DNA from: Patescibacteria group bacterium
GTDB taxonomy: Bacteria; Patescibacteriota; Minisyncoccia; UBA6257; UBA9933
Length of the DNA: 64,000 nt
Reading direction: 5' to 3'
Assembly: GCA_038062875.1 (NCBI GenBank)
Contig: JBBTWF010000001.1
Location: 27,769 to 91,768, forward strand
Shown here: positions 1-64,000 of the stretch, piece by piece
How the letters are laid out: the number at the start of each line of letters is the position of its first letter
Numbering within the stretch: position 1 is the stretch's first letter
Notes under the pieces: model-generated
Databases searched by the model: none
Told to the model about the DNA's origin: nothing
Seen by the model: only the letters and a program-made list of their open reading frames with translations
Position numbers and translations under genes: made by a program

Positions 1-3
1 TAA

Positions 4-180
4 ATTGGAAATAAAAAAAGCGATTGAATCGATTTATGGTGTGAAAGTAGTTTCGGTTAATGTCGTGAATATTAAAGGCAAGTCCAGGCGAATGGGGAGA
101 ACTCTTGGTCGGACTTCATCGTATAAAAAAGCGATTGTTACGTTAAAAGAAGGCCAGAAGATAGACGTGATGCCTACATA
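4..180 (+). CDS. rplW: 50S ribosomal protein L23, C-terminal part (5' end outside the window)
   Basis: In-frame reading gives ...[46 protein letters not shown], a typical L23 C-terminus; it lies immediately upstream of rplB as in S10 operons. Confidence 0.6.
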
Positions 181-187
181 AATTACA

Positions 188-1018
188 ATGAAACATTACA
201 AACCGACAACTCCATCAAGAAGACATACGACATCCGTTGATTACGGGGTCTTAAGCGCGGTTAAACCGTTCAAGAAATTATTAAAGAAGTTGCCTAAAAA
301 TTCCGGGCGCAACAATCAAGGGAGAATAACTACGCGTCATCAAGGAGGCGGAAATAAAAAGCTTTACAGAATCATTGATTTCTGTCAAAATAAGCTGGAT
401 GTTCCCGCTAAAATCGAATCGTTGGAATACGATCCGTATAGAACCGCTTTTATTGCCAGAATTTTGCATCAAGACGGAGAGCGGAGTTATATTTTAGCCT
501 CAAAAGTAATGAAGGTTGGAGACGAGATTATCGTTTCTCGCAAAGCGCCTTTTAAAGAAGGGAATCGTTTAGAATTAAAAAATATTCCTGTTGGTTATTT
601 AGTTTACAATATTGAATTAAATAAAGGCCAAGGAGGACAATTGGCAAGATCGGCCGGTTCTTATGCCGAGATTTTGGCTCAAGACGGCGACCTAACTCAT
701 TTGAAATTATCGTCAGGCGAAGTCAGGAAAGTGCGCGGGGAAAATTTTGCTTCTTTGGGGCAAGTTTCCAACTCTGACCATAATTTGGTAGTTATTGGCA
801 AAGCCGGTCGTTCGCGTTGGCTTGGTATCAGGCCGACGGTGCGAGGTTCGGCGATGAATCCGTGCGATCATCCTTACGGCGGCGGAGAAGGAAAAGCTTT
901 AAGGGGCACTAAAAGGCCAAAGACGAAATGGGGCAAGGTCACCGGCGGAAGAAAAACAAGAAATAGAAAGAAATGGTCAAATAAAATGATTATTCAAAGG
1001 AGAAAAATTAAAAAATAA
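188..1018 (+). CDS. rplB: 50S ribosomal protein L2
   Basis: 276-aa ORF with L2 hallmarks ([24 protein letters not shown]); position after L23. Confidence 0.95.
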
Positions 1019-1020
1019 TT

Positions 1021-1317
1021 ATGAGTAGAAGTTCAAAAAAAGGCCCGTATGTTTATGAGAAACTATTAAAGAAAATAGCCGGTTTAAAGCCGGACGACAA
1101 AATGATTATCAAAACATGGGCGCGAGATTCCGAAATAGCGCCACAAATGGTCGGTTTCACTTTCGGCGTTCATAACGGCAAAGATTTTATTTCCGTAAAG
1201 ATTGCAGAAGAAATGGTTGGACATCGTTTGGGAGAATTTTCGCAAACAAGAAAATTCACAAGGCACGGAGGGAAAATGCAGAGAGAATTGGAACAAAAAA
1301 CAACGGAAAAGAAATAA
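1021..1317 (+). CDS. rpsS: 30S ribosomal protein S19
   Basis: 98 aa, S19 motifs ([22 protein letters not shown]...GHRLGEF); follows rplB. Confidence 0.93.
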
Positions 1318-1322
1318 GTAAT

Positions 1323-1841
1323 ATGAAAACTCAAATCGCAAAATTAAATTATCTGCGGATGGCGCCGAGAAAAGCTCGTTTAGTCGCTAATACGATTAAG
1401 AAATTATCAATTAACGAAGCCGAGGCCTTACTTTTAGCCAGTCCCAGAAAAGCCGCGGAACCGATTTTAAAACTTTTGCGTTCGGCGATTGCCAACGCTA
1501 AAAACAACAAGCAAATGGAAATCAGTCGTCTTTTTGTTAAAGAAATCAAGGTTGATAAGGGGGCGATGTTAAAAAGATTGATGCCGAGGGCCAGAGGTCA
1601 AGCAGGCGCGATTCAGAAAAAAGGCAGTCACATCACTTTAATTTTGGAGGAATCAGATAAATTAAAGGCGCCAAGATTTAACATTGTTAAGCCGGAAAGA
1701 ATCAAGAAGTCCGAATTTAAAAAAATAAAGGAACAAAAAGAAGCGGAAAGGGAAAAATCGAAAGAAGCGCTTAGAATTGAGACAAAATCGTCAAAAGGTC
1801 CGGGATTTATGAAGAGAATGTTCAGGAGAAAATCTATTTGA
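1323..1841 (+). CDS. rplV: 50S ribosomal protein L22 with a long lysine/glutamate-rich C-terminal extension
   Basis: The N-terminal roughly 115 aa match L22 (KARLVANTIKKLSINEA...). About 55 extra basic residues at the C-terminus are unusual. Position is between rpsS and rpsC. Confidence 0.88.
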   Translation: MKTQIAKLNYLRMAPRKARLVANTIKKLSINEAEALLLASPRKAAEPILKLLRSAIANAKNNKQMEISRLFVKEIKVDKGAMLKRLMPRARGQAGAIQKKGSHITLILEESDKLKAPRFNIVKPERIKKSEFKKIKEQKEAEREKSKEALRIETKSSKGPGFMKRMFRRKSI

Positions 1842-1853
1842 TTATTTATATTT

Positions 1854-2525
1854 ATGGCGCAGAAAATTAAACCAAATTCATTTAGATTGGGGATAAGTAA
1901 GGACTGGAATTCTCGTTGGTTCCCCAAAAAGACCAATTATAAATCTTATTTACAAGAGGATGTTTTATTAAGAAAAGTAATTTTAAAAAAAATCGGAATT
2001 GCTGGAATTGATAAAATTGTCATAGAAAGAACCGGCAATAACTGTAAAATTTTCATTAAGGCTTCCAGACCAGGATTGATTATCGGACGAGGAGGAAAAG
2101 GGGTTGAAGAATTGACTAAATTATTAGAAAGTAAATTAAAAAAAATAAGGAAAGAAAATAAAATTTCCGAGTCCGTTTTTTTAAGTTTAAATATAGAAGA
2201 ATTGAAGCGTTCGGAAATTTCCGCTCAAGTGATTGCTCAGAGTATTGCTTGGGATTTTGAAAAAAGATTGCCTTTTCGGAGAACTATTAAAAAATATTTA
2301 GGCAATATTCTCCAGAATAGAGAAGCAAAAGGAGCGAAAATAGAGGTCTCCGGAAGATTGGACGGATCTGAAATCGCCAGAAGAGAACATTTAGAGCATG
2401 GAGCAATGCCGCTTCAAAATCTTCGGGCTAATATTGATTATGGCGAAGCCACGGCTTTTACCACCTATGGAACGGTCGGAGTAAAAATATGGGTGTATAA
2501 AGGAGAAATATTTAATAAAGCTTAA
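1854..2525 (+). CDS. rpsC: 30S ribosomal protein S3
   Basis: [13 protein letters not shown] start, KH domain and S3 C-domain; conserved gene order. Confidence 0.95.
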
Positions 2526-2535
2526 AAGTTTAATC

Positions 2536-2949
2536 ATGCTTATTCCAAAAAAAGTTAAACATCGCAAATGGCAAAAAGGGCGTTCTAAGAATCGTCAAGT
2601 TGAGACCCGCGGTATTTCGTTGAGTTTCGGGACTTTTGGGCTTCAATCCTTAGAAAATGCTTGGGTTAATTCAAGGCAGATTGAGGCCGCCAGAAAAACG
2701 ATGAGCCATTTTACCAAAAGAGGAGGAAAGATTTGGATAAGGATTTTCCCAGATAAGCCGATAACTAAAAAGCCGCCGGAAGTAACTTTAGGCGGCGGCA
2801 AAGGAGCGGTAGACCATTATGTGTTTCCAGTTAAGTCAGGGAGAGTGTTGTTTGAAATTGACGGGGTAAGCGATGAAACGGCAAAAGAAGCGTTGCGAAG
2901 AGCGGGGCATAAATTACCAGTTAAAACCAGGGTAATATCTAAAATATAA
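2536..2949 (+). CDS. rplP: 50S ribosomal protein L16
   Basis: 137 aa, [16 protein letters not shown] start typical of L16. Confidence 0.95.
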
Positions 2950-2950
2950 T

Positions 2951-3139
2951 ATGAAGAAAAACGAAATCAAACAATTGAAAAACAAACCCCTGCCAGAACT
3001 TCAGAAAAATTTAGCCGATTTTCAAGAGAAATTAAGAAAGATGAAATTTGATTTGGCGGCCGGCAAAGTAAAGAATATCAGAGAAATTAAGGCGATTAAA
3101 AAGGCGATTGCGAGGATTTTAACTACAATAAATATATGA
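2951..3139 (+). CDS. rpmC: 50S ribosomal protein L29
   Basis: 62 aa helical protein in the L29 position ([34 protein letters not shown]). Confidence 0.85.
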
Positions 3140-3366
3140 AACACAAATTACAAGGAATTATAGTTTCCGATAAAATGAATAAGACGAGAGTCGTTGCAGT
3201 CGAACGGCTTAAAAAACATCCGAGATACTTAAAGTATTATAAAATAACTCGGAGATTTAAGGCGCACGACGAGAATAATGAATACAAAACCGGAGATAAG
3301 GTTGTTATTGAAGAAACAAGGCCGTTAAGCAAAGAGAAAAGGTGGAGAATAATTGGAAGAATTTAG
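3136..3366 (+). CDS. rpsQ: 30S ribosomal protein S17
   Basis: 76 aa, [32 protein letters not shown]..., an S17 OB fold; overlaps the rpmC stop. Confidence 0.9.
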
Positions 3367-3434
3367 GGGATAGAATATAGAATTTAGGGACTAAAAATCC
3401 TAAATCCTAAATCCTAAATCCTAAATCCTAAATT
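3367..3434. repeat. Intergenic element of opposed heptamer tandem repeats: (TAGAATA/TAGAATT)n on the left facing (CCTAAAT)x5 on the right, able to fold as a long imperfect hairpin
   Basis: Sequence agaatatagaatttagggactaaaaatcctaaatcctaaatcctaaatcctaaatcctaaat read directly; the left arm is approximately the reverse complement of the right arm. Confidence 0.8.
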
Positions 3435-3800
3435 ATGATACAAGAACGTTCAATATTAAAAGTGGCTGACAACAGCGGAGCTAAAATTGTCCGTTGTTTT
3501 AGAATTTTAGGCGCAACCAGGCGGAGATACGCCGGAATAGGTGATATTATTGTCGCTTCGGTAATTGTCGCCGAGCCGAGAAAAGCCGTTAAGAAAAAAG
3601 ACATAGTTAGAGTTGTAATTGTAAGACAATGTAAGTCATTTCGTCGCTCGGACGGTTCATATATTAAATTTGACGAGAACGCAGTTGTTTTGGTTGATAA
3701 AAAAGAGCCGAAAGCAACAAGAATTTTCGGTCCAGTGCCGAGAGAATTAAAAGAAAGGGGTTTTGAAAAAATAGTTACAATGGCGGAGGAAATAGTATAA
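3435..3800 (+). CDS. rplN: 50S ribosomal protein L14
   Basis: [17 protein letters not shown] start, 121 aa; first gene of the spc-like block. Confidence 0.95.
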
Positions 3801-3804
3801 AAAT

Positions 3805-4110
3805 ATGAAAATTCATAAAAACGACACAGTCCAAATAATTACCGGTAAAGATAGCGGCAAGACCGGAAAAGTTTTAAAAGTTTTTCCTAAAAGGGGATCA
3901 ATTTTAATTGATGGATTGAATATTTATAAAAAACATGCCAAACCAAAAAAACAAGGAGAAAAAGGTCAGATAGTTTTGGTTCCGAGGCCGATTAATGTTT
4001 CAAATATAATGATTGTTTGTTCGGCTTGTCATAAAAATACAAAAGTCGGCTATAAATTAGAAAATAAAAATAAAGTTAGGTATTGTAGAAAATGTTCCGC
4101 TAAAATTTAA
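3805..4110 (+). CDS. rplX: 50S ribosomal protein L24 (KOW domain) with a Cys4 zinc-ribbon-like C-terminus
   Basis: The N-terminal KOW motif (KNDTVQIITGKDSGKTGKVLKV) matches L24. The C-terminus reads CSACHKNTKVGYKLENKNKVRYCRKC. Confidence 0.85.
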   Translation: MKIHKNDTVQIITGKDSGKTGKVLKVFPKRGSILIDGLNIYKKHAKPKKQGEKGQIVLVPRPINVSNIMIVCSACHKNTKVGYKLENKNKVRYCRKCSAKI

Positions 4111-4117
4111 AAAATAA

Positions 4118-4166
4118 ATCCCGCACCTTTTGACGGAGTTTAATGCTTAATTAAAAGGTGCGGGAT
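4118..4166 (+). promoter_or_regulatory. 14-bp stem hairpin (atcccgcacctttt ... aaaaggtgcgggat, about 21-nt loop) immediately upstream of and overlapping the rplE translation start
   Basis: Inverted repeat read directly. In E. coli the S8 autoregulatory target on spc mRNA lies at the rplE start, so the position is suggestive. Confidence 0.4.
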
Positions 4167-4172
4167 AAAACA

Positions 4173-4706
4173 ATGGAAAAAGAAATAATTAAAAAAATAA
4201 AACAAGAATTTGGTTACAAAAATGATTTAGCCGCGCCTCGGCTCAATAAAATTGTTGTCAATACTGGCGTCGGCCGGCTAAGCCAACAGCCAAATTTTGA
4301 AGAAAAGATTTTACCGGAAATTATCAAGGAATTGTCGTTAATTACCGGTCAAAAACCGTCAGCATCGGTTGCTAAAAAATCAATCGCCGGGTTTAAAACT
4401 AGAATCGGTCAGATTATCGGCCTTAAAACAACATTAAGACGCCGAAAAATGTACGATTTTTTAGAGAGATTAATTAAAATCACTTTGCCGCGAGTAAAGG
4501 ATTTTAGAGGAATTAATCTTAAAAATGTTGATAATGGAGGGAATTTAACCATCGGCTTGAAAGACCAATCGGCATTTTCGGAAATTAATCAGGAGCTATC
4601 AAAAGTTGACTTTGGCTTGGAAATAACTATCGTTAGTAATACCAAGAAAAGAGAAGAAGCGATAGGATTATATAGATTATTAGGAATACCGCTTAAGAGG
4701 GATTAG
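4173..4706 (+). CDS. rplE: 50S ribosomal protein L5
   Basis: MEKEIIKKIKQEFGYKNDLAAPRLNKIVVNTGVG, an L5 N-terminus; the ATG at 4173 is preferred over the upstream in-frame GTG at 4158, which lies inside the hairpin. Confidence 0.9.
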   Translation: MEKEIIKKIKQEFGYKNDLAAPRLNKIVVNTGVGRLSQQPNFEEKILPEIIKELSLITGQKPSASVAKKSIAGFKTRIGQIIGLKTTLRRRKMYDFLERLIKITLPRVKDFRGINLKNVDNGGNLTIGLKDQSAFSEINQELSKVDFGLEITIVSNTKKREEAIGLYRLLGIPLKRD

Positions 4707-4783
4707 AATATAGAATATAGGATTTAGGGATTAAAACCGCCCCTAAATTCTAAATCCTAAATACTAAATTCTTTAAAATTATC
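4707..4783. repeat. Intergenic opposed-heptamer hairpin element (tagaatatagaatataggatttaggg ... ccctaaattctaaatcctaaatactaaattc)
   Basis: Same architecture as 3367-3434; lies between rplE and rpsN. Confidence 0.8.
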
Positions 4784-4969
4784 ATGGCAAAAGCTTCAGT
4801 AATAGCAAGATCCAAGAAAAAACCGAAATTTTCCACCAGGATAACAAACAGGTGCTTTCGTTGTGGCAAAAAACGAGGTTATATGCGCGATTTTGGCATT
4901 TGCCGTATTTGTTTCAGGGAAATGGCGTCAAAAGGAGAAATACCAGGAGTGAAGAAGGCGTCATGGTAA
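4784..4969 (+). CDS. rpsN: 30S ribosomal protein S14, zinc-binding type Z
   Basis: 61 aa with CxxC...CxxC ([20 protein letters not shown]), the short Zn-S14 form. Confidence 0.9.
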
Positions 4970-4977
4970 TATAAATT

Positions 4978-5391
4978 ATGTATATAAATTTATTGATACA
5001 ACTTAAAAATGCTCAAGCTGTTGGAAAGGATGCGATTAAGACAACTTATTCAAAAATGGATGAGCGCGTTCTCGATGTTTTAAAGAAAAATAATTTTATA
5101 GAGGCCTACGCGAAAAAGGGAAGAGGAATAAAAAAAGTCCTTGATATTAAATTAAAATATTTTTCCGCCAGAGGCGGATCCGCCTTCGGCGGAAACGGCA
5201 AAAAAAGCGCGATTCAAGATGTTAAATTTATCAGCAAGCCGTCTCGTCGAGTCCAAGTCGGTTATCGTGAATTAAGGCCGGTGAAACACGGTTATGGATT
5301 ATTGGTGGTATCAACGTCTCAAGGCGTTATGGCTGGCAAGGAAGCGAGAAAATTGAAAGTCGGAGGCGAGGCGTTGTTTGAAATTTGGTAA
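4978..5391 (+). CDS. rpsH: 30S ribosomal protein S8 carrying an in-frame palindromic insertion (SARGGSAFGGNGKKS)
   Basis: S8 N- and C-terminal blocks are present; the inserted segment at 5164-5193 is a GC-rich palindrome that recurs in other genes. Confidence 0.9.
   Translation: MYINLLIQLKNAQAVGKDAIKTTYSKMDERVLDVLKKNNFIEAYAKKGRGIKKVLDIKLKYFSARGGSAFGGNGKKSAIQDVKFISKPSRRVQVGYRELRPVKHGYGLLVVSTSQGVMAGKEARKLKVGGEALFEIW
5164..5193. repeat. GC-rich palindromic in-frame mini-insertion TCCGCCAGAGGCGGATCCGCCTTCGGCGGA (family copy 1 of 4)
   Basis: Near-identical 30-mers occur at 6724-6753 (rpsE), 19459-19490 (ligA) and 53886-53915 (murB); each encodes about SA(R/E)GGSA(F/K)GG. Confidence 0.85.
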
Positions 5392-5402
5392 AAATTATTT
5401 TT

Positions 5403-5948
5403 ATGTCTAAAATAGGAAAAAAACCAATAACAATTCCAGAAGGGATAGAAGTCAAAATTAATGACGCTAATTTTGAATTGAAAGGAAAAAATGGAGAGAT
5501 GTCTGTTAATATTTTGCCTTATGTTAAAATAGACATTAAAGATAATCAGATTATCTTTGACATTAAAAATAATTCTAAACAAGCGCGGACTAATTGGGGG
5601 ACAATGCGGTCATTGGTTCAGAACGCCGTTTTGGGATTATGCGAAGGATTTACTAAAATTTTAGAAATTAACGGAGTTGGTTTTCGCGCGGAAATACAAG
5701 GTAGCGATTTAGTTCTTAATGTCGGTTTGAGCCATCCTATAAAATTAAGCCCGCCTAAAGGTATTAAAATTTCCGCTGAAAAAAACATCATTAAAGTTTT
5801 TGGAGTTGATAAAATCGCCGTAGGAGAAACAGCGGCCAAAATCAGGGCTTTTAAGAAGCCGGAACCGTATAAAGGTAAGGGAATTAAATACCAAGGAGAG
5901 ATTATACAAAGAAAAGAAGGCAAGAAGGTCGCGGGAACCACTAAGTAA
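5403..5948 (+). CDS. rplF: 50S ribosomal protein L6
   Basis: MSKIGKKPITIPEGIEVKI, an L6 start; the ATG at 5403 is preferred to the upstream in-frame TTG that overlaps rpsH. Confidence 0.9.
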   Translation: MSKIGKKPITIPEGIEVKINDANFELKGKNGEMSVNILPYVKIDIKDNQIIFDIKNNSKQARTNWGTMRSLVQNAVLGLCEGFTKILEINGVGFRAEIQGSDLVLNVGLSHPIKLSPPKGIKISAEKNIIKVFGVDKIAVGETAAKIRAFKKPEPYKGKGIKYQGEIIQRKEGKKVAGTTK

Positions 5949-5956
5949 ATTGAATT

Positions 5957-6280
5957 ATGACCAAGAGAAAAACATTAAATCAAATAAGATCTCGCAGAAA
6001 AAAGAGGACGCGAGCTAAAATAAACGGCACTTCTGACAAGCCGCGCCTTTCGATTTTTCGAAGCAATCGGAGCATCCAAGTCCAATTGATTGACGACAAA
6101 GTTGGGAAAACATTAATAGCCGCTTCGACAAAAGAAGCTAAGAATTTAGGAGAATTAATTGGCAAGAAGGCGTCTGAAAAAGGGATTAAAAAAGCGGTTT
6201 TTGACAGGGGCGGATATAAATATCACGGTCGAATAAAAAAAGTCGTTGAAGAAGCGCGAAAAGCCGGATTACAAATATGA
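5957..6280 (+). CDS. rplR: 50S ribosomal protein L18
   Basis: 107 aa, KPRLSIFRSNRSIQVQLIDD...FDRGGYKYHGRIKKVVEEARKAGL, L18 motifs. Confidence 0.9.
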   Translation: MTKRKTLNQIRSRRKKRTRAKINGTSDKPRLSIFRSNRSIQVQLIDDKVGKTLIAASTKEAKNLGELIGKKASEKGIKKAVFDRGGYKYHGRIKKVVEEARKAGLQI

Positions 6281-6762
6281 GAGAATTTAAACAACCAACC
6301 GAATTTAAAGACAAGGTTTTAGATTTGCGTCGTGTAACGCGAGTTGTCGCTGGCGGCAAGCGTTTTCGTTTTAGAGCAACCGTGATAATCGGCAATGAGA
6401 AGGGGAAAGTCGGAGTAGGCGTTGCCAAAGGATTAGACGTGGCTCAATCGGTTGATAAAGCCAAAACAGATGCAAAGAAAAAAATAATCGTAATAGATCT
6501 TAAAAATAGAACTATTCCTCATGAAGTTGGGGCGAAATACAGCGCGGCTAAAGTAATAATTAAACCGGCTAAAGTCGGTCATGGTTTAAAGGCCGGCGGA
6601 GCAGTAAGGGCGGTTTTACTTTTGGCCGGTGTTAGAGACGCGACGGCAAAATGTTTGGGCGGAACAAAAAACAAATTAACTAATGCTTTGGCGACGATAG
6701 AAGCGTTAAAAAAACTAAAAACTTCCGCCGAAGGCGGATCCGCCAAAGGCGGAAAAAACTAA
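6277..6762 (+). CDS. rpsE: 30S ribosomal protein S5 with an in-frame palindromic insertion near the C-terminus (TSAEGGSAKGGKN)
   Basis: S5 dsRBD and C-domain are present; the 6724-6753 insertion belongs to the GC-rich palindrome family. Confidence 0.9.
   Translation: MREFKQPTEFKDKVLDLRRVTRVVAGGKRFRFRATVIIGNEKGKVGVGVAKGLDVAQSVDKAKTDAKKKIIVIDLKNRTIPHEVGAKYSAAKVIIKPAKVGHGLKAGGAVRAVLLLAGVRDATAKCLGGTKNKLTNALATIEALKKLKTSAEGGSAKGGKN
6724..6753. repeat. GC-rich palindromic in-frame mini-insertion TCCGCCGAAGGCGGATCCGCCAAAGGCGGA (family copy 2)
   Basis: Direct sequence comparison with the copy at 5164-5193. Confidence 0.85.
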
Positions 6763-6775
6763 AAACCATAAAACA

Positions 6776-7183
6776 ATGCAACTTCATCAACTTCAATCAA
6801 AAATTAAATCAAGGAATAAAAAACGAATCGGCAGAGGCGGGAAAAGAGGCACTTATTCCGGTCGTGGGCAAAAAGGTCAAAAATCCAGAGCCGGCCATAA
6901 AATTAGACCAGCGGAACGCGATTTAATTCAACGTTTGCCTAAACTTCGAGGTTTTAAAAATAAACCGCTTAAATCAAAGCCGGTAGTGGTTAATTTTAGC
7001 GATTTAGAGAAAAAGATTGAAGGCAATATAATTAATAGAGAGATTTTATTAAAAGCGGGATTAATCAGGAAATCGGATAAATTGATAAAAATCTTGGGTC
7101 CAAAAAGCGGTAAAATTACAAAAAAATTTCAGATTGAAGGCGTAGAAATTTCTAATCAACTTAAAGAAAAAATAGCAGCTTAA
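6776..7183 (+). CDS. rplO: 50S ribosomal protein L15 (no rpmD/L30 gene lies between rpsE and rplO)
   Basis: 135 aa, GRGGKRGTYSGRGQKGQKSRAGH motif; only a 13-bp gap to rpsE, so L30 is absent. Confidence 0.9.
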   Translation: MQLHQLQSKIKSRNKKRIGRGGKRGTYSGRGQKGQKSRAGHKIRPAERDLIQRLPKLRGFKNKPLKSKPVVVNFSDLEKKIEGNIINREILLKAGLIRKSDKLIKILGPKSGKITKKFQIEGVEISNQLKEKIAA

Positions 7184-7200
7184 AAGCGTTTTATCGTGTT

Positions 7201-8469
7201 ATGTCCAAAATCCTCCAAATCTTCAAAATCAAAGACCTTCGCAATAAAATTTTAATTGTCGCTTTTTTGTTGCTGTGTTTTAGGGCTTTATCGGTTGTTC
7301 CTATACCGGGAATTGACGTTTCTCGACTGCAGGAATTTTTTTCTTCAAATCAGCTTTTCGGTTTTCTTAATATTTTTTCCGGAGGCGCTTTAGGAAATTT
7401 ATCGATTGTGATGTTGGGAGTCGCTCCTTACATCACAGCTACCATTATAATGCAGCTTTTGACGATGATTTTTCCGAAATTTAAGGAAATGTATTACGAG
7501 GAAGGAGCGGCCGGTCGGGCGAAATTCAATCGTTATTCCCGTTATTTAACGGTTCCTTTGGCCGGACTTCAGGCGTACGGGTTTTTGAATTTATTAATAT
7601 CTCAAAATGTAATTCCTCATTTGGGGATTTTTGACACTTTAAGAAATGTTGTGATTATTTCCGCCGGTTCAATGATTTTGGTATGGCTTGGAGAATTAAT
7701 TAGCGAGCAGAAAATCGGCAACGGAATTTCGCTTATAATTTTTGCCGGTATTGTAAGCGCCTTACCGACAACAATAAGGCAAGCGTTTTTATCTTATGAG
7801 CCTTCAATTTTGCCGACTTACATTACTTTCGCGATAGTGGCGGTTTTTGTAATTGCCGGCGTGATTTTCATTAATGAGGGAGAAAGGAAAATACCCGTTG
7901 CTTACGCTAAACGTGTAAGAGGAATGAAAATGTACGGAGGCGTTTCCAGTTATCTTCCATTAAAAGTCAATCAGGCCGGCGTTATTCCGATTATTTTCGC
8001 CATTTCGATTTTGCTTTTTCCACAGTTTGCCGCGCAAATCAGCGCTGTGATTTCGCAGGATTTCGCTTTAAAATTCAACGAATTAGTCAACAGTGTTTTT
8101 AATAATCAATATTTTTATACCGTTATTTATTTCGTGTTGGTGATGGTTTTTACTTATTTTTACACGGCAGTCACTTTTGACCCGAAAGAGATTTCCAAGA
8201 ATCTCCAGCGGGCAGGCGGATTTATCGCCGGTATTCGGCCGGGTGAATCAACTTCGGTATTTTTATCGAAAATCATCAGTCGGATAACTTTATTCGGCGC
8301 CATCTTTTTGGGGCTCGTGGCTATTTTGCCTAACCTAACTAGAATGGTTACCGGAATCGCCGTGCTTACTATCGGCGGAACCGCGCTTTTAATTGTGGTT
8401 TCGGTTGCTTTAGAATCAATGAAGCAAATAAATTCTCAGTTGATAATGCGTGAATACGAAGAAATATAA
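7201..8469 (+). CDS. secY: Preprotein translocase subunit SecY
   Basis: 422 aa, 10 predicted TM segments, SecY signatures; canonical position after rplO. Confidence 0.95.
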   Translation: MSKILQIFKIKDLRNKILIVAFLLLCFRALSVVPIPGIDVSRLQEFFSSNQLFGFLNIFSGGALGNLSIVMLGVAPYITATIIMQLLTMIFPKFKEMYYEEGAAGRAKFNRYSRYLTVPLAGLQAYGFLNLLISQNVIPHLGIFDTLRNVVIISAGSMILVWLGELISEQKIGNGISLIIFAGIVSALPTTIRQAFLSYEPSILPTYITFAIVAVFVIAGVIFINEGERKIPVAYAKRVRGMKMYGGVSSYLPLKVNQAGVIPIIFAISILLFPQFAAQISAVISQDFALKFNELVNSVFNNQYFYTVIYFVLVMVFTYFYTAVTFDPKEISKNLQRAGGFIAGIRPGESTSVFLSKIISRITLFGAIFLGLVAILPNLTRMVTGIAVLTIGGTALLIVVSVALESMKQINSQLIMREYEEI

Positions 8470-8548
8470 ATTAAGAATATAGAATTTAGAATATAGAATT
8501 TAGGGGCTTAAAATCCTAAATCCTAAATCCTAAATCTTAAATCCTACA
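8470..8548. repeat. Intergenic opposed-heptamer hairpin element (aagaatatagaatttagaatatagaatttagggg ... (tcctaaa)n)
   Basis: Same family as the elements at 3367 and 4707; lies between secY and adk. Confidence 0.8.
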
Positions 8549-9232
8549 TTGATTGCAATTATCTTTTACGGTCCTCCTGGTTCAGGGAAGGGAACTCAAG
8601 CCAGATTAATAGCCGATAAACTCGGTTTAATTCATTTTGATACCGGAAAATATATAGAAAGCGTTGTTCATAATCCAGCAAATAAAAAAAATAAGGAAAT
8701 TCAAAAACAACGGAAAATGTTTGATTCTGGTCTCTTGTGTGAACCCGCTTGGGTGTTGAAAATCATAAAGGAAAGAGTCGAGCAATTGGCCTTAATTGGT
8801 TCGGGCGTTGTTTTCAGCGGTTCGCCTCGCACTTTATTCGAGGCATTTGGAGACAAAAAAAATATCGGTTTAATAAAAATTTTAGAAAAATATTATGGTA
8901 AGAAAAATATTTTTATTTTTAATATTGACATTGCTAAAAAAGAGTCAATAAAAAGAAACAGTAGTCGTTTGATGTGTTCGGTTTGCGGGACTCAACTTCT
9001 CGCCACTTTCAAGAAAATAGCAGAACTTAAAATATGTCCGTTTTGCGGTTCTAAATTGTATCGTCGCACTTTAGATAAATCGGAAATTATCAAAATTCGC
9101 CTAAAAGAATATCAAGAAAGAACTTTACCTATCCCAAAAGAATTAAAAAAACAAGGATATCGGGTTATTCGTATCAACGGCGAACCATTACCAGGGAAAG
9201 TAACGCAATCGATTCTGAAATGGTTATTATAA
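8549..9232 (+). CDS. adk: Adenylate kinase (TTG start) with a Cys4 zinc lid
   Basis: P-loop IIFYGPPGSGKGTQA, lid CSVCG...CPFCGSKLYRR; position after secY. Confidence 0.85.
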   Translation: MIAIIFYGPPGSGKGTQARLIADKLGLIHFDTGKYIESVVHNPANKKNKEIQKQRKMFDSGLLCEPAWVLKIIKERVEQLALIGSGVVFSGSPRTLFEAFGDKKNIGLIKILEKYYGKKNIFIFNIDIAKKESIKRNSSRLMCSVCGTQLLATFKKIAELKICPFCGSKLYRRTLDKSEIIKIRLKEYQERTLPIPKELKKQGYRVIRINGEPLPGKVTQSILKWLL

Positions 9233-9981
9233 AATCCATCAAGGAGATTGAAGTAGTCGCCGCTTCCGGCAGAATTTTGGCGAAAGTTTTTAATGGAGTT
9301 TTGAAACAAGTTAAAATCGGAGCGAGATTGGAGGACTTGGATAGATTGGCTAGACGGCTTATTGAGGAATATGGTGGTCAGCCGGCGTTTTTGGGCTATC
9401 AGCCGGACGGAGCAAGCGTTCCTTATCCTGCAACGATTTGCGCTTCGGTTAATGACACTGTTGTCCACGGCCTTCCTTTAAACTACATATTAAAATCAGG
9501 AGATGTTCTAAAGCTTGATTTTGGAGTTAAATATAAAGGAATGTATTCTGATTCGGCTAAGACAATAATAATCGGGGATGTTTCTAAGACAGCAAAACAA
9601 TTAGTTAGGACAACCGAAAAAGCCCTTGAAGAAGCGATAAAACAAGCTATATCAGGCAATCATCTCGGTGATATAGGATGGACAATCAGCAGGTGCGTTA
9701 AAAAAGCAGGGTTTAACGTTGCAGAAGGACTTACCGGCCACGGCATTGGTTTTGAACTTCACGAAGAGCCGACTATTTATAATTTTGGTAAAAAGGCAAG
9801 CGGTATAGAATTAAAATCAGGAATGGTCTTGGCAATTGAACCTATGGTTTGTGTTGGCAACGGGAAAATAATAAAAAGAAAGGATAATAGTTATGCCACC
9901 GCTGATGGTTCTTTGTCAGCGCATTTTGAACATACGGTGGTGATTACCGAGCTTGGAAATAGAATTTTAACTGTGCTATAA
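9220..9981 (+). CDS. map: Methionine aminopeptidase type I
   Basis: 253 aa, pita-bread fold motifs (VVHGLP, metal ligands D/D/H/E/E); gene order secY-adk-map. Confidence 0.9.
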   Translation: MVIIKSIKEIEVVAASGRILAKVFNGVLKQVKIGARLEDLDRLARRLIEEYGGQPAFLGYQPDGASVPYPATICASVNDTVVHGLPLNYILKSGDVLKLDFGVKYKGMYSDSAKTIIIGDVSKTAKQLVRTTEKALEEAIKQAISGNHLGDIGWTISRCVKKAGFNVAEGLTGHGIGFELHEEPTIYNFGKKASGIELKSGMVLAIEPMVCVGNGKIIKRKDNSYATADGSLSAHFEHTVVITELGNRILTVL

Positions 9982-10004
9982 TAAAGTTCAAATATTAAAT
10001 TAAT

Positions 10005-10730
10005 ATGAAACCATATCTTTCCGTAATTATTCCGGCATACAACGAGGCAAAAAGTTTGCCCTTAACTCTGATTGATATTGATAAGCATCTTTCCGGAGCC
10101 GGTTATTCATATGAAATAGTGGTTGTTAACGATGGTTCAAAAGACGCGACGCCAGAAATTGTAAAAAGATTTTCTCATTTAATAAAAAATCTACGATTGA
10201 TTGATAATCAAGAAAATCACGGCAAGGGTTGGGTGGTGCGTCAGGGAATGCTTGAATCAAAAGGCGACATTCGTTTATTAATGGACGCTGACAATGCCAC
10301 TTCCGTTGACCAATTCAGCAAGATGATTCCGCATCTAAAAGAGGGTTATCAAGTGGTTATCGGCTCGCGCGATATTGAAGGCGCGAAATTAATTCCGCCT
10401 CAACCTTGGTATAAAAGACAGCTTGGCAATATCGGCAATCTTTTTATTCAGATTTTACTTTTACCTGGAATTTGGGATACTCAATGCGGTTTTAAGGCAT
10501 TCACAAAAGAAGCGGCAGAGAAAATTTTTTCTTTAACTAAAATTGACCGTTGGGGTTTTGACCCAGAAGCGCTGGCGCTTGCAAAAAAATTCGGCTATAA
10601 AATTAAAGAAATTCCGGTTACTTGGGTTAATAATCCGATTTCCCGAGTTAAAATCACTACTTATATTCAAGTGCTTTTGGAAGTTGTGAAGATAAAGTGG
10701 TGGATAATAACAGGGAAATATAAAATTTAA
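10005..10730 (+). CDS. Family-2 glycosyltransferase (polyprenyl-phosphate sugar synthase-like, DPM1/GtrB type)
   Basis: LSVIIPAYNEA...VVVNDGSKD...DAD motifs. Confidence 0.7.
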   Translation: MKPYLSVIIPAYNEAKSLPLTLIDIDKHLSGAGYSYEIVVVNDGSKDATPEIVKRFSHLIKNLRLIDNQENHGKGWVVRQGMLESKGDIRLLMDADNATSVDQFSKMIPHLKEGYQVVIGSRDIEGAKLIPPQPWYKRQLGNIGNLFIQILLLPGIWDTQCGFKAFTKEAAEKIFSLTKIDRWGFDPEALALAKKFGYKIKEIPVTWVNNPISRVKITTYIQVLLEVVKIKWWIITGKYKI

Positions 10731-10732
10731 AT

Positions 10733-11188
10733 ATGCAATATCATCTTACCAAAGAACGTCTTAGTGAATTGAAGAGCGAATTGGAACGTTTAAAAAAAGA
10801 AGGCCGTCAGGAAATCGCCGAACGGTTGAAGCGCGCCAAAGAACTCGGCGACCTTTCTGAGAATTCGGAATATTCCGACGCTAAAGACGCTCAAGCCAAG
10901 CTTGAGGGCCGGATTTTTGAATTGGATAATATATTAAGGAACGCGTCAATAATTAAAAAGGGAATCGGCAGTGAGGTTGTTCATATCGGTTCAACAATCG
11001 AGGTTGAAAAAGACGGCAAGCGTTTCATATATACGATTGTTGGTTCTCAAGAAGCCAAACCTGAAGCTAATCTGCTTTCCAACGAATCGCCGCTTGGCAA
11101 AGCGTTTTTGAACAAAAAAGTCGGAGATGTTGTTGAAGTTCAAATACCGCGCGGCGCGGCAAAATATAAAATAATAAAGGTGGAATAA
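10733..11188 (+). CDS. greA: Transcription elongation factor GreA
   Basis: 151 aa; N-terminal coiled coil plus a C-terminal FKBP-like domain (GSTIEVEKDGKRFIYTIVGSQEA). Confidence 0.85.
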   Translation: MQYHLTKERLSELKSELERLKKEGRQEIAERLKRAKELGDLSENSEYSDAKDAQAKLEGRIFELDNILRNASIIKKGIGSEVVHIGSTIEVEKDGKRFIYTIVGSQEAKPEANLLSNESPLGKAFLNKKVGDVVEVQIPRGAAKYKIIKVE

Positions 11189-11190
11189 GT

Positions 11191-12525
11191 ATGATAGAGG
11201 ATATCATTAAAGAAAGACGCCGAAAACTCAAAAATCTTATTGAAAACGGCGTTAATCCTTATCCGTCAAAAATTAGGAGGACGATTTCAATTGTCGAGGA
11301 ATTGAAGGAATTTAATAAATTATCGGCCGCTCGAAAATCGGTTTTTATTGTCGGCAGGATAATGGCTTTGCGTGACCAGGGGAATCTGATTTTTATTGAC
11401 GTAAAAGACGAATCGGGGAAAATTCAAGCGGTTTTCAAAAAGGAAAACGTTAAGAATTTTAAAATCTTAAAACAAAATTTAGACATAGGCGATTTTCTGG
11501 AAATCGGCGGACCGCTTTTTAAGACAAAAAAGGGAGAAAAAAGCGTTGAAGTGAAAAAAGCGGAGATTCTCGCTAAAAGTTTAAGGCCATTACCGAATCA
11601 GTGGTATGGCTTAAAGGACGTTGAAGAGCGGTATCGCAAGCGATATTTAGATATCATTTTAAATTCGGAAATAAAGGAAAATATCCAAAAACGTTCAAAA
11701 ATTATCCAAGATATAAGGGCTGATTTATCAAAAGTCGGTTTTTTGGAAATAGAAACGCCAATACTTCAGGAATTGCCAGGCGGCGCTTTGGCTCGGCCGT
11801 TTATCACTCATCATAACGCCTTAGACGCGGATTTTTATTTAAGAATTGCTCCGGAACTTTATTTAAAAAGATTACTGGTTGCAGGTTTTGAAAAGATTTT
11901 TGAAATTGGAAGAGTTTTTAGAAACGAAGGAATTGATCGCGACCATAATCCGGAGTTTACGATGTTGGAACTTTATTGGGCTTATCAGAACTGGGAGGGT
12001 TTGATGAAATTCACCGAAAAATTGCTTAAAAAATTTATTCCAAATAAATGGGAGAAAATTACTTATGAACAGGCCATAAAAAAATACGCCAATCGCGATT
12101 TAAAGAAATTAAAACCAGAAGAAATTGACGAAATTTTTAAAAAAGAAGCGCGGCCTAAAATCATAAAGCCGACTTTTATTACTCATTATCCGAAATCAAT
12201 TTCGCCGTTGGCAAAATCTTGCGAGGATAATCCGAATATGACCGAAAGATTTCAATTGATAGTTGACGGAATGGAAATCGTTAACGGTTTTTCCGAATTA
12301 AACGACCCTATAGATCAGCGCGAGCGAATGGAGGAGCAAGAAAAGAAATATCGTAAAGGGGACGAAGAGTCGACTCGTTTTGACGAGGACTTTTTGGAGG
12401 CAATAGAATATGGAATGCCGCCGGCAGCTGGTTTGGGAATCGGTATAGACCGGCTTGTAGCGCTTATAACAAAAAGTCATAATATTAAAGAAGTGATTAT
12501 ATTTCCGACATTGCGTCCTAAATAA
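11191..12525 (+). CDS. lysS: Lysyl-tRNA synthetase, class II
   Basis: N-terminal OB anticodon-binding domain plus class II motifs 1-3 (FLEIETPILQ, FRNEGIDRDHNPEFTMLE, GLGIGIDRLV). Confidence 0.85.
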   Translation: MIEDIIKERRRKLKNLIENGVNPYPSKIRRTISIVEELKEFNKLSAARKSVFIVGRIMALRDQGNLIFIDVKDESGKIQAVFKKENVKNFKILKQNLDIGDFLEIGGPLFKTKKGEKSVEVKKAEILAKSLRPLPNQWYGLKDVEERYRKRYLDIILNSEIKENIQKRSKIIQDIRADLSKVGFLEIETPILQELPGGALARPFITHHNALDADFYLRIAPELYLKRLLVAGFEKIFEIGRVFRNEGIDRDHNPEFTMLELYWAYQNWEGLMKFTEKLLKKFIPNKWEKITYEQAIKKYANRDLKKLKPEEIDEIFKKEARPKIIKPTFITHYPKSISPLAKSCEDNPNMTERFQLIVDGMEIVNGFSELNDPIDQRERMEEQEKKYRKGDEESTRFDEDFLEAIEYGMPPAAGLGIGIDRLVALITKSHNIKEVIIFPTLRPK

Positions 12526-12526
12526 C

Positions 12527-13783
12527 ATGTTAGACATCAATTTAATCCGTAGCAATCCAGAATTAGTCAAAAAAGGCGTTTCCGCCAAAAATATAAACCC
12601 TCAATTAGTGGACGAGTTTTTGGTCTTAGACAAAGAATGGAGGGAATTGACCGCCAAATTGGATAATTTGCGGGCAGAGCAGAATAAACTAAGCAGTGAA
12701 AGAAAAATTGACGAGGCAAAAGAAAATAAAATAAAAATTAAAGGGATAGAAGATAAATTAAATGAAACAGAAAAACGGCGCGAGGAAATTTTAATGAGTT
12801 TGCCGAATTTGCCGTTTGATGATGTGCCAGTTGGCAAAGACGAAAGTGGTAATGTAGTAATTCGCGAGGTTAATAAAAAACCCGATTTTGATTTTCAGCC
12901 AAAAAACTATTTAGAACTCGCCGAGAAGCTGGGCTTGATTGATATAGAGCGAGCATCTAAAGTTTCCGGCAGTCGGTTCGGTTATCTAAAAAATCAAGCC
13001 GCGCTTTTTGAATTCGCTTTGATAAAATTGGCGATGGATACGGCGGTTGCCGAAGGATTTACGCCGATTGTTCCGCCGGTAATGGTCAAAAGCAAAATGA
13101 TGAAAGCAATGGGATATATTGACCGCCGTGAAGATCAAGACGAAACATATTTTTTAAAAGAAGACGATTTATATTTAGTCGGGACATCCGAACAGTCAAT
13201 CGGCCCGATGCATAGCGATGAAATTTTTAACGAAAAAGAATTACCAAAAAGATATGTCGGATTTTCAACGTGCTTTCGGCGAGAAGCCGGTTCTTACGGA
13301 AAAGATACAAAAGGTATTTTAAGAGTTCATCAATTTGATAAAATCGAGATGTTTAGTTTTTGTGAGCCGGAAAAATCAAAAGAAGAGCACGGGTTGTTAT
13401 TGGGAATAGAAGAAAAATTAATGCAGGCGCTTGGATTGCCATATCGGGTTTTAAGTATTTGTACGGGCGATTTAGGGGGACCGGCAGCGGCAAAATACGA
13501 CATTGAAGTTTGGTTGCCGGGTGAAAATCGCTACCGCGAAACCCATTCCACTTCCAATTGCACCGACTTTCAGGCGCGCCGGTTGAATATAAAATATAAA
13601 CCTAAAACCCAAAACCTAAAACCTAAAACCGATTATGTTCATACTTTGAACGGCACCGCTTTCGCTATCGGCAGAACACTCATCGCTATTATTGAAAACT
13701 TTCAGCAAAAAGACGGCACAATTTTAGTGCCGGAAGTTTTACAAAAATATTTGGGATTTGAGAAAATTGGGCTGTCCAGTTGA
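12527..13783 (+). CDS. serS: Seryl-tRNA synthetase carrying an in-frame heptamer-repeat insertion (KPKTQNLKPKT)
   Basis: N-terminal coiled coil plus class II core (FRREAGSYGKDTKGILRVHQFDKIEMF); the insertion at 13601-13630 is (CCTAAAAC)-type repeats. Confidence 0.9.
   Translation: MLDINLIRSNPELVKKGVSAKNINPQLVDEFLVLDKEWRELTAKLDNLRAEQNKLSSERKIDEAKENKIKIKGIEDKLNETEKRREEILMSLPNLPFDDVPVGKDESGNVVIREVNKKPDFDFQPKNYLELAEKLGLIDIERASKVSGSRFGYLKNQAALFEFALIKLAMDTAVAEGFTPIVPPVMVKSKMMKAMGYIDRREDQDETYFLKEDDLYLVGTSEQSIGPMHSDEIFNEKELPKRYVGFSTCFRREAGSYGKDTKGILRVHQFDKIEMFSFCEPEKSKEEHGLLLGIEEKLMQALGLPYRVLSICTGDLGGPAAAKYDIEVWLPGENRYRETHSTSNCTDFQARRLNIKYKPKTQNLKPKTDYVHTLNGTAFAIGRTLIAIIENFQQKDGTILVPEVLQKYLGFEKIGLSS
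13601..13630. repeat. In-frame tandem repeat cctaaaacccaaaacctaaaacctaaaacc inside serS
   Basis: Same 7-8-mer repeat unit as the intergenic elements; it encodes a KPKTQNLKPKT loop. Confidence 0.85.
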
Positions 13784-13791
13784 CTGGACAG
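13772..13791. terminator. Perfect 20-bp palindrome CTGTCCAGTTGACTGGACAG spanning the serS stop codon, between convergent genes; likely a bidirectional terminator or protein-binding site
   Basis: Palindrome read directly; it shares the core CAGTTGACTG with the palindromes at 20143 and 22014. Confidence 0.5.
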
Positions 13792-13807
13792 GGAAGATTT
13801 ATAATAT

Positions 13808-14320
13808 TTAAAACTCTGTGGCGTTATCATAAGTAGTAGCGTTTTTGTTTATATAATTTTTTCCAAAACAATTCCAAGGCAATTTTATGTTAAAATCGGG
13901 AAAATGATTTAATATCCATTGAACGTAGGTGTTGCTATTGGGACCCCAAAGTAGATATTTGTCGCGATAAGGATAACTGTTTTTAGATTTTTCTATAAAA
14001 TTGAAAATATTTTTTGCTGCTGAATTTTCATTACCTTCAATATAGTTTAGTAATTTTGCGTTCCACAAAAATTTTGATATATAAGGAATTATTTCAATGC
14101 CCGAAAATGAGGGTAAAGAGTTTACGTGCAGATGTTTACCTATATTAGGATTACGATTATTTTTTTCAAAACGAACTTCCCACCTTGAAATCTCGCCATT
14201 TCTAACACAAACAAACCAAGAATGTATTGCAAAATTACACGGTATCGATGCTGGACAAATAAATAAAAAAACCTGATAGCCATTTGGTTTAACTAATTTT
14301 TGAAAATTCTTTGCCTCCAT
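13808..14320 (-). CDS. Hypothetical protein, DUF3750-like (GPNSNTY motif)
   Basis: 170-aa ORF; the WGPNSNTYVQWILNHFPDF block resembles the DUF3750 signature as recalled from memory, so the assignment is uncertain. Confidence 0.4.
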   Translation of the reverse strand: MEAKNFQKLVKPNGYQVFLFICPASIPCNFAIHSWFVCVRNGEISRWEVRFEKNNRNPNIGKHLHVNSLPSFSGIEIIPYISKFLWNAKLLNYIEGNENSAAKNIFNFIEKSKNSYPYRDKYLLWGPNSNTYVQWILNHFPDFNIKLPWNCFGKNYINKNATTYDNATEF

Positions 14321-14432
14321 AAAAATTAAACGGAGCGATCGATTTTACACAACTAATTATTATGCGAAATCGTGATTTCGGCTTTTGTTTATGCTATAAT
14401 TTTAGATATTAATTATAGAAAAGGCAAATAGT

Positions 14433-15242
14433 ATGATAAAAGACGGCATATATTTTGACGAAAAATTGGAGCGGAGGAGAAAGCGGATGTTAAAAATCAA
14501 AATTTACGGCGGGTTAACGATTTTTTTTCTTTTAATAATAGGCGCCGGGTATTTAGTTGTTTATTCTTCGGTTTTTCAAATAACGCGGATTGATGTTGAT
14601 ATTAACGCGGATTTACGCGGGTTTGAAACGCAAATAATTGAGGACTTAAAAATTCTCTTTACCAATCAGTCAAAAATATCTTCATTTCTTGGACCGGATA
14701 ATATTTTAATTTGGGAAAGCGGAGACGATATTGAGCAATTCAAAAAAAATAATCCATTAATTGCCTATTTGGTTATTAGTAAAGATTACATTGAGCGTAA
14801 AATTAAAATAGAAGTAAAAGGGAGGGAGAAATACGGCGTTTGGTGTAAATCAGCAATCAACTATTGTTGGTGGTTTGATAAAAGCGGTATTATTTTCGCC
14901 GAAGCGCCAATGGTTGAAGGCGCTTTGATAAATAAAGTGAATGATTCCACGGGTCGCGATTTAAAAATCGGCGACACGATTATTGAACAGAGATTTTTGG
15001 ATAATTTATTGAAAATTTTCGCGGTTTTGGAAGAAACGAATTTAGGAAAAGGTTTTTTGAATTTGGAAAATTTGAGTTTGCAAGAAATTATTTTTAATTC
15101 TCCTCTTGGCTTTAAAATATATTTTAGCTTAAGATTTGACCCGCGATTCAGCTTAGCCGGCATTAAGTCCATCAAAGAAATCGGTTTGGAAAAGATGGAT
15201 TATATTGATTTTAGAGTGGAGAATAGGGTTTATTATAAATGA
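14433..15242 (+). CDS. Cell-division FtsQ/DivIB-like protein (single TM plus POTRA-like domain)
   Basis: N-terminal basic segment, one TM helix, then a beta-rich extracytoplasmic domain; weak family-level call. Confidence 0.4.
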   Translation: MIKDGIYFDEKLERRRKRMLKIKIYGGLTIFFLLIIGAGYLVVYSSVFQITRIDVDINADLRGFETQIIEDLKILFTNQSKISSFLGPDNILIWESGDDIEQFKKNNPLIAYLVISKDYIERKIKIEVKGREKYGVWCKSAINYCWWFDKSGIIFAEAPMVEGALINKVNDSTGRDLKIGDTIIEQRFLDNLLKIFAVLEETNLGKGFLNLENLSLQEIIFNSPLGFKIYFSLRFDPRFSLAGIKSIKEIGLEKMDYIDFRVENRVYYK

Positions 15243-17137
15243 TAAATAAATATAGACGTTCCAGCTTTTGCGTCCGGTTTATACGGGTCTTTCAGCGCTT
15301 TCAGCCATCGATATTCGTCTTCGGGATTTCGTAATTGTCCTTGATGAAGTTTACCTATGGCGCCTTGTAAATTATTAATAGAAATCGCTATCCAGTTGAT
15401 TCCTTCTTCTTTAGGGTTGCCTTTTGACGATTGCCAATATTCAACCTTATTTTCTCCTAAGTAATACTTTGAATTTCCGCCGCCGAAATAATCGATCGCG
15501 ATTTTGTCGTTATTAGAAAGATTTTTTTCAACGAATATTTTCAGTCGTTTCAAGTCCTGTCCCCAGTCATAATTTGAATCAACTACATATTTATAGCCGC
15601 TCTCAACTCCGCCGCCGAATTGATTAAAGTAAGAAAGATAATGAGGAGTTGCAAATAAAACTTCCGTTAAGTACCAGATTATTAAAACAGCGATAACAAC
15701 ACCTTTAAAAGAAGTTTTTATAAGATTAAAGATGGTTTTGGCGATTCGTTTCCATAATCTTTCATCATTAATCATTTTTCTGATTGTCCATTTTTTTAGG
15801 GCGCTGGCGGTCAGAATATAAATAAAAGGCATAGTAGGCAGAATATGGCGAATGCCGATATTTAACGGGCTTTTAATGCTGTAGAGCCAGTAGAAAATCA
15901 CAAAAGAAATCATTGAAAATTCGGCGAAATGGGTGCCAATGTAGTCGCTGAAAGTTTTTAGTTTATAGGTTTTAGGTTTTAGGTTTTTAATAATACTCCA
16001 AAGACCCAACAAAAATGCTAATCCGATTAAAATCATTGAAGGAATCGGTTCTTTTAAAATAAAAACCATCGGGAAATAATACCACCAGCCACTGGCCGAG
16101 ACCTCACCCAAGAAATAAGCGGTGTTGCCTCCGGACGAACGTTGCATAACCATTAAAACGCCGAGCATATATTCGGCTAACGGCCGAGTAAGTCGGTTTT
16201 CAGACATAATAATATTAATATCAGCTAAACATCGCAGTTTGTTGTGATTCAAGTCGCATATTTTATTGCTTGGAGCCGGACCGTCGGCAAAAGAAGTTAG
16301 GATTGTTTTAGTGTCGGAAACCTGTTTTTCAACTGGATAGTTAAAAGTGAATAGAAAATAAACCGCGTAGACCAAAGCGTAACCGATTATAAAAATAGAA
16401 ATTAATTGACCTGCGCATTTAAGAAAGTGGAGCAAAATTTTTCTCCATTCAAGATTGATTTTCCAAATTAAGAAAATGATTATTAGAAAAATAAAGAACG
16501 GGATTAAAAGAACGGCGGAAAATTTTATCAATTGGGCGATACCGAAAGCCAAACCAGCCCAAATTAGATGTTTTCGCGACGGAGAAAAAAGAAATTTAAC
16601 GAAATAATAAATAGCCAGAAATATTCCCAAAGCCGCGCCGATATCTGTGGTCACATAATGGCCGTGCGCTAAAACAGCGGGGGAAAATGAAAAGAGAAAA
16701 GTCGGCAATAATGCCCACCAGCGGCCGATTAATTCCCGCGCCCAGATATAAATAAAAATAACCAAGAGCAGAGTTAAAAGCATTGGGCCAAGTCGCGCCC
16801 AACCAACTATTTTATCAGCGTCATTTCCGGATTCATAAAGGAATTGGGCGCCGGCTACCCATTGGCCGTTAACATCGGTTCGCCAAGACGATTTATCAGT
16901 TGGGAAATTTAGGTTTTGAAATAATAAGGGTAAAGCGGACAGGGCTTTAACTAAGGGCGGATGTTCGGGATTAAGTCGATAATCAAGATAGCGGGCATAG
17001 CCGTAGCCAGATGGAATATGCGCCAATTCATCCATAGTGGCTGATTCTTTAAGAGAGGCGTTGAGCATCAAACCAAAACAGGACAGAACCATCAGCGCTA
17101 CCAAGCCCCATTGAATCCAGGAAAGTGTCTTAGTCAT
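15233..17137 (-). CDS. Polyprenol-phosphate-dependent glycosyltransferase of the GT39/GT83 (PMT/ArnT) family, multi-pass membrane, with an in-frame repeat insertion
   Basis: N-terminal DELAH...YxxxP motif (MDELAHIPSGYGYARYLDYRLNPEHPPLVKAL), more than 10 TM segments; 15965-15988 on the minus strand is the heptamer repeat (NLKPKTYKLKT). Confidence 0.7.
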   Translation of the reverse strand: MTKTLSWIQWGLVALMVLSCFGLMLNASLKESATMDELAHIPSGYGYARYLDYRLNPEHPPLVKALSALPLLFQNLNFPTDKSSWRTDVNGQWVAGAQFLYESGNDADKIVGWARLGPMLLTLLLVIFIYIWARELIGRWWALLPTFLFSFSPAVLAHGHYVTTDIGAALGIFLAIYYFVKFLFSPSRKHLIWAGLAFGIAQLIKFSAVLLIPFFIFLIIIFLIWKINLEWRKILLHFLKCAGQLISIFIIGYALVYAVYFLFTFNYPVEKQVSDTKTILTSFADGPAPSNKICDLNHNKLRCLADINIIMSENRLTRPLAEYMLGVLMVMQRSSGGNTAYFLGEVSASGWWYYFPMVFILKEPIPSMILIGLAFLLGLWSIIKNLKPKTYKLKTFSDYIGTHFAEFSMISFVIFYWLYSIKSPLNIGIRHILPTMPFIYILTASALKKWTIRKMINDERLWKRIAKTIFNLIKTSFKGVVIAVLIIWYLTEVLFATPHYLSYFNQFGGGVESGYKYVVDSNYDWGQDLKRLKIFVEKNLSNNDKIAIDYFGGGNSKYYLGENKVEYWQSSKGNPKEEGINWIAISINNLQGAIGKLHQGQLRNPEDEYRWLKALKDPYKPDAKAGTSIFIYHL

Positions 17138-17172
17138 TGAATATTATTATATCATAATTTATAATTAAAGTA

Positions 17173-17583
17173 ATGTGGAAATCTAATAAATTTAAAAAAC
17201 AATCTGGGCAGGTGATGCTTCTGACAATAGTGGTTTTAAGCGGAACGCTTATGACAGTTTCAGGAGTTGTTGGGTTTTTAATGCTTCATAAAATAAGGCA
17301 GTCAACGGATATTGTTAATTCCGCTAAGGCGATTTTTGCCGCTGACAGTGGAATTGAATGGGAGCTTTACAGGTGTTTTAAATGCAAATCAGTTGAAATT
17401 TGCGATTTTTCTTGCGCGTCTCCTTACGACAATCCGCCTCCAATGACAAATAGTTCCAATTTTACCGCTATCATCACCGATATTGACACTGATGGAAAAC
17501 CGGATTTTATAAAATCAATCGGCAAAGCCGGAAACACTGCTAGGGCCTTTCTAATGATGCTCCAAGGCGCAACCGGACCCTAA
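17173..17583 (+). CDS. PilX-like pilus-assembly protein N-terminal domain protein
   Basis: KKQSGQVMLLTIVVLSG...NSAKAIFAADSGIEWELYR resembles the PilX N-terminal pattern (Q.G..L...L ... A..AAE.G.E). Confidence 0.35.
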   Translation: MWKSNKFKKQSGQVMLLTIVVLSGTLMTVSGVVGFLMLHKIRQSTDIVNSAKAIFAADSGIEWELYRCFKCKSVEICDFSCASPYDNPPPMTNSSNFTAIITDIDTDGKPDFIKSIGKAGNTARAFLMMLQGATGP

Positions 17584-17610
17584 ATTTTTGCTTAATAAAA
17601 ATTTAATAAG

Positions 17611-19701
17611 ATGGATAAAAAAGCCGCCAAAGAACGAATAGAACATCTCAAAAAAACAGTAAATCATCATCGCTATCTTTATCATGTTTTAGACCGTCAA
17701 GAAATATCTGACGCGGCTTTGGATTCTTTAAAAAAAGAACTTTTTGATTTAGAACAAGAATTTCCGGAATTTATCACTTCGGATTCTCCGACTCAAAGAA
17801 TTGGAGGCCAACCGTTAAAACAATTCAAAAAAGTTCGTCATGAAGCGCAGATGCTTTCTTTTAACGACGCTTTTTCCGAGCAGGATATGAGGGATTGGTT
17901 GAAGCGCGTTGAAAATTATCTTGGTTCTAAAATAACCCAAAACCCAAAACCCAAAACCCAAAACCTCTTTTATTGCGAATTAAAAATAGACGGTCTAGCG
18001 ATTGAGCTGGTTTACGAAAACGGCATTTTAACGCAGGGGTCAACTCGAGGAGATGGAATTGTTGGCGAAGATGTGACGCAGAATTTAAAAACTATTGAAG
18101 CGATACCGTTAAAACTAAAAACCAAAAACTTAAAAACTAAAAAACTTGTTGTAAGAGGCGAGGTCTTTATTAAAAAAAAAGAATTTGAAAGGATTAATAA
18201 AGAGCAGATTAAAAAAGGAGAAAAAGTTTTTGCTAATCCGCGTAATCTCGTGGCAGGTTCAATTCGCCAGCTTGACCCGAAAATTACCGCCAGTCGCAAA
18301 TTAGATTCGTATATTTATGATATAGCAACGGATTTAGGCATTGCTGTTCATGAAGAAAAACATAATTTTCTTGAGTCGTTTGGTTTTAAAATTAATTCTC
18401 ATAATAAAGCGGTTGGGTCGTTAGAAGAGGTTTTTAAATTTCGCGACTATTGGGAGAAGCATAGAGATAAATTACCTTACGAAATTGATGGCATTGTGAT
18501 AATTGTTAATGATAATAAAATTTTTGAGGAAGCCGGAGTTATCGGCAAAGCGCCGAGGGGCGCGATTGCTTATAAATTTTCGGCTAAGGAGGCAACGACG
18601 ATTGTTGAAGATATTAAAATCCAAGTTGGTCGGACCGGCGCGTTAACGCCCGTAGCTATTTTAAGGCCCATAGAATTGGGCGGGATAAGAATTTCGCACG
18701 CTACTTTGCATAATTTTGGCCAGATTAAACGGCTGGAATTGAAAATCGGCGATACTGTTATTATTTCAAGGGCAGGAGACGTAATTCCCCAAGTAAGTAA
18801 AGTATTAAAGGATTTGCGAAACGGGAAAGAAAAAGAATTTAAAATACCCGCTAATTGTCCAGTTGACGATTCAAAAGTAATAAAGCAGGGGGAGATTTAT
18901 CGTTGTTCTAATAAAGATTGCGGCGCTAGAAATAGGGAATCGTTGCGTCATTTTGTTTCTAGGGCGGCTTTTGATATTAGGGGATTGGGAGGTAAAATTA
19001 TAGACCGATTTCTTGACGAGGGTTTGATCAGCGACGCGGCTGATATTTTTACTCTTGAAGAAGGGGACATCGCCGGTCTTGAAAGATTCGGCGAAAAATC
19101 CAGTCAAAACATAATTTCTGAGATTCGGTCCCGTAAAATTATAAATTTAGCGAGGTTTATTTATGGTTTGGGGATTTTACATATCGGTGAAGAGACGGCT
19201 TTGCTTCTTGCGAAAGCAGTGTCAAGTATTAAGTATTCCGCCTTCGTGGCTGCTTCGGTGGGCAAGCAAGTATTAAGGCCTGTTCAAATATCGGAAATTT
19301 TAAAAAACTTTTCATTAGAAAAACTTCAAGAAATTCCCGATATCGGGCCTAAAGTGGCGCAGAGTATTTATGATTGGTTTCATAATAAGCGAAGTGTTGA
19401 GTTTTTAAAGAAATTGGAAAAAGTTGGAATTCAAATAGAAATTCCCAAACTAAAAACTTCCGCCAGAGGCGGATCCGCCTTCGGCGGAAAAACCTTCGTA
19501 TTAACCGGCAGTTTGGAATCAATGAGTCGTGAACAGGCAAAAGAAAAAATCCGTTCGCTGGGCGGCGATATTTCAGAATCAGTTAGCAAGAAAACCGATT
19601 ATTTAGTGACTGGTTTTGAACCTGGCTCAAAATACGAAAAAGCGAATAAATTAGGAGTGAAAGTGATTAATGAAAAAGAGTTGTTGGAATTACTTGGTTA
19701 A
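17611..19701 (+). CDS. ligA: NAD-dependent DNA ligase LigA with three in-frame repeat insertions
   Basis: Adenylation site KIDG (CELKIDGLAIELVYENG), OB fold, Zn finger (CPVDDSKV...CSNKDC), HhH and BRCT domains. Insertions lie at about 17934-17967, 18111-18145 and 19459-19490. Confidence 0.95.
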   Translation: MDKKAAKERIEHLKKTVNHHRYLYHVLDRQEISDAALDSLKKELFDLEQEFPEFITSDSPTQRIGGQPLKQFKKVRHEAQMLSFNDAFSEQDMRDWLKRVENYLGSKITQNPKPKTQNLFYCELKIDGLAIELVYENGILTQGSTRGDGIVGEDVTQNLKTIEAIPLKLKTKNLKTKKLVVRGEVFIKKKEFERINKEQIKKGEKVFANPRNLVAGSIRQLDPKITASRKLDSYIYDIATDLGIAVHEEKHNFLESFGFKINSHNKAVGSLEEVFKFRDYWEKHRDKLPYEIDGIVIIVNDNKIFEEAGVIGKAPRGAIAYKFSAKEATTIVEDIKIQVGRTGALTPVAILRPIELGGIRISHATLHNFGQIKRLELKIGDTVIISRAGDVIPQVSKVLKDLRNGKEKEFKIPANCPVDDSKVIKQGEIYRCSNKDCGARNRESLRHFVSRAAFDIRGLGGKIIDRFLDEGLISDAADIFTLEEGDIAGLERFGEKSSQNIISEIRSRKIINLARFIYGLGILHIGEETALLLAKAVSSIKYSAFVAASVGKQVLRPVQISEILKNFSLEKLQEIPDIGPKVAQSIYDWFHNKRSVEFLKKLEKVGIQIEIPKLKTSARGGSAFGGKTFVLTGSLESMSREQAKEKIRSLGGDISESVSKKTDYLVTGFEPGSKYEKANKLGVKVINEKELLELLG
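17934..17967. repeat. In-frame tandem repeat (AACCCAAAAC)n inside ligA (NPKPKTQNL)
   Basis: Direct repeat read from sequence. Confidence 0.8.
18111..18145. repeat. In-frame tandem repeat (CTAAAAAC/CAAAAAC)n inside ligA (LKLKTKNLKTKKL)
   Basis: Direct repeat read from sequence. Confidence 0.8.
19459..19490. repeat. GC-rich palindromic in-frame mini-insertion TCCGCCAGAGGCGGATCCGCCTTCGGCGGA in ligA (family copy 3)
   Basis: Identical to the rpsH copy; preceded by ctaaaaact. Confidence 0.85.
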
Positions 19702-19733
19702 TAATCTTTTTTGTTTTATGTTAAAATATTTTT

Positions 19734-20033
19734 ATGGAAAAACTTAGTAAAAAAACTTTAGAATATTTGGCTGGATTAGCGAGGATTGAATTAGATAAAA
19801 AGGGCGAGGATAAGTTATTAAGGGATTTACAAAAAATCTTCGATTATTTTGAGGAACTTAAAGAAGTTAATACGGAGAATGTTGAATCGATGACTGGCGG
19901 TAATATTTTTTCGGAAAATGTTTTTCGCGAAGATATTCAAAACTTAAAGCTAAAAGCTAAAAACTCAAAGCTAATTGAGGTGTTCCCGGAAGAAAAAGAC
20001 GGATTTTTGAAAGTGCCGCCTGTTTTTGAATAA
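19734..20033 (+). CDS. gatC: Asp/Glu-tRNA amidotransferase subunit C, with a repeat-derived LKLKAKNSKL segment
   Basis: 99 aa; LAGLARIELDKKGEDKLLRDLQKIFDYFEEL is a GatC signature; tandem repeat at 19940-19975. Confidence 0.8.
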   Translation: MEKLSKKTLEYLAGLARIELDKKGEDKLLRDLQKIFDYFEELKEVNTENVESMTGGNIFSENVFREDIQNLKLKAKNSKLIEVFPEEKDGFLKVPPVFE

Positions 20034-20084
20034 TTAATTTCAATTACGTAACCTGATTTCGTAACATTGAAAATATTGATATTG

Positions 20085-20130
20085 AGGCGCTCTAACGCAT
20101 TAGAGCGCTCTAACCGGTTAGAGCGCTTGA
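20085..20130. promoter_or_regulatory. Compound palindrome GCGCTCTAAC-GC-ATTAGAGCGCTCTAA-CC-GGTTAGAGCGC: three overlapping inverted copies of a 10-mer, a candidate operator or attenuator
   Basis: Read directly; the central TTAGAGCGCTCTAA is itself palindromic. It sits 65 bp upstream of the Cys-rich ORF. Confidence 0.5.
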
Positions 20131-20142
20131 TATAATTTGGCT

Positions 20143-20162
20143 GGTGCAGTTGACTGCACCAC
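20143..20162. repeat. Palindrome TGGTGCAGTTGACTGCACCA, the upstream flank of the Cys-rich gene
   Basis: An identical 18-bp core (GGTGCAGTTGACTGCACC) recurs at 22015-22032 just after the same gene. Confidence 0.85.
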
Positions 20163-20193
20163 TTCTATATAATTATCAAAATTGAATTAGACT

Positions 20194-21972
20194 ATGAACC
20201 CAGAAACAAAAATTTGCCAGAATTGTAAAAAGGATTTTACAATTGAACCCGACGATTTTTTGTTTTACGAAAAAATAAAAGTCCCAGCGCCGACTTTTTG
20301 CGAGGAATGCCGGGAACAGCGAAGAATTGCTTTTCGCAATGAACGCAGTTTATACAAAAGAAAATGCGATTTATGCGGAGAAATCGTGGTTTCTCGGATT
20401 TCGTCGGACAAACTCTATCCGATGTATTGTAAAAAATGTTGGTGGTCAGACAAATGGGACGCGTTGAGTTATGGAAGAGAATATGATTTTAACAAGACCT
20501 TTTTTGAACAGTTTAAGGACTTATTGTTTTCAGCACCTCATATTTCGCTTTTGAGCAGTAATACGGTCAATAGCGAATGGGTTAATCAGGAAACCGATGA
20601 TAAAAATTGTTATTTAAATATAGGCGGACATTACAACGAGGATTCGGCTTATAACACTTACGAACTTTACGGCAAAGATTGTTTTGATAATTTCTGGATT
20701 TTCAAAAGCGAACTTTGTTATGAAAATATAAATTGCGAGCGGTGTTATAAAACTTTATTTTCCAGGGATTGTTTTGATTGCGTAGATACTGTTTTATCTT
20801 TTGATTGCCGAAATTGTCAAAATATCTTTGGTTGCGCCGGCTTAAGAAATAAGCAATATCATATTTTTAACAAGCCAGTTTCTAAAGAAGAATATCAAAA
20901 ATTTTTAAAGGACAATCCGCTGGCTTCGCGCAAAAATCTTTTATCATTCAAAGAAAAAGTCAAACAAATTTGGTTGTCAGCGCTTTATCGTGATAAATTT
21001 ATAGTGAAATCAGTTAATTCTTGGGGAAATTTTATCAATGAATCAAAAAAATGCCAAAATTGTTGGAATGCTGAAAAAGTGGAAGATTGTAAAAATTTAT
21101 ACGTAGCCGCGTCGTTAAAAGACACTTATGATGCGACATCTTACGGCTGGGGAGAGTTATGTTACGAAGGCGCTCATTCGGTTGGTTTGTACAACTCAAA
21201 ATTTTTTCTTTATAGCGTTGGAGGAGGTAAAGCGGGAAACAGACAATCATCATTTTTAGAATATTGTTATGCGGTTATGGACAGCCATAATTGTTTCGGT
21301 TGCGCCAATTTAAGAAATAAAGAATATTGTATTTTAAATAAACAGTATACTAAAGAAGAATACGAAGCGCTTATCCCCAAAATCAAAAAACATATGGAAG
21401 AAATGCCGTATATTGACAAAAGGGGTAGAATTTATAAATACGGTGAATTTTTCCCGATTGAATTTTCACCATTCGGTTATAATGAAACCGCAGGGCAAGA
21501 TTATTATCCTTTGACTCGCGAACAAGTTTTAGAAAACGGTTATTCTTGGAACGATTATGAATCAGATATGAAATATGAATTTTCCGATTACGAAATTCCC
21601 GATGATATTGGCAGTGTTAAAGACGATATTTTGGACAAAATTTTAAAATGCGAGGTCTCGAGCAAAGCGTATAAAATTATTCCGATGGAACTTGAGTTTT
21701 ACAGACGAATGGGATTGCCGATTCCGCGCCGTGCGCCGCTCCAACGGCACAAAGACAGAATTAGCCAATTATTACCGAGGAAATTATTTAAACGGCAATG
21801 CCAATGTGAAGGAGGGCAAAGCGTAAAGCGCGAATCGCAAAGCGTATATAAAAATACAATCAAGCATTTTCATGGAGACGATTCTTGTCCAAATCAAATT
21901 AACACTCCGTACGCGCCCGATAGACCGGAGATTGTATACTGTGAAAAGTGCTATTTAGCAGAAGTAGTATAA
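20194..21972 (+). CDS. Hypothetical 592-aa cysteine-rich protein with about 10 CxxC pairs and an internal repeat, inserted between gatC and gatA
   Basis: ORF read directly; no family recognised. N-terminal CQNCKK...FCEECREQRR...CDLCGE...YCKKCWW. The internal motif C-x-C-x2-LRNK-x-Y-x-I-x-NK-x4-EEY occurs twice (CFGCANLRNKEYCILNKQYTKEEYEAL and CAGLRNKQYHIFNKPVSKEEYQKF). Confidence 0.6.
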   Translation: MNPETKICQNCKKDFTIEPDDFLFYEKIKVPAPTFCEECREQRRIAFRNERSLYKRKCDLCGEIVVSRISSDKLYPMYCKKCWWSDKWDALSYGREYDFNKTFFEQFKDLLFSAPHISLLSSNTVNSEWVNQETDDKNCYLNIGGHYNEDSAYNTYELYGKDCFDNFWIFKSELCYENINCERCYKTLFSRDCFDCVDTVLSFDCRNCQNIFGCAGLRNKQYHIFNKPVSKEEYQKFLKDNPLASRKNLLSFKEKVKQIWLSALYRDKFIVKSVNSWGNFINESKKCQNCWNAEKVEDCKNLYVAASLKDTYDATSYGWGELCYEGAHSVGLYNSKFFLYSVGGGKAGNRQSSFLEYCYAVMDSHNCFGCANLRNKEYCILNKQYTKEEYEALIPKIKKHMEEMPYIDKRGRIYKYGEFFPIEFSPFGYNETAGQDYYPLTREQVLENGYSWNDYESDMKYEFSDYEIPDDIGSVKDDILDKILKCEVSSKAYKIIPMELEFYRRMGLPIPRRAPLQRHKDRISQLLPRKLFKRQCQCEGGQSVKRESQSVYKNTIKHFHGDDSCPNQINTPYAPDRPEIVYCEKCYLAEVV

Positions 21973-22013
21973 TAGAGACGAAAGGTAAGAGATAAAAAAA
22001 ATAAAAAATATAG

Positions 22014-22033
22014 CGGTGCAGTTGACTGCACCA
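22014..22033. repeat. Palindrome CGGTGCAGTTGACTGCACCAG, the downstream flank of the Cys-rich gene
   Basis: Same 18-bp core as the palindrome at 20143. Confidence 0.85.
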
Positions 22034-22043
22034 GTGGTAAGGA

Positions 22044-23486
22044 ATGATAAAAAAAATGGATTTACAGAATCTGACAATTAAAAAATTCCATCAAGGACTG
22101 ATAAATAAAGAATTTTCCGCTTCGGAAATTACAAAAGAGTTTTTTGATTATATTGACGGAAAAGATTCTAATATTAACGCTTATTTGCGTTTAACAAAGG
22201 ATTTGGCTATGTCGCAGGCCAAAGCGGTTGACACGGATTTGGCTACTGGCAAGAATTTGGATATTTTGGCCGGCGCGCCATTGGCGATTAAGGATAATAT
22301 TTTGATTGAAGGCGAGTTAACAACGGCAGCTTCCAAAATTTTGGAAAATTATCGCGCGAGCTATGACGCAACTGTAATTAAAAAACTTAAAGATAAGGGC
22401 GCGGTTTTTCTCGGCAAGACCAATTTAGATGAATTCGCGATGGGCTCTTCAACGGAAAATTCCGCTTTTGGGCCGACAAAAAATCCTTTTGATTTGGAGC
22501 GGGTTCCAGGCGGTTCATCTGGCGGTTCAGCCGCGGCAGTGGCAGTTGATATGGCATTAGCGGCTCTCGGTTCTGATACTGGCGGTTCAATCAGGCAACC
22601 GGCAAGTTTCTGCGGAGTGGTCGGTTTGAAGCCGACTTATGGCGCTGTTTCTCGGTACGGATTAATAGCAATGGCTTCAAGTTTGGACCAAATTGGGCCT
22701 ATTACTAAAACCGTTGGGGATGCGGAGATTTTATTTGATGTTATTAAAGGAAAAGATAAATTAGATTCAACTTCTATTAAACCTAAAACCCAAAACCTAA
22801 AACCTAAAACCTCAAATTATACCATCGGACTGCCGAAAGAATATTTTGCTGGCGGATTAGATAAAGATGTTGCTATCGCCGTTGACGAAGCGATTAAAAA
22901 TTTGAAAGGCATGGGGATTAAATTCAAAGAAATAAGTTTACCCCATACTAAATACGCGCTTTCTTGTTATTACATTATTATGCCGGCGGAAGTAAGCGCC
23001 AACCTCGCCCGTTTTGACGGCATTAGATATCCACAACCTAAAACCTACAATCTAAAACCCAAAACCTTATTGGATGTTTATTTAAAAACCCGGGGCGAGG
23101 GATTTGGCGAAGAAGTAAAACGAAGAATTATTTTAGGAACATTTGTTTTGTCGTCAGGATATTACGACGCTTATTATACCAAGGCGCAAAAAGTCCGTAA
23201 TTTGATAAAACAGGATTTTGATAAAGCATTTAAAGAAGTTGACGTGATTTTGACTCCGGTCGCGCCGACTCCGGCTTTCAAAATCAATGAAAAAACAAAA
23301 GATCCGCTTTCAATGTATTTGTCGGATATTTTCACAATTCCGGTTAATCTGGCGGGTCTTCCGGCAATTTCAATACCAGTTAACCTAAAACCTAAATTAC
23401 CAGTTGGGTTTCAGTTGATTGGCAATTATTTTCGCGAAGCGGATATTTTAGAAATAGGAAAGCGGTACGAAAATGAGAATTATTAA
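22044..23486 (+). CDS. gatA: Glutamyl-tRNA(Gln) amidotransferase subunit A (amidase signature family) with three in-frame heptamer-repeat insertions
   Basis: Amidase signature GGSSGGSAAAVA...GSDTGGSIRQPASFCG. Insertions at 22780-22813 (IKPKTQNLKPKTS), 23034-23066 (PQPKTYNLKPKT) and 23381-23400. Confidence 0.9.
   Translation: MIKKMDLQNLTIKKFHQGLINKEFSASEITKEFFDYIDGKDSNINAYLRLTKDLAMSQAKAVDTDLATGKNLDILAGAPLAIKDNILIEGELTTAASKILENYRASYDATVIKKLKDKGAVFLGKTNLDEFAMGSSTENSAFGPTKNPFDLERVPGGSSGGSAAAVAVDMALAALGSDTGGSIRQPASFCGVVGLKPTYGAVSRYGLIAMASSLDQIGPITKTVGDAEILFDVIKGKDKLDSTSIKPKTQNLKPKTSNYTIGLPKEYFAGGLDKDVAIAVDEAIKNLKGMGIKFKEISLPHTKYALSCYYIIMPAEVSANLARFDGIRYPQPKTYNLKPKTLLDVYLKTRGEGFGEEVKRRIILGTFVLSSGYYDAYYTKAQKVRNLIKQDFDKAFKEVDVILTPVAPTPAFKINEKTKDPLSMYLSDIFTIPVNLAGLPAISIPVNLKPKLPVGFQLIGNYFREADILEIGKRYENENY
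22780..22813. repeat. In-frame (CCTAAAAC)n repeat in gatA
   Basis: Read directly. Confidence 0.8.
23034..23066. repeat. In-frame degenerate (CCTAAAAC)n repeat in gatA
   Basis: Read directly. Confidence 0.75.
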
Positions 23487-23790
23487 AAAACCGAAAACTC
23501 TTTTTTGGACTAATCACAGCCAGGCGAAGATGCGTTTTTATAAATTATCAGAGCAAAGAGTAAAAAGGGTGATTCATTCGCCGAAAAGAGTAGAGAGCGG
23601 GATCGCGCCTAACACCGTTGCTATGCTTCAGTCGGCCGGCAGTAAAAAGCATCCGTACGAAATCTGGGTAATGATTCAAGACAAGGCAAGCAAGCGTAAA
23701 ATCATTTCCACTTGGCGTTATCCGGGGATAACCAGGGCTGGCGAACCGTTGCCAGATGGAATTTTAAGAGAAATAGATGATATTGAATAA
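23473..23790 (+). CDS. Small hypothetical protein, DUF4258-like (T.H...RM..R.I motif), overlapping the gatA stop
   Basis: TNHSQAKMRFYKLSEQRVKRVIHSP resembles the DUF4258 N-terminal pattern (T.HA.eRm.eR.I); it occupies the slot where gatB would be expected. Confidence 0.35.
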   Translation: MRIIKKPKTLFWTNHSQAKMRFYKLSEQRVKRVIHSPKRVESGIAPNTVAMLQSAGSKKHPYEIWVMIQDKASKRKIISTWRYPGITRAGEPLPDGILREIDDIE

Positions 23791-23816
23791 AATTCTCCCT
23801 TGGGCTTTTAAATTTG

Positions 23817-23845
23817 TTGACAAAAATTATTAAGTATGTTATTTT
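23817..23845 (+). promoter_or_regulatory. Sigma70-like promoter TTGACA-N17-TATTTT upstream of the HhH/IS110-like gene, followed by a strong RBS (AAAGGAGAGAG)
   Basis: Hexamers and spacing read directly. Most neighbouring genes lack such clear signals. Confidence 0.5.
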
Positions 23846-23911
23846 GTTAGACAGTATAGGGTCTAACTCTATTAAAATAATTTAAAATAAGGTACGAAAG
23901 GAGAGAGTAAA

Positions 23912-24676
23912 ATGGCGGAAAAAATAGTTGTAGAAGTAAAAGAAGAAAACCCGTTTGTGTTTTTGGTAAGATCAATGTTGCAGGTTGAAAAATTAAGAGT
24001 TGCAACGCAAGTAAGACAAACTCATTTGAAGTTGCAGGCGAGGGTTGATTTAGAGACGGATAAACTTCTCGAAAGAATAGATGACCTCGAGAAGTATGCT
24101 GACGAGAGGATAGCATCTTTAATAAAAAGCCATCCTGCATATCCGTGGTTTAGCCGCGTCAAGGGCGTTGGTAAAGAAAATATTGGCAAGGTTATTGGCC
24201 TTGTTGATATTGAAAAAGCTAACACTATCAGCGCGCTCTGGAAGTTTGCTGGTTACCATGTTGATAACGGCAAAGCTCCAAAACGCGTGAAAGGCGGCGG
24301 TAAACTGGGATACAACAGCCAACTTCGTTCAATGTGCTGGAGACTTGCCAGTTCCTTACTCAAAGGACAGGGCAAGTTTTATAAGTATTACCTCGTAGAA
24401 AAAGGAAAGTATCAGAGCAGATTTATATCTCAGGGGATGAAGATTGTTCCGGCGAGCCAGTTGTCGAGAAATAACGGTAAAAAACAGGAGACAGAAGGAA
24501 AAATTTCTGAAGGGCATATTCATAATATGGCTCTTCGGAAAATGATTAAACTCTTTCTCGCCTGTTTATGGTTGGAATGGAGAAAGGCAGAAGGATTATC
24601 TACAAGATCTCCATATTCTCATGAGTATCAAGGGCACACAACAATGATAAGCCCTGAGGAGATGGTGGACAGATAA
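23912..24676 (+). CDS. Protein homologous to the C-terminal coiled-coil plus HhH 'Tnp' half of IS110-family recombinases (Transposase_20-like), lacking the N-terminal RuvC-like DEDD domain
   Basis: HPAYPWFSRVKGVGKENIGKVIGLVDIEKANTISALWKFAGYHVDNGKAPKRVKGGGKLGYNSQLRSMCWRLASSLLK matches the IS110 pattern (IPGIG...A..L.EIGDI.RF.S...L..YAGL.P....SG......ISK.GN..LR..L..AA). The C-terminal ALRKMIKLFLACLW aligns with the ARKL..I...L tail. The N-terminal 45 aa is unrelated to DEDD nucleases. Confidence 0.55.
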   Translation: MAEKIVVEVKEENPFVFLVRSMLQVEKLRVATQVRQTHLKLQARVDLETDKLLERIDDLEKYADERIASLIKSHPAYPWFSRVKGVGKENIGKVIGLVDIEKANTISALWKFAGYHVDNGKAPKRVKGGGKLGYNSQLRSMCWRLASSLLKGQGKFYKYYLVEKGKYQSRFISQGMKIVPASQLSRNNGKKQETEGKISEGHIHNMALRKMIKLFLACLWLEWRKAEGLSTRSPYSHEYQGHTTMISPEEMVDR

Positions 24677-24699
24677 GCCATACCACTCGAGGAAACCAA

Positions 24700-25030
24700 G
24701 GGGCTAGAGCGAGCCGTGATAATTAAGAAAACCAATGCATGTGAGCGAGCCACAACTAAAGAGCAAACCAAGAGATAGAGCGAGTCGGGTTTATCAAGTA
24801 GCCCAATGATAAGGAGCGAGTCATCGCAATCAAGTAAACCAGAGGAGAAGAGCGAGCCAGAGTAGTTGAGAAAACCAGTCCGTGGGAGCGAGCCAGAGTA
24901 GTTGAGAAAACCAGCATAAGCGAGCGAGCCAAAAAATGAGATGAAAACCAAAGTATAGAAGCGAGCCGGGCATATAGAGAAAACCAAAGAAATAAAGCGA
25001 GCCATATGAGGAGAGAAACCCAGATACACA
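24700..25030 (+). repeat. Array of 9 direct repeats with about 36-bp period; each unit is GAGCGAGCC - variable 12-14 nt - AAAACCA - variable about 8 nt
   Basis: Unit starts at about 24706, 24743, 24777, 24814, 24850, 24885, 24921, 24958 and 24994; non-coding on the plus strand (stops in all frames). Confidence 0.8.
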
Positions 25031-25036
25031 GAGCTA

Positions 25037-25072
25037 AGCCCAGAAGTTGAATATTCAACTTCTGGGCTTTTT
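25037..25072 (+). terminator. Rho-independent terminator: 15-bp perfect stem AAGCCCAGAAGTTGA/TCAACTTCTGGGCTT followed by a T-run
   Basis: Read directly; it closes the HhH-gene plus repeat-array unit. Confidence 0.8.
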
Positions 25073-25103
25073 AATTTTTATGAAAAAGTGTTAAATTGTA
25101 GTT

Positions 25104-26108
25104 ATGAAACTTTCCATCGGCATTGTTGGTTTGCCTAATGTCGGCAAGTCAACGCTTTTTAAAATTTTAACCAAACAAGAGGTGAATATCGCTAATTATC
25201 CTTTCGCGACCATAGACCCTAATGTCGGGGTTGTTGCGGTTCCGGACGAACGGCTGGAAAAATTGGCGAAATTGAGCGCTTCCAAAAAGATTGTTCCGGC
25301 GTTCGTGGAATTTTATGATATCGCCGGCCTTGTTAAGGGCGCCAACAAAGGCGAGGGCTTGGGCAACCAATTTTTAAGCCATATCCGCGAAACGAATGCT
25401 ATTGTCCATATTGTTCGTTGTTTTCAATCAGCGGAAATTATTCACGTTGAAACCGAAATTAATCCATTAAGGGATTTGGAAATTATCAATACCGAATTGA
25501 TTTTAAAGGACTTGGAAACCGTTGAAAAAAGATTGAATAGTTTGGAAAAAGAAGCGAGAACAGGCGAGAAGCAAAGAACCAAAGATTTGGAAATTTTAAA
25601 AACAATTAAAGAAAATTTAAATAAAAATATTTTAGCGATTAATTCGGGGGAAATCGCAGTCGAACAGGTTATAAAAGAATTAAATTTATTGACAGCTAAA
25701 AAAGTCATTTATTTATTAAATGGAGAACCAAAAGATGTAAGCGATGAATTAAGTGGAGCGATTAAGGAGTTAAACTCGGATTATTTAATTGTTGATTTGG
25801 CAATCGCTGAAAATATTGACGAGTTAATAAAGAAAGCGTATGAAATTTTGGGTTTGCTTAGTTTTTTCACAACTGGCGAAGACGAAACGCGCGCTTGGAC
25901 TATTAGAAAAGGCGAAATAGCTCCGCAGGCGGCTGGCGCGATTCATACGGATTTTGAAAAGAAATTTATTAAAGCGGAAACGGTCGGTTATGAAAAACTT
26001 TTGGAAAGCGGCTCGTGGAACAGCGCCAGACAAAAAGGATTTCTCCGATTAGAAGGGAAAGAATATGTCGTCCAAGACGGAGATGTAATAGTAGTAAGAC
26101 ATGGGTAA
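25104..26108 (+). CDS. ychF: Ribosome-binding ATPase YchF (Obg-family GTPase)
   Basis: G1 [10 protein letters not shown]2 region, C-terminal TGS domain ([18 protein letters not shown]). Confidence 0.9.
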
Positions 26109-26168
26109 GAGTTGAAATTTGTTAGAAAATTTGAGAAAATATAAGTATCATTAAATTAACTATTAATT

Positions 26169-27557
26169 ATGAATAAAAAAAGAGTAAAAATGGCGGATAT
26201 TGTAAGGACGACGCGGCCGACTCATTCGGTTGATCCAGAGCGCAAAGCCAGTTTCTTGGTGGAAAACAAACACGTTCAAGAATCAAAAAATAAAAAACAC
26301 GAAGATAAAATTTTAAATGAATTAAGCAAAAAAGTCGAGTATTTTGAAAAAGAAGAGGTTGACGTATTTAACAAAGAAGACGCTCATCGCAAAAAAAGAT
26401 TTTTTTCCTTAAGAAAACCAAAATGGAAAACTTTTATTTTGTTGATTTTGATATTAATTTTAATCGGAGGCGGAGCTTATTGCGCTGTTACATTTCTTCC
26501 GCGGGCGGAAATTAAAATTATTACAGAAAAATCCAATTGGGAATATAACGATTCAGTAATCGCGAGTAAGAAAATTAGCGGAGTTGATTTAGCCGGAAAA
26601 AAAATTCCCGCGGAAGTTTTTTCTCAGAAAAAAAACAACAATCTTTTGTTTCCGGCGACCGGGACTAAAGATGTTAAGCAAAAAGCAATCGGCAAAATCA
26701 TAATTTATAACGCTTACAGTTCAGAGTCGCAGTTGCTAATCGCCAATACTCGTTTTCTGGCTCCTGATGGGAAAATTTTCCGTCTAACCAACAAAATTAT
26801 CGTTCCGGGAGCTAAAATCGTTGAAGGAAAAATTATTTCTTCAAGTATTGAGGCGGGAGTGATGGCTGACGCGGCTGGTGAAGAATACAATATTAAACCC
26901 GTTGAATATTTTTCTATTCCCGGTTTTAAGGATTCGGCGAAATACAAAGGATTTTACGCTGAATCAAAAAATTCAATGACTGGCGGTTTTATAGGAAAGA
27001 TGGCCGTGCCGACCGATGAGAACATTAAGCAGGCAAAAGAAAAAAACAGGCAAATTCTGCAACAAGCGTTGAATTCTTTTATATATTCGCAAATACCGGA
27101 GGGTTTTAAGATTATTGAGGGAGCCGAACAATTTAATATTATAAAAGAAACCGTTAATAAAGAAACCGACGCGGTCGGAAATTTTGCGGTCTTCGGCGAA
27201 GCCGAACTTTCAATAACCGCTTTTAAAGAAGAAGACGCGAAGAATTTAATAGTTAGTTTAGCGAAAGGAGAATTAGGCAAGGAATTTGAGCCAAAGGAAT
27301 ATCAATTGAATTACGGAATCAGCAGGGCAGATATTAATAACGGTTCGATTTCATTCCCAGTTGATTTTCAAGGAGTTTTTTGGCAAGCAATAGATATTGG
27401 AACATTCAGAGAATCAATAAAGAATAAAAGCGAATCGGAGTTGAGAGGCGCGGTTTTTTCTTTGCCTAAGGTGGAAAAAGTAGAGGTTTCTTTCTGGCCT
27501 TTTTGGGTTAATCAGGTGCCAGATAATACTGATAGGATAAAAGTGGTAATAGAATAA
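26169..27557 (+). CDS. Hypothetical membrane-anchored protein (basic cytoplasmic N-terminus, one TM helix, large extracytoplasmic domain)
   Basis: ORF structure only; no family recognised. Confidence 0.45.
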   Translation: MNKKRVKMADIVRTTRPTHSVDPERKASFLVENKHVQESKNKKHEDKILNELSKKVEYFEKEEVDVFNKEDAHRKKRFFSLRKPKWKTFILLILILILIGGGAYCAVTFLPRAEIKIITEKSNWEYNDSVIASKKISGVDLAGKKIPAEVFSQKKNNNLLFPATGTKDVKQKAIGKIIIYNAYSSESQLLIANTRFLAPDGKIFRLTNKIIVPGAKIVEGKIISSSIEAGVMADAAGEEYNIKPVEYFSIPGFKDSAKYKGFYAESKNSMTGGFIGKMAVPTDENIKQAKEKNRQILQQALNSFIYSQIPEGFKIIEGAEQFNIIKETVNKETDAVGNFAVFGEAELSITAFKEEDAKNLIVSLAKGELGKEFEPKEYQLNYGISRADINNGSISFPVDFQGVFWQAIDIGTFRESIKNKSESELRGAVFSLPKVEKVEVSFWPFWVNQVPDNTDRIKVVIE

Positions 27558-27599
27558 AGGTTATTTGACTTTTAAATTTGCTTAATATATTATTCTTAC

Positions 27600-27839
27600 G
27601 TGGCATTTGGCAGGAAGAAATTTTTAAATAAAAAACCATCAGAAAACCAGATTGAAGGGATGGTTATTGAAGCGTTGCCCGGAGCCAGTTTTAAAGTTAA
27701 GATAATGGGAGATAAAGATATTTTGGCTTATCTTGCCGGAAAAATGAGGATGTATCATATTAAGGTTTTGCCTGGCGATAAAGTTCTTTTGGAACTTAGT
27801 CCTGATGGGAATAGGGGGAGAATAGTTAGAAGATTATAA
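27600..27839 (+). CDS. infA: Translation initiation factor IF-1 (GTG start)
   Basis: S1-like OB fold (GMVIEALPGASFKVKIMGDKDILAYLAGKMR); first gene of the displaced alpha-operon block. Confidence 0.9.
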   Translation: MAFGRKKFLNKKPSENQIEGMVIEALPGASFKVKIMGDKDILAYLAGKMRMYHIKVLPGDKVLLELSPDGNRGRIVRRL

Positions 27840-27845
27840 ACAATT

Positions 27846-27959
27846 ATGAAAGTGCGTTCATCAGTAAAAAAAATTTGTAAAAATTGTAAAACCGTCCGGC
27901 GTCAAGGACGGATTTATGTGATTTGTAAGATAAAGAAACATAAGCAGAGGCAAGGATAA
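27846..27959 (+). CDS. rpmJ: 50S ribosomal protein L36 (37 aa; not in the supplied ORF track)
   Basis: Manual translation [37 protein letters not shown] with the zinc ribbon C-x2-C...C-x-x-H-like pattern; it lies between infA and rpsM. Confidence 0.85.
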
Positions 27960-27960
27960 T

Positions 27961-28344
27961 ATGAGATTAATCGGCATAAACATTCCAGATAATAAAAGGA
28001 TGGAGATCGCCTTAACGTATATCTACGGCATTGGCCGTTCTTTAGCGACTCAAATTTTACAATCAGTTAAGATTGATATTGGTAAGCAAGCCAAGGATTT
28101 AACACAAGAAGAAGTCAGCCGCCTTAAGGAATTTATTGAAAAGAATTATAAAATTGAAGGTGAATTGCGCCAAATTATCAAACAAAACATCGGTCGCCTT
28201 AAGGAAATTAAATGTTATCGCGGAACCAGGCATTTGAAGAGATTGCCGGTAAGGGGTCAGCGAACCAAGACAAATTCTCGGACAATCAGAGGCAATGTCA
28301 GAAGAACGGTTTCCAGCGGTAAAAGAAAAACAGACCTTAAATAA
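27961..28344 (+). CDS. rpsM: 30S ribosomal protein S13
   Basis: MRLIGINIPDNKRMEIALTYIYGIGRSLA, an S13 start. Confidence 0.95.
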   Translation: MRLIGINIPDNKRMEIALTYIYGIGRSLATQILQSVKIDIGKQAKDLTQEEVSRLKEFIEKNYKIEGELRQIIKQNIGRLKEIKCYRGTRHLKRLPVRGQRTKTNSRTIRGNVRRTVSSGKRKTDLK

Positions 28345-28349
28345 AAAAT

Positions 28350-28808
28350 ATGGGTAAGAAAAAAATAACTCAAAAAACCGAAGAAGAGGTTTTGAAGGAA
28401 AAGGAGAAACTTGAGACGGCGATGACAAAAGCCGCTTCTAAAAACCAAAAAGAACCGAAAAGAATAGAAATCGGCAGGGCTTATATTAACGCGACTTATA
28501 ATAATACTATTTTAACGATTACCGATAAAGACGGTAGCGTAATAGCTTGGTCTTCAGCCGGCTCTTTGGGGTTTTCCGGTCCTAAAAAAGCAACACCTTT
28601 CGCCGCTTCAAAAGTAGTGGCTGCTGTTGTTGAGAAATTAAAGAAATCAAAACCGGAGAATTTGGAAGTAATCGTTAAGGGCGTTGGAAGCGGTCGAGAT
28701 TCAGCGGTGAGGTCTTTAGCCAATCAAGGGTTTAATATTTTATCAATTAAAGATGTTACGCCGATTCCGCATAACGGGCCAAGACCGACAAAAACGAGAC
28801 GCGTATAA
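28350..28808 (+). CDS. rpsK: 30S ribosomal protein S11 (with a lysine/glutamate-rich N-terminal extension)
   Basis: Core GRAYINATYNNTILTITDKDGSVIAWSSAGSLGFSGPKKATPFAA, an S11 signature. Confidence 0.9.
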   Translation: MGKKKITQKTEEEVLKEKEKLETAMTKAASKNQKEPKRIEIGRAYINATYNNTILTITDKDGSVIAWSSAGSLGFSGPKKATPFAASKVVAAVVEKLKKSKPENLEVIVKGVGSGRDSAVRSLANQGFNILSIKDVTPIPHNGPRPTKTRRV

Positions 28809-28819
28809 ATTATAAAATT

Positions 28820-29437
28820 ATGAAAAGATCGTCAGAAAAAAAAGAACGTTCATTGGGGATGAAACTTTTCTTAAAAGGGGATCGTTGTAATTCTCCAAAA
28901 TGCGTAATGATTAGGCGTCCTTATAAACCCGGAATTCACGGCAAGGGACGGCATCGGGCGCTTTCCGAATATGGACAGCAATTGCTTGAAAAACAGAGAA
29001 TCAAAGCGAGCTACGGGTTAAAAGAAACGCAAATGCGCAATATTTTTAAAAAAGCGTTAAGTAAAACCGGCGCGACGGTGGGTGAAATTATAATTAAATC
29101 ATTGGAACGGCGTCTTGATAACGCGATTTTTCGTTTAGGATTCGCTTCTTCAAGAGTTGTTGCCAGACAATTGATAAATCACGGACATTTTTCGGTGAAT
29201 GGCAGAAAAATAACAATACCTTCATTTCAAGTTAAGCCGAATGATATTATTTCAATTAGGCCTTCTTCGGCGAACCTCTTGATTTTTAAGAATTTATCCG
29301 ATATAATTAAAAAATACGAAGCGCCGGATTGGCTGGCGATTGACAAGGAAAAAATTGAAGGTTTAGTCGTGTCGTTGCCAAAAGACATAGAAATGCCTTT
29401 TGATATTAATTTAGTGGTTGATTATTATTCAAGATAA
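28820..29437 (+). CDS. rpsD: 30S ribosomal protein S4
   Basis: Zn-ribbon-like N-terminus (CNSPKC) plus S4 domain (RRLDNAIFRLGFASSRVVARQLINHGHFSVNGRKI). Confidence 0.95.
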   Translation: MKRSSEKKERSLGMKLFLKGDRCNSPKCVMIRRPYKPGIHGKGRHRALSEYGQQLLEKQRIKASYGLKETQMRNIFKKALSKTGATVGEIIIKSLERRLDNAIFRLGFASSRVVARQLINHGHFSVNGRKITIPSFQVKPNDIISIRPSSANLLIFKNLSDIIKKYEAPDWLAIDKEKIEGLVVSLPKDIEMPFDINLVVDYYSR

Positions 29438-29439
29438 TT

Positions 29440-30231
29440 ATGGAATACGCTCGTTTAAGTGAAACGGTAAAAATTAAAAAAATTTCCGAAACCGATAAAA
29501 TTGGTATTTTTGAAATTGAAGGACTTTTTACAGGATATGGCCTGACTTTAGGCAATGCTTTGCGTCGCGTCCTTCTTTCTTCATTGCCGGGCGCGGCTAT
29601 CACCAGAGTGAAAATAAAAGGGGTTCCCCATGAATTTTCTACGATTAACGGAGTGATGGAAGACGTGGTGGAAATCATTTTAAATCTTAAAAAGATTCGT
29701 TTTAAATTTTTTGCCGATGAACCGCAGATTCTTACAATTAAAGAAAAAGGAGAAAAGAAAATAACGGCCGCAGACATAAAAACCAATTCTCAAGTTGAGG
29801 TAGTTGATTTAGAGGCGCCGATCGCCACTTTGACCAGTAAAAACGCCGAATTGGATATAGAGATTACCGTTGAGAAGGGATTGGGTTATGTGCCGGTTGA
29901 AATCAGGAAATCCGAAAAATTACCGATTGGAACGATTGCGATTGACGCTATTTTCACGCCGATTACCAAAGTAAATTTCATTATTGAAAATATGCGGGTT
30001 GGAGACAGAACCGATTATAATCGATTAAGAATTATTATAGAGACAGACGGTACGATATCTCCTTCAAAGTCCTTGCATAAAGCCAGTAATATTTTAAAAG
30101 ACCATTTTGATAAAGCGTCGGCAATTGAGGTGCAAGAAGTTAAAGAAATTGTTCCAACAAAAGAAACCAAAAAAGCCAAAACAATAAAAACAAAAATAGT
30201 TAAAAAGGCGGTTAAAAAGAAAAAGAAATAA
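29440..30231 (+). CDS. rpoA: DNA-directed RNA polymerase alpha subunit, N-terminal domain only; a lysine-rich tail replaces the alpha-CTD
   Basis: 263 aa against about 330 typical; alpha-NTD motifs (GYGLTLGNALRRVLLSSLPGAAIT) are present. The final about 40 aa are a poly-K tail with no alpha-CTD HhH. Confidence 0.8.
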   Translation: MEYARLSETVKIKKISETDKIGIFEIEGLFTGYGLTLGNALRRVLLSSLPGAAITRVKIKGVPHEFSTINGVMEDVVEIILNLKKIRFKFFADEPQILTIKEKGEKKITAADIKTNSQVEVVDLEAPIATLTSKNAELDIEITVEKGLGYVPVEIRKSEKLPIGTIAIDAIFTPITKVNFIIENMRVGDRTDYNRLRIIIETDGTISPSKSLHKASNILKDHFDKASAIEVQEVKEIVPTKETKKAKTIKTKIVKKAVKKKKK

Positions 30232-30239
30232 AGGTAAAT

Positions 30240-30590
30240 ATGAGGCATCTTAAAAAAAATAGAAAATTTCATCGAAAAAAAGGGCAACGAACAGCCCTTT
30301 TTAAAAATTTGGCTAATAATTTAATTTTAAAAGGAAAAATCGAGACCACGGAAGAAAAAGCCAAGACGATCAAATCAAGAGTGGAAAAATTGATAACCGT
30401 CGCGAAAAAACAAAATTTGGCGGCTTTAAGAATTTTAATCAGCCGTTTATCGAAAAAAATGGCTGAAAAACTTTATTATGAAACAGCTCTTCGTTATAAA
30501 GAACGCAAAGGAGGATATTTAAGAATTATTAAGTCCGGGAAAAGAAGAAAAAACGACGGAGCAAAAATGGCGATAATTGAATTTGTGTAA
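30240..30590 (+). CDS. rplQ: 50S ribosomal protein L17
   Basis: MRHLKKNRKFHRKKGQRTALFKNLANNLI, an L17 start; follows rpoA. Confidence 0.9.
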   Translation: MRHLKKNRKFHRKKGQRTALFKNLANNLILKGKIETTEEKAKTIKSRVEKLITVAKKQNLAALRILISRLSKKMAEKLYYETALRYKERKGGYLRIIKSGKRRKNDGAKMAIIEFV

Positions 30591-30592
30591 AT

Positions 30593-30940
30593 ATGGATAT
30601 TACAATCGACGCTAAAAATAAAAAATTAGGCAGATTGGCTTCCGAGATAGCTTCTTTTTTACAAGGGAAAAACGACCCAAAACACGAGTCGCGTTTTGAA
30701 GGCGATAATCGCGTGATTGTAAAAAATATCGGCAAAATAGAAATAAGCGGGCGAAAAATTAAAGACAAAGTTTATTATCATCACACCACTCAAATCGGCC
30801 ATTTAAAAAAACAGACGTTTCAGCAGGTTTGGGACAAACTCGGTCCGGCAGAAGTTTTACGCCGAGCCGTGGTTGGAATGTTGCCAAAAAATAAACTGCA
30901 GGCGAAAAGGATAAAAAGATTAATTATAGAAAATGCCTAA
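30593..30940 (+). CDS. rplM: 50S ribosomal protein L13
   Basis: 115 aa; rplM-rpsI pair; RLASEIASFLQGK motif. Confidence 0.88.
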   Translation: MDITIDAKNKKLGRLASEIASFLQGKNDPKHESRFEGDNRVIVKNIGKIEISGRKIKDKVYYHHTTQIGHLKKQTFQQVWDKLGPAEVLRRAVVGMLPKNKLQAKRIKRLIIENA

Positions 30941-31388
30941 ACAATCACCAAAAATTACTAAAATAAAAAAACAAGAAAAAGAAGCGGTTCCAGAAAAAAA
31001 GGAGCGTTATTTTGAGGCGGTTGGACGCAGAAAAACAGCCATAGCCAGGGTTAGGCTTTATACTAAGAAGCTCGGTTTTACGATTAACGGCAGAGATTTG
31101 GATAAGTATTTTCCTGTTTTGCGTTTTCAAAAAGAAGCTATAATGCCTTTGGTTAAAATGAAGATCTCCGATAAATTAGGCGTAACCGTGAATGTAAAAG
31201 GCGGAGGTTTATCGGCCCAATCCGGCGCTGTTCGCCACGGTATCAGTCAGGCGTTAGTTAAGTTCAACCCGGAATTTAAGAAGAGATTGCGCAAAGTAGA
31301 TTATCTTACCCGTGATTCCAGAATGGTGGAACGCAAAAAACCAGGCCTAAAAAAGGCAAGGCGAGCGCCACAATGGAAGAAGCGATAA
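30933..31388 (+). CDS. rpsI: 30S ribosomal protein S9 (with an N-terminal extension)
   Basis: C-terminal GGGLSAQSGAVRHGISQAL...RKKPGLKKARRAPQWKKR, the S9 signature. Confidence 0.9.
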   Translation: MPKQSPKITKIKKQEKEAVPEKKERYFEAVGRRKTAIARVRLYTKKLGFTINGRDLDKYFPVLRFQKEAIMPLVKMKISDKLGVTVNVKGGGLSAQSGAVRHGISQALVKFNPEFKKRLRKVDYLTRDSRMVERKKPGLKKARRAPQWKKR

Positions 31389-31389
31389 T

Positions 31390-31821
31390 ATGACTTCTGA
31401 TAAATTTATTTTTATTTTTCTGTTTTTAATTTTGTTTCTTCATGTCGCGGCGATGATTAATTTTTGGTACTGGACTTATGCTTGGTTTGACATTCCGATG
31501 CATTTTTTGGGCGGTTTTTGGGTGGCTTTATTATTTTTCAATTTAAATTCAAAATTTAATTTTCTCCCTAATAATTCGTTATCCGGTAATTCAATAATTA
31601 ATAATTTAACAATCATAGTTTTGTCTCTCGGTTTCGTGGCCTTAGTGGCGGTTTGCTGGGAATTTTTTGAGTTTCTTTATGATGTTTTCATCTCATCTAA
31701 GGGATATGCCGGAGTTGCTCAATTGGGCGTTGCCGACACGATAGGGGATTTATTTTTAGGTCTTTTAGGCGGTTTAACCGCATCAATAATTATTAGAATT
31801 AGGCAGGAAATAAATTCATAG
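31390..31821 (+). CDS. Hypothetical integral membrane protein (4 predicted TM segments)
   Basis: Hydrophobic ORF only. Confidence 0.4.
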   Translation: MTSDKFIFIFLFLILFLHVAAMINFWYWTYAWFDIPMHFLGGFWVALLFFNLNSKFNFLPNNSLSGNSIINNLTIIVLSLGFVALVAVCWEFFEFLYDVFISSKGYAGVAQLGVADTIGDLFLGLLGGLTASIIIRIRQEINS

Positions 31822-33129
31822 CGCTATTTTCCACAAAGAGTTGTTTTGAATAAAATAAATTAAATTATTTTCTCGGTCGTAAAAAAATTGCAAAGATTGA
31901 TTAACGATAGCATATTGGTTCAAAGGCAAGCGGTCGTCAATTTCAATAAAATCGAACCGGTTGTCGTAATCGACAAAAAGATGCTCTGAATCCGCGTGCC
32001 AGATAATTTTTCTAATTTTTGACTTATTTTCTAAATTTAACCGGATAACATCGCCGGTTTTTTTGTTAATGTTTTGACGCAAGTCCTCCAAAAAGTGGAT
32101 ATTAACCCATCCGTCATTATCAAGAAAAGCGATTTTTTTATTGTCCGGCGAAAAAACAAAATCTTTGGCTGAATGGGCGATTTGGAGTAGCTCCTGGTTA
32201 GATGGATTGAATATATAAATATCGTCAAAATTGTCCAAAAAAGCGATTTTATTGTCAGCGTTGTCAACGCCGATTTTTTTAATTTCAGAACCTTTTTCAA
32301 TTGCCAACGGTTTTTGATTAAGCGCGGTTTTTGTTTTTAGGATTAAATTATAAGAGTAGAGGGTATAGCTTTTAGGTTTATCCGCCAGCTGGCGGATTTG
32401 GCTTTTAGTTCCTGTTTCATAGTAGATATTCGAATTCCCAATTGCCCAAGCTATCGGTTGTTCATTAATTATAGTATTTAAAATTAAGCGGTTGGTGTCT
32501 AAAATTTTCAATCCTTTTTTCGTTTCAATAATAAGTTTATCCGATTCAAAAGGATGAAAAGCAATACTTATAATATCAGTTTTTTCTTTACCAGAAGCGT
32601 TGTCAAAAGCAACGTTAATATTAAAAGCCGTTGACAGATTATTTAAATCATAAAGATAATACATTTGGCTCCCAGATTCTTTCAATATAATTTTATTGCC
32701 GTCTTTGCTTAAAGCAATGAATTCATCGCCTTTTATTTTTTGAGAATTTCCCAGCGACTCTTTTCTAATTTCTTGAGGAATTAAAATTACGTCGATTAAT
32801 TCGCTTACAACCGCTGATTCAACTGAAATATTTTTAAAGTAGGGGAGATATCCGTCTTTTTTAAGTTCAATTTTATAAGATTTAGATAGAAGATTTGGAA
32901 CTAAAGTGCCTTTCTGAATAATGCCCGAGCGGTTTTTAAAGTAGATATTGTTTATTTTTATAAAGGCGTCTTTTGGTTTTGTTTCAATATAAATCGCCCC
33001 AGTTTTTTTGAAATGAAAACTTGCGGGATTAAATCTCCAACCGTTGGAATATAAAATCGCTCCGGCGCCGGACAAGATAAAAATAAAGAATAAGCCGTAG
33101 AATAAGAAACGACGAGTTTTTAAGGTCAT
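31816..33129 (-). CDS. Hypothetical exported protein: N-terminal TM/signal, PEGA-like domain, then TolB-like beta-propeller repeats
   Basis: IYIETKPKDAFIKINN (PEGA-like) and repeated ...FSPDNKKIAFLDN... blades. Confidence 0.45.
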   Translation of the reverse strand: MTLKTRRFLFYGLFFIFILSGAGAILYSNGWRFNPASFHFKKTGAIYIETKPKDAFIKINNIYFKNRSGIIQKGTLVPNLLSKSYKIELKKDGYLPYFKNISVESAVVSELIDVILIPQEIRKESLGNSQKIKGDEFIALSKDGNKIILKESGSQMYYLYDLNNLSTAFNINVAFDNASGKEKTDIISIAFHPFESDKLIIETKKGLKILDTNRLILNTIINEQPIAWAIGNSNIYYETGTKSQIRQLADKPKSYTLYSYNLILKTKTALNQKPLAIEKGSEIKKIGVDNADNKIAFLDNFDDIYIFNPSNQELLQIAHSAKDFVFSPDNKKIAFLDNDGWVNIHFLEDLRQNINKKTGDVIRLNLENKSKIRKIIWHADSEHLFVDYDNRFDFIEIDDRLPLNQYAIVNQSLQFFYDRENNLIYFIQNNSLWKIAL

Positions 33130-33203
33130 TTTTAAATAGTTTTTAGTTGTTAGTTTTTGGCTTTTAGTTTATTATAATTCAATAAAGATATATTTAAAAG
33201 AGT

Positions 33204-34502
33204 ATGAACAGTTATATTATTAACGGAGGGAGAAAATTAAAAGGAGAGGTGATTATTAATCCGTCAAAGAATTCGGCAACCGCTATTTTGATTGCTTCGT
33301 TGTTAAACAAGAAAAAAACGACTATTGCCAATCTTCCTAAAATAGAAGAGGTTTTTAGAATAATTGAGGTTTTGGAAAGTATTGGCGTTAAAACAAAATG
33401 GAAAGGGAAAGCGCTTGAGATAACCCCTTCCGCAAAATTTACTCTTAATAAAATAAATATAAAAGCCGCCATTAGAACACGAAGTATAATTTTATTTATA
33501 GGCGCTTTAGTTCATAAATTTGGTTCTTTTGGTTTGCCAATGTCTGGAGGATGCAAACTTGGAGTAAGAACGATAATGCCCCATATTTACGCTCTGGAAA
33601 ATTTTGGAATTAAAATAAAGATGCTTTGCGATAAATTAAACGTAAGCCATAAAAAACTTCGTCCTGCGGGAGAAATTATAATGTATGAATCCGGAGACAC
33701 CGCGACTGAAAACGCCATTCTTGCCGCTTCGCTGATACCAGGAAAGACCGTTATAAAATTCGCCTCGTCAAATTATCAGGTTCAAGATTTATGTTATTTT
33801 TTAAGTAAATTGGGAGCGCGCATTGACGGAATTGGTTCAACAACTTTAACTATCTTAGGAAAAAGAAAATTATCCAAGGACATTAAATATTATTTGACCG
33901 AAGACCCGATTGAATCAATGCTTTTTCTTGCGGCGGCAGTTGTTACTAAATCGTCAATTATTATAAAAAGATGTCCCATTGAGTTTTTAGAGATAGAGCT
34001 TTTGAAGTTGAAAAAAATGGGATTTAGGTATAAGCTCTTAAGAAGTTATAAGGCAAGAAACGGATATGGAAAATTAGTGGATATTAGGACTTTTCCTTCA
34101 AATTTAACAGCCCCGGTTGAGAAGCTTTACGGAAGGCCGTTTCCAGGATTAAACATAGACAATCTTCCTTTTTTTGTTCCGATTTCCACGCAAGCCAAAG
34201 GGGAAACGCTGATTCACGATTGGGTTTACGAGAATAGGGCGATTTATTACGCTGAATTGAATCGGCTTGGAGCCAATGTGCGGCTTGCCGACCCGCACCG
34301 TATTTTTATAACTGGACCGACAAAACTGGAAGGAGCGGAAATTATGTGTCCGCCGGCGCTTCGGCCTTCGGCGATTATTTTAGTGGCGATGCTGGCGGCA
34401 AAAGGAAAATCGATTCTTAGAAACACTTATGCGATTGAGAGAGGATACGAAGATTTAGTTGGAAGATTGAAGAAATTAGAAGCAGATATAAAGAGAATAT
34501 AG
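33204..34502 (+). CDS. murA: UDP-N-acetylglucosamine 1-carboxyvinyltransferase
   Basis: EPT fold; active-site Cys in LPMSGGCKLG; a cell-wall gene neighbourhood. Confidence 0.85.
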   Translation: MNSYIINGGRKLKGEVIINPSKNSATAILIASLLNKKKTTIANLPKIEEVFRIIEVLESIGVKTKWKGKALEITPSAKFTLNKINIKAAIRTRSIILFIGALVHKFGSFGLPMSGGCKLGVRTIMPHIYALENFGIKIKMLCDKLNVSHKKLRPAGEIIMYESGDTATENAILAASLIPGKTVIKFASSNYQVQDLCYFLSKLGARIDGIGSTTLTILGKRKLSKDIKYYLTEDPIESMLFLAAAVVTKSSIIIKRCPIEFLEIELLKLKKMGFRYKLLRSYKARNGYGKLVDIRTFPSNLTAPVEKLYGRPFPGLNIDNLPFFVPISTQAKGETLIHDWVYENRAIYYAELNRLGANVRLADPHRIFITGPTKLEGAEIMCPPALRPSAIILVAMLAAKGKSILRNTYAIERGYEDLVGRLKKLEADIKRI

Positions 34503-34568
34503 AATTTAGAATATAGAATTTAGGGAACGAAAATCCTAAATCCTAAATCCTAAATCCTAAATCCTAAA
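34503..34568. repeat. Intergenic opposed-heptamer hairpin element (tagaatttagaatatagaatttaggg ... (tcctaaa)x5)
   Basis: Same family as 3367 and 4707; between murA and mreB-1. Confidence 0.8.
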
Positions 34569-35576
34569 ATGTTTACTCGCAAAATAGGCATTGACCTTGG
34601 AACTGCTAATACGGTTGTTTTTGTGCCGGGACGCGGCTTTGTTATTAATGAACCGACCATAGTCGCTTTAAATGTACCGGACAACACTGTTTTGGCGGTA
34701 GGCAAAGAAGCTAAGGAAATGATTGGCCGAACACCTGAGGACATCGCTCCTTATCAGCCGTTGAAAGACGGGGTGATCGCGGATTATTACATAACAAAGG
34801 CAATGTTGAAATATTTTATAACTAAAGCAACCGGTCAATTTAATTTTTTCAAGCCCGAGGTGGTGATTTCAGTGCCGGCCGGCATTACTCAAACAGAGCG
34901 TAGGGCTGTGGATAACGCGGCTCGGGAAGCCGGAGCCAGAAAAACGTATGTTGTCAGAGAACCGATTTTAGCAGCTTTAGGCGCGGGCATTTCTATTAAT
35001 TCCCATTCCGGAAATATGATTATAAATATCGGCGGAGGAACATCTGAAACAGCCGTAATTTCTTTAGGTGGGATTGTTTCATGGGAGAGTTTGAGAATCG
35101 CCGGCAATAAATTCGACCAGGCGATTATTGATTATATTAAAAAGAAATATTCGCTTTCAATCGGCGAACAAACCGCGGAATTGATAAAAATAGAAATCGG
35201 TTCCGCTTTACCAACAAGAGCAAAATTAAGTTTTCAGGTGCGAGGAAGAGATTCGGTCTCCGGTTTGCCGAAAGATATAGTGATTAATTCTAATGAAATT
35301 GCCGAGGCGCTTAATCGTCATTTGATGGATATCGCCGCTTCAGTCCAGAATGTCTTTAATGTGACGCCGCCGGAATTGGTGTCGGACGTAATGGCTAAGG
35401 GAATCATAATTTCCGGAGGCGGAGCCCAATTACGCCACATTGACGAATTTTTCAAAAGGATATTGGGCGTGCCCGCTTATATAGCCGAAGATTCGCTTTT
35501 TTGCGTTGCCAAAGGAACGGGATTGATTTTAGACCATTTGGAGGTTTATAAGAGGACGTTATTGAATAAACGCTAA
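34569..35576 (+). CDS. mreB: Rod-shape protein MreB paralog (copy 1, stand-alone)
   Basis: Actin-fold motifs IGIDLGTANTVVFV, GGGTSE, IISGGGAQL. Confidence 0.85.
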   Translation: MFTRKIGIDLGTANTVVFVPGRGFVINEPTIVALNVPDNTVLAVGKEAKEMIGRTPEDIAPYQPLKDGVIADYYITKAMLKYFITKATGQFNFFKPEVVISVPAGITQTERRAVDNAAREAGARKTYVVREPILAALGAGISINSHSGNMIINIGGGTSETAVISLGGIVSWESLRIAGNKFDQAIIDYIKKKYSLSIGEQTAELIKIEIGSALPTRAKLSFQVRGRDSVSGLPKDIVINSNEIAEALNRHLMDIAASVQNVFNVTPPELVSDVMAKGIIISGGGAQLRHIDEFFKRILGVPAYIAEDSLFCVAKGTGLILDHLEVYKRTLLNKR

Positions 35577-35677
35577 ATAGAATTTAGAATATAGGATTTA
35601 GAATTTAGGGAACTTTTAAAAATCGAATTTAATTCTTCCCCAAATTCTATATTCTAAATTCTAACCCCTTATTATTT
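35577..35677. repeat. Intergenic opposed-heptamer hairpin element with a longer loop
   Basis: atagaatttagaatataggatttagaatttaggg ... ccccaaattctatattctaaattctaacccc. Confidence 0.75.
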
Positions 35678-36526
35678 ATGGTTGGCCACGAGGATTTAAT
35701 TAAAGATTTCAAAAAATTAACAGACAATAGTAAGCTTTCTCACGCTTATTTATTTTTTGGCGAGTCGCAAGTCGGGAAATTCTTCTTTGCCCGACATTTA
35801 GCTAATTTTTTGGAGAATAAGATTTTTAGTCCGCCTCTTTCTTTTTTAAGCGAAACAATTATTATTTCTTCCGATAATGAGGGCGATCATAAGGGTTCTA
35901 TCGGCATTGACGCGGTTCGTTCGTTAAAACATTTTTTATATCAAAAACCCGTGGTTTCGAAACGGCGGACGGCGATTATCAGAGACGCCGAGAATTTAAC
36001 TGCAGACGCCCAGAACGCCGTTTTAAAAATTTTGGAAGAACCGCCGACGCAATCGTTGATTATTTTTACGGCTGATAATTATGAAAATCTTTTCCCTCCG
36101 GTTTTATCCCGTCTCCAAAAAATCTATTTTCCAAGAGTTTCGTCTGTTAAAATAGAGGAATTTTTAACAAGTAAATATAAAATTAGTAGTGAAAAAGCGA
36201 AGAAAATATCCGCCGAGTCATTCGGTCGTCCTGGCCGGGCAATTGATTTATTGGAAAATAAAAATTTGGAAAATGCCAAAAAAATGGCGAAAGAGTTTTT
36301 ACGGATTAACAATTTGACGGGGAAAAGGCGTTTTATCAAAGAAAATTTCGTGAATAAAGAGGATAAATTTGACGATTATATAATTGATAAATTTTTTGAA
36401 TTTTTGATTATTGAGCTTCGTCATGATTGCGTTCGAAATTATAAGGGACTCCAAGAAGTTTTTAAAAGATTAGTTTTAATCAAGCAATTTAACGTAAATA
36501 AAAAATTACAGCTTCAATGTTTATAA
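35678..36526 (+). CDS. holB: DNA polymerase III delta-prime-like clamp-loader subunit (AAA+ fold)
   Basis: N-terminal SHAYLFFGESQVGKFFFARHLANFL and sensor motifs; weak. Confidence 0.5.
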   Translation: MVGHEDLIKDFKKLTDNSKLSHAYLFFGESQVGKFFFARHLANFLENKIFSPPLSFLSETIIISSDNEGDHKGSIGIDAVRSLKHFLYQKPVVSKRRTAIIRDAENLTADAQNAVLKILEEPPTQSLIIFTADNYENLFPPVLSRLQKIYFPRVSSVKIEEFLTSKYKISSEKAKKISAESFGRPGRAIDLLENKNLENAKKMAKEFLRINNLTGKRRFIKENFVNKEDKFDDYIIDKFFEFLIIELRHDCVRNYKGLQEVFKRLVLIKQFNVNKKLQLQCL

Positions 36527-36527
36527 T

Positions 36528-37619
36528 ATGGGTAAATTAGGCGAAAATAAATCAGGAGGGAATAAGACAGGCGACGCCATAGTAATAGTGTTAATTTGGG
36601 GAGGGTTGGCGACTATGTTATTCAATTTTCTTCCAAGTATTAATTTTCCGAATAATTCTTTAGCTTCGGCGTTTTCGGTTTTTAACCCTCCGGCCGAAAG
36701 CCGTTATTATAAAGAAATAATCAGTATCTCCAAAGATAAAGAAAATTTTCAAAACGTTGCTTTTCATTCCGAAAATCAAGCGGATATTTTTGATATTAAG
36801 GCGTCAGTCGCGAGTTCGGATTTGTTTTTCGCGGGTTCCGATAATGGTTTATTCGTCAGCCGCAACGGTGGTTTGGATTGGTACGTTTTTTCCGATTTAG
36901 AAAAAGAAATCGACTCTTCCGAAATTTATAAAATTTTAACAGGCGCGGAACAAAATAACGAAATTTTCATTTCCGCGTTTAAGAACAATAAAGGAGTGGT
37001 TTATAAGACCACTGATGATTTTTTTTCTTTGGAAAAGATATTTGAAATTAACGACGAAGCGGTTTACGATTTCGCGATTTCCGGAGATTCTTTGTATTTT
37101 GGTTTATCCGATGGAAGAATTTTAATTTATTCCATAAACAAGAAAGAAGTTTCCGTTTTAACGGATTTGGGTTCGCCGATAGTCGGTTTGGAAATCAGAA
37201 ATAACGGTAATTTTATTTACGCGCTTTTAAAATCTGGGAATTTTTTAGTTAGCGAAAATGGAGGTAAAAGTTTCAGCCGATGTAAATTTTCAGATATATA
37301 TCGGGGCGTTAAAATCAAAATGTTTTTTGTTGAGCCAACTAATAATTTTGCCATTTACGCGGCCACTAATTACGGCTTAGCGCGTTCTTATGATTTCGGA
37401 AATAGCTGGAAAATGTTAAAATCAATTCCTTCGGAGGACTCGGCGGTTAGCGCTTTATACATTGATAAAGGAGAAATTTACGCGGCTTCTGGAGAAAAAA
37501 TCTATAAAAGCCGTGATTTTGGCTTAAACTGGCTTATTTTAGACCCGCAGATTGGGGAGAGAGTAATTTCAACAATTATAATAGATAATGGTAGGATTAT
37601 CGTAGGAACTAAAGATTAA
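36528..37619 (+). CDS. Hypothetical membrane-anchored protein with BNR/sialidase-like beta-propeller repeats
   Basis: Repeated S-x-D-x-G-x-(S/T)-W motifs (SRNGGLDWY, SENGGKSF, SYDFGNSW, SRDFGLNW). Confidence 0.45.
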   Translation: MGKLGENKSGGNKTGDAIVIVLIWGGLATMLFNFLPSINFPNNSLASAFSVFNPPAESRYYKEIISISKDKENFQNVAFHSENQADIFDIKASVASSDLFFAGSDNGLFVSRNGGLDWYVFSDLEKEIDSSEIYKILTGAEQNNEIFISAFKNNKGVVYKTTDDFFSLEKIFEINDEAVYDFAISGDSLYFGLSDGRILIYSINKKEVSVLTDLGSPIVGLEIRNNGNFIYALLKSGNFLVSENGGKSFSRCKFSDIYRGVKIKMFFVEPTNNFAIYAATNYGLARSYDFGNSWKMLKSIPSEDSAVSALYIDKGEIYAASGEKIYKSRDFGLNWLILDPQIGERVISTIIIDNGRIIVGTKD

Positions 37620-38168
37620 ATGGATATCATAAAAGATTTACAAATTAAAATAGACGAATCAATCCAGTATTTTAAGAATCAGATTTCAAGTATTCGCGGA
37701 GGTAGGCCCACGCCTAAATTAGTGGAAAATATTTCGGTTGATTATCTTGGGCAGAAATTATCAATTAGGCAATTGGGTTCAATTATTATTGTTCCGCCAA
37801 GAGAGATTCAGATTTCCGTATGGGACAAGCAAGGCGTGGCTAATGTCGCCAAAGCCATTGAGTCGTCTAATTTAAATATCAGCGCCAACATTGAAGGCAA
37901 TTTAATCAGAATAAATTTGCCGCCTTTGTCTCAAGAGCGCCGATTGGAATTAATTAAAGTGGCGAAAAAAGAATCCGAAGAAACAAAAATAAAAATTCGT
38001 TCTTTTCGCGACGAAACTAATAAAAAAATAAGTCATCAGTTGGAACAAGGCGGAATTACCGAAGACGATAAATTTAAATTAAAAGAAGAAGCGCAAAAAT
38101 TGGTTGATAAAAGTAATGAAGAAATTGAGAAGTTATTAGGAAATAAAGTAAAGGAGATAGAAGAGTAA
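37620..38168 (+). CDS. frr: Ribosome recycling factor
   Basis: 182 aa; ...SSIRGGRPTPKLVENISVDYLGQ...INLPPLSQERR... Confidence 0.9.
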   Translation: MDIIKDLQIKIDESIQYFKNQISSIRGGRPTPKLVENISVDYLGQKLSIRQLGSIIIVPPREIQISVWDKQGVANVAKAIESSNLNISANIEGNLIRINLPPLSQERRLELIKVAKKESEETKIKIRSFRDETNKKISHQLEQGGITEDDKFKLKEEAQKLVDKSNEEIEKLLGNKVKEIEE

Positions 38169-38169
38169 T

Positions 38170-39210
38170 ATGTTCATAGGGATTATCGCGGTTATAATTT
38201 TTTTATCAATTTTAATTTTAGTCCATGAACTTGGGCATTTTTTGGCTGCCAAGAAATTCGGTTTATTGGTTGAAGAATTCGGTTTTGGTTTGCCGCCGCG
38301 AATTTGGGGCAAGAAAATAGGGGAGACAATTTATAGCGTTAATGCTTTGCCTATCGGGGGCTTTGTTAAAATTTTTGGCGAAGATGGAGAAGATGCGACC
38401 CTAAAAACCCGAATTTCGGGTCGCATAGAAAGAAGTTTCACAAGTTTAAAAATCTGGCAAAGGGCGCTCATTCTTTTAGCCGGCGTCTTTATGAATTTTT
38501 TGCTCGGTTGGCTGGTGATTTCAGTTGTTTTTTTCATCGGTATTCCTCAAACGATTTTAATTACCGAAGTGGCTCCTAATAGTCCGGCGTCTGAAATCGG
38601 TTTAATGTCAGGCGACAGAATAGCTAATTTTTCCAAAATGGATGAATTTATCGGATATGTTAATGATAATAGAGGTAAAGTGATTAATTTAGAGATTGAA
38701 CGTTTAGATAAGTCGTTTAGCGTTCAAGCAACGCCAAGAATAAATCCACCCGAAGGGCAGGGCGCTTTAGGCATTTCTTTGGCTGAAGGCGGTTCGCCGA
38801 AAATGGGCGTTTTTGAGGGATTTTATGAGGGATTGAAAACCTCGGCGGAAATCGTTAAAAGTATTTTCTTGGCTTTATTCGGTTTGATTAAGTCGGCTTT
38901 TGTTGGCAAGGGGAGTTTGGAATCAGTGGCAGGCCCGGTTGGAATCGTAAAAATTACCGCTCAAGCCGGCAGTTTGGGATTTGTTTATTTGCTTCAGTTG
39001 TTAGCTTTGATTTCTTTGAATTTAGCCGTAATAAATATAATTCCTTTTCCGGCTTTGGACGGCGGTCGTTTGCTATTTTTGTTTATTGAGAAAATCAAGG
39101 GCTCGCCACTTAATCCTAAATTTGAAAAATTCTCCAATGCCGCGGGAATGGTTTTGCTGTTGCTTTTAATGCTGTTGATTACAATAAAAGATATCTCAAG
39201 ATTTTTCTGA
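38170..39210 (+). CDS. rseP: Site-2 protease, M50 family (RseP-like), with a PDZ domain
   Basis: HELGHFLAAKKFG (HExxH) in TM1, PDZ (GLMSGDRI), and a second metal-ligand region near LDGGRL. Confidence 0.8.
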   Translation: MFIGIIAVIIFLSILILVHELGHFLAAKKFGLLVEEFGFGLPPRIWGKKIGETIYSVNALPIGGFVKIFGEDGEDATLKTRISGRIERSFTSLKIWQRALILLAGVFMNFLLGWLVISVVFFIGIPQTILITEVAPNSPASEIGLMSGDRIANFSKMDEFIGYVNDNRGKVINLEIERLDKSFSVQATPRINPPEGQGALGISLAEGGSPKMGVFEGFYEGLKTSAEIVKSIFLALFGLIKSAFVGKGSLESVAGPVGIVKITAQAGSLGFVYLLQLLALISLNLAVINIIPFPALDGGRLLFLFIEKIKGSPLNPKFEKFSNAAGMVLLLLLMLLITIKDISRFF

Positions 39211-39214
39211 ATTC

Positions 39215-39356
39215 CTCGCGAGCAATTCATCAAGAAAACACGCTATCTCCGACCCCAGCGTGGTCGGAGCGCTTGCTCTCGGCCTCACTCTCCTCGCTGT
39301 GCTCGGAACCATGCCCGTTCGGCCTGCGAGACAGTTTTCTTGATGAATTGCCCGCG
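39215..39356. ncRNA. GC-rich 140-nt extended hairpin with a 23-bp outer stem and nested inner hairpins; a candidate structured RNA
   Basis: Outer stem CGCGAGCAATTCATCAAGAAAAC/GTTTTCTTGATGAATTGCCCGCG (22/23 bp pairs); inner stem CTCCGACC/GGTCGGAG. It starts 5 bp after the rseP stop. Confidence 0.4.
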
Positions 39357-39430
39357 GTAGAATACAAACAACACTTGAGATTTTTATACATTATTCAGAA
39401 CAGGCAGGCAGAGCAAAATAGATAAAGACA

Positions 39431-39604
39431 GCCAGAAAATCTTTTTAGAGTGAGTATCGCGGAGCCGAAGAGAAAATCTCTGAGCGAATAGGAAATTTGT
39501 CGGGCACCCCCGACGAAGGGAGGCAGGGTGGCAAATTTTCGTATATGAGCGAAGTTAGATTTTCCTTCGGCGGAGCGCACGAACGAAGAAAGATTTTCTG
39601 GACT
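39431..39604. ncRNA. Candidate structured RNA of about 175 nt, closed by a 13-bp stem CCAGAAAATCTTT/AAAGATTTTCTGG with nested hairpins
   Basis: Nested inverted repeats read directly (gtcggg/cccgac; gagaaaatct/agattttc); GC-rich against the flanks. Confidence 0.35.
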
Positions 39605-39943
39605 ATAAACGACTTTCGGGAATTTCACATTTTAATTATTTTTTAATTATCAAAAACGTCATTATAACGGCGTTTTTTGATGTATTGACAAATAAAGCAA
39701 AGTATGCTATTATTTTAGCAGAAAATTAAGATGCAAGGATAAATTTTTAACCGCATTTTCGGCCCACCATAAGGACGAAAGAATTTATTTTATATAATTT
39801 TCATTTCGTCCTCCTACCCGAAATCGGGAAACAAAATTTCGCGGCTTCGGACAAGAGAAAAAAGTTCTTTGAAAAATTAAAATGGAAATTCTTGCCTTTG
39901 GCGAGGGATTAAACGTTTATAGAAGTAAAAAAGAAGGGAGAAT

Positions 39944-40207
39944 ATGATGGAAAAAATAGGAATTGGAATTCTCGTAATAATTATTTTGGCAATGGTGATA
40001 CTGGTCAATATGTTTTTAGGGATTCTGTTGTTGGATTACACGTCGTCGATTATTGGCATGCCTATCCAAAATTCTATCAGTAATCTTTTTCTGGTGGGAA
40101 TTTTATGGGTTTTCATGACGGCGTTTGCTGGCGCCGTGTGTTACCTTATCGGTGATGTTGTTTTAAAAGTGGCAAATTTTTTGAAATTAAGGGGAGTAAT
40201 AAAGTAA
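39944..40207 (+). CDS. Small hypothetical membrane protein (2 TM segments)
   Basis: 87-aa hydrophobic ORF with an RBS-like AAGGGAG upstream. Confidence 0.3.
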   Translation: MMEKIGIGILVIIILAMVILVNMFLGILLLDYTSSIIGMPIQNSISNLFLVGILWVFMTAFAGAVCYLIGDVVLKVANFLKLRGVIK

Positions 40208-40318
40208 GTAAATTTAGTAAATTTTCAGAGAGGCCTGCGCGAGTTTTCCGCATTGCCTCTCTTTTTATTTGTTTTTTTATGTTTTGACTTAAAAATGTTT
40301 TTTGATTAAGATAAAGAT

Positions 40319-41551
40319 ATGCGTCAATCAACTCTTTTTACTAAAACTCGTAGAGAAGCGCCGAAAGACGAAGAAGCAGTCAACGCCAAACTGCTTATTC
40401 GAGCTGGTTTTGTTGATAAACTAATGGCAGGGGTCTATACTTTTTTGCCTTTGGGTTTTCGAGTGCTTAAAAAAATTGAGAATATTGTAAGAGAGGAAAT
40501 TAACAAAGCGGACGGAGTGGAAATTCTGATGCCAACGCTTCAGCCAAAAGAAAATTGGCAGAAAACTGGACGCTGGGACACGATGGACGATTTATACAAA
40601 GTTAAAGATAAAAGCGAAAAAGAATTCGCTTTGGGTCCTACGCACGAAGAAGTTATTTTTCCTTTATTAAAAAAATATATTTTTTCTTACAAAGACCTGC
40701 CGCTTTATATTTATCAAATACAGAATAAATTCAGAATGGAATTAAGAGCGAAATCCGGACTTTTGCGCGGAAGAGAATTTTTAATGAAAGACCTTTATTC
40801 GTTTCATACCAATGAAGAAGACAGAGATAAGTATTACGATAAAATCATAGAGGTCTATAAAACAATTTTTGACAAAGTCGGCATAGGCGAAAAAACATAT
40901 TTTACGCTCGCGCCGGGAGGGACTTTTTCCAGACATTCCCATGAATTTCAGACGATTACGGAAGCCGGCGAAGACATAATCCATATCTGCGAGGCCTGTA
41001 AGATTGCAATTAATGACGAAATAATAAAAGAACAAAAATCTTGTCCGAAATGCGGAAAAAATAAATTTCAAAAAGAAAAATCCGTTGAGACGGGGAATAT
41101 TTTTAAATTAAAAGATAAATTCGCGGAGGATTTTGATTTAAAATTCAGAGACAAAGACGGATCGGAAAAATTTGTTTCAACTGGATGCTACGGGTTAGGA
41201 TTCGGACGTTTGATTGGAGTTGTCGTAGAAGTAAATCATGATGATAAAGGAATAATCTGGCCGGAATCAATCGCGCCGTTTCAAGTTCATTTGTTAGATA
41301 TAAGAGGAAAGGGGCAAGAGGAAAGAGGAAAGAAAATTTACGAAACTTTACAGAAAAATGGAGTTGAAGTATTGTATGATGACAGAAATGATGCCAGCGC
41401 GGGCGAAAAATTCGCTGACGCGGATTTAATCGGTATTCCGTACAGAGCCGTAATCAGCGAAAAAACCGGGGATAAAATTGAAATAAAAAAGAGGAGCGGT
41501 AAAGAAATTAAATTAGTTAGCGAGAAAGAGTTAATTAAATCTCTGATATGA
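40319..41551 (+). CDS. proS: Prolyl-tRNA synthetase, short form without the editing insertion, with an inserted Cys4 zinc ribbon
   Basis: Class II motifs (FRMELRAKSGLLRGREFLMKD, GCYGLGFGRLIGVV); C-terminal anticodon-binding domain; ribbon CEACK...CPKCGKN. Confidence 0.85.
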   Translation: MRQSTLFTKTRREAPKDEEAVNAKLLIRAGFVDKLMAGVYTFLPLGFRVLKKIENIVREEINKADGVEILMPTLQPKENWQKTGRWDTMDDLYKVKDKSEKEFALGPTHEEVIFPLLKKYIFSYKDLPLYIYQIQNKFRMELRAKSGLLRGREFLMKDLYSFHTNEEDRDKYYDKIIEVYKTIFDKVGIGEKTYFTLAPGGTFSRHSHEFQTITEAGEDIIHICEACKIAINDEIIKEQKSCPKCGKNKFQKEKSVETGNIFKLKDKFAEDFDLKFRDKDGSEKFVSTGCYGLGFGRLIGVVVEVNHDDKGIIWPESIAPFQVHLLDIRGKGQEERGKKIYETLQKNGVEVLYDDRNDASAGEKFADADLIGIPYRAVISEKTGDKIEIKKRSGKEIKLVSEKELIKSLI

Positions 41552-42591
41552 AGATTTTTAATTATTTTACAAAAGACATAGGAATTGATTTAGGTACGGC
41601 CAATTCATTGGTTTATCTTAAAGGCGAGGGGATAATCGTTAATGAGCCGTCAATCGCCGCGGTTAATAATAAAACCGGACAGGTTTTGGCAATCGGCGAG
41701 GAAGCTAAAAAAATGTTGGGCCGGACTCCCAGCCACATTACAGTAATCAGACCATTGATTAACGGCGTAATTTCAGATTTTGATATGACCCACGAGATGC
41801 TCAGGCATTTTTTCAAAAAAATCAACAATAATCCGATTCTGAATTATCACCGCGCAGTTATTGGAATTCCGACCAATTTAACCGAAGTGGAAAGAAAATC
41901 CGTTGAAGACGCGGTGGTAATGGCCGGAGCAGCTAAGGCCTATTTAATTGAAGAGCCGGTTGCCGCGGCTCTTGGCGCGCGATTGCCGATTAACGAGCCG
42001 ACAGCCAATATGATTATTGATATCGGTGGTGGCACTACTGATATCGCCATTATTTCAATGGGGGGAACGGTTACAGCTAAGAGTTTAAAAATTGCCGGTG
42101 ATAAATTTAATGACGATATTATTAAATTTATTCGCGATGAGTTTAAATTAGCAATTGGCGAGCCCACTGCCGAAGAATTAAAAGTCGCTATCGGTTCAGC
42201 GGTTCCAATTGATGAAAAGTTGGAATTGGCAATTCGCGGTCGCGATATGGCAACAGGTCTTCCTCGTGAAGTAGTGGTTAAAGGCGGTCAAATAAGAGCG
42301 TCAATCAGCCGTTCTTTGCGTTCAATTATTGAGGCCGTTAAAGAGACAATTGAAATCGCGCCTCCGGAATTAGTAGGTGATATTTTAAAACGGGGCATTT
42401 TTCTCTGTGGCGGAGGCAGCTTATTAAAAGGAATCGACCAGTTGATTGAGAAAGAAATTTCCGTTTCTGCGATTATTGTTGATGACCCGTTAACCTGCGT
42501 AGTTAGAGGAACCGGCATTGCCGCTGAAAATATTACCGAATATCAGCATGTTTTTGCCATCGCGTTGAAGCCGATGGATATAAACATTTAA
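41548..42591 (+). CDS. mreB: Rod-shape protein MreB (copy 2, in the mreBCD-mrdA cluster)
   Basis: IGIDLGTANSLVYL, IDIGGGTTD, GIFLCGGGSLL. Confidence 0.9.
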   Translation: MKIFNYFTKDIGIDLGTANSLVYLKGEGIIVNEPSIAAVNNKTGQVLAIGEEAKKMLGRTPSHITVIRPLINGVISDFDMTHEMLRHFFKKINNNPILNYHRAVIGIPTNLTEVERKSVEDAVVMAGAAKAYLIEEPVAAALGARLPINEPTANMIIDIGGGTTDIAIISMGGTVTAKSLKIAGDKFNDDIIKFIRDEFKLAIGEPTAEELKVAIGSAVPIDEKLELAIRGRDMATGLPREVVVKGGQIRASISRSLRSIIEAVKETIEIAPPELVGDILKRGIFLCGGGSLLKGIDQLIEKEISVSAIIVDDPLTCVVRGTGIAAENITEYQHVFAIALKPMDINI

Positions 42592-42626
42592 TTTTCAATT
42601 TCTAATTTTTAATTTTTAATAACCAG

Positions 42627-43310
42627 ATGAAAAAAGGTATTTTAATCGGTTTAATTATTGTTTTGACTTTCATTGTTTTTTTCACGGATTTTTTTATACC
42701 AAAAAATTTTTTAGACAAGCCGATTAATTTACTTCGGTCTTTTCTCTCTCAAAGCGACGTTTATAAAGAAAATTTATTTCTTAAACAGGAGATCGAGGAT
42801 TTACGGGCGCAGATGCAATTAATAAATATAAGAGGAAATGGAGAAGAGGAAAGAGGAAAGTTAATCACCAAAATTTTTTCCGCTTATCCTTTTAATATTA
42901 AAAATACTTTAACTTTAAATGTGGGAACAAAACAGGGGATTAAAAAAGGAATGACGGCGACTTTCGGTGAAAATATTTTACTCGGACAAATCATAGATGT
43001 TTTTGAAGATAAAAGCGTTATACGGACAATTTTTGACCCCAAGTGGCAGTTGTCGGTCAGAATCGGCCAATCCGAAATTGACGGGCTTTTAATTGGCGGA
43101 ATTGAACCGAAAATCACTCTTTTGGAAAAAGATAAACCATTGCAAGTCGGCGACGTTGTTTATTCAGCGAGTTCAGATCTTCCTTACGGTTTGAAAATCG
43201 GCGAAATCGCGGGAATTAAACAATCCAGCGGAGATGTTTTCAAGGAAGCCCGTTTAAAAACATCTTATAATATTAATGATCTAAAGGAGGCGTATGTTTT
43301 AATTTTCTAA
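42627..43310 (+). CDS. mreC: Rod-shape protein MreC
   Basis: N-terminal TM, coiled coil, beta domain; position after mreB. Confidence 0.7.
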   Translation: MKKGILIGLIIVLTFIVFFTDFFIPKNFLDKPINLLRSFLSQSDVYKENLFLKQEIEDLRAQMQLINIRGNGEEERGKLITKIFSAYPFNIKNTLTLNVGTKQGIKKGMTATFGENILLGQIIDVFEDKSVIRTIFDPKWQLSVRIGQSEIDGLLIGGIEPKITLLEKDKPLQVGDVVYSASSDLPYGLKIGEIAGIKQSSGDVFKEARLKTSYNINDLKEAYVLIF

Positions 43311-43753
43311 TGTTTAAAAAAAAATTAATTCTTTTTTTTATTATTATTTGTTTCAGTTTTCTCCAGACGGTTGATTTTTCTATTTTCGGCGTTAAACCCA
43401 ATTTGGCTTTAGTAGCGGTTATTGCCGCTGCTTTTTTTATTTCGGATATTTGGGAAGGCGTATTATTGGCGGTTATAGCGGCTTTAATTTTGAAATTCAG
43501 TCCGGGGTTTAGCAAAGAAATTTTAATCTTTTTTTTAATCGTTGCCGCGGCGATTATCGCGAAAAAGTATCTTCCTTGGCGTTCAATGATTAATTTAATT
43601 TTTTTAATTATTTCCGCTACTTTACTTTTTTATGTTTTTTCGTTTCCGACATCGATTATCTCCGGTATTTTTATTCAGGAACTAATTTATAATATATTGA
43701 TTGGAATTTTTATATTTATTGTTTTTTCTTTCTGCGTTAAGCGCTATATATGA
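43310..43753 (+). CDS. mreD: Rod-shape protein MreD-like (polytopic membrane)
   Basis: 147 aa, about 5 TM segments; position between mreC and mrdA. Confidence 0.5.
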   Translation: MFKKKLILFFIIICFSFLQTVDFSIFGVKPNLALVAVIAAAFFISDIWEGVLLAVIAALILKFSPGFSKEILIFFLIVAAAIIAKKYLPWRSMINLIFLIISATLLFYVFSFPTSIISGIFIQELIYNILIGIFIFIVFSFCVKRYI

Positions 43754-45657
43754 GAAAAAAACCTGAATTTTTATTAGAAGAAGCCGTGCTTGACGATTTA
43801 GCGCAAGATTTCGATGTTATGGAATTGCCGCTTTCCAAGCGCGCTTTTAAGTTACTAGGTTTATCCGTTATCATAGTCATAGTCATCGTCATAGTCAGAG
43901 TTTTATATTTAGGAATTTGGCAGGGAAATTTTTACAAAACTATAGCTCAGATTAACGCCAATCAAATCATTGTTTTGCGAGCCGAACGAGGAATAATTTT
44001 TGATCGATTTAATAAGCCAATGGTTGAAAACTTGCCGAGTTTTCAATTAGATTTAATTCTCGCTGAATTGTTAAAAAATCCGCAAGAACGCGAGCAAACG
44101 CTGGAAGCCATTGCCAAAACCGTCGGTTTGTCTCCGTCTTATGTGGAGAATCTTATTAAAGATATTGATTTGGAAAAACAAAATTCTTTAATCTTAGCCA
44201 AAAATCTTACAATTGAACAGGTTATTCAATTAAAAAGTTTAAATTTTAAAGCCCTCAGAATCGAAGAAAATTTTGAGCGCCAATATTCCGATTCAAAAAC
44301 CAACGCGCATATTCTTGGTTATACCGGAATTGCCAATAAAGAAGATTTATCGGGAAATTCCGAATTTTTACTTAACGATATCGTCGGAAAATCCGGCTTG
44401 GAAAGTTATTATGACAAAGAATTGCGCGGTCAAGACGGCCAAAGAGCGAATTTTCGCAATGCCAAAGGAGAAATTATTGATGAAAAACTTTTGACCGAGC
44501 CGGTGGCCGGAGACAATCTTTATTTAACTATTGACAGTGAGTTTCAGTCCTATTTTTACCAGCGTTTAAAACAAGGGTTAAATAGTTTGGGACGTCAGTC
44601 CGGCGTTGGAATCGCCATTAATCTCCAAAACGGAGAGGTCTTAGCGCTGGTTAGTCTGCCAAGTTTTGACGCCAATCAAAATTTAAGCGATTTTTTTTCT
44701 GACCCTAATAAACCGTTTTTTAATCGAGCCATCAGCGGGGCTTACGCTCCAGGCTCAACCATTAAACCGCTAGTTGCTTTGGCGGCTTTAAAAGAAAATA
44801 TCATCACTCCGACTCAAGAAATTTTTTCCCGCGGCTATTTGGAAATTCCCAATCCTTATCATCCGGAACAACCGAGTCGTTTTCTTGATTGGAAACCGAA
44901 TGGTTGGGTGAATTTATATTCGGCTTTAGCGCGTTCTTGCAATATTTATTTTTACGCGCTTGGCGGCGGTTTGCCGTCTTCGGTCAGCGGTATAATGCGA
45001 GGCGGCTCTGATAATATAAAAGGATTAGGCATAGAGAAATTAAAAGAATATTGGGGAAAATTCGGTTTAGGAGAAACAACGGGCATTGATTTGCCCGGAG
45101 AAAATAATGGATTTTTACCCGACCCGAAAGAAAAAGAACAGCGAACCGGCGAGCCGTGGCGACTGGGCGACACTTATAACGTAAGCATCGGTCAAGGCGA
45201 CCTTTTAATCACTCCAATTCAGTTGATTAATTACATCGCGGCTATTGCTAATGGCGGAAAGATTTTCCAGCCGTTTATCGTAAAAAAAATTATTTCTGAA
45301 GATGGACATGTAATTAAAGAAAGACAGCCGAAAATTCTCAAAGATTATTCTGAATTTGATAATTATATTAAAGAAGTCCAAAAAGGAATGGTTGATGTTG
45401 TGGAAAAATCCTACGGCACCGCTTATCTTTTAAATGATTTACCGGTAATGGTAGCGGCGAAGACAGGCACGGCTCAGATTGAAGGCAATGAGAAAATAAA
45501 CGCTTTTTTCGTCGGTTACGCGCCTACTGACAATCCTCAATTAGTAGTTTTAGTCCTTGTTGAAAACGCCCGAGAAGGCAGTTTAAACGCCGTGCCAATA
45601 GCCAAAGACGTATTTAATTGGTATTATTACAATAGACTAAAGATAGGTGTTAGGTGA
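43750..45657 (+). CDS. mrdA: Penicillin-binding protein 2 (peptidoglycan D,D-transpeptidase)
   Basis: SxxK (STIKP), SxN (SCN) and KTG (KTGTAQ) transpeptidase motifs; N-terminal TM and dimerisation domain. Confidence 0.85.
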   Translation: MRKKPEFLLEEAVLDDLAQDFDVMELPLSKRAFKLLGLSVIIVIVIVIVRVLYLGIWQGNFYKTIAQINANQIIVLRAERGIIFDRFNKPMVENLPSFQLDLILAELLKNPQEREQTLEAIAKTVGLSPSYVENLIKDIDLEKQNSLILAKNLTIEQVIQLKSLNFKALRIEENFERQYSDSKTNAHILGYTGIANKEDLSGNSEFLLNDIVGKSGLESYYDKELRGQDGQRANFRNAKGEIIDEKLLTEPVAGDNLYLTIDSEFQSYFYQRLKQGLNSLGRQSGVGIAINLQNGEVLALVSLPSFDANQNLSDFFSDPNKPFFNRAISGAYAPGSTIKPLVALAALKENIITPTQEIFSRGYLEIPNPYHPEQPSRFLDWKPNGWVNLYSALARSCNIYFYALGGGLPSSVSGIMRGGSDNIKGLGIEKLKEYWGKFGLGETTGIDLPGENNGFLPDPKEKEQRTGEPWRLGDTYNVSIGQGDLLITPIQLINYIAAIANGGKIFQPFIVKKIISEDGHVIKERQPKILKDYSEFDNYIKEVQKGMVDVVEKSYGTAYLLNDLPVMVAAKTGTAQIEGNEKINAFFVGYAPTDNPQLVVLVLVENAREGSLNAVPIAKDVFNWYYYNRLKIGVR

Positions 45658-45725
45658 TAGGTTTTAGGTGTTAGATATTTTTAAGTTTTTTATCCTAAAA
45701 CCCAAAACCTAAAACCCAAAACCTA
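45640..45725. repeat. Opposed 8-mer repeat hairpin element (GGTGTTAGGTGATAGGTTTTAGGTGTTAG ... CCTAAAACCCAAAACCTAAAACCCAAAACCTAA) overlapping the 3' end of mrdA
   Basis: A variant of the heptamer family; the left arm encodes the last residues of PBP2. Confidence 0.75.
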
Positions 45726-46760
45726 ATGAATAGCGAACTACGACAAGACCTTGTTTCCGGCGACTGGATTGTTCTTTCTCCTCAAAGAGCAAAACGTCCG
45801 GCTGATTTAATTAAAAAATCGGAAAAAAGAAAAAAAGCGCCGCTCAAAGGGTGTCCCTTTGAAGACCCGCAGAAATCCGGTAACGGCGAACCCATATTAA
45901 TATATCCAACTAAAAGCCAAAAACTAAAAACTAAAAACTTGTTCGAATGGTGGGTTCAGATTATTCAAAATAAATATCCGGTTTTTGTATCAGGGTTAGA
46001 TTCGAAAGATGGTATTCATATTTGCGCCAGCGTATTTCAGAAGGGTCCTTATTTAGTTATAGACGGCAGAGGTTATCATGATTTAGTAATTACTAAAAAT
46101 CATCACAAAAATTTTGCTCATCTTCCTGAACAACAAGCAGAGGCGGTTTTAAAGATTTTTCAAAACCGTTATAAAATGTTTTTAAATGATTCATGTTTGG
46201 CTTATACTTCGATTTTTCACAATTGGGGACCGAAATCCGGGGCTTCAATTTATCACCCTCATTACCAGATAATCGCTTTGCCGGTGATTCCGCCGGATGT
46301 CCAGCATTCGCTTAATGGTTCATCTGATTATTTTAAAAAATATCGTAAATGCGTTCATTGCGTGATGATTGAATGGGAAAAGAAAAACCGTTCGCGAGTT
46401 GTTTTTGAAAATAAAGGCGCCATCGCTTTCACGCCTTTTGTTTCGCGAGAGCCGTTTGAAGTGAGAATTTTCCCCAAATCTCATTCTCCTTTTTTTGAGG
46501 ATGCTCCTAAAAAAGAATTAAGCGACGTTGTCGAGGCGTTACAAAATATTCTTTTGAAAATAGAAAAGAAATTAAATGACCCGGATTATAATTTTTTTAT
46601 TCATACGGCGCCGATTCGCGACAAACAAAAATATGGTCATTATCATTGGCACATTGAAATTTTGCCGAAAATAAGCACTTCTGCCGGATTTGAACTTGGA
46701 ACTGGAATTGAGATTACGGTCGTTGACCCGGACGAAGCGGCTAAAATTCTTAAATTGTAA
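45726..46760 (+). CDS. galT: Galactose-1-phosphate uridylyltransferase-like HIT-superfamily nucleotidyltransferase with an in-frame repeat insertion
   Basis: HxHxQ-type motif IYHPHYQII and a second half-barrel (HYHWHIEILPK); repeat (AAAAACT)n at 45912-45940 (KSQKLKTKNL). Confidence 0.65.
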   Translation: MNSELRQDLVSGDWIVLSPQRAKRPADLIKKSEKRKKAPLKGCPFEDPQKSGNGEPILIYPTKSQKLKTKNLFEWWVQIIQNKYPVFVSGLDSKDGIHICASVFQKGPYLVIDGRGYHDLVITKNHHKNFAHLPEQQAEAVLKIFQNRYKMFLNDSCLAYTSIFHNWGPKSGASIYHPHYQIIALPVIPPDVQHSLNGSSDYFKKYRKCVHCVMIEWEKKNRSRVVFENKGAIAFTPFVSREPFEVRIFPKSHSPFFEDAPKKELSDVVEALQNILLKIEKKLNDPDYNFFIHTAPIRDKQKYGHYHWHIEILPKISTSAGFELGTGIEITVVDPDEAAKILKL

Positions 46761-46765
46761 TTTAA

Positions 46766-47404
46766 ATGATATCAGCGTTTCTACAGGCAATTTCTAATTT
46801 TATTTTGCTGATAATTCAAAAAATCGGTTATCTTGGAATTTTTTTCCTGATGTTGCTTCAGAGTTTAAATATCCCAATTCCGTCGGAGATAACAATGCCT
46901 TTTTCTGGTTTTTTGGTCCATCAAGGGATATTCTATTTTTGGTTGGTTGTTTTAATCGGCGTTTTTGGTAATTTAATCGGCGCTTTGATTTCTTATTATT
47001 TAGCTTCCGCGTTGATTAAAAATGGCTGGCGGGAGAAATATAAAATTTTAAGAATTTTAATAAGCGAACACAATCTTCAATCCGCCGAGAAATGGTTTCA
47101 AAAATACGGTCCGTTCTCAATTTTTCTTGGCAGAATGATGCCGATTGTCAGCACCTTCATCTCTTTTCCGGCCGGATTGGCGAAAATGAGGATTTCAACT
47201 TTTTCTATTTTAACTTTTAGCGGTTCGTTTGTTTGGTCGACTTTCCTTACTTATCTCGGATTTATTTTTGGAGAAAATTGGCATGTCTTACAAATTTATT
47301 TCAGGAAATTCGATTATTTGATTTTGATAATAATTTTATTTGTGTTTGGCTTGTGGCTGAAACGACATTTTAAGTTAAATAATAAAAATAAGCATGTTTT
47401 ATAA
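46766..47404 (+). CDS. DedA/SNARE-associated family membrane protein
   Basis: GYLGIFFLMLLQSLNIPIPSE...F.GRMMP, DedA motifs. Confidence 0.7.
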   Translation: MISAFLQAISNFILLIIQKIGYLGIFFLMLLQSLNIPIPSEITMPFSGFLVHQGIFYFWLVVLIGVFGNLIGALISYYLASALIKNGWREKYKILRILISEHNLQSAEKWFQKYGPFSIFLGRMMPIVSTFISFPAGLAKMRISTFSILTFSGSFVWSTFLTYLGFIFGENWHVLQIYFRKFDYLILIIILFVFGLWLKRHFKLNNKNKHVL

Positions 47405-50030
47405 TCAAACCCATTCTGAGATTTTAGAAAATTTAAAATCAAGTGAAAGCGGATTAACGCAGGATGAGGCGGAGAAACGTTTAAAAGAATATGGTTTTAA
47501 TGAGTTGTCGGAAGTTAAACTTGACAATATTTTTATTATTTTTCTTCGGCAGTTTCAAAGTTCGTTGATTTATATTTTATTTGGCGCGGCTTTGGTTGTT
47601 TTTTATTTAGGCGGGGTAGTTGATGGATTAATTATTTTAGCGGTTCTTTTATTTAACGCTTTTGTCGGTACTCTTCAAGAAGGTAAAGCGCAAAACACTT
47701 TATCGGCTTTAAAAAAATTTATTAAAACCAAAGCCGTGGTTCTGCGCAACGGAAAAGAAATTATTGTTTCTGATGAACAGCTTGCGCCGGGCGATATTAT
47801 TATTCTTCAGGAAGGAGAGAAAATTCCGGCTGATGCCAGAGTAATTGTTTCTAATAATCTTAAAATTGACCAAGCTGCCTTGACCGGCGAATCAGAGTCG
47901 GTTTTTAAAATAGCAGAAATTCTTTCCCGTAAGGATTTACAAATCGCTGACCAGAAAAATATGGTTTTTAAAGGAACTTATATTGTTTCCGGAAATGGTC
48001 AGGCAGTGGCGGTTAATACCGGCGTCAATACGATAATTGGAAAAATCGGCCAAAAAATTGCCTTTATTGACACGGAAATACCGCTTAAAAAAGATATTCG
48101 TCAGCTTTCGCGATTTATTATTTTTACGGTCGCTTTAATCAGCGTTGTTTTATTTATCGCAGGTGTTTTTTTCGGAAAATCTTTAATAGAAATGTTTAAG
48201 GTTGTGGTTGCTCTTTCGGTTTCTGTTATCCCCGAGGGCTTGCCGATAGTTATTACTTTGGTCTTGGCTACCGGCGTCTGGCGGATGGCAAAACGCAATG
48301 CCTTAGTTAAACGGCTTCAAGCGGTTGAGGCCTTAGGCCAGACAAAAATCATCGCTCTCGATAAGACCGGAACTATCACAAAGAATGAATTGGCGGTTAA
48401 AAGAGTTTTTATTAATGGAAAATTTTTTGAAATTGGCGGAGTCGGTTATGAGCCAAAAGGAGAAATTTATTACGGCAAGCAATTAATTTCTCCGCCGGAT
48501 TTTCCGGAATTGATTTTGGCAGGTAAAATAGCGGCTTTTTGTTCTAATGCTTATGTTTTTTATTCAGAAGAAGACGAGACCTATAAAATCAGCGGTGATC
48601 CGACTGAAGCCGCGATTTTAGTTTTCAGTAAAAAAATGGGTTTTCAAAAAGAAATTATTGAAAAACAGCACCCACTTATTAAAGAAATCCCTTTTGATTA
48701 TAAAATAAAATATCGTCTGACTTTGCGGCAGAAAGATGAAAGGGGATTTTTATCAGTCATCGGCGCGCCAGAAGAGGTGCTTTTTTTATGCGAACTTACC
48801 AAAAAAGAAAAAGAGGATTTAGAAAGTATTTTTCACAAGATGTTAGCCGAAGGATTGCGGGTTTTGGCTTTTGCCTATAAAGAAGTCGGTCTTAAAAGAA
48901 AAATTGAGCTCGAGAAAACGGAATTTATTTTCGGCGGATTTTTCGGAATGAAGGACGGCTTGAAAGAAGAAGCCAAGAAAGCGATTAAACAAGCGCAGGA
49001 GGCGGGTATTAGAATAATAATGATTACCGGAGACCATAAAATAACCGCTCAGGTAATCGCCAAAGAAGCGGGAATTTTTAAAGATAACGACGAGGTTTTG
49101 ACCGGCAAAGATTTAGAAGAAATTTCTGAAGAAGAATTAAGTTTAAAACTGCCAAGGGTTTCGGTTTTCGCCCGAGTGACGCCTGAACATAAATTAAGAA
49201 TTATTGAGGCCTTTCGGAAAAGAAAAGAAATTATCGCGATGACCGGCGATGGCGTTAATGACGCGCCTTCTTTGGTGGCAGCTGATTTGGGAATAGCAAT
49301 GGGCAAAATCGGCACTGAAGTTGCCAAAGAAGCGTCTGATATTATTCTTTTGGACGATAATTTTGAAACTATCATTATAGCCATTGAAGAAGGAAGAAGT
49401 ATTTATAAGACGATTAAAAAAGTAATTACGTATCTTTTTTCCACAAGTTTAGGCGAGGTTTTAACTATTAGCATCGCGCTTTTTTTCGGTTATCCTTTGC
49501 CGCTTTTAGCCAGCCAAATTATTTGGCTTAATTTCGTCACGGACGGTTTTTTAACCGTGGCTTTAGCAATGGAGCCGAAAGAAAAAGGATTACTCCGGGC
49601 GAAATTTAAAAGACCAGGCAGATTTTTAGTTGATTCATTGATGATTCAGCGGATGTTCGTGATGGCTTTGCCAATGTCAATCGGCGCATTCTTTGTTTTT
49701 CAGAGATATTTAGATTTTGATTTAACTAAAGCCATGACGATGTGTCTGACAACTTTGGCGATTTTTCAATGGTTTAATGCCTTTAATTGCCGTTCGGAAA
49801 ACAAGTCAATTTTTCGAATGAATTTTTTCTCAAACAAATGGTTGATTGGAGCAATGTTTGTCGTAATTTCTTTTCAATTATTGGCAGTTTATCATCCAAT
49901 AATGCAGAGAATTTTACATACCGCCGCTTTGGAATTATCTGATTGGCTGATTGCTATCGCTATTGCTTTTTCTATTATAATATTTGAAGAAGTCAGAAAG
50001 GCAATTTACAGAAAGATTTTTAAGGATTAA
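47394..50030 (+). CDS. P-type cation-transporting ATPase (type II, Ca2+/Mg2+-like)
   Basis: DKTGTIT phosphorylation site, TGES actuator, MITGDH and GDGVNDAPSL; 10 TM segments. Confidence 0.9.
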   Translation: MFYNQTHSEILENLKSSESGLTQDEAEKRLKEYGFNELSEVKLDNIFIIFLRQFQSSLIYILFGAALVVFYLGGVVDGLIILAVLLFNAFVGTLQEGKAQNTLSALKKFIKTKAVVLRNGKEIIVSDEQLAPGDIIILQEGEKIPADARVIVSNNLKIDQAALTGESESVFKIAEILSRKDLQIADQKNMVFKGTYIVSGNGQAVAVNTGVNTIIGKIGQKIAFIDTEIPLKKDIRQLSRFIIFTVALISVVLFIAGVFFGKSLIEMFKVVVALSVSVIPEGLPIVITLVLATGVWRMAKRNALVKRLQAVEALGQTKIIALDKTGTITKNELAVKRVFINGKFFEIGGVGYEPKGEIYYGKQLISPPDFPELILAGKIAAFCSNAYVFYSEEDETYKISGDPTEAAILVFSKKMGFQKEIIEKQHPLIKEIPFDYKIKYRLTLRQKDERGFLSVIGAPEEVLFLCELTKKEKEDLESIFHKMLAEGLRVLAFAYKEVGLKRKIELEKTEFIFGGFFGMKDGLKEEAKKAIKQAQEAGIRIIMITGDHKITAQVIAKEAGIFKDNDEVLTGKDLEEISEEELSLKLPRVSVFARVTPEHKLRIIEAFRKRKEIIAMTGDGVNDAPSLVAADLGIAMGKIGTEVAKEASDIILLDDNFETIIIAIEEGRSIYKTIKKVITYLFSTSLGEVLTISIALFFGYPLPLLASQIIWLNFVTDGFLTVALAMEPKEKGLLRAKFKRPGRFLVDSLMIQRMFVMALPMSIGAFFVFQRYLDFDLTKAMTMCLTTLAIFQWFNAFNCRSENKSIFRMNFFSNKWLIGAMFVVISFQLLAVYHPIMQRILHTAALELSDWLIAIAIAFSIIIFEEVRKAIYRKIFKD

Positions 50031-50049
50031 ACTATTAATTAGATTACAT

Positions 50050-50856
50050 ATGAAGAAGCTCATAGTTTTTAACTGGAAAATGGCGCCCGACTCGTTAAAA
50101 AAAGCGAAGCAACTTTTTAATTTAGCCCTAAATTCTTCCGCCAAAGGCGGGAAATCTCATATTCTAAATTCTGAAATTGTTGTCTGCCCGCCGTTTATTT
50201 ATTTATCAGAACTCGTTGGTCTTATTAATAAGACCAAAATTAAATTAGGAGCGCAAAACGTTTTTTGGGAAAACCCATTGGTTGGTGGAGGCGTTTATAC
50301 CGGTGAAATCTCGCCAAAAATGCTGAAAAATTTAGGAGTGGAATACGCGATTATTGGCCATTCCGAACGCCGGAAATATTTAAACGAAACCGATGAAATA
50401 ATTAATAAAAAGGTTTTAGCGGCACTAAAAGCGGGGTTGAAAGTGATTTTATGTATTGGCGAGGATTTATCAATTCGCAAACGTGGCAAAAAAGCAGTTG
50501 AAAAATTTATTAAAAACCAATTAGGAAAAGACTTAAAAAATTTATCCCTAAATTCTATCCGCCAGCTGGCGGACTCTATTCTAAATTCTCGTCTTATTAT
50601 TGCTTACGAACCCATCTGGTCCATCGGCACCGGCCATTCTGATACTCCGCAGGACGCCTTGGAAATAATAAAATTCATTAAAGAAACCCTCAATTCTCAA
50701 TTCTCAATTCTCAATTCTAAAATATTATACGGCGGCTCTGTCGATTCCAAAAACATCGTTAAATTTTTAAAACATCCCGAAATCGACGGCGCGCTCATCG
50801 GCCACGCGAGCTTGAAAACGGGGGAAATCAGGAAAATTTTTAAAGAACTTTATTAA
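50050..50856 (+). CDS. tpiA: Triosephosphate isomerase with several in-frame repeat insertions
   Basis: FNWKM start motif, IIGHSERR, YEPIWSIGTG, YGGSV. Insertions: the palindrome at 50217-50238 and ctaaattct-type repeats at about 50540-50590 and 50690-50725. Confidence 0.85.
   Translation: MKKLIVFNWKMAPDSLKKAKQLFNLALNSSAKGGKSHILNSEIVVCPPFIYLSELVGLINKTKIKLGAQNVFWENPLVGGGVYTGEISPKMLKNLGVEYAIIGHSERRKYLNETDEIINKKVLAALKAGLKVILCIGEDLSIRKRGKKAVEKFIKNQLGKDLKNLSLNSIRQLADSILNSRLIIAYEPIWSIGTGHSDTPQDALEIIKFIKETLNSQFSILNSKILYGGSVDSKNIVKFLKHPEIDGALIGHASLKTGEIRKIFKELY
50217..50238. repeat. 22-bp perfect palindrome TTGGTCTTATTAATAAGACCAA in frame in tpiA (LVGLINKTKI)
   Basis: An identical 22-mer occurs at 60657-60678 in pgk. 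Confidence 0.9.
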
Positions 50857-50928
50857 AAAAAGAAAAGGTGTTATAATTTTAAAAAACAGCGGTTTAGTCG
50901 GCTGCTGCTTAATAATAATAAAAAAATA

Positions 50929-51687
50929 ATGGAAAACAACAACGGCGTAAAAGTCAAAAATACGGCGGTCGCGGTTTTTATGGTTTTTCTGACGTTAATA
51001 CTTTTTTATTCTCTTTTTTGGGGGCCGGCGAAGAAATTCGGCGATTCTTTAATATCGGCAAAAACCGTTTCCGTATCTGCCGAAGGTAAAGTAACAGTAT
51101 CACCAGATATCGCAAAAATTTCTTTTTCGGTGGTTTCCGAAGGCGTCAATCCAAAAGCGTTAGCCGAGGATAACAATAAAAAAATGAATTCCGCCATCAA
51201 TCTTATAAAGTCGCAGGGCGTTGATGAAAAAGACATTAAAACCGTTGAGTACAATCTAAATCCGCGTTACGAATACGATGAAAAGACAAAGAAAACATTT
51301 ATCAGCGGTTATTCTTTGACTCAGTCGGTCTTGGTAAAAGTCCGCGATCTTGATAAGACAGCGGAAATTTTGGCTGGTTTGCCTGAATTAGGCATTAATC
51401 AAATCGGTCAAATTTCTTTTGAAATTGACGAGCCGGAAAAATATTTAGTTGAGGCAAGAGATCAAGCGTTCAATAAAGCAAAAATAAAAGCCGGGGAAAT
51501 GGCGGCGAAAAATGGCGTTCGGCTCGGGAAAGTGATTAATTTCAGCGATTATCAATCAGGCCCGATTCCTTATTACAATTCGTTCGGCAAGGGCGGGCAG
51601 ATGGAAGCGTTGTCTCCAGCGCCGTCAATCCAACCGGGTTCGCAGGAAGTAACGGTGAATGTGAGCGTGACTTATGAAATTAAATAA
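50929..51687 (+). CDS. SIMPL-domain (DUF541) exported protein
   Basis: N-terminal TM/signal; ...SVSAEGKV...ISFSVVSEG... and the C-terminal pattern typical of SIMPL proteins. Confidence 0.65.
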   Translation: MENNNGVKVKNTAVAVFMVFLTLILFYSLFWGPAKKFGDSLISAKTVSVSAEGKVTVSPDIAKISFSVVSEGVNPKALAEDNNKKMNSAINLIKSQGVDEKDIKTVEYNLNPRYEYDEKTKKTFISGYSLTQSVLVKVRDLDKTAEILAGLPELGINQIGQISFEIDEPEKYLVEARDQAFNKAKIKAGEMAAKNGVRLGKVINFSDYQSGPIPYYNSFGKGGQMEALSPAPSIQPGSQEVTVNVSVTYEIK

Positions 51688-52474
51688 ATCAGCTGTGAGC
51701 GCTATAATTATTTTAGTGGCTTTGGCGACGATTATCGGTTTATCGGGATTAAGTTTTATTATTCCTTCGGAAACGCGTAAAGTATCGGATAATCTCGATG
51801 ATAATCAACGTGAATCAATAAATATGGAGAAGATTTTTCTTACAGCAAAAGATGGAGTGAAAATCGCCGCTAATTTATATTCCGTGAAGCCGACTCGCGG
51901 TTGGTTGGTTTTGACGCATATGATGCCGGCGACGAAAGAGTCATATCAGGACTTAGCCAAAAGATTTCAGAATCTCGGTTATGAATGTCTTGCTATTGAT
52001 TTAAGAGGGCACGGAGAGTCGGACAAAGGCCCCGATGGTTTTATGAAGTTTTCCGACAGCGAGCATCAAAAAAGTATTCTTGATTTAGAGGCAGCGGTTG
52101 ATTATTTGATTGAAAATAGGGGAGCGAGCGTTGTTAGAATTTCTTTTATCGGCGCTTCCATTGGAGCGAATTTATCGTTACAATATATAAGTGAGCATTC
52201 GGAATTTAAGACAGCGATTTTACTTTCGCCTGGTTTGAATTATAAAGGGATTAAAACCGAGCAGATGGTTGAAAAATTAAAAGATGGGCAAAAAGTTTTT
52301 TTCGTAAGCAGTCGTGATGATGTGTCCAACGCCGACCAAAACCAGGTGCTTTACGATTTAACGCCAGATGGTATAATAAATAATATCAAGATTTATGAAA
52401 CCGCAGGCCACGGCACGGATATTTTAGAAAACGAACCGAAATTAATAAATTTAATTATTGATTTTATAAAATAA
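51674..52474 (+). CDS. Alpha/beta-hydrolase-fold protein
   Basis: Nucleophile elbow GASIG and HG motif near the C-terminus; N-terminal TM. Confidence 0.6.
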   Translation: MKLNKSAVSAIIILVALATIIGLSGLSFIIPSETRKVSDNLDDNQRESINMEKIFLTAKDGVKIAANLYSVKPTRGWLVLTHMMPATKESYQDLAKRFQNLGYECLAIDLRGHGESDKGPDGFMKFSDSEHQKSILDLEAAVDYLIENRGASVVRISFIGASIGANLSLQYISEHSEFKTAILLSPGLNYKGIKTEQMVEKLKDGQKVFFVSSRDDVSNADQNQVLYDLTPDGIINNIKIYETAGHGTDILENEPKLINLIIDFIK

Positions 52475-52507
52475 AATGAATTTGTTAATTAAGCATAGAA
52501 AATAAAA

Positions 52508-53149
52508 ATGAATAAAAAAGATTATATACTTGGAATTTCATCCGGACTACTTATAGGGGTTTTGGCTTTACCTGTAATAAGGGCTATAAAGCCGGAGATA
52601 TACGGAAAATTCGCATTTTTAGTTATACCATTTTTTTTAATCGGCACGCCTCTTGGACTGATAGTTGCTAATTATATCGGCAGAAAAATTTCAATAATAT
52701 GGCAGATTGGGAAATTCGGCGTAATCGGTGTCTTGAATACATTGGTTGACTGGGGAGTTCTGGCGATATTAATTTTTTCTTTCAGGAAATATTTGAATAT
52801 AGATTCAAAAGATTTACTGATAGCTGGAATCGCGTTCTACTCTTTATACAAAGCAATTTCGTTTATAATCGCGAATATAAATAGTTATTACTGGAATAAA
52901 TACTGGACATTCGCAACCGGTGTTGCCAAAAAAACAAAGGCGGAGTTTCTGCAATTTTTTATGGTTAGTATTTTAGGTTTTTCCATTAATGTCGGTATTG
53001 CTTCTTATGTATTTAAATATATTCATCCTATTGGCGGGCTTAATTTTGACCAATGGGGCATTATCGGAGCGGCAGTAGGAAGCGTGGTTGGCTTGGCTTG
53101 GAATTTTATCGGCTATAAATTTATTGTTTTCCACAGCCCAAGGTCTTGA
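52508..53149 (+). CDS. GtrA-family membrane protein (polysaccharide synthesis or flippase accessory)
   Basis: KFGVIGVLNTLVDWGVL, a GtrA signature. Confidence 0.7.
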   Translation: MNKKDYILGISSGLLIGVLALPVIRAIKPEIYGKFAFLVIPFFLIGTPLGLIVANYIGRKISIIWQIGKFGVIGVLNTLVDWGVLAILIFSFRKYLNIDSKDLLIAGIAFYSLYKAISFIIANINSYYWNKYWTFATGVAKKTKAEFLQFFMVSILGFSINVGIASYVFKYIHPIGGLNFDQWGIIGAAVGSVVGLAWNFIGYKFIVFHSPRS

Positions 53150-53184
53150 CATTTATAAGTGAATTATATTATAATAGCAATAAT

Positions 53185-53385
53185 AGATGAGTATCAGTAA
53201 TCCTTAACGATGATATCGATTGAGGATTGCCCACAATTTGTTTGGCCGAGCACATAATATTTATGTGCTCGGTTTTGTTTTTACTGGATTTTTTGTATAC
53301 TTAAATTGGAGCCGCGGGACGAGCACTCATCTATTACAAACAGAATTGGAGGTCACCGCTCGCGGCTCCACGAGTTTGTATTTTC
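53185..53385. ncRNA. Candidate structured RNA or leader upstream of murB: long-range pairing AATAGATGAGTAT/GCACTCATCTATT enclosing two hairpins
   Basis: Inner hairpins CCGAGCACATAATATTTATGTGCTCGG+T-run and GGAGCCGCG...CGCGGCTCC; the GC-rich ORF 53220-53420 in the track is probably spurious. Confidence 0.35.
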
Positions 53386-53391
53386 CCGATT

Positions 53392-54381
53392 ATGTTTCAA
53401 AAAAGAGTTTTACTCAGTAAATACAGTAATTTTAAAATCGGGGGACCGGCGAAATATTTTTTTGAAGCAAAAAATGTAGAAGAAATTATAAAAGCGGTTA
53501 AATTAGCGAAGCGTTTAAAAACGCCTTTTTTTATTTTAGGCGGCGGAACCAATATTTTATTTAGCGATAAAGGATTCAACGGGTTGGTTTTAAAACCTAA
53601 TATTAAATTTATTAAAAGAAATGGAAATTTTTTGCGAGTCGGCGTTGGAGTCCAAATATCTCAATTGCTTAATTATTCAATAAATAATAATTTAACTGGC
53701 TTAGAGTGGTCGGCCGGTATTCCCGGAACGATTGGTGGAGCGGTTAGGGGCAATGCCGGCGCGTTCGGCGGAGAAATGAAAGATATAATCACGGAGGTTT
53801 CGAGTTTGGATATTTCAGAAGCGCGTTTTAAAATTATAAAAAGAAAAAAATCAGATTGTTGTTTTGGTTATCGTTCGAGTATATTCTCCGCCGAAGGCGG
53901 ATCCGTCTCTGGCGGAAAAAATTCAAAAACGAAGGAGATTATTACGGAAGTTGTTTTGCGATTAAAAAAAGGCGAAAAGAGTAAAATAAAAGAAATTATA
54001 AATAGAAACATCAGTTACCGTCGGAAAAATCACCCTCTGGGATATCCCAGCGCCGGAAGTGTTTTTAAAAATGTGGATATCGTTGATTTTCACGAATATG
54101 AGCGCGAATATCGTAAATATTTAAATAAAAGATTCGTAAAAATTAGCGGAAAATTCGCACCGATTAACGATGGTAAGATTCCAGCCGCTTATTTAATTGC
54201 AGAAGCCGATTTAAAGGGAATTTCTCGCGGCGGAGCGATGATTTCGTCTAAACATCCGAATTTTATTGTTAATATTTCTAATGCTACGGCAAAAGATGTA
54301 AAAAATTTGATTAAATTAGCAAAGAAAGAAGTAAAAAATAAATTTAAAGTAGATTTAGAAGAGGAAATAGTTTTTGTTTGA
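53392..54381 (+). CDS. murB: UDP-N-acetylenolpyruvoylglucosamine reductase with an in-frame GC-palindrome insertion
   Basis: FAD-binding FKIGGPAKYFFE...GGGTNILF, catalytic Ser region; the insertion at 53886-53915 encodes SAEGGSVSGGKN. Confidence 0.8.
   Translation: MFQKRVLLSKYSNFKIGGPAKYFFEAKNVEEIIKAVKLAKRLKTPFFILGGGTNILFSDKGFNGLVLKPNIKFIKRNGNFLRVGVGVQISQLLNYSINNNLTGLEWSAGIPGTIGGAVRGNAGAFGGEMKDIITEVSSLDISEARFKIIKRKKSDCCFGYRSSIFSAEGGSVSGGKNSKTKEIITEVVLRLKKGEKSKIKEIINRNISYRRKNHPLGYPSAGSVFKNVDIVDFHEYEREYRKYLNKRFVKISGKFAPINDGKIPAAYLIAEADLKGISRGGAMISSKHPNFIVNISNATAKDVKNLIKLAKKEVKNKFKVDLEEEIVFV
53886..53915. repeat. GC-rich palindromic in-frame mini-insertion CTCCGCCGAAGGCGGATCCGTCTCTGGCGGA (family copy 4, slightly degenerate)
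   Basis: Compared directly with the copies at 5164, 6724 and 19459. Confidence 0.8.
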
Positions 54382-54645
54382 GGAAAATTTTTATTTTTAA
54401 TGAAATTAAAGTTATCCACAGTTTACATTTAATCTAATTGTTCTAAAATTAATATAAAGATTGAAAAATTATTTTTTAAATTATCAATCTTTTAGTAAAG
54501 TTATATAATCTAATACGGTTGAATGGTCGGCAATCGTGTTAAATTTAAAAATTCTTAATTAGTCGATATTGAGCTTAACGTGAAATATCGACAATACGCC
54601 ACAATGGCAAAGAAAAAAGCAGGAAAAAAAAAGAAGAAATAAATT

Positions 54646-54706
54646 CTTTCCCCCTCTTTCCCCACTTAATAAAAGCGACAAGAAAGAGGGGTTTTTATTT
54701 TTAATA
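54646..54706 (+). terminator. Hairpin CCCTCTTTC...GAAAGAGGG followed by a T-run, just after a 12-codon lysine-rich mini-ORF (MAKKKAGKKKKK, 54604-54642)
   Basis: Read directly; upstream of hpf. Confidence 0.45.
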
Positions 54707-54727
54707 AAATAAGTTATAATATATAAT

Positions 54728-55081
54728 ATGAAAATCAACATTAAAACAACCAACTTGGAAATCACCCCCGCTATTAACGATTATTTAGAATTAAAAATCG
54801 GCTCTCTTAAGCGTTTTCTTAATAAATTTGAAAAAGACGATGAGGTGATTATTTCCACGGAAATTGCCAAGACAACCAAGCATCACAAAAAGGGAGATGT
54901 GTTCTACGCTGAAGCCAATATTTGTTTACCGGGAAAAATTTTAAGAGCCGAACATTCCGATTGGGATATTAGGGTGGCGATTGATAATGTTAGGGACAAA
55001 CTTCAACAAGAAATAAAGAAATATAAAACAAAGAAAGAAATTTCTCGTAAAATTGGAGCTAAGTTGCGCGGGAAAAAATAA
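54728..55081 (+). CDS. hpf: Ribosome hibernation promoting factor / RaiA family
   Basis: MKINIKTTNLEITPAINDYLELKIGSLKRF, the YfiA/HPF fold signature. Confidence 0.8.
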   Translation: MKINIKTTNLEITPAINDYLELKIGSLKRFLNKFEKDDEVIISTEIAKTTKHHKKGDVFYAEANICLPGKILRAEHSDWDIRVAIDNVRDKLQQEIKKYKTKKEISRKIGAKLRGKK

Positions 55082-55096
55082 TTTGCGGATTATTAT

Positions 55097-57592
55097 ATGT
55101 TTAATTTTTTTAAAAATATTTCAAAAAAACAATCTTATGCGCCTCTAATCGAGGCGATTAATAATTTTGAGCCGGCTTTAGAAAAATTAACGGATGAAGA
55201 ATTAAAAAAGAGAAGCGAAGGAATTAAAAAATCTGTTGCTGAGGATACTAATTTTAATTTAGACGATTTATTACCTGAAGCGTTCGCTTTAACGCGGGAA
55301 GCCGCGAAACGAACACTTAATCAGCGTCACTTTGACGTTCAATTAATCGGTGGCATTGTTCTCCACCAAGGAAAAATCGCAGAGATGCTTACTGGAGAAG
55401 GAAAAACTTTGGCAGCCACGGCGCCAGCTTATTTAAACGCTTTAACCGGAAAAGGCGTTCATATTATTACTGTGAATGATTATTTGGCTCGGCGCGACGC
55501 AGTTTGGATGGGACAGATTTATTACGCGTTAGGAATGTCGGTGGGGTGTTTGACTCATGAATCCGCTTATTTATACGACCCGGGTTATGTCAATGAAAAA
55601 GATAAAGAACGCGATATTTTGGGCGGCTTTAAGGTGATTCAGGATTTTTTAAAACCAATTAGTCGTCGCGAAGCGTATCAAGTCGATATTCTTTACGGCA
55701 CCAATCATGAATTCGGCTTTGATTTTCTTCGGGATAATTTAGCTTATCGTTTGGAAGACCAGGCCCAAAGCAATAAATACAATTATGCGATTATTGACGA
55801 AGTTGACAGTATTTTAATTGACGAAGCTAGGACGCCATTGATTATCGCGGCGCCGGACGCCGAATCCAGCGATTATTATCGGATTTTTTCCAAAGTCGTC
55901 GAGCGGCTCCAGAAAGATGAGGACTACGCGGTTGATGAAAAAATGAAATCAGTTAATATTACTGACGTTGGAATCGATAAAGTTGAAAAAATTCTTAGCG
56001 TTGAAAATTTTTATGGTTCGGAAAATTTCCGTTTAGTCCATTATTTGGAAGAATCTTTACGCGCTAAAGCGCTGTTTCATTTAGATAAGAATTATGTTGT
56101 GAAGAATGGCGAAATTATTATTGTTGACGAGTTTACGGGTAGGATGATGCACGGCCGCCGATATTCCGGCGGACTTCATCAGGCGATTGAAGCCAAAGAA
56201 GGCGTAGCCATCAAGCAGGAGTCAAAGACATTCGCCCAGATTACAATTCAGAATTATTTCCGTTTATACAAAAAAATCGCCGGGATGACAGGAACGGCTC
56301 AAACATCAGCTGAAGAATTTCATAAAGTTTATAATTTAGAAGTAGTTAGTATCCCGTCTAATAAACCGACAATCAGGCAAGATTTATCAGACCTTATTTA
56401 TAAAAACCTTGAGGCAAAATATAGGGCTGTTATTGACGAAATTAAAAATCGGCATTCAATGGGCCAGCCGATTTTAATAGGCACCGCTTCAATTGAAAAA
56501 AATGAAATTTTGTCGGATTTACTGAAACAAGTCGGCATCCCTTACGAGGTCTTAAACGCTAAGAATCATGAGCGGGAAGGCGCGATTATCGCCCAAGCCG
56601 GAAAATTGGGAGCTGTTACAGTTGCCACTAATATGGCTGGCAGAGGAGTTGACATTGTTTTAGGCGGCAATCCGGCAGACCCATTGGAAGCTCAAAAAAT
56701 AAAAGAAATCGGCGGTCTTCATATTATCGGCACTGAACGGCACGAAGCTCGGCGAATTGATAATCAATTGAGGGGAAGAGGCGGTCGGCAAGGCGACCAG
56801 GGTTCTTCCCAATTCTTTTTGTCTTTAGAAGACGATTTGCTTCGGATTTTCAGCGGCGAAAAAATAAAGTCGTTTATGGAAAGATTTAATTTGCCGGAAG
56901 ACCAGCCGATTGAATCAAAATTGGTCTCAAAAGTCGTTAACGAGGCGCAAAAGAAAATTGAGGGATTAAATTTTGACGCCCGAAAACATCTTTTGGATTT
57001 TGACGATGTTTTAAACAAACAGAGAACGGCGGTTTATTCAAAGCGTCAGGCAATTTTGGGATCTCAAGCTATCGGCGAAGAGCTTAAAAAAATTATTTTT
57101 AGCGCTTTTGAACGGATTAAAAATCAAGTTGCGAACGAAGAAGAATTAAAAAAGATTTTAAATGAATCTGGTATTGAATTATCGGAAGGCGGACTTCTGA
57201 ATATTGACGTGGAAATAGAAAGCCTTCTTAAAGATTTTCAAGAACAAACCAAAATGAAAATTTTGGGAATTTTAGATATGCTTTGGATGAGTCATTTGGA
57301 AAATATGGAGGCATTGTCGGAATCGGTTCGGTTAAGGGCTTACGGTCAGCACGACCCATTAGTTGAATATCGGCATGAAGGCAGACGTTTGTTTAAGGAT
57401 TTATTCGTTAATTTTGAGGGATTGGTATTCGGCAATATTTTTAAAACACAAGCTGGCACCGGCAATCAATCTCAAGGAGTAAAAAAAGTTGTTTTGTCTA
57501 ATGAAATTAATAGCGGACAGAAAAAAATAGGACGAAATGATTTATGTTTTTGCGGTTCTAATAAAAAATATAAAAAATGCCACGGAGCTTAA
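55097..57592 (+). CDS. secA: Preprotein translocase ATPase SecA (with a C-terminal zinc-binding tail)
   Basis: DEAD-like motor motifs (MLTGEGKT, DEVDSILIDEARTPLII), preprotein-binding domain and wing domain; the tail reads CFCGSNKKYKKCHG. Confidence 0.95.
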   Translation: MFNFFKNISKKQSYAPLIEAINNFEPALEKLTDEELKKRSEGIKKSVAEDTNFNLDDLLPEAFALTREAAKRTLNQRHFDVQLIGGIVLHQGKIAEMLTGEGKTLAATAPAYLNALTGKGVHIITVNDYLARRDAVWMGQIYYALGMSVGCLTHESAYLYDPGYVNEKDKERDILGGFKVIQDFLKPISRREAYQVDILYGTNHEFGFDFLRDNLAYRLEDQAQSNKYNYAIIDEVDSILIDEARTPLIIAAPDAESSDYYRIFSKVVERLQKDEDYAVDEKMKSVNITDVGIDKVEKILSVENFYGSENFRLVHYLEESLRAKALFHLDKNYVVKNGEIIIVDEFTGRMMHGRRYSGGLHQAIEAKEGVAIKQESKTFAQITIQNYFRLYKKIAGMTGTAQTSAEEFHKVYNLEVVSIPSNKPTIRQDLSDLIYKNLEAKYRAVIDEIKNRHSMGQPILIGTASIEKNEILSDLLKQVGIPYEVLNAKNHEREGAIIAQAGKLGAVTVATNMAGRGVDIVLGGNPADPLEAQKIKEIGGLHIIGTERHEARRIDNQLRGRGGRQGDQGSSQFFLSLEDDLLRIFSGEKIKSFMERFNLPEDQPIESKLVSKVVNEAQKKIEGLNFDARKHLLDFDDVLNKQRTAVYSKRQAILGSQAIGEELKKIIFSAFERIKNQVANEEELKKILNESGIELSEGGLLNIDVEIESLLKDFQEQTKMKILGILDMLWMSHLENMEALSESVRLRAYGQHDPLVEYRHEGRRLFKDLFVNFEGLVFGNIFKTQAGTGNQSQGVKKVVLSNEINSGQKKIGRNDLCFCGSNKKYKKCHGA

Positions 57593-57599
57593 TTTTTTG

Positions 57600-59396
57600 A
57601 TGAATAATATAAGAAATTTCGTTATTATCGCGCATATTGACCACGGCAAGTCAACTTTAGCTGATAGATTTCTGGAGATTACCGGAACTGTTGAATCCCG
57701 CAAAATGAAAGAGCAGTACTTAGATCAATTGGATTTAGAAAGAGAACGTGGGATTACTATAAAAATGGCTCCTGTGCGGATGTCCTATATTCTTTCGCCT
57801 CAGGCGGAAAATTCTCAACCCTACATTCTTAATCTTATTGACACGCCAGGCCATCCGGATTTCTCTTACGAGGTCTCTCGGGCCTTAATAGCTGTTGAGG
57901 GAGCTATTTTATTGGTTGATGCCACTCAAGGTATTCAGGCGCAAACTTTAGCTAATTTTCATATTGCTAAACGAGCGGGTTTAAAAATAACAGGCGCAGT
58001 CAATAAAATAGATATGAATCCGCCGCAGTTGTTTCAAGTAATGAAAGAGTTAGCGGATTTGATAGGTTGTTCTATTGAAGAAATTTATAAGATTTCCGCA
58101 AAAACTGGAGAAGGAGTGGAGGAACTTTTAAAAGCGGTTATTAGAAATACGCCACCGCCGAAAAATTTAATGCCCGAATCCACTCGAGCTTTGGTGTTTG
58201 ATTCTTTTTACGATGACCATAAAGGAATTATCGCGTCAGTAAGAGTTTTTGATGGCGAAATAAAAGGCGACAATGATATGCGTTTAATCGCCACCGATAC
58301 TCCTTTTAAGATTAAAGAAATCGGTTATTTTTCTCCGCAATTGATGCCGGCAAAATCATTAAATACCGGAGAAATTGGTTATGTCGCTACTGGTATTAAA
58401 GATCCGGAGAATGTAAAAATCGGCGATACGATAACAATTGGCGAATCGCAAAGCGCAAATCGTAAAGCGTTGGCATTGGAAGGTTATCAGGAGCCAAAAC
58501 CGGTGGTTTTTGTGTCTTTTTATCCGGAAGAAAGTGATAATTACGATGATTTAAAAAGAGCGCTGCAGAAATTAAAATTAAACGATTCAGCGTTGAAATT
58601 TGAACCTGACTTTAATGATGTTTTGGGAAGGGGATTTAAGGGGGGATTTTTAGGCAAACTTCATTTTGAAATTACGGCAGAGCGTCTTGAGCGGGAATTC
58701 AATATGAAAACCATCAATAGTTTCCCGTCCGTAGCTTATAAGATAAAAAAGAAAAATGAATGGTTGGTTATTGAAAATCCCAAAGATCTTTCGGGCGATT
58801 TCGACGAAATCCAAGAGCCTATAGTTAATTTGGAAGTTATTACGCCAACGATTTATCTGGGCGGTATTTTTCAACTAAAAGAGATTTTCAGGATAAATGA
58901 TATTCATGCCCATAATCAAGGAGACAGAACGTTAATCACCGCGAAAATGCCTTTAGCTGAATTAATTTCCGATTTTGACGACAAACTTAAATCCGTTTCC
59001 AACGGTTTCGCTTCTTTCAGTTATGAATTAGTCGATTACAAGAAGTCAGATTTGCAAAAATTGGAAATTTTAGTCGCTGGCGATTTAGTCGCCGGTTTAA
59101 TAAGGGTCTTTCCCAGAAAATCCATTGAGCATGAAGCGAGAAAAATGGTTGAGAAACTTAAAAAAGTATTGCCTCGTCAGCAGTTTAGCCAGGCGATTCA
59201 GGCGGTTGTTGGGAGCAAGATTATTGCCCGCGAGACGGTCCCGGCTTTCAGGAAAGACGTTACGGGTTATCTTTACGGAGGCGATCGCACCCGTAAAATG
59301 AAGCTCTGGAAAAAACAGAAAAAAGGCAAGAAGCGGCTAGAGAAGATGGGAAGCGTAAAAATATCTACAGACGTATTCAAAAAAATGATACAATAA
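57600..59396 (+). CDS. lepA: Elongation factor 4 (LepA)
   Basis: NFVIIAHIDHGKSTL, DTPGH, NKID G-motifs plus a LepA-specific C-terminal domain; ATG at 57600. Confidence 0.95.
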   Translation: MNNIRNFVIIAHIDHGKSTLADRFLEITGTVESRKMKEQYLDQLDLERERGITIKMAPVRMSYILSPQAENSQPYILNLIDTPGHPDFSYEVSRALIAVEGAILLVDATQGIQAQTLANFHIAKRAGLKITGAVNKIDMNPPQLFQVMKELADLIGCSIEEIYKISAKTGEGVEELLKAVIRNTPPPKNLMPESTRALVFDSFYDDHKGIIASVRVFDGEIKGDNDMRLIATDTPFKIKEIGYFSPQLMPAKSLNTGEIGYVATGIKDPENVKIGDTITIGESQSANRKALALEGYQEPKPVVFVSFYPEESDNYDDLKRALQKLKLNDSALKFEPDFNDVLGRGFKGGFLGKLHFEITAERLEREFNMKTINSFPSVAYKIKKKNEWLVIENPKDLSGDFDEIQEPIVNLEVITPTIYLGGIFQLKEIFRINDIHAHNQGDRTLITAKMPLAELISDFDDKLKSVSNGFASFSYELVDYKKSDLQKLEILVAGDLVAGLIRVFPRKSIEHEARKMVEKLKKVLPRQQFSQAIQAVVGSKIIARETVPAFRKDVTGYLYGGDRTRKMKLWKKQKKGKKRLEKMGSVKISTDVFKKMIQ

Positions 59397-59403
59397 TAAC
59401 GGC

Positions 59404-59664
59404 ATGAAGATTATCATTGTTATCATTATCGTTATTGTTATTATTATGGTGTTGGCCTATGTTTATTTCAGTTTTCAGGAACAGCGACAGATGAAAGAAA
59501 ATCTTTCCAATTTAAACGCGCAAATTAAAACGCTTGTTGGAGAAAATGACGAGCTTAAATCGGAAATTGAATATTTCTCTCATCCGGAAAATCTAGAAAA
59601 GGAATTGAAAACGAAATTTAATTATCGGAAACCGGACGAAAAAATGATGATTATTGTACCGTGA
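59404..59664 (+). CDS. FtsB/DivIC-like septum formation initiator (TM plus coiled coil)
   Basis: Hydrophobic N-terminus, then a heptad coiled coil (NLNAQIKTLVGENDELKSEIEY) and KPDEK, resembling the FtsB PGE motif. Confidence 0.45.
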   Translation: MKIIIVIIIVIVIIMVLAYVYFSFQEQRQMKENLSNLNAQIKTLVGENDELKSEIEYFSHPENLEKELKTKFNYRKPDEKMMIIVP

Positions 59665-60248
59665 TTAAAATGAAATACAAAAAAATACTATTTTGGCTTA
59701 TCCCCCTTATTTTAATTGCCGGAGGACTATATTTTATATTATCCGATTCTTATCCTGTGGCTTTGGTTAATGAGCAGATAATTGAGGCGAGAGATTTTGA
59801 AAAGGACTATGCCAGCGCTCTGCGATATTATCAGAGTGTTTTTAAGGTTTACAAGGAAGATGCGGCAAAACTTGATTCCCAAGAATCTAAACAGGAAATC
59901 AGGCGGGCGACTTTGGATAAATTGATTGAAAATAAACTGATTCGCGAAAATTTGGAGAAATTGATTAAAAACGATGAATTAAAAAATATGGTTGCTCAAA
60001 AAATCAAAGAAGCCGTTAAAGAAAGCCCCGATATTCAAAAAGGCGTTCAGACGCTTTATGGGCTTTCATTAGATGATTTTAAGCAAAGAATTTTAGCGCC
60101 TCAAGCGGAAAGGGAAATTCTTGAAGGTCGGTTGTATCTTGACGGTAAAAAAATAGATGAATGGCTGAAACAAGAAAAATCCAAAGCCAAAGTAATAATT
60201 TTAATTTCCGGTTTTGGTTGGGACGGAGAAGGAGTTATAATTAAATAA
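59661..60248 (+). CDS. Hypothetical membrane-anchored SurA-N-terminal-like chaperone domain protein
   Basis: N-terminal TM plus a helical domain; weak. Confidence 0.35.
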   Translation: MIKMKYKKILFWLIPLILIAGGLYFILSDSYPVALVNEQIIEARDFEKDYASALRYYQSVFKVYKEDAAKLDSQESKQEIRRATLDKLIENKLIRENLEKLIKNDELKNMVAQKIKEAVKESPDIQKGVQTLYGLSLDDFKQRILAPQAEREILEGRLYLDGKKIDEWLKQEKSKAKVIILISGFGWDGEGVIIK

Positions 60249-60254
60249 CTAATT

Positions 60255-60325
60255 TGCGGGATTAGTATAGTGGTAATACGCAACCTTCCCAAGGTTGAGT
60301 CGCCGGTTCAATTCCGGTATCTCGC
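60255..60325 (+). tRNA. tRNA-Gly (anticodon CCC)
   Basis: Manual cloverleaf: acceptor GCGGGAU/AUCUCGC (one G-U pair), D-arm AGUAUAGUGGUAAUAC, anticodon stem CAACC/GGUUG with loop UUCCCAA, T-arm GCCGG-UUCAAUU-CCGGU. Confidence 0.85.
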
Positions 60326-60336
60326 TTTTTTAAAAA

Positions 60337-61506
60337 ATGAAATTTTTAAGCGATTTAAAACAGAAAAATTTACGAGATAAAACCTGTCTTTTACGGGTTG
60401 ATTTTAATATTCAAAATGTTGATTTACGTAGATATTCGCAAAAAGCTCCGTTTAGAATAGAAGCGGTTTTGCCGACGATTAAATTTTTAACCAGCAGGGG
60501 AGCGAAGGTGGTGATTTTGAGCCATCGCGGTCGCCCCAAAGGGGCAAACCTCGCCCAAAAGGCGGGAAGGCCAACTTCGTTATCTCTTAAGCCGTTCGTA
60601 AAAATTTTATCTTCTTTATTAAAAAATCCTGTTAATTTTATAACTCTAAGCGAGCTTGGTCTTATTAATAAGACCAAGCAAAAAATAAAAAATGCGAAAC
60701 CTGGGAGTGTTTTTTTGGTAGAGAACCTTCGTTTTTTCCCGGTCGAAGAAAAAAATGACAAAAAATTCGCAAAGCGGCTGTCTTTTTTGGGTGATATTTA
60801 TATAAATGACGCTTTTGCGGTGAGCCACCGAAAAAATGCTTCGGTTGTCGCCATTACGAAGTTTCTTCCAAGCTATGCCGGCTTGCTTTTGGAAAAAGAA
60901 ATAAAAAATTTAAATAAGGCGATGAAAAATCCTCAAAAACCTTTAGTCGTTATTTTGGGCGGCGCTAAAATTTCAGATAAAATCAGCGTGATTAAAAATT
61001 TTCTAAAAAATGCCGATTGTTTTTTGCTCGGCGGGGGAGTGGCAAATACTTTTTTTGCGGCTCAAGATTTGCCGGTCGGCGGTTCGCTTTATGACAAAAA
61101 CTCAATTCCTTTTATTGCTAATTTATTGAAGTTTAATTTTAACAAATTGATTTTGCCGATAGATTTAGTTGTTCATCAACGAGATATTTTAGATATCGGA
61201 TTGAGAACTATTGAAAAATATTCAAAAATCATTAAGGATGCCAAAACAATCATTTGGAACGGGCCAATGGGATATATTGAAGATCCTAAATTCGCAAATG
61301 GTTCAAAAGAAATAGCTAAGGTGATTATGGCTAACAAAAAAGCATTTGTAGTGGTTGGCGGCGGCGAAACAGTCGTTTCGTTAAAGTCCCCAAATTCTAA
61401 ATCCTATATTCTAAATTCTAATGTTTTCATTTCCACCGGCGGTGGAGCAATGTTGGAATATTTGGCGGGCAAAAAACTGTCGGGTATAACGGCTTTAAAT
61501 AAATAA
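60337..61506 (+). CDS. pgk: Phosphoglycerate kinase with in-frame repeat insertions
   Basis: N- and C-domain motifs (RVDFN, SHRGRPKG, GGGVANTF, GPMGY, GGGA). Insertions: the palindrome at 60657-60678 and (ctaaattct)-type repeats at 61389-61421. Confidence 0.9.
   Translation: MKFLSDLKQKNLRDKTCLLRVDFNIQNVDLRRYSQKAPFRIEAVLPTIKFLTSRGAKVVILSHRGRPKGANLAQKAGRPTSLSLKPFVKILSSLLKNPVNFITLSELGLINKTKQKIKNAKPGSVFLVENLRFFPVEEKNDKKFAKRLSFLGDIYINDAFAVSHRKNASVVAITKFLPSYAGLLLEKEIKNLNKAMKNPQKPLVVILGGAKISDKISVIKNFLKNADCFLLGGGVANTFFAAQDLPVGGSLYDKNSIPFIANLLKFNFNKLILPIDLVVHQRDILDIGLRTIEKYSKIIKDAKTIIWNGPMGYIEDPKFANGSKEIAKVIMANKKAFVVVGGGETVVSLKSPNSKSYILNSNVFISTGGGAMLEYLAGKKLSGITALNK
60657..60678. repeat. 22-bp perfect palindrome TTGGTCTTATTAATAAGACCAA in frame in pgk (ELGLINKTKQ)
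   Basis: Identical to the tpiA copy at 50217-50238. Confidence 0.9.
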
Positions 61507-61507
61507 T

Positions 61508-62341
61508 ATGAAAAATATTGTAATTTTATATCACGCCGATTGCCCAGATGGTTTTGGGGCGGCTTGGGCCGCCTGGAAAAAATTTGGCAAAAAAGCCGAA
61601 TATATAGCTGTTTTTCATCAGCAGCCGATACCTAAAGGATTAAAAAATAAAGAAATTTATTTAGTTGATTTTTGTTATCCAATTTCAGAAATGAAAACAC
61701 TTAAAAAAGAAGCGGCTTCGGTTACAGTGATTGACCATCATATTACGGCTAATTCGGCTATTAAAATCGCCGATAATTATCTCTATAAAAACAGTAATTC
61801 AGGTTCGGTCTTAAGCTGGAAGTATTTTCATCCAAAGAAATCAGTTCCTAAATTATTGCTTCACATTGAAGATATTGACCTTTGGCGATTTAAATTGCCG
61901 TTTACCCGCGAAATAATAGAGGCGTTAGAATCTTTTGATTTTGATTTCAGGATTTGGGATAAAATCGCCGCTGATATCAATAATTCCAAAAAATTCAAAA
62001 AATACGTTATGGACGGCAAGATTATTTTGAGATACCAAAAAGAAATTTTGAATTATCTTCTACGTCAGGCCGATAAAGTCAAGTTTAACGGTTACGAGGT
62101 TTTAGCGGTGAATTCGCCGGTTTTTAATTCTGAATTAGGGCATCTTTTATCAAAAAAGAAATCGTCATTTGGCGTAGTTTGGTATCGCAATAATCACAGT
62201 AATATTTTTTCTTTAAGATCTGATGGTAAAGTTGATGTTTCTAAAATTGCCAAAAAATACGGCGGCGGAGGACATAAATCAGCTGCTGGTTTTTCTTTGG
62301 ATATTAAGAAAGGATTGCCGTGGAAATATATCAAAAATTAA
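61508..62341 (+). CDS. DHH-superfamily phosphoesterase (NrnA-like)
   Basis: N-terminal ILYHADCPDGFGAA, a DHH-type metal-binding motif. Confidence 0.55.
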   Translation: MKNIVILYHADCPDGFGAAWAAWKKFGKKAEYIAVFHQQPIPKGLKNKEIYLVDFCYPISEMKTLKKEAASVTVIDHHITANSAIKIADNYLYKNSNSGSVLSWKYFHPKKSVPKLLLHIEDIDLWRFKLPFTREIIEALESFDFDFRIWDKIAADINNSKKFKKYVMDGKIILRYQKEILNYLLRQADKVKFNGYEVLAVNSPVFNSELGHLLSKKKSSFGVVWYRNNHSNIFSLRSDGKVDVSKIAKKYGGGGHKSAAGFSLDIKKGLPWKYIKN

Positions 62342-62799
62342 CTATGGCTATTAACAATAATAATGACAAAATAATTATATATTGCGATGGAGGAAGTCGG
62401 GGAAATCCGGGACCGGCGGCTATCGGAGTTGTTATTAAAGAGGAAAGCGAAAAGAGAAAAGAGGGGAGAGAATATTCAAAATTCATCGGTGAGGCGACGA
62501 ATAACGAAGCCGAATATCAAGCGGTGATTTTTGGGTTGAAAAAAGTAAAACAATTAATCGGCAAAGAAAAAGCCAAAAAAGAAAAAATTGAGATTAAAGC
62601 AGACAGCGAATTAATCGTCAATCAACTGAACGCTGAATATAAAATTAAAGAAAAGGGCTTAATCCCGTTTTTTATTGAAATCTGGAATCTGCGGCAGGAT
62701 TTCGGAGAAGTGAATTTCGTTCATATCCCCAGAGAACAAAATAAAGAAGCCGACAGATTAGTGAATGGGGAATTAAACGGTAAAAATACGCTTTATTAA
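62320..62799 (+). CDS. rnhA: Ribonuclease HI
   Basis: IIIYCDGGSRGNPGPAAIG...EATNNEAEYQAVIFGL...D...H..N.EAD, RNase H-like catalytic residues. Confidence 0.85.
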   Translation: MEIYQKLTMAINNNNDKIIIYCDGGSRGNPGPAAIGVVIKEESEKRKEGREYSKFIGEATNNEAEYQAVIFGLKKVKQLIGKEKAKKEKIEIKADSELIVNQLNAEYKIKEKGLIPFFIEIWNLRQDFGEVNFVHIPREQNKEADRLVNGELNGKNTLY

Positions 62800-62807
62800 A
62801 CAAAAAA

Positions 62808-63162
62808 CCGGCAAGTCATAAGCCGGATTCTGTTCCGCCAATCGGCGGATAACGATAATTTGTCTGGGCCTTCGATTACTCTAGGGCTCTTGCGGTACTC
62901 TCCGACTTTACGTCGGAGTACGACCTTGCACCCAGTAAGGAATTTAGCCGTTTCACCTCTGCTTTTTTATCCCTATGGCAGAGCTAGACCTTCTACGTTA
63001 GGATCGGGTCTCCCGAACCTTTCGGTTCTAAGGCGTCACTGTTCGCACCTCTAAGATTACTCTCGACGGCTGTTAGCCGCTACAATTACCAACGCTAAGC
63101 GCTGGCTGGGTGTCCGGACTTTCCTCCCCGACTTACGCCGGAGCTATCGTCTGACTTGCCGA
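62808..63162 (-). ncRNA. rnpB: RNase P RNA (bacterial type A-like), minus strand
   Basis: The reverse complement contains GGGGAGGAAAGUCCGGACACCC (CR-I/P4), AGAGGUGAAACGGCU, and ACAGAAUCCGGCUUAUGA (CR-V/P4 3' strand). P1 pairs UCGGCAAGUCAG with UGACUUGCCGG, followed by UUUUUU. The GC-rich region carries only a spurious ORF (62860-63054). Confidence 0.8.
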
Positions 63163-63240
63163 TTTTTTATAATTATACTCCTTTAAAATAATTTTGTCAA
63201 CCACGGCTTATGATTTATGAGTGGCAATAAGCAATAGATT

Positions 63241-64000
63241 TCATTGACTTGTTGTAAATGATTGCCCTGTTGATGTGGCGGTATTATTTGCCGCATTTTT
63301 TGATTCCACAGCGAAATAATAAGTGCTACTCGCGGTTAAACCGCTTAAACCAAGTAAATGGCTCATTGACAAAGTCAAAGTGCTTACGGAAAGTGTACTG
63401 GTGCTTGAAACATCAAGCGGCGAAATAGTTGAATAATACGCTTTGCTGGTAGATGCTTCATTTGTTGTCCAAGTAATTGTTGCGGTGCTGGTGGTGGCAT
63501 TTACTGAAATTGCTGAAATTATCGGGGCAGTTGTATCAGGCGTTGAAGTCGCTTGTTCTAATTTTTTGGCTATTCCTATTGGCAATATTTGGCATAAAGG
63601 GATAATCGGTTGTTCGTCTTTCTGTTTTTTTAACCAGCCTGGAGCGATTAAATGGCCCGGCGGAACAATGGCGCAAAGCCGGCCGGCGTTAGATATTTTA
63701 TCATCGTCACTTTTTTCTTTTTCAGCTTTTTCAAACGCCAAAGGATGTTCTTTGAGCAATTCATTAAGTTTAAGTTTTGTTTTTGGACCGACAAATCCGA
63801 CTTTTTCCAAACTATGTTTTTCTTGGAATTTTCTGATTGCTTTTGTCGTAAGCGGACCGTAAAAACCGGTGATTAACCCTTCTGGATAAATGCTCGAATC
63901 AGCGGCTAAAAGCGCCTGAAGCGTCTTTACATTCTCGCCCCTATCTCCTTCTTTTAATGTGACTGCAATTTCCGAAATAGTTTGCGTTACTTCCTGCTGT
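63241..64000 (-). CDS. Exported protein with a peptidoglycan-binding domain (PG_binding_1-like) and a fibronectin type III-like domain; its 5' end lies beyond the window
   Basis: The reading frame continues upstream of the TTG at 63810 (…LKEGDRGENVKTLQALLAADSSIYPEGLITGFYGPLTTKAIRKFQEKHSL, a PGBD pattern). The C-terminal Thr/Ser-rich segment has an FN3-like ...TITWTT...YYF..... pattern. Confidence 0.5.
   Translation of the reverse strand, partial: QQEVTQTISEIAVTLKEGDRGENVKTLQALLAADSSIYPEGLITGFYGPLTTKAIRKFQEKHSLEKVGFVGPKTKLKLNELLKEHPLAFEKAEKEKSDDDKISNAGRLCAIVPPGHLIAPGWLKKQKDEQPIIPLCQILPIGIAKKLEQATSTPDTTAPIISAISVNATTSTATITWTTNEASTSKAYYSTISPLDVSSTSTLSVSTLTLSMSHLLGLSGLTASSTYYFAVESKNAANNTATSTGQSFTTSQ

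Follow-up and report, generated by a model that had tools for sequence, protein, structure and literature searches.

Two genes of glycolysis, tpiA and pgk, carry one and the same perfect palindrome within their reading frames in the stretch of Patescibacteria DNA analyzed here (64 kb; hereafter, the window). Is it the peptide or the DNA that is being kept at these two positions, and, if it is the DNA, what might recognize it?

One palindrome in two enzyme genes

The window has exactly two copies of the 22-nt perfect palindrome TTGGTCTTATTAATAAGACCAA, one in tpiA and one in pgk; they are identical, as a preliminary description had reported with coordinates that were one base off. The first copy (50216..50237, listed without a strand) spans nt +167..+188 of the triose-phosphate isomerase gene tpiA (50050..50856, + strand; TIM Pfam E=8e-73), which starts 20 nt past a P-type ATPase gene; it is read (V)GLINKTK. 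The second (60656-60677) spans nt +320..+341 of the phosphoglycerate kinase gene pgk (60337..61506, + strand; PGK Pfam E=5e-114), which starts 10 nt past a tRNA-Gly(CCC) gene. It is nested in a 26-nt perfect palindrome, GCTTGGTCTTATTAATAAGACCAAGC (60654..60679, likewise without a strand), and is read (L)GLINKTK. In both confirmed genes the codons are GGT CTT ATT AAT AAG ACC AAR, which bears out the earlier statement that each copy is translated as GLINKTK.

Allowing up to 3 mismatches gives no third copy in the window, and the 22-mer appeared in none of 100 dinucleotide-preserving shuffles; together with the covariation described below, the shuffles rule out a chance repeat. Homologues of gapA and eno, the two other glycolytic genes tested, are absent among the approximately 55 genes of the window. 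The window is rich in other small repeats, which likewise lie in frame within genes.

The preliminary description had taken GLINKTK for an extra segment and had raised the prospect of a family of in-frame palindromic insertions. Comparison of TIM and PGK orthologues gave little sign of added sequence: in alignments of 120 sequences, the TIM segment exceeds that of the shortest homologues by about 2 residues, and the PGK segment exceeds that of a typical close homologue (P0154) by 1 residue. Both sites fall where homologues already have loosely similar residues, and a related site in murD takes the place of similar native residues. The lack of length gain, along with these similar residues, suggests that the sites arose by substitution, and leaves the idea of an insertion family unsupported. 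Insertion elements of the Rickettsia palindromic element (RPE) or MITE kind are ruled out by the segment lengths in the alignments. RPEs resemble the palindrome in that they are palindromic repeats able to sit in frame in conserved genes, but they are insertions of 100-150 bp that lengthen the host protein, whereas the palindrome measures 22-26 bp and comes without length gain. For a recombination site, also proposed at first, no evidence was found.

Conservation and symmetric change among relatives

The same codon position of tpiA bears the site, as symmetric variants, in 5 related loci (L001, L013, L045, L047, and L048), and the same position of pgk bears it in 4 (L050, L051, L052, and L035) and in degenerate form in L053; in L045, pgk lies just outside the 10-kb flank of the tpiA locus. 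These orthologues share 58-72% protein identity and 66-76% DNA identity. Six core codons are nonetheless identical in all 7 orthologues that have the GLINKT peptide, against a gene-wide comparison in which only 45-61% of codons for the same amino acid are identical.

Where the site varies, it varies symmetrically. Both arms change together in the center (ATTAAT, ATATAT, CTTAAG, and ACTAGT) and in the flanks (TT..AA, CT..AG, and GCT..AGC), and the pgk arms form a series from CTT..AAG through CTT..AGG to CCT..AGG. The peptide variants GLINKTK, GLIYKTK, GLLKKTS, and PGLINKTR track what the symmetry of the DNA needs. Covariation across 37 sites scores 0.236, compared with 0.180+-0.015 in shuffled sets, of which 0 of 500 reach it; controls slid along the sequence score 0.10-0.14. 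Among the 37 sites, GTC/GAC is invariant, a pattern that was itself fixed in collecting them, and the flanking positions are nearly so. The family can be written GGTCT-N8-AGACC, 20 bp in all.

Comparisons within and between genomes extend the picture. The CTTAAG center is common to the tpiA and murD copies of L048; in L057, GGTCTC..GAGACC occupies both arms of 2 of the 3 copies and one arm of the third; the 22-mer in tpiA of L045 equals a site downstream of a regulator gene in L059. The center can also differ between copies of one genome, as in L047 (ATTAAT and ACTAGT), where a further copy lies 39-82 nt upstream of the tpiA start, approximately 230 bp upstream of the intragenic one. In a neighbor-joining tree, which is star-like and poorly resolved, site-bearing TIMs are mixed with relatives that lack the site; with such a tree, monophyly of the site-bearing TIMs is unsupported. 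Because both arms change together, these alignments indicate that selection acts on the symmetry of the DNA, with the peptide following suit; one site has been kept inside each of tpiA and pgk, and GLINKTK is, as read from the same alignments, a by-product of the DNA constraint.

The family is not confined to glycolysis. Related contigs also have in-frame copies of 18-26 nt in dnaG, leuS, smc, and an LTD-domain gene, in addition to murD, and these rule out a motif of glycolysis only; of leuS, dnaG, and smc, the loci compared offered only paralogues or no homologues. The 26-mer of pgk recurs identically in L033, upstream of a TrpR-like gene, and in L020, within dnaG, and the glycerate kinase gene of L033 bears one copy. 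The collection scans also returned clearly unrelated chance occurrences, including terminator-like hairpins. The proposal of a shared intragenic regulatory site in one pathway therefore stands in part: the site is kept in tpiA and pgk of relatives, with a glycerate kinase copy and the L047 copy upstream of tpiA in its favor, and its presence in dnaG, leuS, smc, murD, and the LTD-domain gene stands against a single pathway. With sites in genes so unrelated in function, no coherent regulon is established.

A Trp-repressor-family gene and a putative operator

Palindromes of the family flank a Trp-repressor-family gene in 5 of the 5 related genomes examined (L033, L054, L056, L057, and L059), and in the 4 of these whose loci were fetched by protein only (L054, L056, L057, and L059) they lie both upstream and downstream of it. 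In L033, 4 copies surround a gene whose product matches PF01371, Trp_repressor (E=2e-10; 40.8 bits, the Pfam gathering cut-off being 27), and one of the copies abuts the -35 element of a promoter-like site (TTGGCT-16-TATAAT) that lies 7 nt from the ATG. Across the 5 genomes, family sites are found approximately 25-120 nt upstream of the regulator start codon, and the bracketing of the gene suggests autoregulation. The genomic neighborhood of the gene differs among the 5 loci. In the loci fetched by regulator protein, the sole copy away from the TrpR-like gene is a degenerate site inside the neighboring PEGA gene in L056.

The protein encoded beside the palindromes belongs to the Trp repressor family and has a predicted TrpR-like fold. 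For the L033 protein, the closest matches of the model (pLDDT approximately 86 for residues 11-90) are the TrpR-like/HisR structures 3frw, 3g1c, and 3kor (probability 1.00), followed by Escherichia coli TrpR. These Patescibacteria proteins fall below the NCBIfam equivalog cut-offs for YerC/YecD and TrpR; they are approximately 131 aa long and have an extra conserved C-terminal tail, GKGRWRFLN.

The earlier suggestion that the palindrome is the operator of a dimeric transcription factor is the best-supported reading, to judge from its TrpR-family layout and from the variants that flank the Trp-repressor-family gene in all 5 genomes. Operators of this family are 20-bp palindromes with GNACT half-sites at 8-bp spacing in the case of TrpR, autoregulatory sites are frequent upstream of the regulator genes, and consensus variants of TrpR and HisR operators are lineage-specific (PMC9413887). 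The palindrome, whose putative 20-bp operator core in tpiA can be written TGGTCT-TATTAATA-AGACCA, is alike in length, in its two 5-nt half-sites (GGTCT), in their 8-bp spacing, and, in relatives if not in the window, in its position upstream of the regulator's own gene. It is unlike them in that its consensus differs from both the TrpR and the HisR (YerC) motifs, its targets are not amino-acid biosynthesis genes, and the window sites lie in coding sequence (+167 in tpiA, +320 in pgk) and not in promoters. An initial candidate, the dre-like "TGGTCT-AGACCA" site of GntR/HutC regulators, was dropped on account of the 8-bp spacing of the half-sites and the TrpR family of the associated gene.

We consider it probable, if only just, that the palindrome is the operator of a Patescibacteria TrpR-like regulator, placed inside tpiA and pgk and perhaps serving as a roadblock. 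The regulator would be a homodimeric helix-turn-helix protein of the Trp-repressor family (YerC/HisR-like), widespread among these Patescibacteria; the two GGTCT half-sites, 8 bp apart in a 20-bp palindrome, would be read by one monomer each, and in related genomes the protein would control its own gene through the bracketing sites. The genome of the window would also encode such a protein; a six-frame hmmsearch found no TrpR-like gene within the 64 kb. Bound inside a gene, the protein may act as an elongation roadblock or as the looping partner of a promoter-proximal site. Roadblock or looping seems most plausible since tpiA and pgk stand in long co-directional strings of genes almost without intergenic DNA.

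The intragenic position is atypical for TrpR/HisR operators and counts against the operator reading, as do the absence of a TrpR-like gene from the window, the two different centers within L047, the spread of sites over genes unrelated in function, and the mixing of site-bearing and site-free TIMs in the tree. The window sites lie outside promoter regions, where TrpR-family operators are found; L047 alone has an added copy upstream of tpiA, and a scan of the tpiA site found no promoter-like element overlapping it. Intragenic operators are known in other bacteria: the E. coli PurR site in purB, lac O2 in lacZ, gal OI in galE, and CcpA cre sites in open reading frames. By analogy, the palindrome may likewise be a repressor site a few hundred bp into a gene, and L047 pairs its intragenic site with a promoter-proximal copy approximately 230 bp upstream. 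In contrast to these operators, the palindrome has kept its codon position across distant orthologues and plainly determines the peptide.

Competing explanations and their bearing on Patescibacteria

The foremost alternative, which we regard as unlikely, is that the palindrome is a hairpin-forming, REP-like repeat that persists and spreads by self-pairing in single-stranded DNA, with intrastrand template switching or gene conversion restoring and extending its symmetry. On this view the TrpR-like gene would be a mere preferred neighbor or the helper of the element, and the copies would be found in tpiA and pgk because the surface segments encoded there tolerate any sequence. Symmetric change of the arms is expected on this account too, and perfect palindromes of 34-40 nt with mutually unrelated outer arms (L057, L056, L047, L041, L017, and L004) fit it well; a 20-bp operator leaves these unexplained, and they suggest hairpin or cruciform formation or symmetrization by template switching. 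Relatives can have other repeat DNA at the TIM position of the palindrome, such as (GTCGTCA)x4 in L058, with several recurring peptide types scattered over the TIM tree; one of these, the "SSVV" type, is a heptamer tandem repeat, which rules it out as another hairpin. The abundance of small in-frame repeats in the window and the differing neighborhoods of the TrpR-like gene point in the same direction.

Several observations weigh against a self-maintaining repeat. Similar native residues have been replaced in TIM and PGK without length gain; the invariant GGTCT/AGACC at a fixed 8-bp spacing fits sequence-specific recognition better than pairing alone; the core is identical at synonymous sites across orthologues that are 58-72% identical in protein. 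A generic dispersed repeat would have many, mostly extragenic copies, whereas copy number here is low, with 2 in 64 kb and 0-4 per related locus of 8-20 kb, and the loci fetched by regulator have, away from the TrpR-like gene, only the single degenerate copy in the PEGA gene. No transposase was seen adjoining any copy. Viral contigs gave zero matches to the palindrome, and phage origin is ruled out. Like REP repeats, which flank the gene of a dedicated protein (RAYT), the palindrome flanks a protein gene; REPs, however, are high-copy, extragenic, and served by a Y1 transposase, whereas the protein encoded beside the low-copy palindrome has only a helix-turn-helix domain.

A more speculative reading, which we hold to be a long shot, makes the palindrome and the TrpR-like protein a self-propagating pair. 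The helix-turn-helix protein would recognize the extruded hairpin or cruciform of its site, and through template switching or gene conversion at that structure the palindrome would be written into new locations, among them permissive stretches of essential genes, as well as repaired and lengthened. If so, a palindrome system that uses no transposase would be overwriting the sequences of TIM, PGK, MurD, DnaG, and others. Coding palindromes of Nematomorpha mitochondria offer a partial parallel: they are perfect inverted repeats in protein-coding genes with both arms translated, but much longer (up to 284 bp), organellar, and without an associated DNA-binding protein (PMC6649704).

It is also improbable that the palindrome works at the RNA level, as a hairpin in the mRNAs of tpiA and pgk, its 9-13-bp stem and UUAA loop forming a signal for processing, stability, or ribosome pausing or a target for an RNA-binding protein. 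Stable folds are predicted, at -10 kcal/mol in tpiA (z-score -3.4) and -16.7 kcal/mol in pgk (z-score -7.2); changes in the stem are compensatory, and one intermediate has a sense-strand G.U pair (L052 pgk, CTT..AGG). Yet many copies lie in intergenic DNA, where they flank genes on either side and adjoin promoters; an intragenic stem would be unwound by translating ribosomes; and among the few mismatches no sense-strand G.U bias is seen, with A.C in L053 and C.A in the glycerate kinase copy of L033. A search of 49900-61000 against Rfam 15 returned the tRNA-Gly and two sub-threshold chance matches, none at the palindromes, which rules out a known structured RNA family. An intrinsic terminator is excluded as well: A-rich sequence, and not a U tract, follows the hairpin in both window copies, and a terminator scan at the tpiA site found nothing terminator-like.

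That both enzymes simply need a GLINKTK-like peptide, with codon bias yielding the same DNA, is in effect refuted, since changes in the site are compensatory and copies adjoining the TrpR-like gene are non-coding. The shuffles, too, give no 22-mer match, and the peptide changes (GLIYKT, GLLKKT, and PGLINKTR) exactly as DNA symmetry demands. In favor of such a coincidence, homologues have loosely similar residues at both segments, and the 18-mer of the first six codons encodes a natural GLINKT in unrelated organisms, with examples in rumen P-type ATPases, a marine kinase-like protein, ArgB, and L22.

The reading as an operator of a TrpR-like regulator bears on a little-explored area. Patescibacteria (CPR) cannot be cultivated by themselves and encode few regulators, and to our knowledge almost nothing is known of their transcriptional regulation. 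Here, a specific protein subfamily is paired with a specific 20-bp putative site, and candidate targets can be named: the regulator's own gene, tpiA, pgk, the glycerate kinase operon, and the rtcB/archease neighbors. The finding also shows with uncommon clarity how a signal in the DNA constrains an enzyme sequence, with a bearing on annotation and on how "conserved motifs" in CPR enzymes are read. If the sites are roadblocks, they would indicate how organisms with long, promoter-poor strings of genes tune single genes.

An identical palindrome in tpiA and pgk

The window carries two exact copies of the 22-nt palindrome TTGGTCTTATTAATAAGACCAA: one at 50216-50237, at +167 of the triose-phosphate isomerase (TIM) ORF tpiA (50050-50856; Pfam TIM, E=8e-73), and one at 60656-60677, at +320 of the phosphoglycerate kinase (PGK) ORF pgk (60337-61506; Pfam PGK, E=5e-114), where perfect symmetry extends to 26 nt. 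The observation is real and non-random: 100 dinucleotide-preserving shuffles of the window gave 0 matches, and a third copy is absent from the 64 kb at up to 3 mismatches. The preliminary description had located both copies, with coordinates off by one base, and had correctly translated them as GLINKTK (GGT CTT ATT AAT AAG ACC AAR). Of the two remaining frames in direct reading, one contains TAA TAA and the other gives VLLIRP.

The same description had offered, as one of two readings, an in-frame palindromic insertion family, and had spoken of an extra GLINKTK segment; alignments of 120 homologues each for TIM and PGK do not support it. The TIM segment from 'PPF.YL' to 'KLGAQ' has 15 residues in the window vs 13 in the shortest forms, and the PGK segment is 1 residue longer than in the typical close homologue P0154. 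Both are hypervariable surface segments. In murD of the related locus L048, a site encodes PLGLLKKT where the native sequence is similar, PVIEILPKL. Since length is not gained and similar residues are replaced in murD, the sites look, from sequence, as if they arose by substitution, at positions that were permissive and already similar.

Across homologues, the palindrome position in TIM holds various recurring peptide types and is a clade-wide hot spot for repeat DNA. The TIM gene of L058 (10001-10780), from the same genome as L054, has (GTCGTCA)x4 at the exact position, a heptamer tandem repeat rather than a palindrome, encoding SSVVSRRSSV. Repeat peptides of LKNLK or LLKSKN type occupy this position in many other TIMs.

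The window is rich in other repeats. Between genes, tandem arrays of heptamers (AGAATAT/AGAATTT facing CCTAAAT/CCTAAAA) make up long inverted structures (3358-3452, 4693-4780, 8460-8554, 34494-34588, 35574-35677, and 45642-45749). Shorter runs of these heptamers lie in frame in tpiA (50686-50726; LNSQFSILNSKIL) and pgk (61387-61427; SPNSKSYILNS), and a SKSYILNS-type run is also found in dnaG of L020/L022. A second family, TTCCGCC-N3/4-GGCGGA hairpins, often in tandem pairs, is both intergenic and in frame: at 5152-5200 and 6712-6760, at 19447-19495 inside ORF 17611-19701, and at 53875-53923 in murB (SAEGGSVSGGKN). Single copies occur in tpiA (50136-50153 and 50559-50572) and a degenerate copy in pgk (around 60550-60569); both genes have one upstream of the 22-nt palindrome. 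Intergenic DNA at 24707-24921 and 25036-25069 contains a 36-nt direct repeat in three copies (GAGCGAGCCAGAGTAGTTGAGAAAACCAG..) and, separately, a perfect palindrome of 34 nt, AAGCCCAGAAGTTGAATATTCAACTTCTGGGCTT, a short distance before a gene starting at 25104.

Conservation of the site as DNA

The nearest TIM and PGK homologues, annotated as Patescibacteria or Candidatus Wolfebacteria, are only 64-70% identical, an identical entry excepted, and metagenome contigs with the same gene order, from Hainich groundwater and elsewhere, share 66-78% DNA identity. The tpiA sites of three loci remain perfect palindromes while their sequences and peptides vary: TTGGTCTTATATATAAGACCAA (GLIYKT) in L045, CTGGTCTTATTAATAAGACCAG (GLINKTR) in L047, and GCTGGTCTTCTTAAGAAGACCAGC (GLLKKTS) in L048, compared with GTT GGT CTT ATT AAT AAG ACC AAA in the window. 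In L001 and L013, tpiA retains the core of 18 nt. In pgk, four loci (L050, L051, L052, and L035) keep GGT CTT ATT AAT AAG ACC exactly; the flanks change from CTT..AAG (window, L050, and L051) through CTT..AGG (L052) to CCT..AGG (L035), where perfect symmetry is regained, with L to P and K to R in the peptide. The pgk copy of L053 has decayed. L047, L050, L051, and L052 were found via protein, not via the DNA pattern. Over the whole gene, codons for the same amino acid match those of the window in only 45-61% of cases; the six core codons are identical (6/6) in every orthologue with the GLINKT peptide.

In the proposed pairing, varying positions change together across 37 family sites: 19-26 is UA in 30 and CG in 4; 20-25 is AU in 29, CG in 4, and UA in 1; 14-31 is GC in 31 and AU in 3. 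The covariation score is 0.236 vs 0.180+-0.015 in shuffled sets (0/500 reach 0.236) and 0.10-0.14 in slid-partner controls; because the collection pattern fixes GTC/GAC and limits two adjoining positions to Y/R, covariation is unbiased only in the other columns. These comparisons indicate that the constraint is nucleic acid symmetry and that the peptide follows from it.

Scanned for the 18-nt core, 596 Gbp of genomes yielded 11 loci and a metagenome collection 33. Many matches are evidently chance: terminator-like hairpins, or natural GLINKT peptides (in rumen P-type ATPases, a marine kinase-like protein, ArgB, and L22). On rumen metagenome contigs, diverged P-type ATPase genes of four loci (L012, L016, L030, and L042) contain this very 18-mer, encoding DGLINKTKK close to the N-terminus, probably ascertainment among many orthologues. 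A coherent set of matches stems from contigs of Patescibacteria or of groundwater origin: tpiA (L001 and L013), pgk (L035), dnaG (L020/L022, with a 26-mer identical to the pgk copy), an LTD/PKD protein gene (L041), leuS (L014), smc (L026), a site in L017, and intergenic copies in Saccharibacteria (L004, L007, and L010). A relaxed pattern added the L048 murD site, which shares its CTTAAG centre with the tpiA site of that genome. It also brought the number of additional L047 copies to two, of which one precedes the tpiA start codon by 39-82 nt.

A Trp-repressor-family gene flanked by the palindrome

On L033, a 115-kb Hainich contig, four copies lie in a 2.6-kb stretch on a minus-strand operon: two precede a 131-aa gene, one closely follows it, and one is inside the following glycerate kinase gene, translated as VSLIRP. 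The 131-aa gene is a Pfam Trp_repressor member (40.8 bits vs a cut-off of 27). Its proximal site adjoins a promoter-like TTGGCT-16-TATAAT, whose end is 7 nt from the ATG. Four further TrpR-like homologues (58-63% identical) were chosen by protein identity alone, and the palindrome family flanks the gene on both sides in 4/4 loci. Upstream, L057 has an imperfect proximal copy as well as TTTGGTCTCATTAATGAGACCAAA, with a 40-nt perfect palindrome downstream; L054 has (T)GGTCTCTTTAAAGAGAC before what is probably the true start and TTGGTCTCTTTAATGAGACCAA downstream; L056, a diverged version, has a 38-nt perfect palindrome upstream (core AGTCCTCTTAAGAGGACT) and a copy directly after the stop codon; L059 has an imperfect copy upstream and, downstream, TTGGTCTTATATATAAGACCAA, identical to the tpiA site of L045. 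Away from the gene, these loci hold only one copy, a degenerate one inside the neighbouring PEGA gene of L056. The window itself contains no TrpR-like gene.

The Patescibacteria proteins are a distinct subfamily, with 222 clusters at 50% identity (E<=1e-10). They are about 131 aa long and do not reach the NCBIfam cut-offs for either YerC/YecD or TrpR; the closest matches in both sequence and predicted fold are the TrpR-like structures 3frw, 3g1c, and 3kor, then E. coli TrpR. Proteins P0241-P0252 (alignment A2) end in a conserved basic tail (..FPT..GKGRWRFLN, last 10 residues) that HisR and TrpR lack; the structure model gives it low confidence.

Operator-like geometry and proposed biological meaning

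According to PMC9413887, Bacillus subtilis YerC is the TrpR-family repressor HisR, the family's operators are palindromes of 20 bp whose consensus is lineage-specific, TrpR monomers recognise GNACT half-sites 8 bp apart, and roughly every second hisR gene has its own site upstream. The Patescibacteria site, TGGTCT-N8-AGACCA, has exactly this geometry. Of the readings first proposed, the operator is now the best supported, with a candidate regulator family named, and we consider it moderately probable that the palindrome is a TrpR-family operator. A TrpR-like dimer would bind the 20-bp site, and sites at the regulator's own promoter would confer autoregulation. The tpiA start is 20 nt from the end of the preceding gene, and the pgk start codon lies 10 nt after the end of a tRNA-Gly(CCC) gene (60256-60326), so pgk is probably co-transcribed with the tRNA. 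Given this head-to-tail packing, the simplest action of the sites at +167 and +320 would be an elongation roadblock; in loci with a copy at the promoter, such as L047, looping may also occur. The literature searched describes neither this protein-palindrome pair nor conserved in-frame operators in Patescibacteria.

Not every feature fits the operator model. Some copies extend to perfect palindromes of 34-40 nt, with outer arms unrelated between loci, at approximately 2022-2061 in L057, 3842-3879 in L056, 4590-4633 in L047, 58-93 in L041, 555-590 in L017, and 3571-3606 in L004. Such lengths go beyond the needs of a 20-bp operator and point to the formation of a hairpin or cruciform, or to template switching that made the arms symmetric. 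Folded as RNA, the sites have energies of -10 to -31 kcal/mol, and their mismatches show no strand bias favouring RNA. TIMs with and without the site are interleaved in a star-like tree: either gain and loss are frequent or the tree is uninformative.

The suggestion of a glycolysis-specific motif is unsupported as stated, as sites also occur in dnaG, leuS, smc, murD, and the LTD/PKD gene. With rtcB, archease, and gatC beside the regulator as well, any regulon would be broader or heterogeneous. In 2/5 loci, archease and/or the RNA ligase gene rtcB adjoin the TrpR-like gene with the palindrome between (L057 400-822 and 2162-3607; L059 2292-2741), and the regulator may be linked to RNA repair. 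In the window the two sites fall in tpiA and pgk, and the two other glycolytic genes tested, gapA and eno, have no homologue among its roughly 55 genes; together with the L033 glycerate kinase site, this hints at control of three-carbon metabolism.
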